Counted from the first letter of the stretch, positions 1 to 64,000 are shown. The stretch: DNA of 64,000 nucleotides from an uncultured bacterium (GCA_943787795.1 CALSNU010000001.1:1280001-1344000), one strand, 5' to 3'. Made by a program: numbers and translations. The notes: generated by a model from the letters alone, not told the origin.

Positions 1-1
1 G

Positions 2-463
2 GGACCCCAGGGGGCGAGGGCGAGGATGGTCGACGTCTCCGGGAAGGCTGCGACGGAGCGCCGCGCGGTGGCGCGGGCGCGCGTGGAGTTTCCCTCCGGC
101 CTGCTCGAGGTCGTCATGGCCGGCGGCGGGCCCAAGGGGCCGATCGAGGAGGTCGCCAGGGTCGCCGGCGTCATGGCCGCGAAGCGCACGGGGGACCTGA
201 TCCCAATGTGTCATCCCCTCGGCCTCGATCTGGTCGACGTCCGCTTCTCCTCGGTCGGCCCAGGCGTCCTTGAAGTCACCTGTGAGGCGCGCTGCACCGG
301 TCCCACAGGTGTCGAGATGGAGGCCATGGTCGGTGCGTCCATGGCGGCTCTGACCGTCTACGACATGACCAAGGGCGCCTCCAAGGCCATACGCCTTGGC
401 GCGGTCGAGCTCCTCGAGAAGTCGGGCGGGAAGAGCGGTCATTGGACCCGCGGAGAGGGGTGA
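2..463 (+). CDS. moaC: Cyclic pyranopterin monophosphate synthase MoaC (probably 5'-truncated by the window edge)
   Basis: ARMVDVSGK, ARVAGVMAAKRT..LIPMCHPL, TGVEMEA, LTVYDMTK, LLEKSGGKSG motifs; frame is open to the window start upstream of ATG 26. Confidence 0.95.
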   Translation, partial: GPQGARARMVDVSGKAATERRAVARARVEFPSGLLEVVMAGGGPKGPIEEVARVAGVMAAKRTGDLIPMCHPLGLDLVDVRFSSVGPGVLEVTCEARCTGPTGVEMEAMVGASMAALTVYDMTKGASKAIRLGAVELLEKSGGKSGHWTRGEG

Positions 464-716
464 GGACGCCGGAGACCCCTTGGAAGGCGGCTCGGCGGGG
501 TGCTGCTCAGCGGCGGCCTGACGCCTCCAAGGGCCCCTCGACGGTCCACTGGCTTCGATTGCTCCTGGTCAGGGGGCAGATCCCCGCTGCGGGGAGCGCT
601 ATGGTGGGCGCGGGCTCCCGCCACCGGTGCGGTCGGCGTCGACCGCCCCGCCCAGCGAGTCCATACACGCAGCCAGTCAACAACCCGAGGGCCCGCCAAG
701 CGGCCCCCGAGACCAC

Positions 717-1207
717 ATGGATCTGAAACTCATCCGCAACCTCGTCCGGATCATGGAGCGAGGCGAGGTCGACGAACTCGAGATCGAGGACGACAAGGCC
801 GGCCTCCGAGTGCACCTCCGTCGCGGCCCCTCGGGCAGCTACGCCCAGCCGTCCGTCATGATGATGCCCGGCGCGACGGCGCCGGGGCCGGCGCCGTCCG
901 GCGGCGCAGGGCTCCCCGCGGGAAACGGTGACGGGACGTCCACGGAGGCGCCCGCGCGCGCCGCCGGCGTTGAGGAGATCACCTCTCCCATGATCGGTAC
1001 CTTCTACGCCTCGCCGTCCCCCGATTCGGACCCGTTCACCGCCGTGGGGGATCGGATCGGCGACGAGAGCGTCGTCTGCATCATCGAGGCCATGAAGGTC
1101 ATGAACGAGATCAAGGCCGAGTGTTCCGGGGAGATCGTCGAGATCCTCGTCGAGAACGGCGAGCCTGTCGAATACGGCCAGCCCCTCTTCCTCGTCAAGA
1201 CGCGCTG

Positions 1208-1208
<1 letters not shown>
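717..1208 (+). CDS. accB: Acetyl-CoA carboxylase biotin carboxyl carrier protein
   Basis: EAMKVMNEI biotinylation motif, [10 protein letters not shown], Pro/Ala linker; start set at ATG 717 ([10 protein letters not shown]). Confidence 0.97.
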
Positions 1209-2602
<1,394 letters not shown>

Positions 2603-2630
2603 CGCCGGGAACGAACTCCCACCTGCAGTG

Positions 2631-3473
2631 ATGAACTTCTCCCCGCTTCGTCTCCCCTTGCTGGCCGCGGCCCTCGCCGCGGGTTTGAGCGGGTGCTTTC
2701 TCGACACCCAGAAGTACCCGGGGATGTTGACGCCCCAGACCAATCCGCTGCCCGAGGGTGCGAAGTGGGCGTTCGGACGTGGATCAGAGGAGGCCTTTGT
2801 AATCCGGCACTCGGACCCCGTACGGGTGCGGATCGCCGAGACGAATTCGGTCTACGACCTCTCCTTCTACGAGAAGCGAACGCTGATCCCCGCGGGCTCA
2901 TGGGTGTTCGCTGGGCCGGAGGGCTACGCCGAGATCCTCCTCCCCGGGGATACCCAGGTGGCGCTCCACGGGCGGGGGACCGGCGTGGTCGGCTCTGAGA
3001 GCCGGCGCGAGCCCATCTTCACCCTCCTGGATGTGACCGGCGCGACGGTGAGCTTCGGTGAGGCTGGCCAGGTTGAGCTCCCCGGCGGAGCGATCCTCGA
3101 GGGGTCGTCGGGCCCGTTCTGGGTGGAGACGATCCACCATCGACTCATCCGGGTTCGGAACCGCTCCAACCAGATCGGCCGCGTGGATTACCGCGACGAG
3201 GTCATCCGCCTCGAGCCGAGCGAGACCGTCGAGCTGGCGCTCCTCAGCGACTTCTCGACGCCCTTCGAGCTGGACCCCTCGACCCGCGAGGTGGATTCAC
3301 CCGCGGGGCGAATCGCGCTGCGAGGCCAGGTCGAGGTGCTCTCCGCCGGCTCGGGGAGCGTCCTCCGCGCGACGGGCACCAGCGAGGTCGAGGGGCTCGG
3401 CCTGCGGCTCGAGCTTGATCCAGGCGACGAGGTTCGCCTGGAGTCCCTCGGGCCCGCCAGCAGCGACCAGTGA
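2631..3473 (+). CDS. Hypothetical lipoprotein, beta-rich (possibly FecR-like)
   Basis: Signal peptide with lipobox LSGC; lies between accC and uxs in the same orientation; fold guess is inference only. Confidence 0.7.
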
Positions 3474-3562
3474 CCGACGGCATGGAACTCCAGCCTCAGC
3501 CGCGACCCCAGGCCTCGCCAGGGCCGTCATCCATCGGGCGATACACCGCGCATACCCAGCAC

Positions 3563-4522
3563 ATGAAACGAGTCCTCATCACCGGCGGCGCCGGGTTCCT
3601 CGGCAGCCACCTCTGCGAGCGCTTCCTGGAGGAGGGCTACGCGGTCATCTGCATGGATAACCTCGTCACGGGCTCGCTCGACAACATCGAGCACCTGTTC
3701 GGCAAGGAGGAGTTCCTCTTCATGCGGCAGGACGTGACGGAGTTCATCCACGTCCCCGGGCGGCTCGATGCTGTCCTGCACTTCGCCTCGCCGGCGAGCC
3801 CCATCGACTACCTGGAGCTTCCGATCCAGACCCTCAAGGTCGGCTCGCTGGGGACTCACAAGGCCCTCGGGCTCGCCCGTGAGAAGGGCGCCCGGTTCCT
3901 GCTCGCCTCCACCTCGGAGTGCTACGGCGACCCCGAGGAGCACCCCCAGAAGGAGTCCTACTGGGGGAACGTGAACCCGGTCGGTCCCCGGGGCGTCTAT
4001 GACGAGGCCAAGCGCTTCGCCGAGGCCATGACCATGGCGTACCACCGCTATCACGGGGTGGAGACTCGCATCATCCGCATCTTCAACACCTACGGTCCGC
4101 GCATGCGGCTGAACGACGGGCGAGCGCTGCCCGCCTTCATGTCCCAGGCCCTCGAGGGCCGCCCCATCACGGTCTTCGGGGACGGCTCACAGACCCGCTC
4201 GTTCTGCTACGTCGATGACCTGGTGGAGGGGATCTGGCGGCTGCTGAACTCCGATGAGCCCGAGCCCACCAACATCGGCAACCCCGCAGAGATGACGATC
4301 CTCGAGTTCGCTCGCAAGGTCGTCGAGCTCACCGGATCCGCCTCGGAGATCTCCTTCCGCGATCTCCCTGAGGATGACCCCAAGGTCCGCCAGCCGGACA
4401 TCACGAAGGCGAGAAGGGTCCTTGGCTGGGAGCCGACCGTCGACCTCGACACCGGGCTCCGGCGGACGCTGGACTACTTCCGAACGAAGGTCGGGGCCAA
4501 GGCGCCGACGACCGGCGCCTGA
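3563..4522 (+). CDS. UDP-glucuronic acid decarboxylase (UDP-xylose synthase), SDR family
   Basis: [66 protein letters not shown]; alternative start at 3470. Confidence 0.93.
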
Positions 4523-4538
4523 AAGGCAGGCCTGACGC

Positions 4539-6395
4539 ATGTGTGGAATTGTTGGAGCCTGCCTCGCCGGCGGGGACGTGATCCCGGGGCTAGTCGAAGG
4601 CCTCTCGGTCCTCGAGTACCGCGGTTATGACAGCGCGGGCATCGCGGCGGTGAAGGACGGTGAGCTGCGCGTGCGAAAGCGGCGTGGTCGACTGTCCAAT
4701 CTCGAGGAGGCCCTGGAGGACGGTGGACTCAGCGGGAGCCTGGCCGGGATCGGGCATACCCGGTGGGCGACCCACGGGGTCCCCAGCGACGTCAATTCAC
4801 ACCCGCACACCGGCGCCTCGGGGCGGGTCGCGGTGGTGCATAACGGGATCATCGAGAACTACGCGCTGCTGAAGCGTGAGCTCCTCGAGGGGGGCGAGTC
4901 CTTCCTGTCGGAGACCGACACGGAGGTCCTCGCGCGGCTGATCGACAGGACCTGGGCAGAGGAGGGCACGGATCAGGCCGCGCTCATGCGTGCCATGCGG
5001 CGCGCCCTCGCGAAGGTCTCCGGCTATTACGCCCTCGCTGTGCTCGCCAGCACCGACGATGGGACCTGCCTCCTGGCGATGCGGCAGGGCCCGCCGCTCG
5101 TGGTGGGCATCACGGAAGGCGGAGGGTTCCTCTCCTCCGATGTCCTCGGTCTGATCCCGCACACCCGGCAGGTGATCTACCTCGAGGACGGGGACCTTGC
5201 GCAGTTGGAGCCTGGTCGCCTCACGGTCACAGACGCGTCAGGGGCCGCCGTTGAGCGCCCCGCGCGGGAGATCGAGTGGGATCCGGCGGACTCGGGCCGC
5301 GGGGGATACCCGCACTACATGCTCAAGGAGATCCACGAGCAGCCTGACGTGATCGAGCGGACCTGCGTGGACCGGATCGACCTGGCCTCCGGCGACGTGC
5401 GCTTCGAGGGAGGCGCCTTCGACGACGCGTTCTGCAGCTCGATCGAGCGCATTCAGATCCTCGGATGCGGGACCGCGTTGCACGCCGGTCAGATCGCTCG
5501 CTACCTGATCGAGGGACTCGCGGGCCTCCCGGTGGAATTCGACTTCGCCTCGGAGTTCCGCTACCGCTCACCGCGGGTCGCGCCTGGAACCGTGGCCCTC
5601 GCGATCACCCAGTCGGGTGAGACGGCGGACACCCTCGGGGCCACCCGCCTCGCCCGGGAGTTGGGGGCGCGGGTGGCCTCCATCTGCAACGTGGCCGGGT
5701 CCTCCCAGGTCCGTGAGTCCGAGGCGACGATCCTGACCCATGCTGGGCCAGAGATCGGGGTCGCGAGCACGAAGGCCTTCACCGCGCAGCTCACGGCGGC
5801 GGTGCTCCTGGCGGTCCGGATCGCGCGTAGTCGCGGCACCATGTCCGCGGCCGAGGGCCGGGAGCTGCTCACCGAGCTCTCCGAGCTGCGGCCGAAGGTG
5901 GAGTCGCTGCTGACCCAGGAGTCCGTGGCCCGCACCCGGGACGCTGCGAGGACCCACGCGGGGGCCCGCGGGTTCCTGTTCCTGGGCCGAGGCGTGAACT
6001 TCCCGGTGGCGCTCGAGGGAGCCCTCAAGCTCAAAGAGATCGCCTACGTTCACGCCGAGGGGTACGCCGCAGGGGAGATGAAGCACGGCCCCATCGCGCT
6101 GATCGACCCCGGTATGGCGGTGCTTGTGATCAACGCCGAGGGGCAGGTGGCGGAGAAGACCCGCTCCAACATCGAGCAGGTGAAGGCGCGCGGAGGGGTG
6201 ACGGTCAGCGTCGGGTCGGATGGTGCCAGTCACGCCATCGCAGACTCCTACGTCTCGGTGCCGCGCTCCTCGGAGTGGCTCTCACCGATCCTCAACACGA
6301 TCCCGCTGCAGCTGATCTCGTACCACATCGCCGAGATCCACGGATGTGACATCGACAAGCCGAGGAACCTCGCCAAGAGCGTGACGGTCGAGTGA
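4539..6395 (+). CDS. glmS: Glutamine--fructose-6-phosphate aminotransferase
   Basis: MCGIVG, EYRGYDSAG, GHTRWATHG, SGETADT, EGALKLKE, C-terminal PRNLAKSVTVE. Confidence 0.98.
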   Translation: MCGIVGACLAGGDVIPGLVEGLSVLEYRGYDSAGIAAVKDGELRVRKRRGRLSNLEEALEDGGLSGSLAGIGHTRWATHGVPSDVNSHPHTGASGRVAVVHNGIIENYALLKRELLEGGESFLSETDTEVLARLIDRTWAEEGTDQAALMRAMRRALAKVSGYYALAVLASTDDGTCLLAMRQGPPLVVGITEGGGFLSSDVLGLIPHTRQVIYLEDGDLAQLEPGRLTVTDASGAAVERPAREIEWDPADSGRGGYPHYMLKEIHEQPDVIERTCVDRIDLASGDVRFEGGAFDDAFCSSIERIQILGCGTALHAGQIARYLIEGLAGLPVEFDFASEFRYRSPRVAPGTVALAITQSGETADTLGATRLARELGARVASICNVAGSSQVRESEATILTHAGPEIGVASTKAFTAQLTAAVLLAVRIARSRGTMSAAEGRELLTELSELRPKVESLLTQESVARTRDAARTHAGARGFLFLGRGVNFPVALEGALKLKEIAYVHAEGYAAGEMKHGPIALIDPGMAVLVINAEGQVAEKTRSNIEQVKARGGVTVSVGSDGASHAIADSYVSVPRSSEWLSPILNTIPLQLISYHIAEIHGCDIDKPRNLAKSVTVE

Positions 6396-6398
6396 ATG

Positions 6399-7154
6399 TC
6401 ACGCGCCTCGGGTGAGGCCCAAGCCAGGCTCAAGCCGGAGGGCACCACGCTTGTTCCGGTGGAGGGGACACTGGGCGAATCCGGAGAGGCCTGGAGGATC
6501 CCGGGGCGGGACGCTGCCGGTCACGGTGCCGAGGTCGTCTCGTTTCTTCCCCGGCACAAGGTGCTTCAGGAGTTTGGTTTCTTCACCACAAGCCGAGTCG
6601 GTCCCGGGGGCGCGTTGGGCTTGGCGGGCAGGTGGGCCCTGCGCCTCGATCTGAGCCTGATCAACTTCGCCACGGGCGGGTCTCCCGACGTTATCGTTCC
6701 AGCCCGGCGGGAGTCCTTGACGAACTCTCCCCAAGGTCGGCCGCCCCGGCCGGCTCCGACCCCATACCGTTCGTTCTGGCGATCGCTCCCGACCCCCGCG
6801 ACTCGCACAGCCCATCGATCCTCCCGTGAAAGGCGTCCCCTCCGCAGCCAGTCCTGGATTGCAGTCCGCTCCGCGCCGTTGGCTGCGGGCGGAGTCCCGG
6901 ATGAGGGGCCCCGAGCGGGCGTCCGCCGACGAACTCTCGTTGAGCAACCGGGAGGCTGCCGAGGCCTCCTCGATGGGTGGGGGGGCCTCGATCACCTTCA
7001 AGCGCCGAGCGCTCTGGGAGGGCCTGGTCACCCCGGATCGTCTCGGTGTTGCAGGGCCGCAGCTGGTCCCGGCGCTGTCGCTGCCCCTCCCCGCGGTGTT
7101 CTCTTCCGCGGTGTCCTCTTCTGCGGTGTCCTCCCCCGTGCTGCTCCCCCCCAA
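6399..7154 (-). CDS. Possible orphan ORF (strand and reality uncertain)
   Basis: Fills the glmS-rmlD gap; the same codon register is open on both strands; no recognisable motif; TTG start. Confidence 0.2.
   Translation of the reverse strand: MGGSSTGEDTAEEDTAEENTAGRGSDSAGTSCGPATPRRSGVTRPSQSARRLKVIEAPPPIEEASAASRLLNESSSADARSGPLIRDSARSQRRGADCNPGLAAEGTPFTGGSMGCASRGGRERSPERTVWGRSRPGRPTLGRVRQGLPPGWNDNVGRPARGEVDQAQIEAQGPPARQAQRAPGTDSACGEETKLLKHLVPGKKRDDLGTVTGSVPPRDPPGLSGFAQCPLHRNKRGALRLEPGLGLTRGA
7091..7135. repeat. 15-bp imperfect tandem repeat x3 (CCGCGGTGTCCTCTT)
   Basis: CCGCGGTGTTCTCTT CCGCGGTGTCCTCTT CTGCGGTGTCCTCCC. Confidence 0.85.
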
Positions 7155-7279
7155 AAAAGGAAGCGGAGGCTCTCAGCCCGGTGCCGACTCATCGGGGCGG
7201 ACTCCGGGCCTCCTCGCCGGAAACGCGCTGGAACCTCAGGCCTGAGGCCTGGAGCCTCCGCGCCTCGAATCAATCGACC

Positions 7280-8209
7280 ATGGAAGACAACGGCAACAAT
7301 GAAGTCTCGTCCCCTGGTGCCGCCGCTCGGCCTCGCCGGGTGCTCGTCACAGGCGGAGCGGGGATGCTCGGGAGCCAGGTGCTCCTCGCGGTCCCGGACG
7401 ATATCGAGGCGCTGGGGACCGACATGCGTGAGGCGCCGGGGGTCGACATGCCGGGGGTCGATCTCACCGACGACGCTCAGGTCGAGGCGCTCTTCGACGA
7501 GCTCGCTCCGATCGATGGCGTGATCCACACGGCGGCCTACACCGCGGTGGATCGTGCCGAGGAGGAACCCGAGCTCGCTCAGTTGATCAACGGTGACGCC
7601 TGCGGGGTGCTCGCCCGCGCCGCCGCCAAGGCCGGAATCCCCCTGGTGCTGGTGAGCACGGATTTTGTCTTCGATGGGCAGGCCAAGGCGCCCTACTCGG
7701 AGGCCGCGCCCACGAGCCCGCGGTCCGTGTACGGTGCCACCAAGCTGGACGGTGAGGCCCAGGCGCTGGCGGCTCACCCCGAAGGTGCGAAGGTGGTCCG
7801 CACCCAGTGGCTCTACGGTCCTCGCGGGAGTCACTTTCCACACACCATGCAGCGCCTGGCCAAGGAGCGCGACCGCCTCAAGGTGGTCAGCGACCAGGTC
7901 GGGTCGCCGACGTCGACGCTGGAGCTCGCGCCTGCGCTTTGGGACGTGCTGATCTCGGGGGAGCCCGGGGTCTGGCACGCGGCCTGCGCGGGCGAGTGCT
8001 CGTGGTTCGACCTCGCGGTCGCGACCATCGAGGCCAGCGAGATCGAGGGGGTCGAGGTCGAGCCCTGCTCGACCGACGAGTTCCCCCGTCCCGCGGCCCG
8101 GCCGGCCTACAGCGCTCTCGACTGCTCCAAGCTGGAGCGGCTCCGCGGCAAACCCATGGCGCCCTGGAAGGACGCCCTGCTCACCTACCTTGGAAGCGAA
8201 GCATCATGA
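7280..8209 (+). CDS. rfbD: dTDP-4-dehydrorhamnose reductase
   Basis: TGGAGMLG, AAYTAVDRAEEE, STDFVFDG, YGATKLDGE, DQVGSPT, PAARPAYSALD. Confidence 0.96.
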   Translation: MEDNGNNEVSSPGAAARPRRVLVTGGAGMLGSQVLLAVPDDIEALGTDMREAPGVDMPGVDLTDDAQVEALFDELAPIDGVIHTAAYTAVDRAEEEPELAQLINGDACGVLARAAAKAGIPLVLVSTDFVFDGQAKAPYSEAAPTSPRSVYGATKLDGEAQALAAHPEGAKVVRTQWLYGPRGSHFPHTMQRLAKERDRLKVVSDQVGSPTSTLELAPALWDVLISGEPGVWHAACAGECSWFDLAVATIEASEIEGVEVEPCSTDEFPRPAARPAYSALDCSKLERLRGKPMAPWKDALLTYLGSEAS

Positions 8210-9228
8210 CCCGTACCGTTCTCGTCACCGGCGGCGCCGGCTTCATCGGCAGTAACTTCGTCCAGATGCTCCGGGAGGATCGACCGGACTGGAGGGTGAT
8301 CAACCTCGACGCGTTGACCTACGCGGGGAACCTCGAGAACCTCACGGGGATCCAGGGTGATGCGGAGTACACCTTTGTTCACGGCGACATCACGGTCGCC
8401 GAGGACGTCGCGAAGGCCTTTGACGCGGGGGGCGAGAGCGGCGTCAGCGACGTGATCCACTTCGCGGCGGAGAGCCACGTGGATCGCTCCATCGCCAGCG
8501 GGCTCCCCTTCGTGAAGTCCAACGTGATGGGGACCCAGATCCTGCTCGACGCCGCCCGCGAGCGGAGCGTCGAGCGATTCGTCCATGTGTCCACGGACGA
8601 GGTCTATGGTTCTCTGGGGAAGACCGGCTTCTTCACCGAGGAGACGCCGCTCTCGCCGAACTCGCCCTATTCCGCCAGCAAGGCCGGGAGCGACATGCTC
8701 GTGCGGGCCGCGTTCGAGACCCACGGCTTCCCCGCCCTGATCACACGCTGCTCCAACAACTACGGCCCTTATCAGTTCCCCGAGAAGCTGATCCCGTTGA
8801 TGATCGCGAACGCCAGGGAGGACAAGAGCCTCCCGGTGTACGGCGACGGCATGCAGATCCGTGACTGGCTCTACGTCCGCGATCACTGCGAGGCCATCCT
8901 CGCCGTCCTCGAGCGGGGGACGGCCGGTGACGTCTACAACATCGGCGGGCACAACGAGTACCCCAATATCGACATCGTCCGGGCGATCCTCGGGCACCTC
9001 GACAAGCCCGAGTCATTGATCGAGTACGTCACCGACCGTCTCGGCCACGACCGCCGCTACGCGATCGATGCCCGAAAGATCGAGGAGAGGCTCGGATGGA
9101 CGCCTCGATACACCTTCGAGCAGGCGCTGCCCATGACCCTCCAGTGGTACCTGGACAACGACGCCTGGCTCCAGAATGTCCGGTCGGGGAGCTACCGGGA
9201 CTACTACGCGGCGCAGTACGGCGGTTGA
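8206..9228 (+). CDS. rfbB: dTDP-glucose 4,6-dehydratase
   Basis: GGAGFIGSNF, DALTYAGN, HFAAESHVDRSI, STDEVYG, PYSASKA, SNNYGPYQFPEKLIP, GHDRRYA. Confidence 0.97.
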   Translation: MTRTVLVTGGAGFIGSNFVQMLREDRPDWRVINLDALTYAGNLENLTGIQGDAEYTFVHGDITVAEDVAKAFDAGGESGVSDVIHFAAESHVDRSIASGLPFVKSNVMGTQILLDAARERSVERFVHVSTDEVYGSLGKTGFFTEETPLSPNSPYSASKAGSDMLVRAAFETHGFPALITRCSNNYGPYQFPEKLIPLMIANAREDKSLPVYGDGMQIRDWLYVRDHCEAILAVLERGTAGDVYNIGGHNEYPNIDIVRAILGHLDKPESLIEYVTDRLGHDRRYAIDARKIEERLGWTPRYTFEQALPMTLQWYLDNDAWLQNVRSGSYRDYYAAQYGG

Positions 9229-9297
9229 TCCATGCGAGGGAGCCGACCGTTTCGTAGGCCGGTCGCTTCCCGCGACTATCAGGATGGGTCGGTCTGC

Positions 9298-9314
9298 CTG
9301 GCGGCTAGACTGCT
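9298..9314 (+). promoter_or_regulatory. Candidate sigma54 -24/-12 promoter upstream of the wza operon
   Basis: CTGGCGGCTAGACTGCT has GG-N10-GC spacing; partial match to TGGCACG-N4-TTGCW. Confidence 0.35.
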
Positions 9315-9443
9315 CAGATCTCTCATCAAGAGCCGGCGAGGGGGTCCCGTTTCGGATCAACCTGGGCCCCCCCGCCGGTCGATGGACCCAAGAGAACTCC
9401 GGCTTCCCCGATCTCGGGCCTACCTCAAGGGCCTGGCTCACCG

Positions 9444-10262
9444 ATGCAATTCCTTACCCTCAGTTCGCGCCACGCGGCTTCGCCGCTGACGATTCTGATC
9501 GCGCTCGTCGCGCTTGGGTTGGCCGCCTGCAACTCGGCCCCCAGCAAGCGGACCCTCCAGTACATGAACGAGGAAGGGTTCGGGCGGAGGTACAGCGGCA
9601 ACGCGCTCGAGGAGAACTACCTGACAATCGGTGATTCTATCCAGATCGCGGACATCGCCCACCCCGAGCTCAGCCTCGGGACCACGGTGGACATCGACGG
9701 GACGATCCTCCTCCCCGAGGTGGGTCGCGTCCACGTCGCCGGTTACACGCGGTCCGACCTCGAGGCGGTCCTCGCCGAGCGCTATTCGCCGTACTACGAG
9801 ACTCCGACCGAGATCGTCGTCGACATCACGACGTCCAGCAAGGTCTTCTGGGTCCTCGGGGAGGTTCGCAACGGTGGAGAGTTCGAGTTCCTGGGGAACG
9901 AGACCGTGATCGATGCGCTGGTCGACGCCCAGCCGAACCGCGACTCAGCCAACCTCGGGCGCGTGATGCTGATCCGCGCCGACCCCCAGGACCCACTGCG
10001 TCTCCCGGTCAACTACTGGGACATCACTCGGGGAGATTCCACCACCAATTACACGCTCGAGGAGAACGACATCATCTGGGTTCCGCCCACGGTCCTCGCC
10101 GAGCTCGGGTACTTCATCCGGCAGCTCCTCTATCCCTTCACGACGGTCATCCAGGCCGTCAGTTCCGCCTTCTTCGGCAACCGAAGGGGCGGGGGCGGAG
10201 CCGGAGGGCGCAACGACCTCGGCGGTGACATCTTCAACTCCTGGGGCTTCGGGGCCTTCTGA
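9444..10262 (+). CDS. Polysaccharide export lipoprotein (Wza/OPX family)
   Basis: Lipobox LAAC, Poly_export motif (IGDSIQI..VDIDGTILLPEVGRVHVAG), SLBB-like domain (WVLGEV..LEENDIIWVP), C-terminal amphipathic helix. Confidence 0.9.
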   Translation: MQFLTLSSRHAASPLTILIALVALGLAACNSAPSKRTLQYMNEEGFGRRYSGNALEENYLTIGDSIQIADIAHPELSLGTTVDIDGTILLPEVGRVHVAGYTRSDLEAVLAERYSPYYETPTEIVVDITTSSKVFWVLGEVRNGGEFEFLGNETVIDALVDAQPNRDSANLGRVMLIRADPQDPLRLPVNYWDITRGDSTTNYTLEENDIIWVPPTVLAELGYFIRQLLYPFTTVIQAVSSAFFGNRRGGGGAGGRNDLGGDIFNSWGFGAF

Positions 10263-10265
10263 GCG

Positions 10266-11903
10266 ATGGCGATTGAAGTCGAGGCCGCGGGGCAGATTGA
10301 TGAGTTCATTCGGGTCCTCAAGCGCAGGGTCTGGTGGATCCTGGTTCCCCTCTCCGTGATCGGTTCGCTCGGTGTTTTCTATGCCGTGGTCGTACCCAAG
10401 AAGTACGTCTCGAAGTGCGAGATCATGGTTCGCAACCTGAGCGAGCAGTCGGGGGAGTTTGGGCAGAACGCCGCTGCCATCGAGGGGCAGGTGGCCGCCT
10501 GGAATATCCGCTCCCACGCTCGCATCGACTCTGTCTTGACTCTCCTCAAATGGCCGGAGTACACACCGCTGAACAACGCCGAGAAGCACGCGTTCCGCGT
10601 GAATACGGTGCTCAAGGACCTGACCGTGGACCTGCCGCCGATGCCGAGGAATTCCGGGCGGCAAGCGGTGAAGCTGTCCTTCAAGAACACCTACCCCGAG
10701 CGTGCGGTGAGCTTCCTTGAGAACCTCAAGACCAGCTGGACCAAGGAGGTGCTCAATCGGCACCTGAATGAGCAGAACCTGGAGCTCAACGAGACGGACG
10801 ATCGTCTGAGGGATCTGAATGGCGAGCTGCGTGAGCTCCGCGAGACGATCACGAACATTCGAACCGAGAACTCGATTCCGCCGTCGGTGATGACGCTGCA
10901 GGGCGAGGTCGAGCGGCGCCCGCGGGCGTACGACGAGCGTGACGCCACCGAGTCGCGGATCCAGGAGCTCGCCGAGGGGATCCGGACCGCGGAAGATACA
11001 TTCAAGCTGAAGTCTGCAGAGCGCGACAGCTTGCCGCCTGAGGACGCGGTCGCGTACGTAGACAACGATCCGCTGACGATCAAGGTCAACGCTCTAGATG
11101 AGCGGATCAGCCGCGCCGAGTTGGAGGTCGAGAACAAGGGCTGGGCGCCAGGGCACAGCGAGCGGCGTAACGCTGAGCGCTTGATCCAGCAGCTCAAGTT
11201 GGAGCGGGACCGGGCGCGCATGGATCGCGACGACAACCGATCCAACAGGCAGGTGGTACGACCCAACTCAAGGCGAGTCCAACTCTCAGCGGAGCTCAGG
11301 GCGCTGGAGGTGAAGATGAACCTGGACACTCGGCGGAAGGAGGAGCTTGAGATTCGGCTCTCCGAGTTGATCCAGCAAACAGAGCGACTGAACGACGCCT
11401 TCAAGCAACTCGATGAGCTGACCGACAACCTCAGCGTTGCTCAGACAGCGAAGCAGGCCCTGTCTGCACGGGTCGAGACCCTGCGGGTTGAGGTGCGGAC
11501 GATGGAGAGTGAGCAAGGGAACCCCTTTGAGGTGCTGCTCGCTCCGACGCTCCCGACACGACCGACCTCGCCGAACCCCTGGGCCATCGCCATCGGCTCG
11601 ATCCTGTTTGGGCTTGGCCTTGGCTTCGGGCTCGCCATCCTTCTCGAGTACAGCAAGAACTGCTTCCGCTCACCGCGCGAGCTGTCGAGGGTCATGCCGC
11701 ATCCCGTCCTCGGGACGATCAACGCCATTCGGACCCGGCGTGAGCGAGCCCGCGCATTCCTGACCCGCGCCGCGCTGGGCGGAGGGTCGCTCGCCTTCGT
11801 CGGGGTTGTGACGTTCGTGACCTGGGCCTGGGCATCGGATCAGCAGGCTTTGAACGGCGAGGTGGTGCGGGCGATCGACGCCTTCCGGCGGCTGCTGATG
11901 TGA
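10266..11903 (+). CDS. Polysaccharide chain-length determinant / co-polymerase (Wzz/GumC-like, no kinase domain)
   Basis: N-terminal TM after LKRRVWW, long coiled coil, PTLPTRPTSPN then TM, FRSPRELSRVMPHPVLGTI, extra C-terminal TM. Confidence 0.88.
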   Translation: MAIEVEAAGQIDEFIRVLKRRVWWILVPLSVIGSLGVFYAVVVPKKYVSKCEIMVRNLSEQSGEFGQNAAAIEGQVAAWNIRSHARIDSVLTLLKWPEYTPLNNAEKHAFRVNTVLKDLTVDLPPMPRNSGRQAVKLSFKNTYPERAVSFLENLKTSWTKEVLNRHLNEQNLELNETDDRLRDLNGELRELRETITNIRTENSIPPSVMTLQGEVERRPRAYDERDATESRIQELAEGIRTAEDTFKLKSAERDSLPPEDAVAYVDNDPLTIKVNALDERISRAELEVENKGWAPGHSERRNAERLIQQLKLERDRARMDRDDNRSNRQVVRPNSRRVQLSAELRALEVKMNLDTRRKEELEIRLSELIQQTERLNDAFKQLDELTDNLSVAQTAKQALSARVETLRVEVRTMESEQGNPFEVLLAPTLPTRPTSPNPWAIAIGSILFGLGLGFGLAILLEYSKNCFRSPRELSRVMPHPVLGTINAIRTRRERARAFLTRAALGGGSLAFVGVVTFVTWAWASDQQALNGEVVRAIDAFRRLLM

Positions 11904-11953
11904 TGCAGTTGGACGCGCAGCGTTTCTTCGTGGGGAGGGGGGTCTAGAGCGCT

Positions 11954-13369
11954 ATGCGCGATCTCATCGTCGCTCTCTTTGGCCTGGGTGCGATTCCCGT
12001 GGCATTCACGCGGCCCATGGCGGGCCTGTTGGCGTTCTCAATCTTCGCCTATATGCGCCTCCAGGACCTGGCCTGGGGCTTCGCGAAGGGGCAGCGGTGG
12101 TCGTTGTATCTCGCGATTGCGATGGTCGCCGGTTGGTTCTTCCAGCGGAATCGGAAGCAGCCCATCTGGAATCTCCGGACCGGCCTGATGGTGTTCATGC
12201 TGGCCTGGACCTTCATCTCGCTCTTCATCGCCGTCGGCTTCGAGGCCTTCTCGACGAACTTCTTCGTCAACTTCGTCAAGGTTGTCTTCGTCGCAGTATT
12301 CACCACGGCGTTGGTCCAGCGACGTGAGCACCTGCGGGTGTTGTTGTGGGTGATCAGCATGTCCTTCGCCTTCTATGGAGTGAAGAGCGGGGCCCAGGCC
12401 ATCGTGACCGGCGGGTCGCCAATCCTGACCGGGCCGGGGGGCATGATGAAGGACAACAACGACTTCGCGCTCGCGCTTGCGATGGCGGTCCCTCTCATCG
12501 TCGGGCTGGCCACTTCGGAGGTGAATAACTACTACCGGCGTTGGCTCAAGATCTTCGTTCCCCTCACCTACCTGACCATCTTTGCGACGCGCTCAAGGGG
12601 AGGGTTCCTCTCGATCATGCTCGGCACGATCGTGCTCGTCTGGAGGTCCAAGAATCGCTTCGCCGGCTTCGCGACCTTCGGCGCGTTCGCCCTCTTGGGG
12701 GTCCTCGCTCTCCCTTCCAGCATGTTCGAGCGGCTCGATACGCTCCGGAACGTGGAGGCGGACGGCTCAGCCAACGGACGGCTCAAGGCGTGGCGAATCG
12801 CCGGGGAGATCATCCAGGACTACCCGGTGTTCGGCGTCGGCACCGAGCAGTTTCGCGAGCACTACCTCGACTATGGCGACCGAGCGGGGACCCGCGATGG
12901 CACGAGGGTGGTGCACAACGCTTACCTTCAGATCTGGTCCGAGTCCGGGACGCCAGTCTTCCTGGCCTACATGGCGCTGCTGGTGTCTTCCGTGCTCGCC
13001 GTCCAACGGTTGCGGCGACGGGCAGAGAGGGTGTACGAGCGGAGTTGGATCATCTCCTACTGCACGGCTCTGGAGGGGGCCTTGCTAACGTTCATGCTGG
13101 GGAGCGTCTTCCTCAATCGAGCACACTTTGACCTGACCTACCACCTCGTCGCGATGACGGTCGTCTTGGACCGCATCGCATCGGCTGAGCTTGACGCTCC
13201 CCGGCTCGCCGAGCGCGCGACGCCCGAGCGTGGAGGAGCCTTCCGGCGACAGGAGCAGTTCGGCTTCGGTCGAAGTCCCAGCGCTCGTCGTAGCTTCAGG
13301 AGCTCGCGGAGCGCGCCGACACAACTCGGTGGCGGCGCGGGCTTCGCTTCGCCCATGGAGTCGCCCTAG
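11954..13369 (+). CDS. O-antigen ligase/Wzy_C family protein resembling the exosortase-A-associated O-glycosylation ligase
   Basis: MRD start, multiple TM helices, DNNDFALALAM, TRSRGGFL, HNAYLQIWSESG. Confidence 0.85.
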   Translation: MRDLIVALFGLGAIPVAFTRPMAGLLAFSIFAYMRLQDLAWGFAKGQRWSLYLAIAMVAGWFFQRNRKQPIWNLRTGLMVFMLAWTFISLFIAVGFEAFSTNFFVNFVKVVFVAVFTTALVQRREHLRVLLWVISMSFAFYGVKSGAQAIVTGGSPILTGPGGMMKDNNDFALALAMAVPLIVGLATSEVNNYYRRWLKIFVPLTYLTIFATRSRGGFLSIMLGTIVLVWRSKNRFAGFATFGAFALLGVLALPSSMFERLDTLRNVEADGSANGRLKAWRIAGEIIQDYPVFGVGTEQFREHYLDYGDRAGTRDGTRVVHNAYLQIWSESGTPVFLAYMALLVSSVLAVQRLRRRAERVYERSWIISYCTALEGALLTFMLGSVFLNRAHFDLTYHLVAMTVVLDRIASAELDAPRLAERATPERGGAFRRQEQFGFGRSPSARRSFRSSRSAPTQLGGGAGFASPMESP

Positions 13370-13383
13370 GCGAACAAGACGGC

Positions 13384-15318
13384 ATGTGTGGTTTCACAGG
13401 GTTCGGCCTCCTCTCCACCGGGGGTCACAGTGACTTCGCCGCGGAGCATCGTCCACGGCTGGAGCGGATGAATCAAACGCTGGTCCACCGTGGGCCTGAT
13501 GACGGCGGCTACTGCCTGAAGGCCCCCTTCGGCCTCGGCTTCCGGCGCCTGTCGATCATCGATGTCTCCGGCGGGCATCAGCCGATCGAGGCGCCGGGCG
13601 GAGGGCTCGCGGTGGTGGGCAACGGCGAGGTGTACAACTTCCAGGCGCTGCGCGAGCAGCTGCAGGGAAAGGGTGCGCAGTTTCAGTCCGGATCGGACAT
13701 CGAGACGATTCTCCACCTCTATCAGCAGCACGTCCGTCCCGGCGGCGGCGAGGCCGGCGACCTCCTCGAGGTCCCGCGGGCGCTGGTGGGCATGTTCGCG
13801 TTCGCGGTGGCTGACTGGCGAGACCCGGATTGTCCCAGGATCCTCCTCGGCAGGGACCGGCTCGGCATCAAGCCTCTGTATTGGTGCGAGACGGCCGAGG
13901 GACTGTTCTTCGGGAGTGAAGTGAAGGCCATCCTGGCCGCAGGAGTGACCGACCGCGAGATGCGCCGCGAGGCTCTTCTCGACTACCTGGTTCAGGGGTA
14001 TGTCGGCGGCCAGAACAGCGCCTGGGTCGGGGTTCAGCGACTGCCCGCGGGGTGCGTGCTCTCATGGAATCCTCGAGACGGGGTCCGGATCCAGAGGTAC
14101 TGGGACCTCCCCCTCGACGAGCTCCGCGGGGCGCCGCCTGAGGAGGAGGTCCGGGAGTGGCTGAGCCGTGTGGTCGAGGACCGGCTCGTGGCGGAGGTGC
14201 CCCTGGGCGCGTTCCTCTCAGGCGGCATTGACTCGACGGCTGTCGCTCACGCCATGAAGGAGGTGACGGGCCAGGCGCCTGTCCTCTGCACCGTGGGGTT
14301 CCAGGAGAAGTCCCATGACGAGCTGGGGCTGGCCACGGAGACCGCCTCGGCGCTCGGCGCGGTCCACCACACGGAGGTCCTCGAACCAGACCCCAAGGCG
14401 GCGATTGAGGAGCTCCCTTGGTTCTATGACGAGCCGCTCGCGGACCCATCGACCGTGCCCACCTGGTTGGTCTCGAAGGTGGCGCGGAGGCATGTCACCG
14501 TGGCTCTCTCGGGCGACGGCGGCGATGAGATCTTCGGTGGCTATCGCCGGTATGTCCACGACGTCGCGGAGAACCGGATCCGGCGAGCAGCCGGCCCCGC
14601 GGGTCGCCGGGCGATGGGGGCCCTCGGTCGGCTCTATCCCAAGCTGGACTGGGCGCCGCGCATGTTCCGGGCGAAGACCTTCCTGACCAACACGGCGGAC
14701 GACCCTGCGCGGGCTTACTGGCGCAGCGTCTCGCACATGGAGCGAGGCGCAGCGGCGGCCCTGCTCGCGCCCGACCTGCGGCGCGCCCTCGAGGATCACG
14801 ACCCGTTCGACGCGTTCGAGGCGCACTACGCGCGTCCGGAGATCGAGTGCCCCCTCTATCGAGCGCAGTACGCGGACTTCCATACCTGGCTGCCAGACCG
14901 GATCCTCGCCAAGGTCGACCGGGCCTCCATGGCGGTCTCCCTCGAGGTGCGGGTTCCCCTCCTCGATCACCGCTTCGTGGAGCGCTTCGCTCACTCACCG
15001 GTGTCCTCGAAGGTCCAGGGCGGACGTGGCAAGCACGTACTGCGAGAGTCGCTCCGTGGACAGATCGCCGACGGGGTCCTCGACGGTGCGAAGAGGGGCT
15101 TTGATACCCCCCTCGCGGGATGGATCCGGGGCCCGCTGGCTGAGGCGACCCGGGATGCGGTCGAGAGCCTCCCGGAGGACTGGTTCGACCGGGGGCGGCT
15201 GAGGTCCACGCTCGACGCGCACATGTCTGGTGGCGTGAATCACGATCGGCTCCTCTGGAGCTTGCTCGTGCTCGACGCCTGGAGGCAACGTCACAGCGTC
15301 TCCCGGATCGGAGCGTGA
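13384..15318 (+). CDS. asnB: Asparagine synthase-like amidotransferase (EPS/XrtA-associated type)
   Basis: MCG Ntn cysteine, HRGPDD, RRLSIID, RDRLGIKPLY, LSGGIDS, ALSGDGGDEIFGGY, KVDRASMAVSLEVRVPLLDH. Confidence 0.93.
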   Translation: MCGFTGFGLLSTGGHSDFAAEHRPRLERMNQTLVHRGPDDGGYCLKAPFGLGFRRLSIIDVSGGHQPIEAPGGGLAVVGNGEVYNFQALREQLQGKGAQFQSGSDIETILHLYQQHVRPGGGEAGDLLEVPRALVGMFAFAVADWRDPDCPRILLGRDRLGIKPLYWCETAEGLFFGSEVKAILAAGVTDREMRREALLDYLVQGYVGGQNSAWVGVQRLPAGCVLSWNPRDGVRIQRYWDLPLDELRGAPPEEEVREWLSRVVEDRLVAEVPLGAFLSGGIDSTAVAHAMKEVTGQAPVLCTVGFQEKSHDELGLATETASALGAVHHTEVLEPDPKAAIEELPWFYDEPLADPSTVPTWLVSKVARRHVTVALSGDGGDEIFGGYRRYVHDVAENRIRRAAGPAGRRAMGALGRLYPKLDWAPRMFRAKTFLTNTADDPARAYWRSVSHMERGAAAALLAPDLRRALEDHDPFDAFEAHYARPEIECPLYRAQYADFHTWLPDRILAKVDRASMAVSLEVRVPLLDHRFVERFAHSPVSSKVQGGRGKHVLRESLRGQIADGVLDGAKRGFDTPLAGWIRGPLAEATRDAVESLPEDWFDRGRLRSTLDAHMSGGVNHDRLLWSLLVLDAWRQRHSVSRIGA

Positions 15319-15323
15319 CACCC

Positions 15324-16490
15324 ATGCGCATCGGTGTCCTCACGAGCCTCTATCCGTGCCCAGAGCGCCCCTTCGAGGGGATCTTCGCCGAGCGCAAGTG
15401 GCTCGGGCTTCGGTCGCGGGGCCACGACGTGACGGTCGTGCACCCTGTCCCCTGGGGCCCGCGCTGGGCAGCGCCCGTTCTCGGGGAGGCTCGCGCCTAC
15501 CTCGCGCGGATTCCGCGGAGTGAGGATCGCGGAGGGATCCGGGTCAAGAGGCCGCGCTTTGCTCACCTGCCCGGGCGCAGCGGAGGCAACGCCGGCCGGT
15601 TCGCCGCGGCGGGCCTGCGGGCGCTCCTTGGGCCCGGCGCCGAGCGACCTGACGCGGTGGTGTGCGACTACGCCTGGCCTGCCGCAGTCGCGGCGGCGGC
15701 TCTTCAGCGGCGCGGCATTCCCGTGCTGATCAATGGACGGGGGAGCGACGTCCTCCAGGTTCGCGAGGTGCCCTCGCTCGAGCCGCAGCTCACGAGCGGG
15801 CTTCGATGGGCGGACGGGTACACGGCGGTGAGCCAGGACCTCCTCGACGCCATGGTGGCGATGGGAGGGAGCAAGGCGGTGCAGGCCCTCACGCCCAACG
15901 GGGTCAACGACCAGCAGTTCGCTCCCGGCAATCGCCAAGAGGCGCGAGCGCGCCTCGGGCAGCCCGAGGCGGGGGACCTGGTGCTCTGTGTCGGGCACCT
16001 GATCGAGCGCAAGGACCCGCTGCTCGCCTTGCGGGCGTTCGCGGCGGGCGCCGGGGCTGGGGCTCGGCTGGTGTTTGTCGGCCGCGGCCCACTCTCGGAT
16101 GAAGTCTCGAGGGCCGCCGCAGCGCTCGGGCTGGAGTCCAGGGTGAGCCTCCTCGGTGAGCGCCCACCCGAGGAACTCGTGGACTGGTATCGCGCGGCCA
16201 ACCTCTTGCTGCTCACGAGCCGCCGGGAGGGGCGACCCAACGTGGTGCTCGAGGCCCTGAGCGCCGGTTGCCCGGTGCTGGCGACGAGCGCAGGTGGGAC
16301 GGGCGAGCTGATCTCCGATCCGCGCATGCTGGCCTCGACCCGGGACCCGGAGCAGCTCGGGAAGATGCTGCGGGAGCTCCTCGACACTCCCCCTGACGCG
16401 CTCTCACTGCGGAGCACGGTGGGGCACCTCTCATGGGCAGCCAGTATCGATTCGCTCGAGGGCGTGCTGGAGACCGTGGTTCGCGCGTGA
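15324..16490 (+). CDS. Glycosyltransferase family 4 (GT-B, TuaC-like)
   Basis: GSDV, PNGV, VGHLIERK, SRREGRPNVVLEAL (EX7E); GTG at 15315 is an alternative start. Confidence 0.92.
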   Translation: MRIGVLTSLYPCPERPFEGIFAERKWLGLRSRGHDVTVVHPVPWGPRWAAPVLGEARAYLARIPRSEDRGGIRVKRPRFAHLPGRSGGNAGRFAAAGLRALLGPGAERPDAVVCDYAWPAAVAAAALQRRGIPVLINGRGSDVLQVREVPSLEPQLTSGLRWADGYTAVSQDLLDAMVAMGGSKAVQALTPNGVNDQQFAPGNRQEARARLGQPEAGDLVLCVGHLIERKDPLLALRAFAAGAGAGARLVFVGRGPLSDEVSRAAAALGLESRVSLLGERPPEELVDWYRAANLLLLTSRREGRPNVVLEALSAGCPVLATSAGGTGELISDPRMLASTRDPEQLGKMLRELLDTPPDALSLRSTVGHLSWAASIDSLEGVLETVVRA

Positions 16491-16559
16491 GACCGCGGAG
16501 TCCCCGATCGGACTTCCGATGGGGCTTGCTCTTGGCCCGGTCCGTACGATGATCCCACC

Positions 16560-17417
16560 ATGCCCGGCGCACCCCGACACGCTCTCTCCTTCGACGTAGA
16601 GGAGTTCTTCCAGGTCGCGAACCTGAAGGCTGCCTTTCCGAAGGAAAGCTGGGACAGCGTGCCCTCCCGCATCGACATCGCGATGGATCTGCTCCTCGAT
16701 CTCCTGGAGCGGCGGGGCGCACGGGCGACCATGTTCTTCCTCGGGTGGGTCGCTGTACGGCGGCCGGACCTGGTGCGCAGGTGCCATGAGGCCGGGCACG
16801 AGATTGCGAGCCACGGGTGGGAGCACGAGTTCCTTTGGGACCTCGAAGGCGAGGATGGCTTCCGCGATCACCTGCGCAAGACAGAGGAAGCCCTCGAGGC
16901 GGCGGGGGTGCCGCGCCCGGTGGGCTTTCGCGCGTCCACCTTCACGCTCACGCGGGAGACCTGGTGGGCCTTCGACGTGCTTGCTGAGCGGGGGTACCTC
17001 TATGACTCGAGCGTTCACCCCGTTCGACACCCGACGTATGGCGTCCCTGACTTCGAGCCCGGGATCTCTACCGTTGAGACCAAGCGCGGGTCTATCGTGG
17101 AGTTCCCGGTGACTACCTTCCCGTTCGCGGGGAAGAACCTGCCCATAGGAGGCGGTGGGTACTTCCGCCTTCTCCCTGGAGCGGTCCATCGGGCGGCGAT
17201 CGCGAAGGTGACCCGTATGGGGCGCCCCGTGGCGATCTACCTCCACCCCTGGGAATTCGATCCGGGGCAACCGCGAATCGCGGCTCCCCCGCTCAAGAAG
17301 TTTCGCCACTACGTGGGCCTCAGTCGAAGCCTCGACCGGCTGGATCGTCTCCTTCAGACGTGGAGCTTCGGCACCATGCGCGAGGTCCTCGAAGGCGCGG
17401 ATGCGCTCGGCTCATGA
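16560..17417 (+). CDS. Polysaccharide deacetylase, XrtA-system/DUF3473 type
   Basis: SFDVEEFFQV, ATMFFLGWVA, HEIASHGWEH, YDSSVHPVRH..YG, GGGYFRLLP, YLHPWEFDPGQPR, FRHYVGL. Confidence 0.93.
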   Translation: MPGAPRHALSFDVEEFFQVANLKAAFPKESWDSVPSRIDIAMDLLLDLLERRGARATMFFLGWVAVRRPDLVRRCHEAGHEIASHGWEHEFLWDLEGEDGFRDHLRKTEEALEAAGVPRPVGFRASTFTLTRETWWAFDVLAERGYLYDSSVHPVRHPTYGVPDFEPGISTVETKRGSIVEFPVTTFPFAGKNLPIGGGGYFRLLPGAVHRAAIAKVTRMGRPVAIYLHPWEFDPGQPRIAAPPLKKFRHYVGLSRSLDRLDRLLQTWSFGTMREVLEGADALGS

Positions 17418-17471
17418 GGGCCCTTGGCTCTGGCGGCCAGCCCTTCGGTCTGCAGAGGTCCGGTGCTTCGC

Positions 17472-20400
17472 TCAGGGGGTTCCTGCTTCCTGCATGGCGC
17501 GCGTATGCAGGCCTCTCAGGGCGGTCATGACGGGCTCGCGGTAGGGCAGGCGCTCGGCATCGCTCGCCAGAGTCTCCTGGACCTTCGCGATCTCCAAGGC
17601 GTCTTCCGGGGTCCCCCGGCGCCTTAGCATCCTGAGGTAGAGCTCCCCCAGGACCACCGGGTCGACGTCGGTCGCGGCGCGCTTGCGGCCTTGCCAGAGG
17701 TTGGCCAGCCGTTTGACGATCTCGGAGAGGGGGGGCCTGTACATCCGAGCCTGCGCGAGTGAGCGGAGATAGAGCGAGCGCGCGCCGCCGCCCCCCTGGG
17801 CGCGATCTGCGATCGCAAGGACTCGGAAGACGTCCCTTACGCCGTCTCCGCGCTCGATCATGATCTCGGCCAGTGAGTAACCCATGGCCCCATTCGGGTC
17901 GATGGCCAAGAGCGCCTCGTAGATAGCCGCGGCGGCCTCGTCGTCCTCCATCTCCTCGGCGATCTTCGCCCGGAGGTTCCAGAGCTCCAGGTTGCCGGGC
18001 TCGTGGATGAGGTCGCGCTCGACGAGCTTCCGCGCAAGATCCACGCGGACGTCGATGAGGAGCTCAACCCAGCGTCGCGTGCTGCCCCGCCGCAGCGCCT
18101 CAAGGGGGCGCCTTGCCGACAGCTTATAGAGCTGATCCAGCGCTCCCTCGGCCCACTCTCCCCAGCTCCGCCGGGGCAGGCCTGAGAGCTCGAGTCGAGC
18201 CAGGGTCACCATGGGGTCAAGCGGATATCGTTCGCTGAGACGCGTCAGCATCTCCATGGCGCGCTCCCTTCCGATGGCGCCCCGTTGTTGGGCGCCGTTG
18301 GTCTGCGCTTGGACGGCGTAACGGATCGAGAAGAGGAGCGAGTCCACCACCACCGTCTGGAAGATCCCTGGGTCGCCCATCGCAGCGTCGAACAGGAAGT
18401 TGGCCGCGAAGGACGGCTGGTTCGCCCGGATCATCAGGATGCCGAGGATCAGTCGGGCCTCCGTCGTCGAGCTGCCGGCGTCCTTGAGGACGGTCTGGAG
18501 CGTCCGGATCGCCGAGGCGTTGTCATTCCTCCGAGCGAGGTCGCTGGCTTCGGCCAAGGCGACCACGACAGGGTCGTCGATGAGCTCTGCGCCCAGACTG
18601 ACGAGGCGCATGCGCCTCGCGCGAACCACCTCGGGGTGCATGGGCTCCGCGGGGTGCGCCGACTCAGCAAGCTGAACGGACCACTCATGTCCGGGACCGA
18701 ATTGACGATGCTTCTCCACCAATCGCTCCACGAGGTTAGCCCTCGCGGGTCTGTTTCCGCTGGCCTCCAGGGCCACGGCCTTGAGGTAGCTGGTCCAGAT
18801 GTCAGAGCCGGACTCGATGCGAATCTTCTCGAGGATCGGGAGGAGCCAACCGCTCCATTCCGGCAGGTCCGCGATGAGGAGGATCGCCAGGGTCTCTCGC
18901 GGGTCCCGGGAGGTCCGGCCCACGGTGCCCAGGAGGAGCTTCCTGGCATCGGCCACAGCGCTCTGCCCGAACCAGGCAGGCATCGATATCGGGTCCTTTA
19001 CGAGCGCGTCGCTGGCCGCAGCCACTAGTGCCCAAATGGGGTCTCGTTCGTTACGGTCCAGCCCCTCGCCCGCCATGCGCCTGCCGGCCTCCAGCCGTTC
19101 CGCGAGCAAGATCAATGAGACCCCCTTCTGGGGGGTGAGCTTGAATGAAGTGCGGCGCAGGCTCTCGATCTTCTCCGGGAGGTCCGTCCACTTGCGTCGG
19201 CTCACAGCGAGGAGAATGGAGGCAATCTCGGGCGTGCCATCCCGGAGGTAGGCCCTTGAACGCTCGATCGACTCCCGGGCGGCCTCGGGACCGCGCTTCC
19301 TGGAGGTGAGGATGTCGACCAGGATCCGTCGCCGATAGAACTCGGGGGTCCGCGTCGAGGCTTCCTGATCCAGCCGATCGATGATCTCGAGCGCCATCTC
19401 CGCCTGGCCCTTGCTCATGAGCAGGTCTGCGAGATCAAGATAGGTGCCTGGCGAGCCGTCGGCCCAGTCCAGGTCAAGGATAGGCGCGAGACCCCCGGGC
19501 CGATCGAGTTCGAGCAGGACGCGTGCCTTCAGGAGCGCGGCCTCCTCGCTCAGGAGGTGAGTCGGCCCAATGCTCGTGAGGTCTTTGAGTGCCTCCGCAA
19601 ACCTCTCCTCCTCCACGAGGGCCTTCGCCCGGAGCAGTAGAAGAGCGTCCGGAGCGCTGCGTGGGTCGAGCCGCTCAAGCGCCGAGCGCGCATTCTCTGA
19701 TTCGCCGTGCTCCAGGAACCAGCGAGCGACCGCGGCCTTGCCGAATCGCTCGGGGGCGGCCTGGATAGCCGCGATCAGGTCTTCTCCGTCGAGGCGATCT
19801 CCGGGGATGCGGTTCAGGATGACCTCGATGCTCTCGTCGATCCCTGCGAGCTCGATGCGCCTCACAATGTCTCGCTCGACGTTGTACCGGTTAGGGGTGA
19901 CGAGCTTGGCCGCGAGGGCAATATCCAGGGCAGGGATGAGGTCGGGGTGCTCCTTGAGGGCGCGATTGGCTGCCTGGAGCGCCGAATAGCTACGCTCATC
20001 CTCGAGGTGCTTGGTCGCGAGCAGTGCATACGCGGCGGGGCCGAGGTTGCGCACAGCTGGAATCGCCGTGTTGGTGCGATTGGCCTCGCTGACGAGGTCA
20101 CTGACGGACATCCCCTTGGACCTGATTTCCTCGCGACCCGCGTCCCACCACCGTTCGGCGAACTCGGCGTACCGCTGGGGCTCAAGATTGATCGCATCAC
20201 TCAAGGCGGTATCGATCTCGAACCAGGGGATGGGTACGCGCTTCGCGAGCGCCTCGGCCAGCTGCACCTTCTGATCTGCTGTCGGGCCTATCCTGGAGGT
20301 GAAGCCCCTGGTGAGCCCAAAGATCTCGGTCTCGACATCCCCGATGACCTGTCCGAGCTTTGCGAGCCAGAAGCCCGCCTCCGCGCGTGCACCGGGGAAC

Positions 20401-21590
20401 GGCTCGGGGGTGGAGGTGTCCGCGAGGAAGACCTTCAGGTCCTTGAGGCCGCGGCGCATCTGCACCTGAAGCGACGAGGGGTCCTCGACCTTCAGTCCAT
20501 TACAGATCGGCTGAATGTTGCTGTAGAACCGGGACCAGTGGATGCCCGTGTCTCCGCCGATGCTCCGGAGCGCCCGCGCGAGCGCCCCCAGAGGGCCAAA
20601 ATCTCCTGCCTTGTAGAGAAGCTCGGCGGCGAACGCGAGGTGGTTCACATCCTCGATATCGTCCCATTTTGTGCTCCGGGTGACGAAGCGCGCCTCCTCG
20701 AGGCGCCGCTCCAACTGCAGGAGTTGGATCAGCTCGAACTGGATCGGGCCGGAGTCGGAGAGCGACGGGACGACAATCGCAGCGCTGAGCAAGTCGATGG
20801 CCAGGGGGACCTGAGATGCGTCGGTCAGCGCGGTCGAGAGTGCGAGGACGCGGGCCGGGGTGGGGGCCAGCTCGATGGACTTGGCGTAGGCATTCCGAGC
20901 CGCAACGAAGTGCTCCCGCGCCTCTTCCACATGGAGCAGTGCGGCGTACAGGGCTTCCTTCTCGGAGGCCGAGAAGGCCGCGTTGAGTCGGAACTCCAGG
21001 GTCGGGAGGCCAGGGTCGTCTGACTCGCGGGACGCGAACTCCATCAGGAGCTCGGTGGCAATCTCCGCATCCTCTCGAACGAGGTCCAGCTTGATCGCGG
21101 CGACGGAGGGGCTGAGCACCTTGATGGCGGACCGGGTCTCAAGCTGCCCCAGCAGCTCCCAGGCTGCCGCTAGCTGCGGGCTCGCGGTGATGACTGCGCG
21201 GGCCCCGGCGAGTGCCTCTGCGTCCTCGCCGCTCACCGACAGGAGCCCTGCGATGCGGAGCTTCAGCTCCACGTCGCCGGGCTGCAGGGCCTCGGCCCGC
21301 TTGAGGTCGGCGAGGGCGTTGGTGGTGTCGCTGAGCTTGAGGAACACGTCCGCTCGGGCCGTCAGGACCTCCGCGATCAGCAGCTCATCGCCCCCGTCCT
21401 CGGCAGCGGCGAGCGCGAGGGCGAGCTGGCTCAGGGCGGTGCGTTGCTCGAATGCGAGGGTGTCCATCTCCGCCCGCACCTCTGCGATGATCTCTGCCGG
21501 GCCCATGGGGCGTCGTGTGATCACGTAGGTCGTCGCCGCGCCGGCGGCGGAAAGGGCGGCAATCAAGGCCGTTGCGCTGGTCCACTTCAT
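17472..21590 (-). CDS. Large membrane-anchored/secreted TPR-like helical repeat protein (~1370 aa)
   Basis: Hydrophobic N-terminus (MKWTSATALIAALSAAGAATTYVI); many TPR-like helix pairs (ALADLKRAEALQPGD, AAAIYEALLAIDPNG); start set at ATG 21590. Confidence 0.85.
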   Translation of the reverse strand: MKWTSATALIAALSAAGAATTYVITRRPMGPAEIIAEVRAEMDTLAFEQRTALSQLALALAAAEDGGDELLIAEVLTARADVFLKLSDTTNALADLKRAEALQPGDVELKLRIAGLLSVSGEDAEALAGARAVITASPQLAAAWELLGQLETRSAIKVLSPSVAAIKLDLVREDAEIATELLMEFASRESDDPGLPTLEFRLNAAFSASEKEALYAALLHVEEAREHFVAARNAYAKSIELAPTPARVLALSTALTDASQVPLAIDLLSAAIVVPSLSDSGPIQFELIQLLQLERRLEEARFVTRSTKWDDIEDVNHLAFAAELLYKAGDFGPLGALARALRSIGGDTGIHWSRFYSNIQPICNGLKVEDPSSLQVQMRRGLKDLKVFLADTSTPEPFPGARAEAGFWLAKLGQVIGDVETEIFGLTRGFTSRIGPTADQKVQLAEALAKRVPIPWFEIDTALSDAINLEPQRYAEFAERWWDAGREEIRSKGMSVSDLVSEANRTNTAIPAVRNLGPAAYALLATKHLEDERSYSALQAANRALKEHPDLIPALDIALAAKLVTPNRYNVERDIVRRIELAGIDESIEVILNRIPGDRLDGEDLIAAIQAAPERFGKAAVARWFLEHGESENARSALERLDPRSAPDALLLLRAKALVEEERFAEALKDLTSIGPTHLLSEEAALLKARVLLELDRPGGLAPILDLDWADGSPGTYLDLADLLMSKGQAEMALEIIDRLDQEASTRTPEFYRRRILVDILTSRKRGPEAARESIERSRAYLRDGTPEIASILLAVSRRKWTDLPEKIESLRRTSFKLTPQKGVSLILLAERLEAGRRMAGEGLDRNERDPIWALVAAASDALVKDPISMPAWFGQSAVADARKLLLGTVGRTSRDPRETLAILLIADLPEWSGWLLPILEKIRIESGSDIWTSYLKAVALEASGNRPARANLVERLVEKHRQFGPGHEWSVQLAESAHPAEPMHPEVVRARRMRLVSLGAELIDDPVVVALAEASDLARRNDNASAIRTLQTVLKDAGSSTTEARLILGILMIRANQPSFAANFLFDAAMGDPGIFQTVVVDSLLFSIRYAVQAQTNGAQQRGAIGRERAMEMLTRLSERYPLDPMVTLARLELSGLPRRSWGEWAEGALDQLYKLSARRPLEALRRGSTRRWVELLIDVRVDLARKLVERDLIHEPGNLELWNLRAKIAEEMEDDEAAAAIYEALLAIDPNGAMGYSLAEIMIERGDGVRDVFRVLAIADRAQGGGGARSLYLRSLAQARMYRPPLSEIVKRLANLWQGRKRAATDVDPVVLGELYLRMLRRRGTPEDALEIAKVQETLASDAERLPYREPVMTALRGLHTRAMQEAGTP

Positions 21591-21606
21591 AGTTTGCTCC
21601 GACAGA

Positions 21607-23163
21607 CTACGCCTGCAGCGAGTTGAAGTTGACGTCGAGGAGGCCGTACTTGCGCATCTTGTTGAAGAGCGTTGAGCGGTTGATCCCAAGCTCTGTCGCG
21701 GCCCGGTCTCGGCGCCCGCTGTTGCGGTTCAAAGAGCGTTCGATAAGGAGCTTCTCGGGACCCTCCAGGGCCTCTTTCAAGGGCATGGATCGCGTCAGGT
21801 CCGAGAGCCACTCCAGGCCAGCGGGCAAGGAATCTGCGTGCGGCGCGGCTGTTGAGCTGGCCGCCTCCTCCAGCAGATCGTTGTCGAGGCTCGAGGCGTC
21901 CAGCAAGCCCTTTGCGCCGCTGGGGTCTCCGTCCATGGAGAGAATGACGGCCCTCTCGAGGGCGTGCTCAAGTTGACGTACGTTGCCCGGGAAGCGGGCG
22001 GCTGCAAGGACCCGAAGGGCTGCAGGTGAGATCCCGCGGATGGGCTTTTGGTACTCCTTCGCAAATCGCTGGACGAACGCCTCGGCCAGGGCCGCGAGGT
22101 CGCCAGGCCGCTCCCGCAGCGGGGGAAGCCCCACCTCCACCACGCGCAGGCGCCAGAGGAGGTCCTCGCGGAACTCGCCGGCCTCTACCCGTGCGTCCAG
22201 GTCCGCGTTGGTCGCCGCGACGATGCGCACATCTGACGTCCGGGTCTCTGACTCGCCCACGCGCTCGAAGGCGCGATCTTGCACGGCCCGCAGGAGCTTC
22301 ACCTGGAGCTCGAGGGGGGCCGAGTCGATCTCATCCAGGAAGATCGTCCCGCCATCGGCGGACTCGAAGCGTCCCGCGCGGTCCTTGGCGGCTCCGGTGA
22401 AGGCCCCCTTGGCGTGGCCGAAGAGCTCCGACTCGAGGAGCCCTGCGGGCAGGGCGCCGCAGTTGACCTCCACGAACGGGCCTGAGCGCCTGCTGGAAGA
22501 CTGGTGGAGGGTCTTCGCCAGGAGCGATTTGCCCGTCCCCGTTTCGCCCAGGAGCAGCACCGTCGCCCGTGTGTCCGCCACCGACTCAAGGATCCGCAGG
22601 GCCTGCTTCAGCTTGACGTCGCGGGTCTTGATGTTGCCGAAGGAGAAGCGCTCATCCAGTCTCTCGCGCAGCGACTCGTTCTCTCGCGAGAGCGAGTGGC
22701 GCTCCAGCGCTCGCGCGGTGGCGATCACGAGGTCCCCGTCGGAGGGTTCGGTCGACGTGGCGGTGACACCGAGAGCCTCGGCGCGGGCGGTGTCACCGAT
22801 CAAGACGAGCGCTGGCCGGCCATCGAGCGCGAGGAGAGCCTCCACGTCCTCGTCGTCGGCGTCGTCTGCGCGGACCAGGATCACCTCGTAGCGGTCGGGG
22901 CCCGCGAGGAGGGCCCCGAGGCTCGCGTCACCCGAGTGATGCCGGCCGGGCGCCGAGCGCTCGGCGAGCATCGCGCAGACCCGTCGGCCCCGAGCGATGT
23001 CGCTGTCGATGACGAGCACCCGTCGGCCGCGGAGGATCGACTCTCCAGGGGCGCGCCGCGGGTAGGGCCGGGGGGCGAAGCTCAGGTCCGGACCGATGCC
23101 GGATCCCGAGGCGTCGCGTGCTGTTCCTTCGACATGACCATCCATGTCGAGAACTTTCGACAT
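21607..23163 (-). CDS. Sigma54-dependent enhancer-binding protein (NtrC family) with a degenerate receiver domain
   Basis: Walker A GETGTGKS, ELFGHAKGAFTGA, Walker B IFLDEID, FREDL, FPGNVRQL, Fis HTH AATELGINRSTLFNKM. Confidence 0.95.
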   Translation of the reverse strand: MSKVLDMDGHVEGTARDASGSGIGPDLSFAPRPYPRRAPGESILRGRRVLVIDSDIARGRRVCAMLAERSAPGRHHSGDASLGALLAGPDRYEVILVRADDADDEDVEALLALDGRPALVLIGDTARAEALGVTATSTEPSDGDLVIATARALERHSLSRENESLRERLDERFSFGNIKTRDVKLKQALRILESVADTRATVLLLGETGTGKSLLAKTLHQSSSRRSGPFVEVNCGALPAGLLESELFGHAKGAFTGAAKDRAGRFESADGGTIFLDEIDSAPLELQVKLLRAVQDRAFERVGESETRTSDVRIVAATNADLDARVEAGEFREDLLWRLRVVEVGLPPLRERPGDLAALAEAFVQRFAKEYQKPIRGISPAALRVLAAARFPGNVRQLEHALERAVILSMDGDPSGAKGLLDASSLDNDLLEEAASSTAAPHADSLPAGLEWLSDLTRSMPLKEALEGPEKLLIERSLNRNSGRRDRAATELGINRSTLFNKMRKYGLLDVNFNSLQA

Positions 23164-23214
23164 CGGCGTCCTGTGCCTTGAACGCAGTCGCCATCGGCGG
23201 GGCCGCAGCGCTGG

Positions 23215-25245
23215 TCAGCGCGCGGGCCCGCCCGAGAATGAGACATCAAAGACGCGATGGCCGCCCTCCTCCTCCCGGAGGACGAGATCCCCGCCCTGGC
23301 CGACGGCGATGGCCCCGGCGGCGGCGAGGGCATTGGCCCCGATCTCCGGGAGTCGCGCCTTGAGGGCGTAGGGCTGGAGGGCCTTCGCGGGCTCGAGACC
23401 GGCCATCGGCCCCGCCGGAAAGCGAATGTGTGCACAGGGGGTGCCTGCGGCGTCCGCGTCGACGGAGACCCTGAGGACATCGCCGGGACCCGCGCAGCCG
23501 ATGGCCGTGAGCAGCAGGGCCTCGAGCGCCATCGTGACCAGTAGCTTGTCCGCTTCCACCGGAGCCTGCTCGATCCTCGAACGGAAGAGGATGCGCGGCG
23601 CGTCCGGGGTCTGGCCGGCGAGCGCGCCGAGCTGCTCCTCGACGAGGACACTCAGGTCGAAGACCTGCTCGCCCCTGGGCGGAGGGGCTGCGACGTACCC
23701 GATGGTGCGGGTGAACTGCCGGAGGTGCCCGAGCTCACGCTCGAGGCCCAGGTGGGCGTGGGTGGAGCGAGCGGTCAGGTCAAGGGCTTGGACGATGTCG
23801 GCGAGGTCAGCGACCTGATCTTTCAGCCAGGCCGGCCGCTGGGACTCCCTCGCCGCGGCATCTGCGCTGGGGCCTGCGCTGGGGTCGGTCGGAAGGGCCT
23901 CGTTCGGGGAGGAGCTGACCGCTGGGGAGGCTTCACCCACCGATCGCCGGTCGGAAGGGGGCTCACTTGATGTGCCGGTCGCGTCGGGGAACTCGGGCGG
24001 GGCGTCGGCGACTCCGTCGGAGTCACGGGTCTCAAGGTCTCGCTCTCCGGCGATCTCCGCAGGCGGCCCGAGGTCGATCGCGGTGTCTTCCTCTGCGCCC
24101 TCGAGAGCCGACGCCTCGTGGCCCCCCGGCCCCATGGCGGGAATCACGAAGTCGTCGGTCTCGCTGAAGAACGCCTCGATCTCCTCGTCGGTCAGGAGCG
24201 GTCCGTCGAGCGAGAGCGCGTCGGCGGGGTGCTTATCCGCGGTATCCGCCTCGACCGTCGAGGCGTCCAGCACCGGAGACTCGTGCAGCGTGGACTCCGC
24301 CGCGACGGCGCCTGGTCCGCCCTCGGAGGGGGATACGTCCGCGCCCCGGAGCGTGGATTTGGCGACCGGAATTGGGCGCTCAGACTCGGCGGTCGCGGTA
24401 CGCAGGAAGGCGGACCGAGCTCGCTCGGAGGGAGCCTGCGGGTGGAGGCGTGGAGAGGCGGGAGCGCCGGGCGCGAGGGGGCCGGCATGGAGCAGTGGCG
24501 ACGGCGGCGGCGGAGCCTGACCCTGGATCGACAGCGGCTGAGATGGCGGGCCTTGCTCGCCGGCGCCAAGGGCCGAAGGGGCGGCTGCATCGCGTTCGGG
24601 CCTCCCGTCCCGCTCAGGCGCTCCGTCGCGCCCGAGGATCGACTCGATCTCGCTGAGCTCGAGCGCCTTTCGGTGGTCGGCGTCTGGATCGCCTGGCTCC
24701 GGTGCAGCGGCTCCCCAAGTCGGAGCCTCGGTGGGCAGCCGTCTCGCGGCGTCCTGGTCATTCACCGCGTCGGCCCCTTCCGCGCTCGACGTCTCCTGGC
24801 CGGTGCCCGCTGGGGCAGATCTCGCGGGAGCTGAGGCCGCCCCGAGCGAGCCTGCTTCCGGCGTATTGGACGGGTCCAGGTCACCGTGTCGAAGCTGGTC
24901 GAGGGCGAGCCCCTCAAGTTGTTCGAGGTCCAGCGGCCAGGGCAGGCGCGCTCCTCGGATCCCCGCTTCGGCGAAGGCTGACGCTGTGAGGTCCTCTTCG
25001 CCGACCCAGAGGATGCGGCTTCCTGGACAGGACTCCTGCCAGCGCCGGAGGAGGCCTGCGTCAGCGAATGGGACGTCCTTGAGGTCCGCGATGAGCCTGG
25101 CGCCAGCGGCGGCGTCCAGTTCGAACAGCTCCATGGCGTCGTCGGCACGCTGAACCTGGCCCGCGGGGGCTCCAGAGGCCACGAGCAGCGCGTCCAGCCT
25201 GATGAGGCGGGGCGAGGAGAGGACGATGATCCGGGCGCGGGCCAT
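23215..25245 (-). CDS. Histidine-kinase-like protein: pseudo-receiver, long disordered acidic linker, degenerate HATPase_c-like domain
   Basis: C-terminus follows the HATPase_c layout (VFDLSVLVEE..VEADKLLVTMALEALLLTAI..ALQPY..GAIAVGQGGDLVL..FDVSF) without canonical boxes; start ATG 25245. Confidence 0.7.
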   Translation of the reverse strand: MARARIIVLSSPRLIRLDALLVASGAPAGQVQRADDAMELFELDAAAGARLIADLKDVPFADAGLLRRWQESCPGSRILWVGEEDLTASAFAEAGIRGARLPWPLDLEQLEGLALDQLRHGDLDPSNTPEAGSLGAASAPARSAPAGTGQETSSAEGADAVNDQDAARRLPTEAPTWGAAAPEPGDPDADHRKALELSEIESILGRDGAPERDGRPERDAAAPSALGAGEQGPPSQPLSIQGQAPPPPSPLLHAGPLAPGAPASPRLHPQAPSERARSAFLRTATAESERPIPVAKSTLRGADVSPSEGGPGAVAAESTLHESPVLDASTVEADTADKHPADALSLDGPLLTDEEIEAFFSETDDFVIPAMGPGGHEASALEGAEEDTAIDLGPPAEIAGERDLETRDSDGVADAPPEFPDATGTSSEPPSDRRSVGEASPAVSSSPNEALPTDPSAGPSADAAARESQRPAWLKDQVADLADIVQALDLTARSTHAHLGLERELGHLRQFTRTIGYVAAPPPRGEQVFDLSVLVEEQLGALAGQTPDAPRILFRSRIEQAPVEADKLLVTMALEALLLTAIGCAGPGDVLRVSVDADAAGTPCAHIRFPAGPMAGLEPAKALQPYALKARLPEIGANALAAAGAIAVGQGGDLVLREEEGGHRVFDVSFSGGPAR

Positions 25246-25252
25246 GGGCCTG

Positions 25253-25258
25253 AGTTTA
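25253..25258 (-). promoter_or_regulatory. Candidate -10 element (TAAACT) 7 nt upstream of the ATG, possible leaderless transcript
   Basis: Minus strand reads GCGTAAACTCAGGCCCATG. Confidence 0.4.
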
Positions 25259-25368
25259 CGCAGCGGCGGGCTCGATCCACACGATCGATCGAGGGTCCGG
25301 GGCAACGCCCCAATCCGGTGCACGGGAAGAGTGGGGGCCCGCCCTGACCTCCTACTGCCCGGCCTGCC

Positions 25369-25374
25369 TATAGT
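25369..25374 (+). promoter_or_regulatory. Candidate -10 element (TATAGT) for the GT2-GT2-femAB operon
   Basis: AT-rich hexamer in the divergent intergenic region. Confidence 0.35.
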
Positions 25375-25448
25375 CGCACCTGTCCGGGCGCCGAAGAAGC
25401 CTCCTGTGGGCCCCGTGAGCGCGACATTAACGAAACGATAGCCGTCCA

Positions 25449-26477
25449 ATGCCTCACGGAGACCCCGCAAACAGCCCGGCCCAGCACGACGAGAGCGGCA
25501 TCTCCGCCTCCGCCGTCGAGCTGTCGCTGGTCATCCCGGTCTTTGACGAGGAGCAGAACCTGCCGCAGCTGCACGCCGAGATCACCCGCCATGTCGCTCC
25601 CATGGGGCTCAGCTGGGAGGTGGTCTACGTGGACGACCGCAGCGTGGATCGCTCCTTTGAAGTGCTCATGGAGCTCCGAGAGAGAGACGAGCATGTACGG
25701 GTGGTTCGCTTCCGGCGGAACTTCGGACAGACCCCGGCGATGAGCGCTGGCTTCGAGCACAGCCGAGGTGACGTGGTCGTGACGCTGGACGCGGATCTCC
25801 AGAATGACCCGGCGGATATCCCCGCGCTCGTCGCCAAGCTCGGGGAGGGCTACGACATCGTGGTTGGGTGGCGGAAGAACCGGCAGGACGGACTCGTCCT
25901 TCGAAAGGTGCCCTCGCGGATCGCCAACCGCATGATCGCGAGGCTCACGGGGGCCACCGTTCACGACACGGGCTGCACCCTCAAGGCCTTCCGGCGCGAG
26001 CTGGTCGAGAACCTGCCCATCTACGCGGAACAGCACCGCTTCCTTCCGGTGCTCGCCCTCGCTAGCGGCGCCCGCATCGCGGAGATTGTGGTGAACCACA
26101 GACCTCGGATTCACGGGGTCAGCAAGTACGGGATCGGTCGCGCCGTCCGCGTCGCGCTGGACCTCTTGACCATGAAGATGCTCAGCTCGTTCGCGAAGAG
26201 CCCGCTGCCCTACTTCACGCTCCTCTCGATCCCGTTCGTGGTCACCCCGCCCCTGTACTTCGTCGCGGCGCTGCTCTCCTCAGAGGCTCCCACGTTTGAC
26301 AGCGGCTGGGGGCAGGCTGCGCTCTTCACCTTGGGCTTGATGATCTCCGCAGGCGTCTACTTTGTCCTTCTCGGGCTCCTCGCCGAGCTGGTGGTCAAGG
26401 TGTTTGGGCGGAGCGATCGGCCGCTGAGCAGCGCCGACGGCAGCGCGGCGGTCTTGCGGACAGGGGGCGTGGCGTGA
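25449..26477 (+). CDS. Glycosyltransferase family 2, polyprenol-phosphate (ArnC/GtrB/DPM1-like)
   Basis: LSLVIPVFDEE, YVDDRSVD, RRNFGQT, TLDADLQNDP, HDTGCTLKAFRR, HRFLP, two C-terminal TMs. Confidence 0.93.
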   Translation: MPHGDPANSPAQHDESGISASAVELSLVIPVFDEEQNLPQLHAEITRHVAPMGLSWEVVYVDDRSVDRSFEVLMELRERDEHVRVVRFRRNFGQTPAMSAGFEHSRGDVVVTLDADLQNDPADIPALVAKLGEGYDIVVGWRKNRQDGLVLRKVPSRIANRMIARLTGATVHDTGCTLKAFRRELVENLPIYAEQHRFLPVLALASGARIAEIVVNHRPRIHGVSKYGIGRAVRVALDLLTMKMLSSFAKSPLPYFTLLSIPFVVTPPLYFVAALLSSEAPTFDSGWGQAALFTLGLMISAGVYFVLLGLLAELVVKVFGRSDRPLSSADGSAAVLRTGGVA

Positions 26478-27472
26478 GTGATGTCGTACAACCCGCGCAG
26501 TCCGAGGCGACTGTGCTGGTCTCCAACGCCGCCCCCGATGTGACCATCGTCCTGCCGGTGCAGACCCAGAAGGCCGAGATCGACAACGTCCTCGAGGCCC
26601 TGGGCTCCACGCTGGAGCGACTGGGGTACACGTGGGAGTGCATCCTGGTCTTCGATGGGATCAAGGGGCCGCTCTGGGACCACGCGACCGCCCTCCAGGA
26701 GAAGACCCGCGATCAGGTCCGGACGATCGCCTTGCACAAGGCCTTCGGAGAGTCCGTCTGCCTGTCCAGCGCCTTCGAGCACGCCCGCGGCGGACTGATC
26801 CTGACCTCGCCTCCCTACGTCCAGACGGACCCGGACGGCCTACGGAGGATCTTCGAGAGCATCGACGACGGGGCGGACTTCGTGACCACCTGGAGGACGA
26901 CGCGCATTGACTCGAGGCTGAATCAGCTGCAGTCGTTCGCCTTCAACTGGATCGTCCGGAAGGTCGTCGGCGCGTCCTTCCATGACCTGAACAGCACCCT
27001 GCGCGTCATGCGCCGCGAGGTCCTCGATCAGATGACCATCTACGGCAACATGTATCGCTACCTCCCCGCTGTGGCGTATCGCCAGGGGTTCCGCGTCGAC
27101 GAGGTGCAGGTGCGGCACCTTTCTGAGTGGGGGAGCAGCAGCGTCTTCGGGCCCGGGATCTACCTCCGGCGAGCTCTCGATGTGCTGGGGTTGATGTTCC
27201 TTGCCCGGTTCACCCACAAGCCGCTGCGCTTCTTCGGCACCCTTGGCGGCTTCCTGATGTTCATCGGGGGCCTGCTGGCTGGGGTCGCGCTCATGGAGTG
27301 GGTGCTCCGGAGTGGAGACTTCTCGCTCTACAAGACGCCCTTCTTCCTGGTGGGTGTCCTCATGGGTGTCCTCGGCGCTCAGATCGTCGGCTTCGGACTC
27401 GTGGGGGAGATCATCGTGTTCACCCAGGCGCGGAACGTCCGGGAGTACCGGATCGAGCGGATCTACGAGTGA
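26474..27472 (+). CDS. GT2 ArnC-like paralogue lacking the DxD motif
   Basis: Colinear with the upstream GT2 (FGES, QTDP, HDLNSTLR, YRYLP, PLRFFG, GLVGEII) but DAD is replaced by PPY. Confidence 0.88.
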   Translation: MSDVVQPAQSEATVLVSNAAPDVTIVLPVQTQKAEIDNVLEALGSTLERLGYTWECILVFDGIKGPLWDHATALQEKTRDQVRTIALHKAFGESVCLSSAFEHARGGLILTSPPYVQTDPDGLRRIFESIDDGADFVTTWRTTRIDSRLNQLQSFAFNWIVRKVVGASFHDLNSTLRVMRREVLDQMTIYGNMYRYLPAVAYRQGFRVDEVQVRHLSEWGSSSVFGPGIYLRRALDVLGLMFLARFTHKPLRFFGTLGGFLMFIGGLLAGVALMEWVLRSGDFSLYKTPFFLVGVLMGVLGAQIVGFGLVGEIIVFTQARNVREYRIERIYE

Positions 27473-28563
27473 TGGGCACCACAACCGAGACGACCGGTGA
27501 GTCGGGGGCTACGGCCGGGTCGGCAGCGCCCCTCGTGGTCCGCGCGGCGCTATCGACAGATACTGCGGCAATGGACCGGTTCGTTCTCTCTGCGGAGGAC
27601 GGGACGTTCTTCCACCTGTCGGGCTGGACGCGCGCGGTCGTGGACGAATTCAAGCACAGGGACCGATCCCTGGTCGCTCTCCGCGGCGACCAGGTCGTCG
27701 GCGTCCTGCCGCTGACTGAATGCGGGGGGGTGCTTGGGGGCCGGTCGCTGATCTCCAACGCCTATGCGGTCTACGGCGGCCCTGCGGCCGCGGACCGGGA
27801 GACCGAGGTGGCGCTGGTGCGCGCCGCGGAGGAGCTGGCTGTGGCCGAGGGCGTGGGGCGCCTGGAGCTGCGATGCAAGCGCGACCTCGACCTGGGGTTC
27901 GAGCGGCTCGATCTCCACGCGACCTTCATCCGCGAGCTGCCTGATCAGGCCGAGGAGGTGCTTAAGCGCATGCCCAAGAAGGCGCGGGCGGATGCTCGCA
28001 AGGCGCGCGAGGGGCACGGCCTGACGCTCGTGGAGGGCCGCTGGTATCTGGGCGACCTCGTCCGCCTCTTCCACGCGAACAAGCAGGCTCTGGGCTCGCC
28101 GGCGCTGCCCGCCACGTTCTTCGCCCGCCTGCTCTCGAACTTCCCGGACCACTCCACGATCCACCTCACCAAGCAAGGGGATGAGCCGGTCATGGCGGTC
28201 ATGTCGTTCCTCTTCCGGGATCAGGTGCTCGCGTACTACTCGGGCTCAGCTCCGGACGCGGACCGGCGGTGCAAGGCCAGCGGGTTCACCTACATGGCCC
28301 TCCAGGAGTGGTCCGTCCGCGCGGGCTATCGGCTCTTCGATTTTGGGCGGAGCCGAAAGGGGGCCGGTGCGTTCGCCTTCAAGGCGCGACAGGGCTTTGA
28401 GGCGCAGGACCTGTACTACCAGGTGCGCCTCGTCCGGGATCGCGCGCTGCCGAGCCTCAACCCGTCCAACCCCAAGACGCTGGTCCTGCAGCGTGGATGG
28501 CGCAGCCTCCCCGCGGGCCTCGCTCGCCGCCTCTCGACCTCGGCCTCGCGCTACCTCCCCTGA
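27472..28563 (+). CDS. FemAB-related GNAT protein (XrtA/PEP-CTERM system type)
   Basis: TFFHLSGW, GVLPL, YAVYGG, FDFGRSRKGAGAFAFK, LNPSNPK; TGATG overlap. Confidence 0.9.
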   Translation: MGTTTETTGESGATAGSAAPLVVRAALSTDTAAMDRFVLSAEDGTFFHLSGWTRAVVDEFKHRDRSLVALRGDQVVGVLPLTECGGVLGGRSLISNAYAVYGGPAAADRETEVALVRAAEELAVAEGVGRLELRCKRDLDLGFERLDLHATFIRELPDQAEEVLKRMPKKARADARKAREGHGLTLVEGRWYLGDLVRLFHANKQALGSPALPATFFARLLSNFPDHSTIHLTKQGDEPVMAVMSFLFRDQVLAYYSGSAPDADRRCKASGFTYMALQEWSVRAGYRLFDFGRSRKGAGAFAFKARQGFEAQDLYYQVRLVRDRALPSLNPSNPKTLVLQRGWRSLPAGLARRLSTSASRYLP

Positions 28564-28752
28564 CGGGCGGTCGCGGTCGGTGGGGGGGAGCCTCGGCCAG
28601 GGCGCGAACGAGAGCGTCCCGCCGCCGAGCTGGCGATCGGGCACGGCCGAGGGGCTCCGTCGCCCCGGCGCGAGCCAAGCGGACATCCTCGGCGAGTCTC
28701 CTGCGGCGCAGAGAGCCCTGCCTGCCAGGTGCACGGGGGCCCGCGCCAGGCG

Positions 28753-31700
28753 TCAGCCCTGGAAGCCGGACTGGAAAGCCCCGCGAAGGTCGTCCACGCC
28801 GAGATCCACGAGGGTCTTTCCCGAGACCCCCTTGATGACCAGGCGGTCCTTCTTCGAGATCCGTCCGATGGGGGTCGTGGCGATGCCCATCATCTTGGTC
28901 TGGAAGTTGAACTTCTTGCCCTGCTCGACCTCCACGAGGAAGCGCGTGCAGGACTCGGAGAACAGCAGGGTGGCGTCCGGGTCATAGCCCTCGCCGAATG
29001 CCTCACGGTCGATGACCGAGAGGTCGATGTCCGCGCCCAGGCCTCCGGCCATGCACATCTCGGCGGCGGCGACCGCGAGGCCTCCCTCCGAGAGGTCGTG
29101 GCAGGCTCGCATCTGGCGCAGCTTGGTGGCGCCGTGGAGCTTGCGGAGACAGGAGGGTGCTCGCTCCAGGTCCGGGCGAGGGACCGTCCCGCCCTCGAGG
29201 CCAAGCATGTCGAGCCACTCGGAGCCGCCGAGCTCCGCGTTGGTGACTCCAACCAGGAGCAGCAGGTTGCCGGGCTGCTTGGCGTCCATGGTGACCGCAT
29301 TCGCGACGCTCGGGACGCGGCTCATGGCCGTGACATAGAGCGTGGGGGGGATGGAGAGGGTCTCATCGCCCACGCGGTACTCGTTGTTGAGTGAGTCCTT
29401 GCCAGAGACAAACGGGGTGCCATAGGCCATGGCCGCGGAGTAGCAGCCGCGGCTCGCGTGCACGAGAGCGCCGAGGCGATCGGGCTTGTCGCAGTTGCCC
29501 CAGGAGAAGTTGTCCAGGATCGCCGTGTGGTCGGGGTCGCCGCCGCAGGCCACGACGTTTCGCATGGCCTCATCGATGACGGCCTCCGCCATGGCCTCGG
29601 GGTCGAGGACGCCGTAGCGAGGGTTCGCTCCGCAGCCGAGGGCGACGCCCTTTCGGGAGTCGGGGAGCGGCCGCAGGATGATCCCGTCGGAGGGGCCGTC
29701 GGCGCGCTCGCCGCTGAGCGGCTTGATCACGCTCATCCCCTGCACCTCGTGGTCATATTGGCGAATGATCCACTCCTTGCTGGCGATGTTGGGCCTGCCG
29801 AGCAGGGCGAGCAGGGCGGCGTTCCAGGGCTTCTCGATGTCCTCGAACGTCTCGGTGTCACCGGGTCCCGGGCAACCGGGATCCGCGTGGTCGGGGGCGA
29901 TCCACTCTGCGCGCCGGGTGGGGCGCGGGGTGCCCTCATGGAGGAAGTGCATGGACATATCACCCACGACCTCCCCCTCGTAGCGCAGCACGAGACGGCC
30001 CGTGTCGGTGTACGTGCCGATCGCGGAGGCCTCGACCTCCTCTGACTCGAAGACGGCGATGAACTCCTCGAGGTTCTCGGTGGGAACGGCGAAGACCATC
30101 CGCTCCTGGGCCTCGCTGATCCAGATCTCCTCGGGGGTCAGGCCGGGGTACTTCAGGGGGACCTTCTCCAGGTCGACGTCGGCGCCGCACTCGGCGCCCA
30201 TCTCGCCGACCGCGGAGGAGAGCCCGCCCGCGCCGCAATCCGTGACGGCCCGGTAGAGCTTGAGGTCGCGGGCCCTCAGCAGTCCGTCGAGGACGCGCTT
30301 CTCCATGATCGGGTCGCCGATCTGAACGGCGGCCGCGGACACCATCTCGCTCTCCTCGGAGAGCTCGATGGAGGAGAAGGTGGCGCCGTGGATCCCATCG
30401 CGACCCGTGCGTCCGCCGACGGACACCACGATGTCCCCTGCGAGGACCTCCTTGGAGGCGCAGTCCCGCGGGATGAGCCCCACGGTGCCGGCGTAGACCA
30501 GCGGGTTGCCCACGTAGCCCTCATGGAACCAGACGCCGCCGGACACCGTCGGGATGCCCATGCGGTTGCCGTAGTCGCGCACGCCGTCCACGACGCCGCG
30601 CAGGATCCTGCGCGGGTGCATGGAGCCCTTAGGGACCTCCTCTTCGGGGAGGTCGGTGGGCCCGACGAAGAAGGCGTCGGTGTTCGCGATGGGCTTCGCG
30701 CCGAGGCCGACTCCGAGGATGTCTCGGATCACGCCGCCGATGCCGGTGCCCGCGCCGCCATAGGGGTCGATGGCGCTCGGATGGTTGTGGGTCTCGACCT
30801 TCACGGCAAGGCACCAGCCGCCGCGCTCCGGGTCCACGTCCGGCTCGAACTCGACGATGCCGGCGTTGTCATGGAAAACGCTGACGCACCAGTCCTTGTC
30901 GAGGTCGAAGGTGGCCTTGGCGATCGTCGACTTCAGGAGGTTGTCGATGACCTCACCGTCCATCTCGATCACGCCTCGGAAGGTCTTGTGCTGGCAGTGC
31001 TCGCTCCAGGTCTGCGCGATGGTCTCCAGCTCGCAGAGGCTGGGCTCGCGGCCCTCGGCGGCGTAGTGCCCCTGGACCTCCCTCATCTCGGTCAGGTTGA
31101 GGGAGAACGCCCCCTCGGTCGAGAGGCGCACGAGGCCCTCATCGTCGAGCGAGCTGATCGGGACCTCGACGCGTCCGTGCCGCGGGCGGGGCTCCGGCGC
31201 GCCGTAGGGGAGCGCCTCGCTCCCGATGGAGATGGCCTCGATGACCTCGTTGGCGAGGGCTGCGCGCGCGGCGCCATCCAGCGCGTCGACATCGGCCCCT
31301 TGCGCCAGCGTGATCTCCCAGGCCCGGAACGTGGACACGACGCCTCGGCTCTCGGGCGGCAGCAATCCATCGTCGCGGAGCGCATCTTCCAGGGTCTGGG
31401 CCACGGGATCCATCACACCCGGCTTGCGGGCGACGAGGACGCGGTGGGCGCCGGGGGTTGTGGTGGGCGCCGCCTTCGGGGCCGTGACCCGTACGTCGTC
31501 GACCACCGGGTCCACCAGGAACTCCTTCATGGCGCGCTGCCGAGCGGCCTCGTCAAGGCTCGGTGGGAGCAAGTAGCCCCGACCGAGGCGGACCGTGGCG
31601 ACTCCGTCAAGGCCAAGCTCCGTCAAGGCAGCCTGGGCGTGGACACCCTCGGGATCGTCGACGCCTTCGCGGCGGAAGACCTCGAAGCGCCAGGCGTCAG

Positions 31701-31767
31701 GGAGGGGCGAGCTGCTGGCAGGACCGGCGGCGCCGGACCCGGGAGAGGCCATTTCGGTGGAAGTCAT
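28753..31767 (-). CDS. purL: Phosphoribosylformylglycinamidine synthase PurL with N-terminal PurS-like domains
   Basis: QTWSEHCQHKTF, KVETHNHPSAIDPYGGAGTGIGGVIRD, TGRDGIHGATFSS, DCGAGGLSSA, SEAQERM, QYDHEV, SGKDSLNN, HDLSEGG. Confidence 0.97.
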   Translation of the reverse strand: MTSTEMASPGSGAAGPASSSPLPDAWRFEVFRREGVDDPEGVHAQAALTELGLDGVATVRLGRGYLLPPSLDEAARQRAMKEFLVDPVVDDVRVTAPKAAPTTTPGAHRVLVARKPGVMDPVAQTLEDALRDDGLLPPESRGVVSTFRAWEITLAQGADVDALDGAARAALANEVIEAISIGSEALPYGAPEPRPRHGRVEVPISSLDDEGLVRLSTEGAFSLNLTEMREVQGHYAAEGREPSLCELETIAQTWSEHCQHKTFRGVIEMDGEVIDNLLKSTIAKATFDLDKDWCVSVFHDNAGIVEFEPDVDPERGGWCLAVKVETHNHPSAIDPYGGAGTGIGGVIRDILGVGLGAKPIANTDAFFVGPTDLPEEEVPKGSMHPRRILRGVVDGVRDYGNRMGIPTVSGGVWFHEGYVGNPLVYAGTVGLIPRDCASKEVLAGDIVVSVGGRTGRDGIHGATFSSIELSEESEMVSAAAVQIGDPIMEKRVLDGLLRARDLKLYRAVTDCGAGGLSSAVGEMGAECGADVDLEKVPLKYPGLTPEEIWISEAQERMVFAVPTENLEEFIAVFESEEVEASAIGTYTDTGRLVLRYEGEVVGDMSMHFLHEGTPRPTRRAEWIAPDHADPGCPGPGDTETFEDIEKPWNAALLALLGRPNIASKEWIIRQYDHEVQGMSVIKPLSGERADGPSDGIILRPLPDSRKGVALGCGANPRYGVLDPEAMAEAVIDEAMRNVVACGGDPDHTAILDNFSWGNCDKPDRLGALVHASRGCYSAAMAYGTPFVSGKDSLNNEYRVGDETLSIPPTLYVTAMSRVPSVANAVTMDAKQPGNLLLLVGVTNAELGGSEWLDMLGLEGGTVPRPDLERAPSCLRKLHGATKLRQMRACHDLSEGGLAVAAAEMCMAGGLGADIDLSVIDREAFGEGYDPDATLLFSESCTRFLVEVEQGKKFNFQTKMMGIATTPIGRISKKDRLVIKGVSGKTLVDLGVDDLRGAFQSGFQG

Positions 31768-31929
31768 GGGGGGCTCGGCGGGGCTCCGCTGGCCCGTTCA
31801 GATGGGCTGGCCGCGCGCCGGGCCCCGATAGTAGTGCTGGAGACCGTCAGAAGGAACGAGCCTCTTGCTTGCCCGTCGGGGATCAGGTGGGGAGGATATG
31901 CGGGAGGCCGCTCCGCGGCAGGATCAGTC

Positions 31930-32922
31930 ATGTCCACGGAAGAGAAGACCAGAGAACCGGCCGGGCTCCCCTTTGAGCGCGACATCCAGGAGATGGAGCG
32001 CAAGCTGGTGGACCTTGAGGAGCAGGCGGGGGATGACCTCGACATCTCGGACGAGGTGCGCGCGCTGCGTTCCAAGCTCAAGGAGAAGCTGGTCGAGACC
32101 TACGCTGGACTCTCGGCGTGGGATCAGGTCACCGTGGCGCGCCACCCGGACCGTCCCGTCACGGGAGATTACGTGGTTGGGGCGTTTGACGAGTTCATCG
32201 AGCTCCACGGGGACAAGCAGTACGGCGATGACCCCGCCATCGTGACGGGGCTCGGGCGGATCGGCGAGCGCCGTTTCATGCTGGTTGGACACCGAAAGGG
32301 CCGCACGACCAAGGAGCGGCTGCGCTGCAACTTCGGCTGCGCCCACCCCGAGGGGTACCGCAAGGCGCTGCGGAAGATGCAGCTCGCAGAGCGGATGGGG
32401 CTCCCGATCGTGACCATGATCAACACCCCTGGGGCCTACCCGGGGATCGGCGCCGAGGAGCGCGGGCAGGCCGCCGCCATCGCGGAGAACATCCTCAAGA
32501 TGTTCGAGCTGAAGGTGCCGGTGATCGCCTACGTGATCGGCGAAGGCGGATCCGGAGGGGCGCTCGGGATCGGGATCGCCGATCGCGTGCTGATGCTGCA
32601 ATACGCCTACTACTCCGTGATCTCCCCTGAGGGCTGCGCCGCCATCCTCTGGAAGGACGGCGCGCGCTCACCGGAGGCGGCCGAGGCGCTTGGCCTGACC
32701 GCCAACATTCTCCAGGGGCTGGGGATCGTGGACGGGGTGGTGCACGAGCCCCTCGGCGGCGCTCACCGCGACACCGACGTCATGATTCGCTCCATGCGCG
32801 ATTCCATCGTCGAGCAGCTCGACTCTCTCGATGGCATCGACGGCGAGACGCTGGTGGCGAACCGGCGGGAGAAATTCAGGCACATCGGCGCCATCGACGG
32901 GCGCTTCCCCTCGCCCGCCTGA
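31930..32922 (+). CDS. accA: Acetyl-CoA carboxylase carboxyltransferase alpha subunit
   Basis: ARHPDRP, ELHGD, PEGYRKALR, TPGAYPGIGAEERGQ, GEGGSGGAL, YSVISPEGCAAILWK, EPLGGAHR. Confidence 0.98.
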   Translation: MSTEEKTREPAGLPFERDIQEMERKLVDLEEQAGDDLDISDEVRALRSKLKEKLVETYAGLSAWDQVTVARHPDRPVTGDYVVGAFDEFIELHGDKQYGDDPAIVTGLGRIGERRFMLVGHRKGRTTKERLRCNFGCAHPEGYRKALRKMQLAERMGLPIVTMINTPGAYPGIGAEERGQAAAIAENILKMFELKVPVIAYVIGEGGSGGALGIGIADRVLMLQYAYYSVISPEGCAAILWKDGARSPEAAEALGLTANILQGLGIVDGVVHEPLGGAHRDTDVMIRSMRDSIVEQLDSLDGIDGETLVANRREKFRHIGAIDGRFPSPA

Positions 32923-33189
32923 GGGCCGGGTCAACGTGCGGTCCGCGGGACCTCTGGCTGGGATGTGGATCATTGCGGGACCGAGTCTTGCCCAGTCTCG
33001 CGCCAACGGTCGCGTCGCTCAATCGTACCGGCCTGGGTGCGAAGCTCCTCACTGCGACAACGGCGACTCGATTCCCCAGCCGGGATCGTCCCCTCGAGGA
33101 GGGCACCTGCGGCTGTCACGTCGGCGGCTGTCCCCTCACGTGTTTCCTCGGGTGATCCTTCGGTTGATCCGGCTGGGGGCGCGGTCGTG

Positions 33190-33942
33190 ATGGGGCCCGG
33201 CGAGAGCGCGGGAGACGCCGCCGAGCAGGCCCGTCGCGAGGCGGCTCAAGCGGACCATGCGCTGGTTCGCAGGGCCCAGGCTGCGGACGAGGAGGCCTTC
33301 GGTGAGCTCGTTCGGCGGCACCAGGGTCGGGCCTACCGGGTGGCGCGGAACCTCGTCCCTTCGGATGAGGACGCCCAGGACATCGCTCAGGAGGCGTTCC
33401 TCCGGGTCTTCCGGAACCTGGAGCGCTTCAACTTTGACCACGACTTCACCACCTGGCTCTACCGCATCGTGACCAACCTGTGCATCGACTTCCTGCGCAA
33501 GCGGCGCGTCGCCATCTCGGTGTCACGCGGTCGTGAGGGGGAGGACGGCGTCGAATCTGCGCTGGAGCTCGAGGATCACAGTGAGCCTGCGCCCTGGGAG
33601 TATGCGGAGGCGACGGAGACGGCGGCCGAGGTCCATGAGGTCCTCTCCTCGCTCGCCCCGCACTTTCAGTCGGTCCTCACCCTCCGCGAGATCGAAGGCC
33701 TCGGCTGCCCCGAGATCGCCGAGATCGTGGGCGCCACCCATGTCACCGTCCGGTGGCGGCTGCACCGGGGGCGCAAGCTCTTCCAGGAAGAGTGGGAGCG
33801 CCGGGCGCGGATGCGTCAGCAAGGCGCAGCCAATCTCATTCAGAGCGGAGGCGTCGCGGGAGCTTCGAATTCTGCGCCAACGCCAGGGAACGAGCGACGT
33901 ACTGACCAGGAGAAGAGCCGCGACGAGGGCACCCGATCATGA
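33190..33942 (+). CDS. ECF RNA polymerase sigma factor
   Basis: Region 2 (AFGELVRRH..DAQDIAQEAFLR..FTTWLYRIVTNLCIDFLRKR) and region 4 (LREIEGL..EIAEIVG..TVRWRLHRGR). Confidence 0.95.
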   Translation: MGPGESAGDAAEQARREAAQADHALVRRAQAADEEAFGELVRRHQGRAYRVARNLVPSDEDAQDIAQEAFLRVFRNLERFNFDHDFTTWLYRIVTNLCIDFLRKRRVAISVSRGREGEDGVESALELEDHSEPAPWEYAEATETAAEVHEVLSSLAPHFQSVLTLREIEGLGCPEIAEIVGATHVTVRWRLHRGRKLFQEEWERRARMRQQGAANLIQSGGVAGASNSAPTPGNERRTDQEKSRDEGTRS

Positions 33943-34610
33943 GACGAGATGGCGATGGAAACGATGGCAGGGCTGGCGAAGGTCAGACCATTCGAACCCG
34001 AGAAGAGTTCGAGTCGTCCCTCCCGCTGTTCGTCGGCGGTGATCTGGACCCTGCGGATGAGCGAGCGGTCGAAGGGTGGCTTGTGCAGCACCCTGAAGAT
34101 CAGGAACTGTTGGACGCCGCCGCGCGGGCCCGGGTCGTGTTGAAGGAGCACGGTCAGCGGGTGCGCGCGGCGGAGGTTCCTGACCTCTGGCCGGGGGTGC
34201 GCCGCACCCTCGGCGAGGTCGGGGTCTTGCCCTCCGCGGCGGAGGTCCGACAGCCGACGATCGTGGCGGGCTGGAACCGGGGATTCGCGGCGGCAGCCGC
34301 GTTGGCTCTGGTCACCGGGCTCGGCTTCTTGATGAGCGATCCTGGCACGCCGCAGGTGGCTCCCCAGGGCCCCGAGGTTTCCAACTCGATCGCTGGCACT
34401 TCGGATTCGAGGCCGGCGGGTACGTTTGGAGCGGACGCGGAGGTCCAGCTGGTCGGGAGTCGCCGCCAAGGCGCGCCCCTTCGTCGGCCGGGGCCGGACG
34501 GAGAGCACCTCATCGACGAGGCGCCGCTGGTGCCGCTCTGGCAGGTGATCCCTGTGATGGATCCCGCTGGCGGGTCCGCGGGCTCCCAGCTCGCCAGCGA
34601 CCGCCGCTAG
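33939..34610 (+). CDS. Putative transmembrane anti-sigma factor
   Basis: ATGA overlap with the ECF gene; ASD-like N-terminus (LPLFVGGDLDPADERAVEGWL), PDLWP, single TM. Confidence 0.8.
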   Translation: MRRDGDGNDGRAGEGQTIRTREEFESSLPLFVGGDLDPADERAVEGWLVQHPEDQELLDAAARARVVLKEHGQRVRAAEVPDLWPGVRRTLGEVGVLPSAAEVRQPTIVAGWNRGFAAAAALALVTGLGFLMSDPGTPQVAPQGPEVSNSIAGTSDSRPAGTFGADAEVQLVGSRRQGAPLRRPGPDGEHLIDEAPLVPLWQVIPVMDPAGGSAGSQLASDRR

Positions 34611-34814
34611 GGGCGTGACCTGGGGTGGGCGGAGCTCCGCGCGACGCGGCCTGGGGTTGAGCCGGGCTGTGCGGCGAGCACCGTTGAGTCATGTCGCGCA
34701 GGGTCTCGCACTCTCCAAGAGTGCCGCGCCGACTTCAGGGAAGACGCCGGTGGAGGCGCGTGCGGAATCAGCTCGCAGCCGCAGAAAGAGCCGCAGTGGA
34801 GCTCACCGGGCCAG

Positions 34815-34844
34815 CGCGCAGGATCCCACCGCGCAGGATCCCAG
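34815..34844. repeat. 15-bp tandem duplication (CGCGCAGGATCCCA[C/G]) just beyond a stop codon
   Basis: Two adjacent copies, 3 nt past the stop of the 34848..35948 gene. Confidence 0.8.
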
Positions 34845-34847
34845 CGC

Positions 34848-35948
34848 TTAGCCCTGGTTCGAGGTGGCGATCGCCCGGTCGCAGCGCTCGACGAAGTCGT
34901 AGGCCTTGCGGATATCAGGGTCCTCGAAGCTGGCGGTCCGAGCCCGCAGCTCGATGAAGCGCTCGATCGAGGTGCGCGCCTTGACGAACTCGCCCAGGTC
35001 GAAGAGGAGCTGCGCCTTCAGGCTGTGCGCCTCAGGTAGATCTGGCTGCAGGATGAGGATCTCGTCGAACTCAGTCACGGCCTCGTTGTACCTGCCGAGC
35101 TCCTCGAGCAGGAACGCGATGTGGAGCCGGGTCTTCACCTCGAACTCACGGTTGGAGCGCCTGTTGTCGAGCAGCCTCGTCTCGTCCTCCGCGCTCAGGC
35201 CGTCGTCTTCAAGCTGGATCATCACGAGGCGCTGAGAGCTTCGGATGGAATCGATGAGCTCGCGGCTGAAGGCGATGCTCTCATCCATCTCTCCGAGCAG
35301 GGCCGTGGTGCGGACCAGGCCCCCCAGGGATTGGGGCTCGCCAGGATAGATCTCTCGCGAGAGGAGGAAGTGCTCCTTGGCTTCCCTCCACTGGCGTCGG
35401 GCCTCGGATTCGAGCTCCGCCGCCCGCTGCGCACGATCGGGGGCGTCCGTCGGCCGGCTCCCGTCGCGGACACCAGAGGCCGCTTCGTCGTAGAGCACGC
35501 CCGCCCGCTCCACCGCCGCGCCCCAGAACATCTGCACGCGATAGTCGTCCTTCGCGGGAATGGACTCGAAGATCTCGATCGCAGCCTGGATGTCCGCCGA
35601 CGTCCCCTGGAGCAGCTTGCTCTGACCGTAGATCAGCAGGAACCGCTCGTTCTTGGGCTCGATCTCAAGCGCTCTGAAGGCCTGGTCCTCAGCACGGGCG
35701 TTCTCGCCCATGTTGATGTACCTCATCGCGTTCTCGAAGTAGAGCCCGAGCTTCTCCTTCTCCGTCAGCTTGGGGCGCCCGTCATCCTCCGTCTCCCGCG
35801 TCGAGCTGCAGGAGGCAAGGCTGGTGCCGAGAAGGGCGAGTAGCGCGAGGGCCGCGATGAAAGTGCTGGCGCCCCTCGCTGCCCCGGGCGAGCGGGTCAA
35901 TGAGCCGGGGAAGCGGGTCAATGAGGGGGTGGAGAGGCGTGTGAACAT
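34848..35948 (-). CDS. TPR-repeat lipoprotein
   Basis: Lipobox LASC after a hydrophobic stretch; TPR motifs (RALEIEPKN, LGRYNEAV..ILQPDLPEAHSLKAQLLFDLGEF). Confidence 0.85.
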   Translation of the reverse strand: MFTRLSTPSLTRFPGSLTRSPGAARGASTFIAALALLALLGTSLASCSSTRETEDDGRPKLTEKEKLGLYFENAMRYINMGENARAEDQAFRALEIEPKNERFLLIYGQSKLLQGTSADIQAAIEIFESIPAKDDYRVQMFWGAAVERAGVLYDEAASGVRDGSRPTDAPDRAQRAAELESEARRQWREAKEHFLLSREIYPGEPQSLGGLVRTTALLGEMDESIAFSRELIDSIRSSQRLVMIQLEDDGLSAEDETRLLDNRRSNREFEVKTRLHIAFLLEELGRYNEAVTEFDEILILQPDLPEAHSLKAQLLFDLGEFVKARTSIERFIELRARTASFEDPDIRKAYDFVERCDRAIATSNQG

Positions 35949-35953
35949 CGGAG

Positions 35954-37498
35954 TCAGGACGGGGTCGGGGGGTCGTGGGCTCCGCGCAATAGTGCATCGA
36001 GCCGGTGCTGTTGCATACGAACCTCCAAGATCCGTCCCCCAGAGAGGGCCACCAGTCCCGGCTTCGCCCCCTTCGGCTTGTGGATGTGCTTGCGTTGAGC
36101 CACATGAACCGGTGCCCGGTCGGTTCCGCGGATGGGGGAGAAGTGGATCGCGAGATGAGCCGCGTCCAGCAGCTCCTCGTGGTCGGGCTCCTTGCCCTTG
36201 GGGGTGCACAGCACGACGTGGCTCCCCGGGCAGTCCGCGGTGTGGAGCCAGAAGTCCGATCCGCGGGCCAGGCGGATCGTCAGGGTGTCGTTGTCCTTAG
36301 ACGTGCGCCCAACGCGGATCTCGGATCCGTGGGACCCGACGAAAGAGCGGTACGGCTTGCGGGGCGCTGGAGCCTTGCGCTTGCGCACGTCGGCCACCTG
36401 GCGCGGGTCGAGCAGGCCGGCCTCGACGGCCTCCGCGTCGAGCTTTGCAGCGTCGACGTCTCGATCCTCGGCGCGCTCTGCCAGCTCGTTGAGCATTGCC
36501 ATGCGGGCGCGGGCGCGGTCCAGCTCCTCGTCCACCGTGGCGCGCGCTCGTTCGAGCTTGTGGAATCGATCGAAGAGCTTCTGAACGTTCTCGGTGGGCG
36601 CCAGCTTCGGGTCGAGCTCGATGGTTCGCTCCGGCGTGCCCTCGGCGAACCAGTCCTGAAGGCGGACCTCGCGATCGCCGCGCTTGATCGAGCCCAGAGC
36701 GGACTTCAAGAGATCGCCATCCATGCGGACGCGCTCGGCACCGCTGGCCGCGCTGGCCTTGGCCTCCAGCCCATCGAGCAGAGCCCGGGTCCGGGCGACT
36801 CGCCGCTTGACGCGCTGCCGGAGGGTCTTCCGCGCGTCCGCTTCGTGAGCCTCGGCTGCAGCAGCGCCAAGGGAGCGCTCCACCGCCCACGAGAGCGGTG
36901 CGCGGTCCTTCACCCTGCCTGGCGGCAGGTCTTCAGGGGTTCCAAGGGCCTCGAGCAGCCCATCGGCGGAGGGGGGAGGGGGCTTTCCCGCCCCTGGCGC
37001 GGTCCAGGGGCTGCCCACGGCGAGGCGCGGGTCCTGGCCGGCCTTTGAGGGCGGGGCTGCGGCCATGGCGATGACCCGGTCGGCGGCTCCCATGAGGATG
37101 AGGTTCGCTCGCCGGCCGAAGAGCTCGAGGAGCAGAGCGCGGCGCCCCTCGTCCCCGCGCAGCTCCACAAGCACCATGCGGTCGCCGCGTACCGGTGCGA
37201 TCGAGCGCACGGTCGCTCCGGCGAGGTTGGCGCTCAGCGACTGAAAGAAGGGGCCCACGGGCCCGTCATGTCGCTGCAGCCGGCCCTGCTGGAGGTGGAC
37301 TCGCGGCGCGCTCGGGTCTGCGGCGAGGCGGAGTCGCAGGACCGCGGGCCCGTCCTCGTCGTCCCTGTCAGCGGGGGGCTCGAGAATGAGCAGGACGTCC
37401 CGGGGTGGGAACCCCTGGACGTCCTTGACGGTCCAGCCCGCGAGAAGCGGCTGGAGCTCATCGCACAGCTCGGCGACGTGATGAGCCGTCAGGCTCAC
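35954..37498 (-). CDS. NFACT family protein (RqcH/FbpA-like ribosome quality control factor)
   Basis: DRMV, LLLELFGRRANLIL, IELDPKL..ENVQKLF, IRVGRTSKDNDTLT, DFWLH..PGSHVV, KPKGAKPGLV; GTG start 37498. Confidence 0.92.
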   Translation of the reverse strand: MSLTAHHVAELCDELQPLLAGWTVKDVQGFPPRDVLLILEPPADRDDEDGPAVLRLRLAADPSAPRVHLQQGRLQRHDGPVGPFFQSLSANLAGATVRSIAPVRGDRMVLVELRGDEGRRALLLELFGRRANLILMGAADRVIAMAAAPPSKAGQDPRLAVGSPWTAPGAGKPPPPSADGLLEALGTPEDLPPGRVKDRAPLSWAVERSLGAAAAEAHEADARKTLRQRVKRRVARTRALLDGLEAKASAASGAERVRMDGDLLKSALGSIKRGDREVRLQDWFAEGTPERTIELDPKLAPTENVQKLFDRFHKLERARATVDEELDRARARMAMLNELAERAEDRDVDAAKLDAEAVEAGLLDPRQVADVRKRKAPAPRKPYRSFVGSHGSEIRVGRTSKDNDTLTIRLARGSDFWLHTADCPGSHVVLCTPKGKEPDHEELLDAAHLAIHFSPIRGTDRAPVHVAQRKHIHKPKGAKPGLVALSGGRILEVRMQQHRLDALLRGAHDPPTPS

Positions 37499-37518
37499 CG
37501 CCCTGGGGCGCGGCTCTC

Positions 37519-37989
37519 TCAGGCGAGCTCCTCCTTCACGGAGTAGCGCCACTCGAGGTCCGCCGGCGTCCAGTCGGAGAGCTCCGCGGCATCGGAGAAC
37601 CAGAGCCCGAGCTCGAACTTGGCGGTGTCCTCACCGTCGGAGGCGTGCACGAGGTTGTTCGAGAAGCTCATGCCAAGGTCGCCGCGGATCGTGCCGGGGG
37701 CCGCCTCTCGGGCGTTGGTCTTGCCCACGAGGGTGCGGACCACGGTGATGGCGTCCTTGCCCTCGAGGGCGATGGCGACGACGGGGCCGGAGGACATGAA
37801 GTCCACGAGGTTGGGGTAGAAGGGACGCTCCTTGTGCACCTCGTAGTGCTGCTCGAGCACCGAGCGGTCGAAGGTCCGCATCTTCAGCCCGACGATGCTG
37901 AGGCCCTTGGCCTCGAAGCGAGAGAGGATCGTGCCGACGAGGCCGCGCTGGACGGCATCGGGCTTGAGAAGGACGAGGGTGCGCTCCAC
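37519..37989 (-). CDS. ndk: Nucleoside diphosphate kinase
   Basis: ERTLVLLKPDAVQRGLVG, HYEVHKERPFY, PGTIRGD, NLVHASD. Confidence 0.98.
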   Translation of the reverse strand: MERTLVLLKPDAVQRGLVGTILSRFEAKGLSIVGLKMRTFDRSVLEQHYEVHKERPFYPNLVDFMSSGPVVAIALEGKDAITVVRTLVGKTNAREAAPGTIRGDLGMSFSNNLVHASDGEDTAKFELGLWFSDAAELSDWTPADLEWRYSVKEELA

Positions 37990-38072
37990 GAGGGGTCTCC
38001 GGAGGTATCTGGGTCTCGGATGGGTCTTCCCGACTCCCGCGGCGAGGGCGCAGGATGGCGATCGGGCGCGAG

Positions 38073-38078
38073 AGGATA
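38073..38078 (-). promoter_or_regulatory. Candidate -10 element (TATCCT) for ndk
   Basis: GCTATCCT on the minus strand; the same hexamer occurs upstream of the atp and rpmI operons. Confidence 0.4.
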
Positions 38079-38163
38079 GCGACCCTGGTGCCCCCGGCGG
38101 GTCTCCGAGTGGGGTGGGGCCATATTTTATTCCCAGGGGAGGAGGATTCGAGCTTTCGTCTGG

Positions 38164-38191
38164 TTGACCCAGGGACCTGCCTCCCTATCCT
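38164..38191 (+). promoter_or_regulatory. Candidate sigma70 promoter for the atp operon
   Basis: TTGACC-N16-TATCCT. Confidence 0.55.
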
Positions 38192-38371
38192 CGCTCGCAC
38201 ATTTCCGGATCAGCGGACGCCCTCGGCGCCCCCCGGACTTTCAAAACGGAAACGGACGATCCCCATCGTTCAGCCTCACTCCAAAGCCTCACTGTCGCTT
38301 CGGGGCGCTCTCCCCGCAGGATCCCTGCGGGGGCCTGGCGCTCGTGAGCCCCTCAACACGCCGAATCCGGA

Positions 38372-38662
38372 ATGTCGACCAGCAATGATCCCTCGGGCCC
38401 TCCCGGCCCGGATCTCGCCAGCGACCGTCCGCCGTCGGAGGGCTCAGTCCCGAACGTGCCGGGTGCGGAGTGGGTTGGAGAGCAGCGCGAAGTCGGCAAG
38501 GCGGCGGGCGCAGGGCTCCAGTTCGGCCTCACCATCTGCATCTTCGCAGTCGCCGGGCTCTGGCTGGATGGACGATTCGGTACCGACCCCTGGCTGCTGG
38601 TGACGGGCGTACTGCTCTCGTTCTTCGGTGGCACCGTCTCCCTCATCAAAAAGTACAGCTGA
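38372..38662 (+). CDS. AtpZ/AtpI family protein (ATPase gene 1)
   Basis: GLQFGLTI..GLWLDGRFGTDPWLLVTG; first gene of the atp operon. Confidence 0.9.
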   Translation: MSTSNDPSGPPGPDLASDRPPSEGSVPNVPGAEWVGEQREVGKAAGAGLQFGLTICIFAVAGLWLDGRFGTDPWLLVTGVLLSFFGGTVSLIKKYS

Positions 38663-38759
38663 TCGCCCTGCGGTCTCCCTCGACGCGACCCCAAGTCCGC
38701 CGCTCCTGAACCCAGGGGCACCCTCCAAAGCCCCCCAAGCTCAAGGCCCCACAAGCATC

Positions 38760-39224
38760 GTGCAGCGCGCCACCCTCTCCGCCCTGATCGCCGTCGCCCT
38801 CGGCGTCGGCTTCGTCTACCTCCGTGGGGAAGGCCTGGATCTGGTGTCGGTCGGCGTGCTCGGTGGAACCTGCCTGGGCTCGGCAGCCGCGCTGCTCTCG
38901 CACTCACTGGTCTCGGCGGCCATGCAACTGCAGTCCGACAAGGCGCTGCAATTTGTGCTCGCTGGCTTCGGCGTGAAGGCCGTCGGAGCGATCGCCCCCT
39001 GGGCCGTGCTCGCCTTCTGGGCGCCCGCGGCTGGCGTCGCGGACTCCGCGTCTTACGTCCTCGGTTACATCGCCGCTGCCCTGCTCGTGCTGGGCGCCGG
39101 CGTCATTGATCATCTCCGCCTCGCGGCCGTCGTCTCGCATCAGCGAGCACGCGCCGGGATGGAAGGCGGCCTCACCCATCCGGTTCCCACTGGCTCCAGC
39201 GCACCGCTGGAGAGCGCGTCGTGA
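38760..39224 (+). CDS. ATP synthase I-like membrane protein
   Basis: Four hydrophobic segments, directly before atpB; GTG start uncertain. Confidence 0.65.
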   Translation: MQRATLSALIAVALGVGFVYLRGEGLDLVSVGVLGGTCLGSAAALLSHSLVSAAMQLQSDKALQFVLAGFGVKAVGAIAPWAVLAFWAPAAGVADSASYVLGYIAAALLVLGAGVIDHLRLAAVVSHQRARAGMEGGLTHPVPTGSSAPLESAS

Positions 39225-40243
39225 GCATCCTCCGCCCGCTGGCAATGCTGGCCGTTCTGGTCGGCGCCTGTTTTCTCACCCATCGTCATACGCCGCATCA
39301 CACGGCGTCTGAGGAGTCCCTCTTCTCGACGATCTTCATGCACGTCATCCCCGCGCCGGTCGTCGGCGCCCATGGGGACCACGGGCACGCGGAGGACGAC
39401 GAGATCGACCACTCCGGGACCGGAGCGGCCGTGGTGGAGGACCACGCCGACGAGCACCACCACGCTGAGCCGGCCCTGCACATCGGCCTCCCGGAGTTCC
39501 TCGGCGGCTTCGACGGTCACCCCACAAAGGAGGGGCACCAGCTCGTCGTCTACAACCTGCAGATCTTCCAGCTGGCGGCGCTGCTGATGATCCTCATCGG
39601 CTTCAGCGGGGTCCCGACCTATCTGCGCACCGGGCAAGGAGACACCACCTCGAAGCTGATGGCGGGCTTCTGCCTCTGGCTCCGGGATGACCTCGTCGAG
39701 CCGGCGATGGGCAAGGAGCTGAGCAACCGGTTCCTGCCGTTCATGATGTTCATCTTCTTCTTCATCATGTTCATGAACGTGATGGGGCTGACGCCGGCAT
39801 CGGTGACCCCCACGGCGAGCATCTTCGTGACCGGCGCCCTCGCCTTCATCACGTTCTCCACCATGATCATCGGCGGCATGATCGCCCAGGGCCCCGTGGC
39901 GTTCTTCAAGAACCTCGTGCCGCACGTGCCCCTGATCCTCTGGCCGCTGATGTTCGTCATCGAGCTGACCGGGCTCATCCTGAAGCCCGCGGCCCTGATG
40001 ATTCGACTCTTCGCCACCATGACGGGCGGCCACCTCGTGGTCCTCTCGTTCCTGGCGCTGATCTTCCTGTTCGGGCCCTTTGCCGGGAACTCGATGGGCA
40101 AGGCGCTCGCCATCAGCCCCGCCTGGGTCGGCTTCAGCGTCTTCGTCATGATCATCGAGGCCTTCGTGGCCCTGGTTCAGGCCTACATCTTCACCCTCCT
40201 CTCCTCGCTGTTCATCAGCGCCTCGATTCACCCCGAGCACTGA
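39221..40243 (+). CDS. atpB: F0 ATP synthase subunit a with His-rich N-terminal extension
   Basis: NVMGLTP, KPAALMIRLFATMTGGH, EAFVALVQAYIFTLLS. Confidence 0.96.
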   Translation: MSILRPLAMLAVLVGACFLTHRHTPHHTASEESLFSTIFMHVIPAPVVGAHGDHGHAEDDEIDHSGTGAAVVEDHADEHHHAEPALHIGLPEFLGGFDGHPTKEGHQLVVYNLQIFQLAALLMILIGFSGVPTYLRTGQGDTTSKLMAGFCLWLRDDLVEPAMGKELSNRFLPFMMFIFFFIMFMNVMGLTPASVTPTASIFVTGALAFITFSTMIIGGMIAQGPVAFFKNLVPHVPLILWPLMFVIELTGLILKPAALMIRLFATMTGGHLVVLSFLALIFLFGPFAGNSMGKALAISPAWVGFSVFVMIIEAFVALVQAYIFTLLSSLFISASIHPEH

Positions 40244-40335
40244 TCAGCGGGAGCCAAGGATCGAGCGTCCCCTCGGGGCGCCTCGCTCCAGCCCGTGTAA
40301 GGCCGACACCGCTCGGCCACCTTCGACCCTTCTGA

Positions 40336-40674
<339 letters not shown>

Positions 40675-40853
40675 GCTGCAGCGGTCCCCGGCCGGTCCGT
40701 CGGGCGCGCTGAGCGCGCCTGCGGACGGTCAGGTCGGACCGCTTGGAGAGGCGCCGCCCTGCGGAGCCCTCCCTCGACCCCAACTTTTCGACGCCGCGCT
40801 CGCGTGGCGCCCCGTCTGCGACTCCACGCCGGACCCCTTCCATTCAGGTCCCA

Positions 40854-41402
40854 ATGCCGCTTTTCACGAACATCCAGAGCCTTCCGCTCCTCGTCGCCGA
40901 GGGGGGAGGCTTCGACGTCTTCGATCCGAACGGCGCCGGCAACTTCCTCTGGACGCTGCTCATCTTCGCGCTCTCGTTTCCGCTCATGTGGAAGATGGTC
41001 TTCGGACCCATCGTGAGCGCCCTGATCGAGCGGGACGCCAAGGCCTCCGAGGCGATCCACGCCGCGGAAGCGGCCAGCGAGGCCGCCGAGCGCAGCCGCG
41101 CAGAGGTCGAGGTCGCCCTGGGGAATGCCAACGCCGAGGCGAAGAAGATCCTTGCGAGCGCCACCTCGCGGGCCGAGGCCCGTGAGCGCGACATCGTCGA
41201 CAACGCCAAGAAAGAGGCCGAGGCGATGATCGCCAAGGCCAAGGCGGACATCGACGGGGAGCGCGAGAAGGCGGTCGCCCAGATCCGCTCCGAGGTCGTC
41301 GAGCTCTCCATGATGGCCGCCACCCAGGTCCTCGGCCGCGCGGTCAGCGCGGACGACGACCGTCGGCTGGCCGAGGAAATCGTCAGCGCTTCGGGGAACT
41401 GA
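40854..41402 (+). CDS. atpF: F0 ATP synthase subunit b
   Basis: FLWTLLIF..FGPIVSALIER followed by an Ala/Glu-rich coiled coil. Confidence 0.95.
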   Translation: MPLFTNIQSLPLLVAEGGGFDVFDPNGAGNFLWTLLIFALSFPLMWKMVFGPIVSALIERDAKASEAIHAAEAASEAAERSRAEVEVALGNANAEAKKILASATSRAEARERDIVDNAKKEAEAMIAKAKADIDGEREKAVAQIRSEVVELSMMAATQVLGRAVSADDDRRLAEEIVSASGN

Positions 41403-41404
41403 TC

Positions 41405-41950
41405 GTGATCCTGGATCCCGTCACCAACCGCTGGGCCGATGCGCTCTTCGAGGTCGCCCGCAAGGCCGACGCCATGGAGGCCGTTCAGGCCGACACGGCC
41501 CGGCTCTCTGCGGAGGTCTCCTCTCCCAAGGTCGCTGCCTTCCTCTATGGAAGCAGCGTGCCGCAGGAGGAGCGTGTCAAGCGGGTCCAGCCGCTCCTTG
41601 AGCTGTTGCACCCGAAGACCCAGAGCTTCGTGCGACTGCTCTTCGAGCGTCGTCGCCAGGAGGTCCTCCAGGGCATCGGTGAGGCCTTCAAGCGCAAGGT
41701 CTACGAAGAGACCGGCCGCGTCGAAGGCGTCGTCGAGTCTCCCAGGGAGCTCTCTGCTGAAGATGTCTCCAAGCTTGAGTCCGCCGTCGGTGCCCGCATC
41801 GGCAAGACGGTGGTCCTCACCCAGCGCCAAGCCGCCGATCTGATCGGCGGCGTGCGCGTCATCGTCGGCGCCCGGCTCTTCGACGCGACGGTCAAGGGCC
41901 GCCTCGAGTCGATGCGCGAGCGCCTGATGTCAGCCGCACTCCCGGGCTGA
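41405..41950 (+). CDS. atpH: F1 ATP synthase subunit delta
   Basis: RWADALF, LIGGVRVIVGARLFDATVKGRL; position in operon. Confidence 0.95.
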   Translation: MILDPVTNRWADALFEVARKADAMEAVQADTARLSAEVSSPKVAAFLYGSSVPQEERVKRVQPLLELLHPKTQSFVRLLFERRRQEVLQGIGEAFKRKVYEETGRVEGVVESPRELSAEDVSKLESAVGARIGKTVVLTQRQAADLIGGVRVIVGARLFDATVKGRLESMRERLMSAALPG

Positions 41951-42040
41951 TCACTCTGCTGCCTCTGGGCGGCACCCCAAGAACACACCAAGACGTCCAC
42001 CACGACACCCGCCCTCGCGACTGGCCAGGGCAAACCAACC

Positions 42041-43609
42041 ATGGATCTCCGACCCGCCGAAGTGACCTCGATCCTCGAGAAGGAAATTGAGGAGTTCAGC
42101 CAGGACAGTGGCATGCAGAGCGTGGGCACCGTGCTCAGCGTCGGTGACGGCGTCGCCCGCGTGTACGGTCTCGACGACTGCGTCATGAACGAGCTCCTCG
42201 AGTTCGAGGGCGGCGTCCGCGGCGTCGCGCTCAACCTCGAGGAGGACAACGTCGGCTGCGTGCTCCTGGGCTCCGCCACGGAGGTCAAGGAAGGCCAGCA
42301 GGTGAAGGGCACCGGGCGGATCATCTCCGTGCCGACGGGCGACAAGCTCCTCGGACGCGTGGTGAACGCGCTGGGCGACCCGGTCGACGGCAAGGGGCCG
42401 CTGGGGACCAGCGACGCTGACCTCCGGCCCATCGAGCAGGACGCCCCCTCCGTGGTGGAGCGTCAGCCGGTGGACCAGCCGCTGCAGACGGGCATCAAGG
42501 CCATCGACGCCATGATCCCGATCGGCCGCGGCCAGCGCGAGCTCATCATCGGCGACCGCCAGACGGGCAAGACCGCGCTCCTCGTGGACACAATCCTGTC
42601 GCAGCGGACCACCGGCGGCGGTGACCCGACCAACCCCGAGCAGGTCATCTGCATCTACGTGGCGGTCGGGCAGAAGCAGTCCACGGTGGTCGACATCGTG
42701 CGTCGCCTCGAGTCCGAGGACGCCATGAAGTACACGATCGTGGTCAGCGCGTCCGCGATCGACGAGGCCTCCATGCAGTACCTCGCGTGCTACGGGGGCT
42801 GCGCCATGGGCGAGCGGTTCCGCGACGAGGGCCGCCATGTCGTCATCTTCTACGACGACCTCTACAAGCAGGCATTGGCCTACCGCCAGGTCATGCTGCT
42901 GCTCCGCCGCCCGCCGGGCCGCGAGGCGTTCCCGGGCGACGTGTTCAACCTGCACAGCCGCCTCCTCGAGCGCGCGGCGAAGCTCGCGGACAATGCTCCT
43001 GAGATCAACCCGCGCTTCTCCGCCGGCGGTGGCACGCTCACTGCGCTGCCCGTTGTGGAGACCCAGGAGGGTGACGTTTCGGCATACATCCCGACCAACG
43101 TCATCTCGATCACCGACGGCCAGATCTTCCTCGAGGGCAACCTCTTCAACGCTGGCATCCGCCCCGCGGTGAACGCCGGCATCTCGGTGTCGCGGGTTGG
43201 CGGTGCGGCGCAGATCCCGCCCATGAAGAAGACGGCTGGTTCTCTCCGGCTCGACCTCGCCCAGTTCCGTGAGCTGCAGGCTTTCGCCCAGTTTGGGTCG
43301 GACCTGGACAAGGCCACGCAGGCCAAGCTGACCCGGGGTGAGCGTCTGGTGGAGGTCCTGAAGCAGGGCCAGTACCGCCCGGTCGAGGTCGCCAACCAGG
43401 TCATGATCATCTACGCGGGAACCTCTGGTGCCCTCGACGGTATCCCGGCCAACAAGGTCGGCGAGTTCGAGGCGCAGTACCTCGACTACGTGAACGACAC
43501 GCACCCCGAGGTCGCCCAGCAGATCCGGGACGCGAAGAAGGACATCCCGGCAGAGGTCAAGTCGATCCTCGACGAGGCGGCCAAGACGGTCGCCGCGCAG
43601 ATCGCCTGA
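42041..43609 (+). CDS. atpA: F1 ATP synthase subunit alpha
   Basis: [51 protein letters not shown]. Confidence 0.99.
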
Positions 43610-43653
43610 TCACTCCACTCCGCAGCTCCTCCGAAACCACTTCGAGATAGCGC

Positions 43654-46054
<2,401 letters not shown>

Positions 46055-46094
46055 GCCCGTCGCTTCGCTCCCAACCACCTCTCCCAAGAGAAGC

Positions 46095-46517
46095 ATGGCA
46101 GGCCCCATCTCACTCCGCGTTATCACGCCCGAAGCTGTCGCCCTCGACACGACGTGCTCCTCCATCAGCTTCCCGACGACCGACGGGTCGGTGGGGGTGC
46201 TGAAGGGGCACGCTCCGATGGTCGCGGCCCTCGGTGTCGGCGAACTCCTGATCCGTGGTGACGCCGCTGACAACGCGATGTTCATCGCGGGCGGGTTCGC
46301 TGAGGTTCGCGACAACGTGGTTCGCGTCGTGACCGACGTCTCCGAGCCGCCCACCGAGATCGACGTGGAGCGCGCCTCGAGGGCCGCCGAACGCGCTCGC
46401 GCGCGGCTCGAGACCAGCGAGTCGGTGGAGGGCGAGCACCTTGACGTGCTCCGCGCCCGCGCGTCGCTGTCCCGCGCGATCATGCGTCAGCAGATCGCGA
46501 CCAAGTACCGCCGCTGA
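46095..46517 (+). CDS. atpC: F1 ATP synthase subunit epsilon
   Basis: LRVITPE, GVLKGHAPM, GGFAEV, EIDVERA. Confidence 0.97.
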   Translation: MAGPISLRVITPEAVALDTTCSSISFPTTDGSVGVLKGHAPMVAALGVGELLIRGDAADNAMFIAGGFAEVRDNVVRVVTDVSEPPTEIDVERASRAAERARARLETSESVEGEHLDVLRARASLSRAIMRQQIATKYRR

Positions 46518-48346
46518 TGTCGGGCGCCAACGAGCGGGCCGGCTGGCAGCGAACCCACACCTGCGGCGAGCTCCGGGAGGAGCACGCCGGATCGACGTCC
46601 GTCCTCAACGGCTGGGTCGCGAGCCGCCGCAACCTGGGCGGGATCTACTTCATCGACGTCCGGGATCGCTACGGCGTGACCCAGGTCGTGCTGCCCGAGG
46701 ACCTCGACGCGTCGGCCAAATTGGCGCGGGAGGACTGCATCTCGGTGACCGGGGAGGTCACCCTGCGTGAGGCGCCCAACGATCGCATGCCCACGGGTAT
46801 GGTGGAGCTGCGGGCGGCGTCGGTGGAGAAGCTCTCGGCCTCGAAGACCCCGCCATTCGAGATCGAGGAGAACCTCGACACCTCGGTGGAGCTGCGGCTC
46901 AAGCACCGCTACCTCGACCTCCGGCGCCCCGACATGCAGCGGGCGCTGATGCACCGCAGCCGCTTCATCGGCGCGATGCGCGCGGCCTTCCTGGCCCGCG
47001 AGTTTGCCGAGGTGGAGACGCCGATTCTGACCAAGGCGACGCCCGAAGGCGCTCGGGACTACCTGGTCCCCAGCCGCGTCCACCCCGGCGACTTCTACGC
47101 GCTCCCCCAGAGCCCGCAGATCTTCAAGCAGATCCTGATGGTCTCGGGCATGGACCGCTACTTCCAGGTGGCGCGCTGCTTCCGCGACGAGGACCTGCGC
47201 GCGGACCGCCAGCCGGAGTTCACCCAGCTCGACATGGAGATGTCCTTTGTCGAGGAGGAGGACGTCTACGCCGCATGGGAGGGGGTCCTGGCGGACACCT
47301 TCAAGGGGTCCATGGGGGTGGAGCTGCCGACGCCGTTCCCGCGGGTGACCTGGCGAGAAGCCATGGAGCGCTTCGGGTCGGACAAGCCGGACACGCGCTT
47401 CGCCATGGAGCTCGTCGACGTGGCCGAGTGGGTCGGCGTCAGCGGCTTCGGGGTCTTCGAGAAGATGATCGCCGATGGCAAGCGCGTGATGGCGATCGCC
47501 GTCCCGGGCGGCGGTGAGGCCGTCTCCCGCGGCAACATGAAGAAGCTCGAGGAGGTCGCCAAGACCTATGGCGCCAAAGGCCTCGCGTGGTGGAAGCCCG
47601 GGGTCGAGGGCGGCGCCGGCGGCTCCATCGTGAAGTTCTGCCAGGGCGACTCGGGGGCCAAGCTCTGCGAGGTCACCGGCGCTGCTGAGGGCGACCTGGT
47701 CCTGCTGGTGGGGGACGTCGAGTCCACCACCTGGCGCTCCCTCGGCGCCCTGCGCCTGCACGTGGCCCGCGAGCTCGGGATGATTCCCGGGGTCGACGGC
47801 GCGGACGCAGGCTCCACGGGCCCCTGGAACTTCCTGTGGGTCACGGAATTCCCCATGTTCGAGCGTGACGAGGAGCCCGCGGACGGCGGCCCGCCGCGCT
47901 GGGTCTCCCTGCACCACCCCTTCACGGCGCCCGCCGACTGGGACATGCCCGGGGACCCCGGCTCCATGGGGAGCCGCGCCTACGACCTGGTCCTGAACGG
48001 ATGGGAGCTCGGCTCCGGTTCCATTCGGATCCACCGCCAGGCGACCCAGGAGAAGGTCTTTGACCTGCTCGGCCTCGACGAGGCCCAGCAGCAGGCCAAG
48101 TTCGGCTTCCTGTTGGACGCGCTCTCCTACGGCCCCCCGCCCCACGGCGGCTTCGCGGTCGGTCTGGATCGGATCGTGGCCCTGACCCTGGGCATGGAGT
48201 CGATCCGCGATGTGGTCGCCTTCCCCAAGACGGCCTCCGCCACCGATTTGATGTGCGACGCCCCGAGCAGCGTCGAGCCCCATCAGATGGGGGACCTCTA
48301 CATTCGTCACGACGGCCTGCCCTCAGCGGGCGGATCCGACTCTTGA
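46517..48346 (+). CDS. aspS: Aspartate--tRNA ligase
   Basis: RTHTCGELR, RYLDLRR, TPEGARDYLVPSR, ALPQSPQ, FRDEDLRADRQPEFTQLD, PPHGGFAVGLDR. Confidence 0.99.
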   Translation: MSGANERAGWQRTHTCGELREEHAGSTSVLNGWVASRRNLGGIYFIDVRDRYGVTQVVLPEDLDASAKLAREDCISVTGEVTLREAPNDRMPTGMVELRAASVEKLSASKTPPFEIEENLDTSVELRLKHRYLDLRRPDMQRALMHRSRFIGAMRAAFLAREFAEVETPILTKATPEGARDYLVPSRVHPGDFYALPQSPQIFKQILMVSGMDRYFQVARCFRDEDLRADRQPEFTQLDMEMSFVEEEDVYAAWEGVLADTFKGSMGVELPTPFPRVTWREAMERFGSDKPDTRFAMELVDVAEWVGVSGFGVFEKMIADGKRVMAIAVPGGGEAVSRGNMKKLEEVAKTYGAKGLAWWKPGVEGGAGGSIVKFCQGDSGAKLCEVTGAAEGDLVLLVGDVESTTWRSLGALRLHVARELGMIPGVDGADAGSTGPWNFLWVTEFPMFERDEEPADGGPPRWVSLHHPFTAPADWDMPGDPGSMGSRAYDLVLNGWELGSGSIRIHRQATQEKVFDLLGLDEAQQQAKFGFLLDALSYGPPPHGGFAVGLDRIVALTLGMESIRDVVAFPKTASATDLMCDAPSSVEPHQMGDLYIRHDGLPSAGGSDS

Positions 48347-48593
48347 GCCGCGCCCACGGGCCGGCTGAGGTGGTCGATCGAGGCAGCCCCCGGGGCGCCT
48401 CGGCGGCCCATGAACGGGCCACCGGCCCGGCCGCCCTTCGGCGGCATTTGCCCGCAGCCTGCAATCCTTGCGGGTCTTCGCGGGACTCGTCTATGGCCGG
48501 ATGGCAGCATCCGGACTATCGTCTTTGAACCTTCCTGGTCGCGGCCGCTCGAGGTGAGCTGCCGGGCCCCACGCAACCCGAAGAGGAAACTAC

Positions 48594-49202
48594 TTGGCCG
48601 TCCAGAGCTTTCGACGCAACCGCCGCATCCGCGTTCCTGAGGTCCGCTTGATCGATGAGAACGGTGACCAGGCTGGCGTCGTATCCACAAAGGACGCGCT
48701 GCAGCGCGCCCAGGAGGCGGGGCTCGACCTCGTCGAGGTCGCGCCCACGGCTCGTCCACCGGTCTGCAAGATCCTCGACTGGGGCAAGTTCAACTACGAG
48801 CAATCGAAGAAGAACAAGCGCGACAAGGGGAGCTCGAAGGGCAAGTCTGGCCTGAAGGAGCTGCGCGTGCGCCCGGCGATCTCGGAGCACGACCTGTCGT
48901 ACCGACTGACGGACGGGCGCAAGTTCCTGGACGAGGGTCACAAGGTGCTCTGCGTCTGCATCTTCAAGGGGCGCCAGATGGCCCACCCCGAGCACGGCTA
49001 CGACGTGATGCGTCAGGTCGCCGCCGACCTGGTCGACATCTCCAAGGTCGAGATGCCGGCGAAGATGATGGGCCGACGCATGACCATGCTCCTCAGCCCG
49101 TTGCCCCTGACCCAGCGGCGCGCCGCTGCCAAGGAGCGAGAGCAGAAGAAGCGCGACGCCGAGATCGCCCGCGAGCGCGGCGAAGACGTCCCCGAGGCCT
49201 GA
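48594..49202 (+). CDS. infC: Translation initiation factor IF-3 (TTG start)
   Basis: IRVPEVRLIDENG, LDLVEVAP..PPVCKILDWGKF, KELRVRP; AGAGGA Shine-Dalgarno 6 nt before TTG. Confidence 0.97.
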   Translation: MAVQSFRRNRRIRVPEVRLIDENGDQAGVVSTKDALQRAQEAGLDLVEVAPTARPPVCKILDWGKFNYEQSKKNKRDKGSSKGKSGLKELRVRPAISEHDLSYRLTDGRKFLDEGHKVLCVCIFKGRQMAHPEHGYDVMRQVAADLVDISKVEMPAKMMGRRMTMLLSPLPLTQRRAAAKEREQKKRDAEIARERGEDVPEA

Positions 49203-49507
49203 GTGCTGCGGGCGCCGCCTCGGTGTCCTCTCCATCGGGCCGCAGGGCCCTGGACTGACGGCATCCTTACGGGAGTCGCCGGCGAACCGCTTCTCGTACG
49301 GCTGCTGCCCCTAACGATGTCTCGAGGTCAGCCTGCGCGCTCCTTCGCGGCCCATCGGGCGGGGGTCTTCCCTGCCCCGGCGGTTGCGCCGACCGTCTGG
49401 GACCCTTGCGGATGCGGCCCCCGCCCCGTTCACTGTGAGTCTGATCCCGCGCCGCGCCTGGCCGGATCCCAACCCCCGGTCCACACGACCCCTTTCCAAC
49501 AATCCCC

Positions 49508-50428
49508 ATGCGAGCTCTCTTCACTGCGCTGATCGCCGCCTTCGCGATCTCCGCCGCCTTCGCGGCCTCGGTTTCAGTCGACTCGGTCAACAAGAAGTGC
49601 CCCATCAGCGACATGCCGGTGAAGGAGGGCGTCGTGGTCTCCACGGCCGACGGTGACATTGGGGTCTGCTGTGGCGGCTGCCAGAAGAAGGTCGCCGCTT
49701 GGGACGACTCCAAGAAGGCGAAGTTCGTGGCCAACGCCACCGCGTCGAAGTCGGACGACAGCGGCGCCAAGAAGGCCGCCAAGACCGGTGGCGACGCCAA
49801 GACCTGGTCCGAGCCCTACCTCCTCAGCACCTGCGCCGCCTCGGGCCGCCCGATCGACGTCAAGGGCACGCCCACGACGAAGGTGATCGACGGCCGTGAG
49901 CTGAAGTTCTGCTGCGGGGGCTGTGCCGCCGCCGTCGCGAAGGACCCCGCCAAGTGGCTCCCCAAGGTCGACAAGGCCATCACGGCACGTCAGATGGGGA
50001 TCTACCCGACCACGACCTGCATCGTCAGCGGTGAGCCGCTGATGGAGGACGGGAAGGACACCGGTGTCTCGATGGTCATCAACAACCGCCTCTTCCGCGT
50101 CTGCTGCAAGATGTGCGCGCGCAAGGTGACGGCGGATCCGGCCAAGTACGCGGCCAAGCTGGACGCCATGGCCATGAAGGGCCAGGCCAAGGCCTATCCC
50201 CTCAAGACCTGCGTGGTCGCGAGCACCAACGCCCTCGGAGACGCTCCGAAGCAGATGATGGTGGGCGGCCGCCTCGTGCAGACCTGCTGCGGCGGTTGCG
50301 CGAAGAAGGTGGAGGCGAACCCCGCCAAGTACGTCGCCATCGTGGACGCGGCCTGGGCCAAGACCAAGGCCGTCTCGGCCGCGGACGGCGCAGCGAAGAA
50401 GGCCGGCAAGACCGACGCTGACGGCTGA
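49508..50428 (+). CDS. Secreted protein with four YHS/TRASH-like Cys-rich metal-binding domains
   Basis: Signal peptide; four C-x(21-27)-CCxxC units, three followed by [D/N]PAK[W/Y]. Confidence 0.88.
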   Translation: MRALFTALIAAFAISAAFAASVSVDSVNKKCPISDMPVKEGVVVSTADGDIGVCCGGCQKKVAAWDDSKKAKFVANATASKSDDSGAKKAAKTGGDAKTWSEPYLLSTCAASGRPIDVKGTPTTKVIDGRELKFCCGGCAAAVAKDPAKWLPKVDKAITARQMGIYPTTTCIVSGEPLMEDGKDTGVSMVINNRLFRVCCKMCARKVTADPAKYAAKLDAMAMKGQAKAYPLKTCVVASTNALGDAPKQMMVGGRLVQTCCGGCAKKVEANPAKYVAIVDAAWAKTKAVSAADGAAKKAGKTDADG

Positions 50429-50525
50429 GCTACTGGCTGAGCCCCGGCTGACCCCCCGGCTGACCCCCCGGCTGACCCCCCCGGCTGACCCCCCAGCTGA
50501 ACCCCCAGCTGAACCCTTAGCTGGG
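50423..50525. repeat. ~12-bp tandem repeat array, about 8 copies (GGCTGACCCCCC drifting to AGCTGAACCCCC)
   Basis: Directly visible; the first unit contains the TGA stop of the upstream gene. Confidence 0.95.
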
Positions 50526-50770
50526 CCTCCGGCTCAACGCACGGCAGAGCCTTCGGCCTGGCGCCACTGGGTCCTGCCGCGCGGCAGGCCCGGCGGCTGG
50601 CTCAGCACCGGCCCCGAGCCCCGCCCTCCGCAAGCCCTCGCTCCGGCTTCCAGCGCCCTGCGATGCCCCCCTCGGGGGCCCGCGGGGCGCTCTCGTGGGG
50701 GCCTGGGCCGGTGTGGGGGGGCCGCCCAGGGTCCAAGGGATTCGGGGTGGTCCCCGTGCGGGCCCCTCGC

Positions 50771-50897
50771 TATCCTCTCCGGCTCAGAAGTTCGAGCCGT
50801 CCGTCGGCTCGGCCCCCGCGAGTGGCGAGGCACCGCCTATGACCGGGGTTTCCAGGCCGGCTCCTCATTCGAGGAGCCCCGACCGAGGACAAGTATC
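50771..50897 (+). promoter_or_regulatory. Candidate promoter (-10 TATCCT) and structured 5' leader of rpmI-rplT
   Basis: TATCCT 50771-50776; hairpins 50793-50811 and 50859-50878; SD GAGGA 50885-50889. Confidence 0.45.
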
Positions 50898-51095
50898 GTG
50901 CCGAAGATGAAATCAAAGGGAGCCGTCAAGAAGCGGTTCCGCACGACCAAGTCGGGCAAGCTCAAGTGCAGCAAGCCCAAGCGTGGTCACCAGCACGCCC
51001 CCAAGGACGCGAAGACCAAGCGCAACAAGCGCAAGGCGATCGTGGTCAGCGGGACCTGGGCGTACCTCCTGAAGCGCATGATGGGAGGTGGCTGA
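50898..51095 (+). CDS. rpmI: 50S ribosomal protein L35
   Basis: MPKMKSKGAVKKRFRTTKSGK. Confidence 0.97.
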   Translation: MPKMKSKGAVKKRFRTTKSGKLKCSKPKRGHQHAPKDAKTKRNKRKAIVVSGTWAYLLKRMMGGG

Positions 51096-51098
51096 TCC

Positions 51099-51455
51099 AT
51101 GGTACGTGTCACCTATGGCGCCCCGCGCCACAAGAAGAAGGTCCGCTGGTTCAAGCAGGCCAAGGGCTACCGCGGCGGCCGCTCCAAGCTCTGGCGCACC
51201 GTCCGTGAGTCGGTCGTCCGCGCGTGGGCTTATAGCTACCGCGACCGTCGCCAGAAGAAGCGCCAGTTCCGCCGGCTCTGGATCGTCCGCATCAACGCGG
51301 CGACCCGCATGCGCGGAATGACTTACAGCCAGTTCATCGCTGGCATGAAGGGCGCAGGCATCGACCTCAACCGCAAGCAGCTCTCCGAGCTCGCGATCCA
51401 CGATCCGGCGGCGTTCGACGCCCTGGTCGAGGAGGCCAAGGCCGTCCGCTCGTGA
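51099..51455 (+). CDS. rplT: 50S ribosomal protein L20
   Basis: [42 protein letters not shown]. Confidence 0.99.
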
Positions 51456-51479
51456 CGACCTTGCTGCGCTGAACGCACC

Positions 51480-51514
51480 GGGCCGCCTCCGACGTTCCTC
51501 GTCGGTGGCGGCCC
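51480..51514 (+). terminator. GC-rich hairpin between rplT and pheS
   Basis: GGGCCGCC-TCCGACG..CGTCGG-T-GGCGGCCC; no strong U tract. Confidence 0.4.
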
Positions 51515-51577
51515 GCTGTCTAACCTCCATCTCCCACAAGCCCCGCCCTCTCCTGCCGAGCTCCCGGTGGGACCGCC

Positions 51578-52606
51578 GTGACAGACACCACTACCATCCT
51601 CGCCGAGACCCGAGCGCGTATCGCCGACGCTCCGGACGTGGAGGCCCTGCGCGCCATCGAGCGAGAGGTCGTCGGCAAGGACGGCGTCGTGGCCTCGCTG
51701 CTCAAGTCGATCCCCGGGCTTCCGCCCGAGGAGCGCAAGGGCGCCGGCCAGAGCGCCAACGAGCTGAAGCAGGCGGTCCTCGCCTCGATCGAGGAGCGCG
51801 AAGCGAGCCTCGGCAGCGCGGCGCTCGAGGCCGAACGACGGGCGGACGGCTTCGACGGGACGCTGCCGCCACCGCGGGTCGAGCGAGGCTCCCTGCACCC
51901 GGTGACCCAGGTCACCCGAGAGCTCGAGGACCTGTTCACGTCCATGGGCTACATGGTCCTCGACGGGCCCGAGGTCGAGCTCGACGACTACAACTTCGAG
52001 AAGCTCAACATCCCCGCCGATCACCCGGCGCGAGACACCCAGGACACCTTCTACTGCTCCAGCCCCGGCTCCAGCGCGAGCCTGCTGCTGCGGACCCACA
52101 CCAGCCCCGTCCAGGTGCGCGCCATGGAGCGGCTCGAGCCGCCCTTCCGCGCGATCGTCCCGGGGAAGGTCTTCAGGCAGGAGACGACGGACGCGAGCCA
52201 CGAGCACACCTTCCACCAGATGGAGGGGCTGGTCATCGGTCGCAACGTCTCGGTCGGGCACCTGATCGGAGCCATGAAGACCCTGCTGCGCGGCATCTTC
52301 AAGAAGGAGATCGAGGTGCGCCTGCGCCCCGGCTACTTCCCCTTCGTCGAGCCGGGCTTTGAGCTCGACGCGCGCTGCCCCTTCTGCACCGACGGCTGCA
52401 GCGTCTGCAAGCGCACCACATGGATCGAGCTGCTGCCCTGCGGCCTCGTGCACCCGAACGTGCTCAAGGCGGGGGGCCTCGATCCCGAGGAGTGGGGCGG
52501 CTTCGCCTTCGGCCTCGGGCTCTCCCGCCTCGTGATGCTGCGCTACGGCATCGATGACGTCCGCCACCTGCTGGGCGGAGACCTCCGCTTCCTCGACCAG
52601 TTCTGA
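51578..52606 (+). CDS. pheS: Phenylalanine--tRNA ligase alpha subunit
   Basis: GSLHP, HPARDTQDTFY, LLRTHTSPVQ, FHQMEGL, YFPFVEP, GFAFGLG. Confidence 0.98.
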   Translation: MTDTTTILAETRARIADAPDVEALRAIEREVVGKDGVVASLLKSIPGLPPEERKGAGQSANELKQAVLASIEEREASLGSAALEAERRADGFDGTLPPPRVERGSLHPVTQVTRELEDLFTSMGYMVLDGPEVELDDYNFEKLNIPADHPARDTQDTFYCSSPGSSASLLLRTHTSPVQVRAMERLEPPFRAIVPGKVFRQETTDASHEHTFHQMEGLVIGRNVSVGHLIGAMKTLLRGIFKKEIEVRLRPGYFPFVEPGFELDARCPFCTDGCSVCKRTTWIELLPCGLVHPNVLKAGGLDPEEWGGFAFGLGLSRLVMLRYGIDDVRHLLGGDLRFLDQF

Positions 52607-52633
52607 TCCGGCCCCAAGAAGGAGACCTCACCG

Positions 52634-55069
52634 ATGTTCATCTCGATGAAGTGGCTCGCCCGTCACGTGGACCTCTCGGGCATCACGCCGGAGCAGCTCG
52701 CTGACGACCTCACCCTCTCCACCTGTGAGGTGGAGGGGATCGAACGCTTCGCCCCGCACATGTCCGACGTGGTCGTCGGCCACGTCCTGGAGCGCGAGCC
52801 GCACCCCGACGCGGACAAGCTGGGGGTGGCTCGGATCGACGTGGGCGGCGAAGAGCCGCTGCAGATCGTCTGCGGGGCGCCGAACCTCGCGCCGGGTCAG
52901 CGGGTCGCCGTGGCGACCATCGGCACGGTCTTGCCGGGCGACTTCAAGATCAAGAAGAGCAAGATCCGCGGCGTCGAGTCCCGCGGGATGATCTGCTCCG
53001 TGCGGGAGCTGGACCTTGGCGACGAGCACGACGGCATCTGGGTGCTCCCGGAGACGGACGGCAGCCCGCTCACCGTCGGCGCGCCTGTCGCCGCGGCGCT
53101 CGGCATGGAGGACTGGGTGATCGAGGTGGACAACAAGTCCCTCACGCACCGGCCGGACCTCTGGGGGCACCGGGGCATCGCCCGTGAGCTTGCCGCCATC
53201 TACGAGCGGGACCTCCTGCCCCTGGACCTGGAGCTGCCCGCGCTGGGGGCCGGCGAGCCCGTGCAGGTGCGCGTCGACGATCCTGCGTGCTCGCGCTACC
53301 TGGGTCTCGCCATTGACGGCGCCGAGAACGGTGCGTCTCCGGACTGGCTGCGTGAGCTCCTCCTGGCCGTGGGGCAGCGCCCCATCGATCTGCTGGTGGA
53401 CCTCTCCAACTTCGTCATGCTGGACCTCGGGCAGCCGAACCACGCCTTTGATCGGGATCAGCTGGCGGCGGACGGCATCGTCGTGCGCAAGGCCAGCGGC
53501 GGCGAGCGCATGACCACGCTCGACGGCGAGGAGCGCGAGCTGGTGGAGAGCGACCTCCTGATCACTTCCGGCGGCGCCCCCGTGGCGCTTGCCGGGGTGA
53601 TGGGCGGTGAGGGCTCCAAGGTGGGCGATGACACCGGCCGCTTGCTGCTTGAGTGCGCCACCTTCGATGCGACCACCGTCCGCCGGACCTCGGCGCGCCT
53701 CGCGCACCGTACCGATTCCTCCGCGCGCTTCGAGAAGACCCTGGACCCCACGCTCCCCGAGGCCGCCGCAGCGCACTTCGCGAAGCTCCTCCAGAGCCTG
53801 CAGCCGGGCGTCAGCTTCCCTTCCGCGCTCGCAGACGCGGGCGAGTGGTCGGACCCCGCGCGCTCCATCCATCTGCGCGGGGACGTGGTGCGTCGCGATC
53901 TCGGGGTCGACCTGGACGACGGCGCCATCGCGTCGATCCTCTCCCGCCTCGGGCTCACGCCGACCCCCGCCGACGGCGGCTTCGACGTGGCGATCCCGTC
54001 GGCGCGAGCGCTCAAGGACCTCACCATGGAGCGTGACCTTGTGGAGGAGGTCGGGCGGATCCACCGCTACGGCAGTGTCCCCGAGGCGCCGCTGGTGGGG
54101 GCCATCGAGCCGCCGCCCTTCGATCGGCGCCGCCAGATGGTGCGCGCCATCGAGGACCGCCTGGCGGGAGCCGCGCGCTTCCACCAGGTGCTCTCTTACT
54201 CCTTCACGCCGGACGATCTGCTGGAGCGCACGGGCTGCGCCGGCGGGGACTTTGTGCGGGCCGATAACCCGGTCGCGCCCGACATGGCGCGCATCCGGCG
54301 CGAGGTCTTGCCGTCGCTCCTGGGCCTGGTGGAGAGCGCCCGTCGCGAGCGCGACGTGGTGCGCCTGTTCGAGCTCGGGAAGGGCTACCGCCCCGAAGAG
54401 GCGGGTGAGGATGGGATGCCGCGGGAGGTGCACCAGCTCGCCATGGTGCTGGCGCTGCCGCCGACGGCGAGCGACGCCCCGTTCGACGCTGGCGCGTTCT
54501 TCCAATTGAGGGCCGCGGTGGACGACGTGATCTCCGCCGCGGGGGTCACCTCCCCCGGGTGGGCCTCGTCGGACTCCGCCCACCCTGCGGCGCACCCCGT
54601 CAAGCAGGTCGCCGGCTCCTGGTCCGAGGACCTCGAGGGCTGCGGATTTGTGGCCTCCATCGAGCCCGGCGTCGCCCGGTCTCTCGGACTCGAGGGAGAG
54701 CTCGCGAGCGACGTGGCCGTTGCGGTGCTCGACATCGACGCGCTGCTCGCTGCGCCGCCCTCGCCGCCTGCCTACAGGCCGCTGCCGAGGTTCCCGATGG
54801 TCAAGGTCGACGTGGCCTGCGTTGCGCCCTCTGAGATGCCCGCGGCGGAGCTTGGCGGCATGATCGAGAAGGCCGGGAAGGGTGCGGTACGTGACCTCCA
54901 GCTCTTCGATGTCTTCCGCGGTGAAGCGCTCGGTGAAGGGAAGAAGTCCCTGGCCTACCACGTGGTCCTGCAGTCAGAGACCAAGACGCTCACGGACAAG
55001 GACGCTCAGAAGTTCCTCGGCCGGCTTGAGCGATCCCTGGAGCAGCAGGGCGCAGCCCTGCGCAACTAG
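52634..55069 (+). CDS. pheT: Phenylalanine--tRNA ligase beta subunit
   Basis: HPDADKL, IVCGAPN, RGVESRGMICS, THRPDLWGHRGIARE, LAGVMGG, TDSSARFEK, DLVEEVGRIHRY, GKKSLAY. Confidence 0.98.
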   Translation: MFISMKWLARHVDLSGITPEQLADDLTLSTCEVEGIERFAPHMSDVVVGHVLEREPHPDADKLGVARIDVGGEEPLQIVCGAPNLAPGQRVAVATIGTVLPGDFKIKKSKIRGVESRGMICSVRELDLGDEHDGIWVLPETDGSPLTVGAPVAAALGMEDWVIEVDNKSLTHRPDLWGHRGIARELAAIYERDLLPLDLELPALGAGEPVQVRVDDPACSRYLGLAIDGAENGASPDWLRELLLAVGQRPIDLLVDLSNFVMLDLGQPNHAFDRDQLAADGIVVRKASGGERMTTLDGEERELVESDLLITSGGAPVALAGVMGGEGSKVGDDTGRLLLECATFDATTVRRTSARLAHRTDSSARFEKTLDPTLPEAAAAHFAKLLQSLQPGVSFPSALADAGEWSDPARSIHLRGDVVRRDLGVDLDDGAIASILSRLGLTPTPADGGFDVAIPSARALKDLTMERDLVEEVGRIHRYGSVPEAPLVGAIEPPPFDRRRQMVRAIEDRLAGAARFHQVLSYSFTPDDLLERTGCAGGDFVRADNPVAPDMARIRREVLPSLLGLVESARRERDVVRLFELGKGYRPEEAGEDGMPREVHQLAMVLALPPTASDAPFDAGAFFQLRAAVDDVISAAGVTSPGWASSDSAHPAAHPVKQVAGSWSEDLEGCGFVASIEPGVARSLGLEGELASDVAVAVLDIDALLAAPPSPPAYRPLPRFPMVKVDVACVAPSEMPAAELGGMIEKAGKGAVRDLQLFDVFRGEALGEGKKSLAYHVVLQSETKTLTDKDAQKFLGRLERSLEQQGAALRN

Positions 55070-55071
55070 CG

Positions 55072-55539
55072 ATGGCGGCGCTGACGGATGCGAGGCTCGG
55101 GGAGATCCCCCTCGGTCCGGACGGGTACGGCGAGGCCCTCCTGGGGGTGGGGCCCTGGGTGATCCGCATCACCGTGGACGGGGGACCCGAGACCAGTGAA
55201 CCGGTGGACCTCTGCGGCGAGGACCCGGTGGGCCTCCTCGGTCGGGCTGCTCGCTGGGCGGCGGCTCCGGGCCATGAGACCGTGGACCTCTTCCTGGACC
55301 ATCACCTCTCGGAGTTCGCTCCGGACGAGCTCGAGGCCATCGCGGGCGAGCGCGCCCCTGAAGGAGTAGAGGGGCTGCGGGCGGTGCTCCAGCCCATCGC
55401 CGCCCACTTCGCCACGGACGCGAGCGGAGGGCGTCAGCTGGCCGTGGACGTGGGGTTCGGGCCGGACATCACGGAGGTGGTCCTCGTGGTCGAGGTGGAC
55501 CCTGAGGGCCAGCCGCTGTCGGTCGACGCGGAGAGCTGA
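55072..55539 (+). CDS. Hypothetical acidic protein, DUF2004-like
   Basis: FLDHHLSE..VDVGFGPDITEVVLVVEVDPEG..AES resembles the DUF2004 C-terminal pattern (recalled, unverified). Confidence 0.6.
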   Translation: MAALTDARLGEIPLGPDGYGEALLGVGPWVIRITVDGGPETSEPVDLCGEDPVGLLGRAARWAAAPGHETVDLFLDHHLSEFAPDELEAIAGERAPEGVEGLRAVLQPIAAHFATDASGGRQLAVDVGFGPDITEVVLVVEVDPEGQPLSVDAES

Positions 55540-55593
55540 GGTCCAGCGCCGCCTTGTGCGCTACGGTGTCGGGCGCGCACCGCGCTCCCCTCC

Positions 55594-57372
55594 ATGCTGC
55601 ACACCATCGACTGGGCCATCCTCGCCACCTTCCTCGTCCTCTCCGTCGGTGTCGGCGTGGCGGTCTCCCGACGGGCCGGCTCGAGCTCCTCGGAGTTCTT
55701 CCTCTCGGGACGTTCCATGCCCTGGTGGCTCCTGGGGATCTCGATGGTCGCCACGACCTTCGCCGCCGATACGCCGCTGCTGGTGACCCAGATCGTGCGC
55801 GAGAGGGGCGTGGCGGGGAACTGGGTCTGGTGGGCATTCCTCCTGTCGGGGATGGTCACGGTCTTCATCTATGCCCGGCTCTGGGTGCGCGCTGGCGTGC
55901 GGACGGACGTGGAGTTCTACGAGCTGCGCTACTCGGGCCGCCCCGCGGCGTTCCTGCGCGGGTTCCGCTCGATCTACCTCGGGGTGATCTTCAACTCCAT
56001 CGGGATGGGCATCGTCACCCTGGCGCTGACCAAGATCTGCTCGGTGATGTTCGGCATCCCGGCCTGGCAGACGGTGCTCGTGGCCGGCGCGGTGACCATG
56101 CTGATCGCGTCCCTCGGCGGGCTCCGAGGCGTCCTGATCACCGACCTCTTCCAGTTCTTCCTCGCCATCGGGGGGGCGATCGCCGCGGCGGTGGTGTGTC
56201 TGGACCTCCCGGAGGTCGGCGGGCTCTCTGGGCTCCTCGCGCACCCCAACGTTGAGGGGAAGCTCGAGTTCCTCCCCGACTTCTCGAACCCCGACGTCTG
56301 GGTGCCGCTGTTCTTCATCCCGCTGGCGATCCAGTGGTGGAGCAGCTGGTACCCGGGCGCGGAGCCCGGCGGCGGCGGCTATATCGCACAGCGCATGCTC
56401 GCCGCCCGCAGCGAGGGGCACGCGGTGGGGGCGACGCTCTTCTTCAATGTCGCGCACTACGCGCTGCGGCCGTGGCCCTGGATCATCGTCGGCCTGACGT
56501 CCCTCGTCGTGTTCCCTGACCTCGCCTCCATCGAGGCGGCTTTCCCCGCAGCGGAACCAGGAGAGGATCTCGGCTACCCCGCGATGTTGACGCTGCTCCC
56601 CGCCGGGCTCCTCGGGCTCGTGCTCACCTCCTTGGTGGCGGCCTACATCTCTACCATGTCGACGCTGCTCAACCTCGGAGCGTCCTACGTGGTCTTCGAT
56701 TACTACCAGCGGTTCGTGAACCCCGAGGCGGACGAGGGGACGCTGGTGCGCTACGGGCGCATCGTCACCGTCACGCTGCTGGTCCTCTCGAGCCTCTTCG
56801 CCCTCGCGCTCGGCGACGCGCTCAACGGCTTCAATATCCTCCTGCAGGTGGGCGCGGGCACCGGCGCCATCTACCTGCTCCGCTGGCTCTGGTGGCGCGT
56901 CAACGCCTGGACGGAGATCGTCGGCATGACGGTCTCGTTCCTCGTGGCGCTCTACTTCCAGTTCGTCCACGAGAGCCTCTTCCCTCCGCTGGCCTCCTGG
57001 ATTCAGTTCAGCGCCGGGGTGGCGATCACCACCGTGTCCTGGATCGTCGCCACCCTCGTGACCGCCCCCACGGACCTCGTCACGCTCCGGCGCTTCTACG
57101 CGACGGTGCGCCCCTCGGGCTCGCTCTGGGCGGGCTTCCGGGCTCGCTGCCAGGCGACCGGAGAGCCCGCCGACGCGGTGGAGCCGGGGGTGTTCACCCG
57201 CGGGCTGCTGGCCACGTCGCTGGGCTGCGCGATGGTGTACGCCGCGCTCTTCGGTACGGGCTTCGCCCTTTACGGAGAGGTCCCCGAGGCCATCGCGGCG
57301 TCGGCCGTGGCGGTCCTCTCTCTGATCGGGATCTGGCGCCTGCAGCGGCAAGGGGCCTCTGCGGCCGCCTGA
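55594..57372 (+). CDS. Sodium:solute symporter family protein
   Basis: FFLSGRSMPWW, SMVATTFAADTPL, ELRYSG, EPGGGGYIAQRM, many TM helices. Confidence 0.95.
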   Translation: MLHTIDWAILATFLVLSVGVGVAVSRRAGSSSSEFFLSGRSMPWWLLGISMVATTFAADTPLLVTQIVRERGVAGNWVWWAFLLSGMVTVFIYARLWVRAGVRTDVEFYELRYSGRPAAFLRGFRSIYLGVIFNSIGMGIVTLALTKICSVMFGIPAWQTVLVAGAVTMLIASLGGLRGVLITDLFQFFLAIGGAIAAAVVCLDLPEVGGLSGLLAHPNVEGKLEFLPDFSNPDVWVPLFFIPLAIQWWSSWYPGAEPGGGGYIAQRMLAARSEGHAVGATLFFNVAHYALRPWPWIIVGLTSLVVFPDLASIEAAFPAAEPGEDLGYPAMLTLLPAGLLGLVLTSLVAAYISTMSTLLNLGASYVVFDYYQRFVNPEADEGTLVRYGRIVTVTLLVLSSLFALALGDALNGFNILLQVGAGTGAIYLLRWLWWRVNAWTEIVGMTVSFLVALYFQFVHESLFPPLASWIQFSAGVAITTVSWIVATLVTAPTDLVTLRRFYATVRPSGSLWAGFRARCQATGEPADAVEPGVFTRGLLATSLGCAMVYAALFGTGFALYGEVPEAIAASAVAVLSLIGIWRLQRQGASAAA

Positions 57373-57471
57373 GCAAGGTCCCGTCTCATGGGATGACACC
57401 TCCGGGGCCGGGGCGGGCCTCCGGGTTCCTCGGGCGGCCCCGGCGGGGTGGTGGGCTACACTTCGGATGCC

Positions 57472-58887
57472 TTGAAGGTCGTCCTCGTCAACCCGCCCAG
57501 TCCGCCCGAGTTCCGCGTCAGCCGCGGGCTGATGGGGGGCTTCGGGATGGCCGTGAACCCCGAGCTGCTCTACCCGCCCATCGAGTTGGCCCACGTTGCG
57601 GGGGCGCTGCTGGAGGACGGTCACGACGTCGCCATCATCGACGGCGACGCCCTGGGCGTCGACCTCGACGGAGCCCTCGCGAGGGTCAAGGCGGAGGCGC
57701 CGGCGCTCGTCGTGTTGGACTCATCGAGCACCTCGCTGGATCAGGACCTCGAGCTTGCGGGCCGGGTCCGCGAGGCCACCGGCGCCCTGACCGGGATGCT
57801 CGGGAGCCAGGTGACCTTCACCCCCGACGAGATCTTCAGCGGCGGTCGGATCGACTTCGTCGTGCGCGGCGAGCCGGAGCACACGGTCCAGGAGGTCGCG
57901 GCTCGTGCGGCCCGGGGCGAGGCGCTCGATGGCACCCCCGGCATCACGCGGCGTTCCGAGGACGGTGAGGTCGTGCACGAGGAGGAGCGGGCGAAGATCT
58001 CCGACCTCGACGCGCTGCCGCTGCCCGCCCGGCAGCTCTTGAACAACGCCGCCTATCGCTTCCCCGGAGTCGACGGGGCGATCACCACGGTGAAGTCCTC
58101 TCGGGGTTGCCCGCTCAACTGCTCCTTCTGCGGCTACACCCTGGCCCAGGGGCTGCGCTTCCGGTTCCGGAGCCCTGCCCACGTGCTCCGCGAGCTCGAG
58201 GACCTCTACTTCAACCACGGCATCCGTCACGTGGTCTTCCGCGACCCGATCTTCACCACGCGCAAGGACCGCGTCGCTGACATCTGCGACGGGATCGTCG
58301 CGGCGGGCATGACCGAGCTCGAGTGGCAGTGCGAGACGGCCGTGAAGACGCTCGATCGTGAGCTGCTCGAGAAGATGGCCCGGGCGGGCTGCAAGCACAT
58401 CTCCCTCGGCGTCGAGTCAGGCAACGACGAGATCCAGAAGAAGCACTGCGGCAACAAGCTCAGCGATCTCGACAAGGCCCATGAGGTGTTCCGCGCGTGC
58501 CGGGACGTGGGGATCGAGACCCGCGCGTTCTGCATGATCGGCTTCCCCGAGGAGACCCCGGCCATGGCCGATGAGACCCTCGCGCTCGTGGACTCTCTGG
58601 ACCCTGACCAGGTGCAGTTCTGTGCGGTGACCGCGTATCCCGGGACACCGCTGCACGAGATGCTGCGCGGGACGCGTGAGTTCGACTACGCGTCGATGAC
58701 GGGCTTCCAGGCCCTCGAGGGCAACGAGCACATGAGCGCCGCAGCGATCGAGGCCAAGATCCGCGAGGGCTACCGCCGCTTCTACCGCCGGCCCAAGCGA
58801 GTGTTCCGGGAGCTGCGAGATCCGCGGCGGCTCGCGGGGCGCCTGGCTCGCTACATGACGCTCTTCCGACGCCGGGCGGCGGTGTGA
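57472..58887 (+). CDS. B12-binding-domain radical SAM protein (HpnJ/BchE-like)
   Basis: LVNPP..YPPIELA, VVRGEPE, SRGCPLNCSFC, GVESG, IGFPEET, YPGTPL; start TTG 57472 or GTG 57448. Confidence 0.93.
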   Translation: MKVVLVNPPSPPEFRVSRGLMGGFGMAVNPELLYPPIELAHVAGALLEDGHDVAIIDGDALGVDLDGALARVKAEAPALVVLDSSSTSLDQDLELAGRVREATGALTGMLGSQVTFTPDEIFSGGRIDFVVRGEPEHTVQEVAARAARGEALDGTPGITRRSEDGEVVHEEERAKISDLDALPLPARQLLNNAAYRFPGVDGAITTVKSSRGCPLNCSFCGYTLAQGLRFRFRSPAHVLRELEDLYFNHGIRHVVFRDPIFTTRKDRVADICDGIVAAGMTELEWQCETAVKTLDRELLEKMARAGCKHISLGVESGNDEIQKKHCGNKLSDLDKAHEVFRACRDVGIETRAFCMIGFPEETPAMADETLALVDSLDPDQVQFCAVTAYPGTPLHEMLRGTREFDYASMTGFQALEGNEHMSAAAIEAKIREGYRRFYRRPKRVFRELRDPRRLAGRLARYMTLFRRRAAV

Positions 58888-58908
58888 CCAAGGCGGCGGT
58901 GTGACCAA
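58875..58908. repeat. 17-bp perfect tandem duplication containing the stop codon
   Basis: GGCGGCGGTGTGACCAA x2. Confidence 0.9.
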
Positions 58909-58912
58909 GAGA

Positions 58913-58947
58913 GAGGGCCCCGGCGAGCAATGCTCGCCGGGGCCCTC
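58913..58947 (+). terminator. Perfect 16-bp hairpin, likely terminator
   Basis: GAGGGCCCCGGCGAGC-AAT-GCTCGCCGGGGCCCTC. Confidence 0.75.
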
Positions 58948-59400
58948 CGCTTCTCGGTCCCGCCTGTGACTCCAAGCCTGCGCGAGGCGGTGGTCGCGAC
59001 CGTGCCGGTCACCTCTCGGTGTCGACTGGCCGGATGTCCTGCTCGTCGGAGGCCGAAGCCTCCTTCACCCGGCCGGGTGCGGTCCTCCGCCGGGGGGGTC
59101 CCGGACCGACCGTGAGGTCGGCGGTCGGGCGACCGCGCTGGCGCTGGAGTCTGGCTGGTAAAGAGCACGCGCGGTCCCTGCTCCGCGCGATCAACCATGC
59201 ATCCGAGGCCCACGGCGAAGCGGGGCCGGATTCTTCGAGAATCTGTCGCGAAGGAGGCCGCCGCCGCGCCCAGGGGCGATGGAGCGCCCTGCCAGCGCTC
59301 ACCTGGTCGCGGCGAGGGCGTCCCCGTGCTTCAGGAGGGCGGAGCGTTCAGGCCCGGCTCCCGATGCTCCACCCCGGTGCGCCGAGCACCCTCGGAGCGC

Positions 59401-59444
59401 GCTGCTCGGTCGGGCTACTCGGTCGGGCTACTCGGTCGGGCTGC
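59401..59444. repeat. 13-bp tandem repeat x3 (GCTACTCGGTCGG)
   Basis: Directly visible. Confidence 0.9.
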
Positions 59445-59766
59445 GCCGACCGGGGGTCACCATGGCGCCACCCTGCCGTGTCCGGTGGGCTCCTGGGAGA
59501 CCGGTGGTGCACGCTTTACGGGCCCGGAGATTCGGGCCAAGGACAACGAGCCCCTCAGCACCGTCGAAGCTCCTGCGCTCAACCACTCTGCGGGCCACAC
59601 CCGCCATCCAGGAGCGTTCTAGGTCCCTCGACCTGTTCGGCGCGGGTGGAGGTGCGCGGACCACCCTGGGGCTGACGCATGGCGCCGGGCGACCCCGGGG
59701 TAGCACAGGGGCGCGCGGCCCTCGTCTGACTCCACTGGATCTCAGCTGCGTGGCCGCAGCGTGGGA

Positions 59767-59925
59767 TCAGGCCTGAGCGTAGCTCGACTCGGTGAGATCG
59801 ACCCAGGTCAGGCTCTCGTCCGACGGGTCGTAGACCTGCACCCAGGAGTTCCAGCGGGCGACGACCTGGACGCGACGGGCCTCGGGCCGGGGCGTGTCGG
59901 GGGCGTCAGCGGGGGGCTCGTACAT
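59767..59925 (-). CDS. Small 52-aa protein, possible SH3-like beta fold
   Basis: MYEPPADAPDTPRPEARRVQVVARWNSWVQVYDPSDESLTWVDLTESSYAQA; GC-ending codons; Trp-rich beta pattern. Confidence 0.55.
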   Translation of the reverse strand: MYEPPADAPDTPRPEARRVQVVARWNSWVQVYDPSDESLTWVDLTESSYAQA

Positions 59926-59941
59926 CGTCAGCGGCGTGGCC

Positions 59942-59983
59942 AAAAAAAGGAGGCTCCTTCCGGGAGGGGTTCCGGAAGGAGCC
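59942..59983 (-). terminator. Intrinsic terminator
   Basis: 12-bp stem GGCTCCTTCCGG/CCGGAAGGAGCC followed by TCC-T7 on the minus strand. Confidence 0.8.
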
Positions 59984-60082
59984 GGGTTCGCACATGAACC
60001 ATGAGGCACACAACTCTTCGTCAGCGGGGGGCGCAACTGGCCCCCTTATGGCCAAAAAAACAGTGCCGTGGGGCGGCGATTC

Positions 60083-62566
60083 TCAGCGAGTCAGCCGCGG
60101 ATTGAGGAATCGAACGGGCGTGTCGCTCGTGGTCACGCCGATCCGGCCCTCGGAGATCGAGGGGGGGCCGTCGATCTTGCCGATGACCTCGCCGTCGATC
60201 AGGAACCGCGTGGCCTGGAGGCCGACGTCGATCCCCATGGTGAAGGCCTCCCCGGCCTTGAGGCGTGACTTGGCCTTGAACTGCGGATCGAACTTGGGCT
60301 GGCGGGTTTGCTCGTCGAAGTCGAGGATGCCGGCCCGGCCGCTCTTGCCCAGGCGCACATAGCTCTTCTCCCCCGAGAGGCTCCCCGCGTACGTGAGACC
60401 CAGCAGCGGGAAGTCCCCGGTGTCCTCCACGATCACGTCCACCTCGAACAGGAACGTCTTGGGCGGCTCCTGGATCAAGGAGGCGGTGGCGTAGCCGCCG
60501 CCGCAGCGGAGCCCCGTGGTCCCGTCCTCCTCGGCGAACGCGTCCCAGTTGCCCGAGACCTCCCAGCCCTCAAGGTCCGAGGGGATGGCCAGCCGGCGCA
60601 CCCGGCGCACGTCGACCCCGGAGGTCTCCATGATCTCGTCCGCTTGGGCGAGCAGGGCTCCCTCGCCGCCCACCACGTCGCTCGCGAGCTTGAGGGTCTG
60701 CAGGGCGACGCGAGGATACCCCGCCTCCAACCAGCCGTCGGCCTCTGCCTTGGCGGCCTCAACGAAGGACGAGTAGCTATCCTCGATGAGCTCGCCGAGG
60801 GACCGGTTGACCTTCTTGATGCCGGCGAGCCCTGCGGCGGCCGCCTCGGCCCCCGTGCCGTCGTAGTGGGCGAGGGCGGCGTCGCGGTCCGCCTGGGCGC
60901 GGCCCACGGAGACCAGCCGGCGGAAGGCGAAGAGGGCCGCGTCCTGGCTCTTGAGCTGGGTGAGCGTCTCGCCGAGCAGGCGCAGGGCCAGGGGGTCGTC
61001 GGGGCGCTTGCGGAGCGCCCAGCGGAGGGAGTCCACCGCGTACTCGAGCTTCTCGAACTCGAGCTGCTTCTTGGCGCGCGCGATCAGGACGTCGGCCTGC
61101 TCGGGGCCGCCGAACTCGATGCGAGAGAGGTTGAGGATCCACTCCTGCCAGCGCCGCTCGAGGTCCTCGTAGCTCTCCACCCCGGGGAGCTCGGCCTCCT
61201 CCACGAAGTACTTCTTGAAGCGCTTGCCGACGTTCTTCTCCTCACCGGAGTCGGTGTAGGAGAGCATGAAGTCCTTGTAGATCGGCTCGTACACGCGCTC
61301 GCACGAGTCGTTCTCGTAGTTCATGCAGAAGTACACCATCGCCCACCCAAACGAGTAGTGGGACCCCGGGTACGACCCCGGCGCGAAGTACGTCACCACG
61401 TCCCAAAGGTCCACCGCGTCAGGGTTGGGGTCGAGCTTGTCCACGCTGACCGGGTCGCTGGGGTTTCTGCCGCCGATCTGAATGACGACGCTGCGCAGGC
61501 GCGATTCGGGGATGCGGTTGGTCTCGACGAAGCCGCCCGGGAGGATCGCTGCGCCCTCGAAGTAGCTGGCCGTCCCCTCGTTGAGCCAGGTCGGGATGAG
61601 CGTCTTCCAGACCATGCGCGTGAACTGGTGGGAGGCCTCGTGGTACAGCGTCGTCCAGAGCTCCTCGATGGACTGCTTCATGAACCCCTCGGCGGTGCGG
61701 GGGTCATAGGTGCTCACGCTGTTCTCGGAGGGGCTGTAGAACCCGGCGACGGTGTCACCCGTGCCCGGGTTGTACGTGTCGAACTCGCCCCTCGTCTTCC
61801 AGACCCGGACCTCGCAGCGGCGCATGCTCCCACCGCCCTTCTTGTAGTCGAAGATCTTCCGGTAGAACTGGTTCATCTGCTCCATGGCGCTGAGGATGGC
61901 CTCGGCCATCTCCACGCCCATGTTGGTCTGGATGGTGTAGTTCTTGCCCTTGAGCTCGAAGGCGTCCTCCCACTCCACGTGCTTGGCGTCGATGCGTGCG
62001 ATCTCGCGGGCGCTGCGGCGCTGGCGGTTCTTGACCTTGACGGGGACCCCCGACTCCAGCATCGCCTGGACGGCCTTCTTGTTCTTGAAGAGCTTCTCGA
62101 GCTTGGCGGTGGCGGCCGCGCCGTACGGGGTGCCATCGAGGCCGCCGAGCATGTCCGCGGAGTTGGCGTAGAGCTTGCCGCTCTGGCAGATCTTCGCCAG
62201 CTGCATGATGCTCTTGGCGTACGCGCCGGTGGCGGTGCCGAGGGACGGCAGCTCCACCCCGATCTCCTCACGCAGGGCCTTGAGGCGCTTGTCCACGGTC
62301 TTGGCCTGCCGGCTGTCCGCGGCCATCAGCTTGGCCAGCTCGGCGTACCACAGCGCCGCGTCGTCGTCGTCCTCGCTGAACGCCGCCTCGGCGGCGGCCA
62401 TGAGGAGCTTGGGGTCGTCAGGCGCCGACTGGAGCGCGCGCTCGGCCTCCTCGAGGTCATCGGCGGAGGCCGCGGGCAGCAGGCCGAGTCCGATCGTGGC
62501 GGTGACGAACGCGGCGGCGGCGGTCGCCGGGAGGTGGCGCAGGTGCGTGCGTAGGGAGAGCTTCAT
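60083..62566 (-). CDS. Secreted zinc-metallopeptidase-like protein (DUF1570/peptidase MA-like) with TPR-like region and C-terminal beta-sandwich
   Basis: Signal peptide ending ASA; LYHEASHQF (HExxH, 61628-61642) and PTWLNEGTASYFE; start ATG 62566. Confidence 0.85.
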   Translation of the reverse strand: MKLSLRTHLRHLPATAAAAFVTATIGLGLLPAASADDLEEAERALQSAPDDPKLLMAAAEAAFSEDDDDAALWYAELAKLMAADSRQAKTVDKRLKALREEIGVELPSLGTATGAYAKSIMQLAKICQSGKLYANSADMLGGLDGTPYGAAATAKLEKLFKNKKAVQAMLESGVPVKVKNRQRRSAREIARIDAKHVEWEDAFELKGKNYTIQTNMGVEMAEAILSAMEQMNQFYRKIFDYKKGGGSMRRCEVRVWKTRGEFDTYNPGTGDTVAGFYSPSENSVSTYDPRTAEGFMKQSIEELWTTLYHEASHQFTRMVWKTLIPTWLNEGTASYFEGAAILPGGFVETNRIPESRLRSVVIQIGGRNPSDPVSVDKLDPNPDAVDLWDVVTYFAPGSYPGSHYSFGWAMVYFCMNYENDSCERVYEPIYKDFMLSYTDSGEEKNVGKRFKKYFVEEAELPGVESYEDLERRWQEWILNLSRIEFGGPEQADVLIARAKKQLEFEKLEYAVDSLRWALRKRPDDPLALRLLGETLTQLKSQDAALFAFRRLVSVGRAQADRDAALAHYDGTGAEAAAAGLAGIKKVNRSLGELIEDSYSSFVEAAKAEADGWLEAGYPRVALQTLKLASDVVGGEGALLAQADEIMETSGVDVRRVRRLAIPSDLEGWEVSGNWDAFAEEDGTTGLRCGGGYATASLIQEPPKTFLFEVDVIVEDTGDFPLLGLTYAGSLSGEKSYVRLGKSGRAGILDFDEQTRQPKFDPQFKAKSRLKAGEAFTMGIDVGLQATRFLIDGEVIGKIDGPPSISEGRIGVTTSDTPVRFLNPRLTR

Positions 62567-62857
62567 GGTCGATGAACAGATGCCCGCGCGAGCCGGGCAG
62601 GGGTCGAGGCCGCGCGTCTGAGCCGGCCGGCGAGGCGGAGCTGCAAGGGCGCGACGTGAGGCAGAGGTGACGAGCACATCGGGAAGTGCTGGGGACGACT
62701 CCGACGGACTCGGGCATTGAAGCAAGCAGGATTCGGGGGGGCAGCGAATAATCGCAGACCCCGCACAAGGATATTGGAGGTCGACGCAAGCGCTTCGTAT
62801 CGCACCCCCTTCTCCATAGACTTACAGCCATCCCCGGCAGCCCTCCGCCCCGCGCCT

Positions 62858-64000
62858 ATGTCCCAGTCGATCGAGACGGTCCTCACCGAGGATCGAAGCT
62901 TCCCGCCGTCCGATGTGTTTCGAGAGGCGGCGCGCCTTTCCGACCGGCCGACCTACGAGCAGATGTGGCGCCGGTCGATCGATGACCCCGAGGGGTTCTT
63001 CGGCGAGGTCGCCCGCGAGTTGCCGTGGCTGGAGCCGTTCACTTCTGTCCTGGATTGGTCCGGGGCCCCGGTGGCCCGCTGGTTCGAGGGAGGCAAGCTC
63101 AACATCTCCCACGTCTGCCTGGACCAGCACGTGGAGGCCGGGCGCGGGGGCGAGGTCGCGCTGATCTGGGAGGGGGAGCCGGGGGACGCGCGGACGTTCA
63201 CATACGCCGAGCTGCTCGCCGAGGTTTGCCGCTTCGCCAACGTGCTCAAGGCCCGCGGGGTGGGCAAGGGCGACCGCGTCGCGATTTACATGCCCATGAT
63301 CCCCGAGGCGGCCATGGCGATGCTGGCCTGCGCCAGGATCGGAGCGATCCACTCCGTGGTCTTCGGGGGATTCAGCGCGCAGTCGCTCACCGACCGGATC
63401 GAGGACGGCGGCTGTACCGCGGTCATCACCGCGGACGGCGGCTGGCGACGCGGCTCGATCCTGGCCCTCAAGGACGCGGTGGACGACGCGGTCGTGGGGC
63501 AGGCCCAGGTGCACACGGTCCTCTGCGTCCGCCGCACCGAGCAGAGCGTTGCCTGGAGTGAGGGGCGCGACGTTTGGCTCCACGAGGCGCTCGAGGGCGT
63601 CAGCGACGTGTGCGACCCGGAGCCCATGGACTCCGAAGACGTGCTGTTCCTGCTCTACACCTCGGGCTCCACGGGGAAGCCCAAGGGAATCGTTCACACC
63701 ACGGGCGGCTACATCGTCGGCGCGTACCTCTCGACCCGGTACGTCTTCGACCTGCGGCCTGGGGACACCTACTGGTGCACCGCGGACGTGGGGTGGATCA
63801 CGGGGCACAGCTACATCGTCTATGGCCCGCTCGCCAACGGCGCTCGAATGGTCATGTACGAGGGGGCGCCGAACGCGCCCCATGAGGGCCGGTTCTGGGA
63901 GCTCTGTGAGAAGCACCGGGTGAGCATCTTCTACACGGCGCCCACCGCCATCCGGGCGTTCATGAAGTGGGGGGATGAGCACGTGGAGAAGTTCGACCTC
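62858..64000 (+). CDS. acs: Acetyl-CoA synthetase (3'-truncated by the window edge)
   Basis: Translated from sequence: SIDDPEGFF, WFEGGKLN, ALIWEGEPG, RIGAIHSVVFGGFS, LYTSGSTGKPKG, WCTADVGWITGHSY, YTAPTAIR. Confidence 0.97.
   Translation, partial: MSQSIETVLTEDRSFPPSDVFREAARLSDRPTYEQMWRRSIDDPEGFFGEVARELPWLEPFTSVLDWSGAPVARWFEGGKLNISHVCLDQHVEAGRGGEVALIWEGEPGDARTFTYAELLAEVCRFANVLKARGVGKGDRVAIYMPMIPEAAMAMLACARIGAIHSVVFGGFSAQSLTDRIEDGGCTAVITADGGWRRGSILALKDAVDDAVVGQAQVHTVLCVRRTEQSVAWSEGRDVWLHEALEGVSDVCDPEPMDSEDVLFLLYTSGSTGKPKGIVHTTGGYIVGAYLSTRYVFDLRPGDTYWCTADVGWITGHSYIVYGPLANGARMVMYEGAPNAPHEGRFWELCEKHRVSIFYTAPTAIRAFMKWGDEHVEKFDL

Follow-up and report, generated by a model that had tools for sequence, protein, structure and literature searches.

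A predicted histidine pseudokinase encoded beside a sigma54 activator with an eroded receiver in an exopolysaccharide locus of an uncultured bacterium

How might a sigma54 activator be controlled when its receiver has lost the residues of phosphorylation and the kinase-like protein encoded next to it lacks the catalytic motifs of its family? This question is raised by three minus-strand genes within a 64,000-nucleotide stretch of DNA from an uncultured planctomycete bacterium (GCA_943787795.1, CALSNU010000001.1:1280001-1344000; hereafter the window, numbered from its first letter). They encode a histidine pseudokinase of 676 residues and K1 lineage (23215..25245), composed of a pseudo-receiver, a disordered acidic linker and a DHp plus CA fold without catalytic motifs; a sigma54 enhancer-binding protein of 518 residues (21607..23163); and a giant TPR protein of 1372 residues, counted from the ATG at 21590 (17472..21590). 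The coordinates confirm the tight spacing reported in a preliminary description of the locus, with gaps of 51 and 16 bp. EPS genes were indeed found on both sides: a divergent plus-strand operon (25449..28563) holds two ArnC-like GT2 glycosyltransferase genes and a FemAB-family XrtA-associated gene, and a convergent plus-strand operon (9444..17417) encodes an export protein, a chain-length protein, an O-glycosylation ligase, an amidotransferase, a GT4 and an XrtA-system deacetylase. The order pseudokinase-activator-TPR was retained in 19 of the 20 relative loci examined (20 of the 30 genomes with a match), and a neighbourhood survey agreed that the trio is conserved and tied to EPS genes elsewhere. 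The further assignment to an XrtA-type EPS locus held in part. The deacetylase (TIGR03006, 306 bits, cut-off 276), the O-glycosylation ligase (TIGR03097, 277 bits, cut-off 188) and the FemAB-like gene (TIGR03019, 264 bits, cut-off 260) passed the XrtA-system cut-offs, whereas the amidotransferase (586 of 817 bits), the chain-length protein (95 of 279) and the export protein (61 of 180) missed them, and neither an exosortase nor a PEP-CTERM gene was found in the window genome, which is 85% complete.

The kinase-like protein, searched as a single sequence, had no match in Pfam or NCBIfam. Its C-terminal profile matched histidine kinases (ZraS, E 4e-7), hhalign placed the profile with kinases of its own genome at 97.5-98.5%, and its predicted structure matched the DHp plus CA fold of HK853 (Foldseek E 7e-10) and the CA domain of ThkA (Z 19.2, rmsd 2.7 A over 148 residues). 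Judged by these models, the protein has the DHp plus CA fold of histidine kinases, with a DHp-like helical hairpin at residues 472-519 (23689..23832, minus strand) and a CA (GHKL) fold without N, G1 or G2 box at residues 528-669 (23239..23664, minus strand). The patterns of the H, N and G2 boxes occurred in 0 of 194 homologous pseudokinase cores and a DxGxG string, at any position, in 8 of them; by contrast, all four boxes were present in 12 of 12 kinases of a related lineage, K2. The absence of canonical H, N, G1 and G2 boxes, noted in the preliminary description, is thus a family-wide trait and no local decay, and the window protein is, as far as motifs tell, a dead histidine kinase. The DHp has no conserved His, columns 466 to 485 carrying His in at most 6 of 183 sequences, and this is so in each register of the lost residue, which varies from 472 (gapless sequence alignment) over 476 (one gap) to about 480 (end points of the structure overlay with HK853). 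Strongly conserved instead are Gln477, Asp480, Leu481, Asp483 and Gln486. An early idea, a PrsK H-box with His replaced by Ala, was dropped when the K1 and K2 relatives emerged.

Residues 1-120 (24886..25245, minus strand) form a receiver-like domain, overlooked in the preliminary description, with the atypical CpaE receiver 4dad as best match (E 3e-4) and a pLDDT of 89-98. Across 22 homologues, Asp54 of this domain was retained in 21 and the Lys was replaced by Trp in 21, the acidic pocket was missing, and the Thr/Ser was mostly Gly. The lack of a TM or GAF sensor stands, with a receiver fold at the N-terminus, but is not a loss, as the relatives examined are soluble receiver-kinases; no PAS domain was found either, and strong hydrophobicity is confined to one stretch, the N-box helix within the CA fold. 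The two folds are joined by a disordered Ala/Pro/acidic linker (residues 127-454; 23884..24867, minus strand) with a net charge of -39 and two short, confidently predicted helices, the length of which linker varies widely among homologues. Compared with three congeners, the core had a dN/dS of 0.07-0.11 and the linker one of 0.35-0.48, indicating that the core is still under selection.

The activator matched Sigma54_activat (E 1e-66), an AAA lid and HTH_8, and gave no match to Response_reg. Its eroded receiver (about residues 45-155) has D, S, R, G and T at the acid-1, acid-2, phospho-Asp, Thr/Ser and Lys positions, and it is followed by an AAA+ core (residues 175-410) with intact GAFTGA, Walker A/B and arginine finger, and by a Fis-type HTH (residues 470-506). 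The degenerate receiver beside an intact AAA+ core, as first described, was therefore confirmed; counts of Walker A and GAFTGA among relatives are circular, since those motifs chose the activator set. Within the genus (three congeners), the AAA+ part was the most constrained (dN/dS 0.03-0.07, receiver 0.05-0.26), and all three module genes are under purifying selection. The window genome holds two rpoN genes and about 10 sigma54 activators; in 4 of 41 loci, the module has rpoN in its vicinity. With its AAA+ motifs, its HTH and rpoN in the genome, the predicted protein fits a sigma54 enhancer-binding protein.

With regard to ancestry, the dead kinase had been taken for the decayed half of the activator's own relay. 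This was not borne out: it groups with K1, and another gene, K2, encodes the cognate kinase. In the tree, the window protein joined K1 of the sister families (95/91), separate from K2 (98/81), on long K1 branches. Family f8 carries, at the same place, a dead K1, a canonical K2, a canonical activator and a TPR protein (2 of 2 loci), and in all 20 loci from other classes K2 adjoins a canonical activator. K1 lies near K2 in f8 and in 6 of the 20 loci of other classes, often with diguanylate cyclase or receiver-phosphodiesterase genes close by. The activator receivers were canonical in 22 of 22 cases beside K2 vs 2 of 86 without K2, and the module activators form one clade (100/99, 28 sequences). 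In the sister families, 30 loci around the best activator matches yielded 16 K1 genes, and His had changed to Asp in all 16; 22 of 29 sister-family receivers retain Asp and Lys and may, for this reason, still be phosphorylated by another kinase. A four-part module specific to Planctomycetota likely gave rise to the trio, its parts being K1 as the ATP-dead kinase, K2 as a true and soluble one, an activator with a phospho-receiver, and a TPR protein. The window locus has likely retained K1 and lost K2, which was not found in the 85% of the genome at hand. Living relatives present what look like stages: His kept with ATP binding dead, His changed to Asp, true kinase lost, receiver eroded, and HTH only. 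All these counts come from genomes that share ancestry and overstate independence. A search of the class with the f4 kinase proved overly strict at E 1e-22 (2 of 251), and orthologues were reached via the activator, for which a search at E 1e-104 overlooked five genomes carrying the gene.

PrsK, PrsR and PrsT (TIGR02916, TIGR02915 and TIGR02917) belong to the PEP-CTERM/exosortase A system, and the sigma54 motif and Prs proteins were seen solely in Proteobacteria (PMC1569441). The comparison of the trio to prsK-prsR-prsT stands for the order (kinase, sigma54 activator, TPR protein) and for the setting among XrtA-type EPS genes, but in HMM searches all three proteins fell under the family cut-offs, as did their intact relatives. 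The window kinase-like protein had no match to TIGR02916 (cut-off 300 bits; 1 of 25 cores at E 0.2), intact K2 kinases reached 72 and 86 bits and a control Alteromonas PrsK 387, and nothing in the whole window genome exceeded the cut-off. PrsK fell outside the K1 clade, with one long-branched PrsK sequence at a fork that the tree leaves unresolved. The activator scored 312 bits against TIGR02915 (cut-off 502.6) and its intact orthologues 387-420, with AtoC scoring higher; a control PrsR, with PrsR as best family, reached 491, itself just below the cut-off. The 28-activator clade leaves out both PrsR-type sequences, a deep sister relation being possible. The TPR protein reached 33.5 bits against TIGR02917 (cut-off 312; control 324), and its f8 orthologue had no match at E 1e-12. 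Since the cut-offs are missed even by the intact relatives and PrsR lies outside the activator clade, the genes are not PrsK, PrsR and PrsT. Further differences are that the relatives of the window kinase are soluble receiver-kinases and not transmembrane like PrsK, that the activator, unlike PrsR, is without phosphorylation residues, and that the TPR protein, at about 1370 residues, has an anchor without the lipobox of PrsT. This hydrophobic anchor spans residues 6-24, with no lipobox Cys, and the protein is predicted to be periplasmic. All 14 aligned N-termini (first 60 residues) were hydrophobic anchors, 13 of them without Cys; a PrsT-like lipoprotein signal sequence was absent from the window protein, for which the ESM Atlas returned generic TPR clusters only.

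The likely targets were approached through the sister families. Unlike the PrsKRT setting, the window genome has neither exosortase nor PEP-CTERM genes; 0 of 4 congeners had an exosortase, and within the window's family it is mostly absent (found in 8 of 31). The PEP-CTERM search was positive in 5 of 5 sister-family genomes, and there the exosortase, which scores below the XrtA cut-off (114 of 208), adjoins the deacetylase in the EPS operon, an arrangement not shared by the window. Putative sigma54-type sites, not attributed to this activator, closely precede 4 of 14 PEP-CTERM genes; 4 of the 5 genomes have such a site. With their exosortase and these sites, the sister families resemble PrsKRT loci, and the module probably works like PrsKRT; it is a probable parallel in function and not an orthologue. 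The preliminary description had inferred control of envelope polysaccharide or glycosylation. Here, sites upstream of three genes or operons were not enriched over a background of about 2%: the GT2 operon had 1 of 92, the activator had 0 of 32, and the deacetylase had 0 of 45. The idea that sigma54 directly drives the neighbouring EPS genes was rejected. Upstream of wza, searched in the window only, no site scored at least 23.5 in our own consensus-based scheme. The best -24/-12 matches in the window genome precede genes for secreted proteins, flagellar-type genes and groEL, and cannot be attributed to this activator, as about 10 activators share the genome. Two sister families encode a PEP-CTERM lipoprotein upstream of asnS, and none was found there in the window genome. 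Contigs of a marine metatranscriptome (four runs, one study) covered the locus thinly and evenly, mostly at an identity of at least 99% and without indels; as DNA carry-over is possible, this is no evidence of transcription.

The pairing of pseudokinase and activator is not obligate. A full activator was retained in 55 of 65 family genomes with the pseudokinase; of the other ten, four had an HTH remnant only, five had no activator that could be found, and one was not judgeable. In 7 of the 9 genomes without a full activator, the kinase core score was undiminished. Conversely, the activator was present in 18 of 23 family genomes without a pseudokinase match, and in 8 loci it had no kinase match alongside. 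Linkage of the pseudokinase is tighter with the GT2 pair and the TPR gene than with the activator: the first GT2 gene flanks the pseudokinase in 58 of 58 loci, the activator lies directly downstream in 39 of 58, and the TPR gene is linked in 46 of 55. The DHp helices, the proposed docking face, are lost in lineages L056-L058, L062 and L135.

Very probably, neither protein uses phosphate, and there is good reason to expect that the activator still drives sigma54 promoters. NtrC1/DctD-type activators are held off by their receiver and coiled-coil linker. By the same means, the eroded but conserved receiver and the coiled-coil linker would hold this activator off until a partner binds. That the partner would be the pseudokinase, docking with the conserved helices of its DHp in the way NifL engages NifA, is close to an even call by analogy. 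The phosphorylation-free, contact-based control of the activator by a NifL-like pseudokinase is our best reading, held with slightly less than even confidence. Of the module as originally proposed, phosphorylation-independence is retained as part of this reading, and contact is likely but no more, because 9 of the 65 genomes with the pseudokinase have no full activator. The output may be cell-surface protein genes, in the sister families those of PEP-CTERM lipoproteins; the window's family would have lost the exosortase and would regulate other genes. The place of the TPR protein may be outside the membrane, in the assembly of polysaccharides or glycoproteins.

The same 9 genomes, together with the 18 of 23 that keep the activator without a pseudokinase match, would also suit two merely neighbouring proteins, the activator being constitutive or set by abundance or another ligand and the pseudokinase serving as scaffold or sensor for envelope machinery, e.g., for the GT2s. 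The GT2 adjacency in every locus, the long disordered acidic linker and the precedent of the PsmA scaffold in Streptomyces (PMC12963549) fit this reading. However, the adjacency may reflect merely a shared divergent promoter, the pseudokinase lies directly upstream of the activator across the order, and the dead receiver is still conserved (dN/dS 0.05-0.26), suggesting a binding role, so that we consider uncoupled neighbours rather doubtful. Still less probable is a reversed, DivL-like flow, in which the DHp face reads another receiver (or its own) and passes the state to a kinase or partner elsewhere, the activator being one possible output. The proximity of K1 to K2 in f8 and other classes, often near the cyclase or phosphodiesterase genes named above, the retained Asp54 and the DivL model (PMC4211667) speak for it; yet a search of the window genome did not find K2, no other partner gene co-occurred in the loci examined, and the pseudokinase's own receiver is without acidic pocket and Lys. 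Finally, the activator could now be chiefly a DNA-binding repressor or Fis-like protein in a module that is disappearing after the loss of exosortase and PEP-CTERM targets. An in-frame HTH-only remnant of 130 residues in genus g45, repeated activator loss in a family where the exosortase is mostly absent, and a window genome without PEP-CTERM genes are consistent with this, but the strongly constrained AAA+ core with its GAFTGA and arginine finger makes it very unlikely.

For better comparison, the NifL-like control can be set against known systems, an anti-activator of the NifL type being one that binds a sigma54 activator and keeps it from oligomerising. According to PMC12998190, NifL, a kinase homologue that does not phosphorylate, binds NifA via its DH and GHKL domains. 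Likewise, the window locus encodes what are predicted to be a non-phosphorylating kinase homologue and, beside it, a sigma54 activator without phospho-control. NifL, however, has PAS sensors and a GHKL domain that binds ADP/ATP, whereas the pseudokinase has a pseudo-receiver and no ATP motifs; NifA has a GAF domain in place of the decayed receiver, and its binding to NifL is experimentally known, whereas that of the window pair is proposed. PsmA is described in PMC12963549 as a His-less hybrid kinase with a disordered region, a dispensable receiver Asp and little effect on transcription, and the disordered region recurs here. As in DivL and PsmA, the phospho-His is replaced (by Asp in the sister families, variably in the window family) in a core under selection, and some lineages have K1 next to an active kinase, in parallel to the action of DivL on CckA (PMC4211667). 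Both, however, are PAS-domain cell-polarity proteins, neither of them paired with a receiver-decayed sigma54 activator. The receiver-DHp-CA architecture is shared with Rec-controlled histidine kinases such as LvrB (PMC13269768), the sole listed structure that aligned over the whole pseudokinase model (Z 17.3, rmsd 13.1 A, 265 residues). In LvrB, the kinase is active and the receiver can be phosphorylated, whereas both domains of the window protein are without catalytic residues. In agreement with the preliminary description, no account of such a module was found in the literature searched, a scope to which most subscription papers do not belong.

The known histidine pseudokinases are a few isolated examples (NifL, DivL and PsmA), and the path from a phosphorelay to a contact switch is usually inferred from its end points. 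In the present relatives, one and the same locus holds versions that are intact, partly dismantled or wholly dismantled, so that the steps could be purified and compared. It is possible, if rather unlikely, that both halves have shed the chemistry of phosphorylation while the former contact surface of kinase and receiver goes on signalling, with a His-less, ATP-less kinase switching an Asp-less sigma54 activator purely by contact. A cultured carrier of the module exists in Saltatorellus ferox Poly30 (L191, 60% identity), which forms large, matrix-rich aggregates according to 10.1101/817700. With this module, the regulation of PEP-CTERM genes by sigma54, so far described in Proteobacteria alone (PMC1569441), would be extended to Planctomycetota, where different proteins would carry it out.

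The trio lies on the minus strand and comprises a kinase-like protein of 676 aa (23215-25245), a sigma54 activator of 518 aa (21607-23163) and a TPR protein of 1372 aa (17472-21590). The coordinates and the gaps of 51 bp (kinase/activator) and 16 bp (activator/TPR) were confirmed, and of 20 loci, 19 keep the order kinase, activator, TPR. Upstream, a pair of GT2 genes and a FemAB-like gene are transcribed away from the trio, while a convergent EPS operon with a deacetylase as its last gene follows downstream, and the claimed EPS linkage was borne out among relatives. Of the 65 loci from which neighbours were counted (overlapping the 20-locus set), all 58 that extend far enough have a GT2 gene diverging upstream of the pseudokinase, and in 46 of 55 the TPR gene lies no more than 6 kb downstream. 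The activator directly followed the pseudokinase in 39 of 58 loci, with one more as a read-through frame and three further away. In G030 (L042/L076) and G061 (L071/L077), the pseudokinase remains with the GT2 pair and the activator and TPR genes are on a separate contig. The family-model search placed three flanking genes above and three below the XrtA-system cut-offs. At an E-value of 1e-12, 65 of 88 genomes within the window's family gave a hit for the kinase core, as against 1 of 162 others in the order, where misses reflect search sensitivity. The homologues' names suggest Planctomycetota, and Saltatorellus ferox Poly30 (L191) is a cultured carrier of the kinase-like gene (60% identity). 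Elsewhere in the window, 32965-63982 holds genes for an ECF sigma factor, a TPR protein, NFACT, ATP synthase, Asp and Phe tRNA synthetases, a sodium symporter and a B12 radical SAM enzyme; 44594-46483, 60083-62725 and 62822-63982 gave no Pfam match.

As a single sequence, the kinase-like protein matched no family model. Its AlphaFold model consists of a confident domain (aa 1-120), a mostly disordered stretch (aa 127-454), a helical hairpin (aa 472-519) and an alpha/beta domain (aa 528-669). The C-terminal region forms the core of a histidine kinase, matching ZraS in a profile search (E 4e-7) and the genome's own kinases in hhalign (97.5-98.5%); the model matched HK853 in Foldseek (E 7e-10) and could be overlaid with the ThkA CA domain (Z 19.2, rmsd 2.7 Å, 148 residues). 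The absence of canonical boxes noted in the preliminary description extends to the whole family, as an H, N or G2 pattern occurred in 0 of 194 distinct homologous cores, which speaks against local decay only. A DxGxG string was present somewhere in 8 of the 194, and His in any column from 466 to 485 in at most 6 of the 183 sequences covering it. The same box patterns, which we take to be the canonical ones, recognised 12 of 12 true kinases of the lineage K2 introduced below. Selection on the core is strongly purifying, with dN/dS values of 0.07-0.11 compared to 0.35-0.48 for the linker (against three congeners). Its most constant residues are those of DHp helix 1 (Gln477 in 169, Asp480 in 157 and Asp483 in 177 of 183), the helix on which the receiver-docking residues of HK853 sit (positions 268, 271 and 275, according to structure-entry titles). 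The N-terminal domain, which had escaped the first description, is receiver-like and matches the atypical CpaE receiver (E 3e-4); Asp54 is retained in 21 of 22 sequences, the acidic pocket is absent and Lys is replaced by Trp in 21 of 22. Some relatives carry pseudokinases of receiver, linker and CA domain without DHp helices (L056:8135-9298, L057:8211-9257, L058:6465-7619, L062:9673-10758, L135:6540-7667), and in their activators the Thr/Ser position is acidic and Lys is mostly replaced by Arg.

The activator matched Sigma54_activat, the AAA lid and HTH_8, while its receiver found no match in the family-model search and reads D/S/R/G/T at the five key positions. The description of a degenerate receiver on an intact AAA+ core was thus upheld; dN/dS is 0.03-0.07 for AAA+, and at 0.05-0.26 it shows constraint on the dead receiver too. 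Members of the activator clade, canonical ones included, carry Ser/Thr after the Walker A lysine where the paralogues checked have Glu, which serves as an orthology mark. The genome (G000) encodes two rpoN genes (G000:C4:42050-43384 and G000:C3:191821-193659), the second of which has its matched parts separated by some 130 inserted codons. Two of its best sigma54-type sites, G000:C6:239135 (+) and G000:C6:50027 (-), each precede a gene for a secreted protein of 715-750 aa; the C-terminal ends of the two are alike, and they are candidate targets of some activator. The TPR protein starts with a hydrophobic anchor without lipobox.

Tracking the activator into sister families gave 30 loci, 16 with a short receiver-kinase upstream and 12 without such a match. 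In all 16 kinases the H-box is otherwise recognisable but has Asp for His, and the N and G2 boxes are absent in all 15 that were aligned (L094 was excluded for a frameshift). At the same position, flanked by the GT2 pair and the deacetylase, the two remaining loci (family f8) hold four genes. These encode a dead receiver-kinase (K1), a canonical kinase that lacks a sensor and has HisKA and HATPase_c above cut-off (K2), an activator whose receiver is canonical, and the TPR protein. Across the phylum, K2 was detected in 24 of 251 genomes and adjoined a canonical activator in 20 of 20 loci fetched; in 6 of these a K1-like gene that kept its His and lacks the N and G2 boxes lies a few kb upstream. 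In a tree of 43 kinase cores, which has long branches and leaves PrsK unplaced, the window's family, the f8 K1 and the His-to-Asp kinases grouped together (95/91), joined more weakly by the His-bearing K1 genes (82/82) and separate from K2 (98/81). This grouping identifies the window's dead kinase as K1, whose ATP site appears to have been lost at a time when the activator was still served by K2. The window genome (85% complete) yielded no K2; its best hits (E 5e-21) were generic kinases and none of 18 own kinases fell inside the K2 clade.

All 22 activators beside K2 have a canonical receiver (second acidic Asp, phospho-Asp, Thr/Ser and Lys), versus 2 of 86 without K2, counts that are not independent because the genomes are kin. 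In the f4 receiver, Glu in the acidic position is the sole departure from the canonical residues, and Asp and Lys are kept in 22 of 29 receivers from the other sister families. In genus g45, 4 of 4 genomes have a short HTH-bearing activator remnant between the pseudokinase and TPR genes. Such remnants (L287:5130-5861, L290:5439-5918, L291:5333-5956, L292:5594-6073, L242:6521-7144) are stand-alone, in-frame Fis-like HTH proteins of about 130 aa that lost receiver and AAA+ core. We infer the order of these dismantling steps from their distribution among relatives. At one locus (L059, G039:C67), a His-to-Asp kinase and a near-canonical activator are convergent to accC-glmS-epimerase, the genes opening the window's EPS region, with rpoN near and the TPR gene absent. 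In other classes, the K2-activator pair adjoins diguanylate cyclase or receiver-phosphodiesterase genes (L165, L166, L168, L172-L174, L176, L178, L180), a hint of a c-di-GMP connection.

Membership of the trio in the PrsK, PrsR and PrsT families could not be maintained, since even the intact relatives miss the cut-offs. Intact K2 kinases scored 72-86 with the PrsK model (cut-off 300, Alteromonas control 387) and intact activators 387-420 with the PrsR model (cut-off 502.6, AtoC higher, Alteromonas control 491). The f8 TPR protein did not match PrsT (Alteromonas control 324), and that of the window reached 33.5 (cut-off 312). Moreover, 28 sampled module activators formed one clade (100/99) that excludes two PrsR-type sequences. 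Of 17 sister-family loci spanning 20 kb, 12 nevertheless include an exosortase gene, and PF09721 was found in 31/32 (f10), 10/11 (f7) and 3/3 (f8) genomes, but only in 8/31 of the window's family and 0/4 congeners. PEP-CTERM genes, 2-4 per genome, occur in all five sister-family genomes tested; four of these 14 genes, from four genomes and all encoding short lipoproteins, are closely preceded by a -24/-12 site, and three of these sites score at least 24, which about 2% of random 350-nt windows reach. L257, L258, L259 and L260, from sister-family genomes, encode short lipoproteins rich in Gly, Pro and Ser with PEP-CTERM at their end, each gene closely preceded by a sigma54-type site; such proteins would be anchored at both ends. 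Neither an exosortase nor a PEP-CTERM gene was found in G000 (85% complete), suggesting that its activator targets differ from those in sister families.

Concerning the mechanism, the proposal of phosphorylation-independent control by protein contact probably holds in its first part: the residues for phosphotransfer are absent in both kinase and activator, both proteins are conserved, and a true kinase is not adjacent. The activator would still open sigma54 promoters, and its receiver, dead but conserved, may together with the coiled-coil linker keep it off until a partner binds; NtrC1/DctD-type activators are held off by receiver and coiled-coil linker. The constant residues on DHp helix 1, together with the docking of HK853 on that helix, point to the pseudokinase as a possible contact switch, a tentative reading that we place slightly short of an even chance. 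In that case a kinase homologue would act on a sigma54 activator through contact, in the manner of NifL and NifA (PMC12998190).

Several observations count against such a switch. Among the 65 pseudokinase genomes, hand-counted with loci checked, 55 have a full activator, 4 the HTH only and 5 (83-91% complete) none found, with 1 not judgeable; the kinase core is well conserved in 7 of the 9 without a full activator. Conversely, the activator is present in 18 of 23 family genomes without a pseudokinase match, some of which carry the version without DHp helices, and no enrichment of sigma54 sites was seen ahead of the activator, deacetylase or GT2 operon. An uncoupled scaffold, for which PMC12963549 offers PsmA as precedent, is rather unlikely, although it comes next in our estimate. 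A sensor role as for DivL (PMC4211667) would be improbable for the pseudokinase, and a repressor or a decaying remnant is least probable of all.

No description of this module was found in the literature searched. It is a histidine pseudokinase with a phosphorylation-independent sigma54 activator, a kind already known, in an undescribed variant. The module probably works like the PrsKRT system, for which an RpoN-dependent PEP-CTERM gene and a role of prsT in floc formation are reported in PMC9850573; the sigma54/PEP-CTERM arrangement is described for Proteobacteria only in PMC1569441. The module's value lies in a Planctomycetota parallel to PrsKRT and in the series from intact to dismantled that is preserved in relatives.
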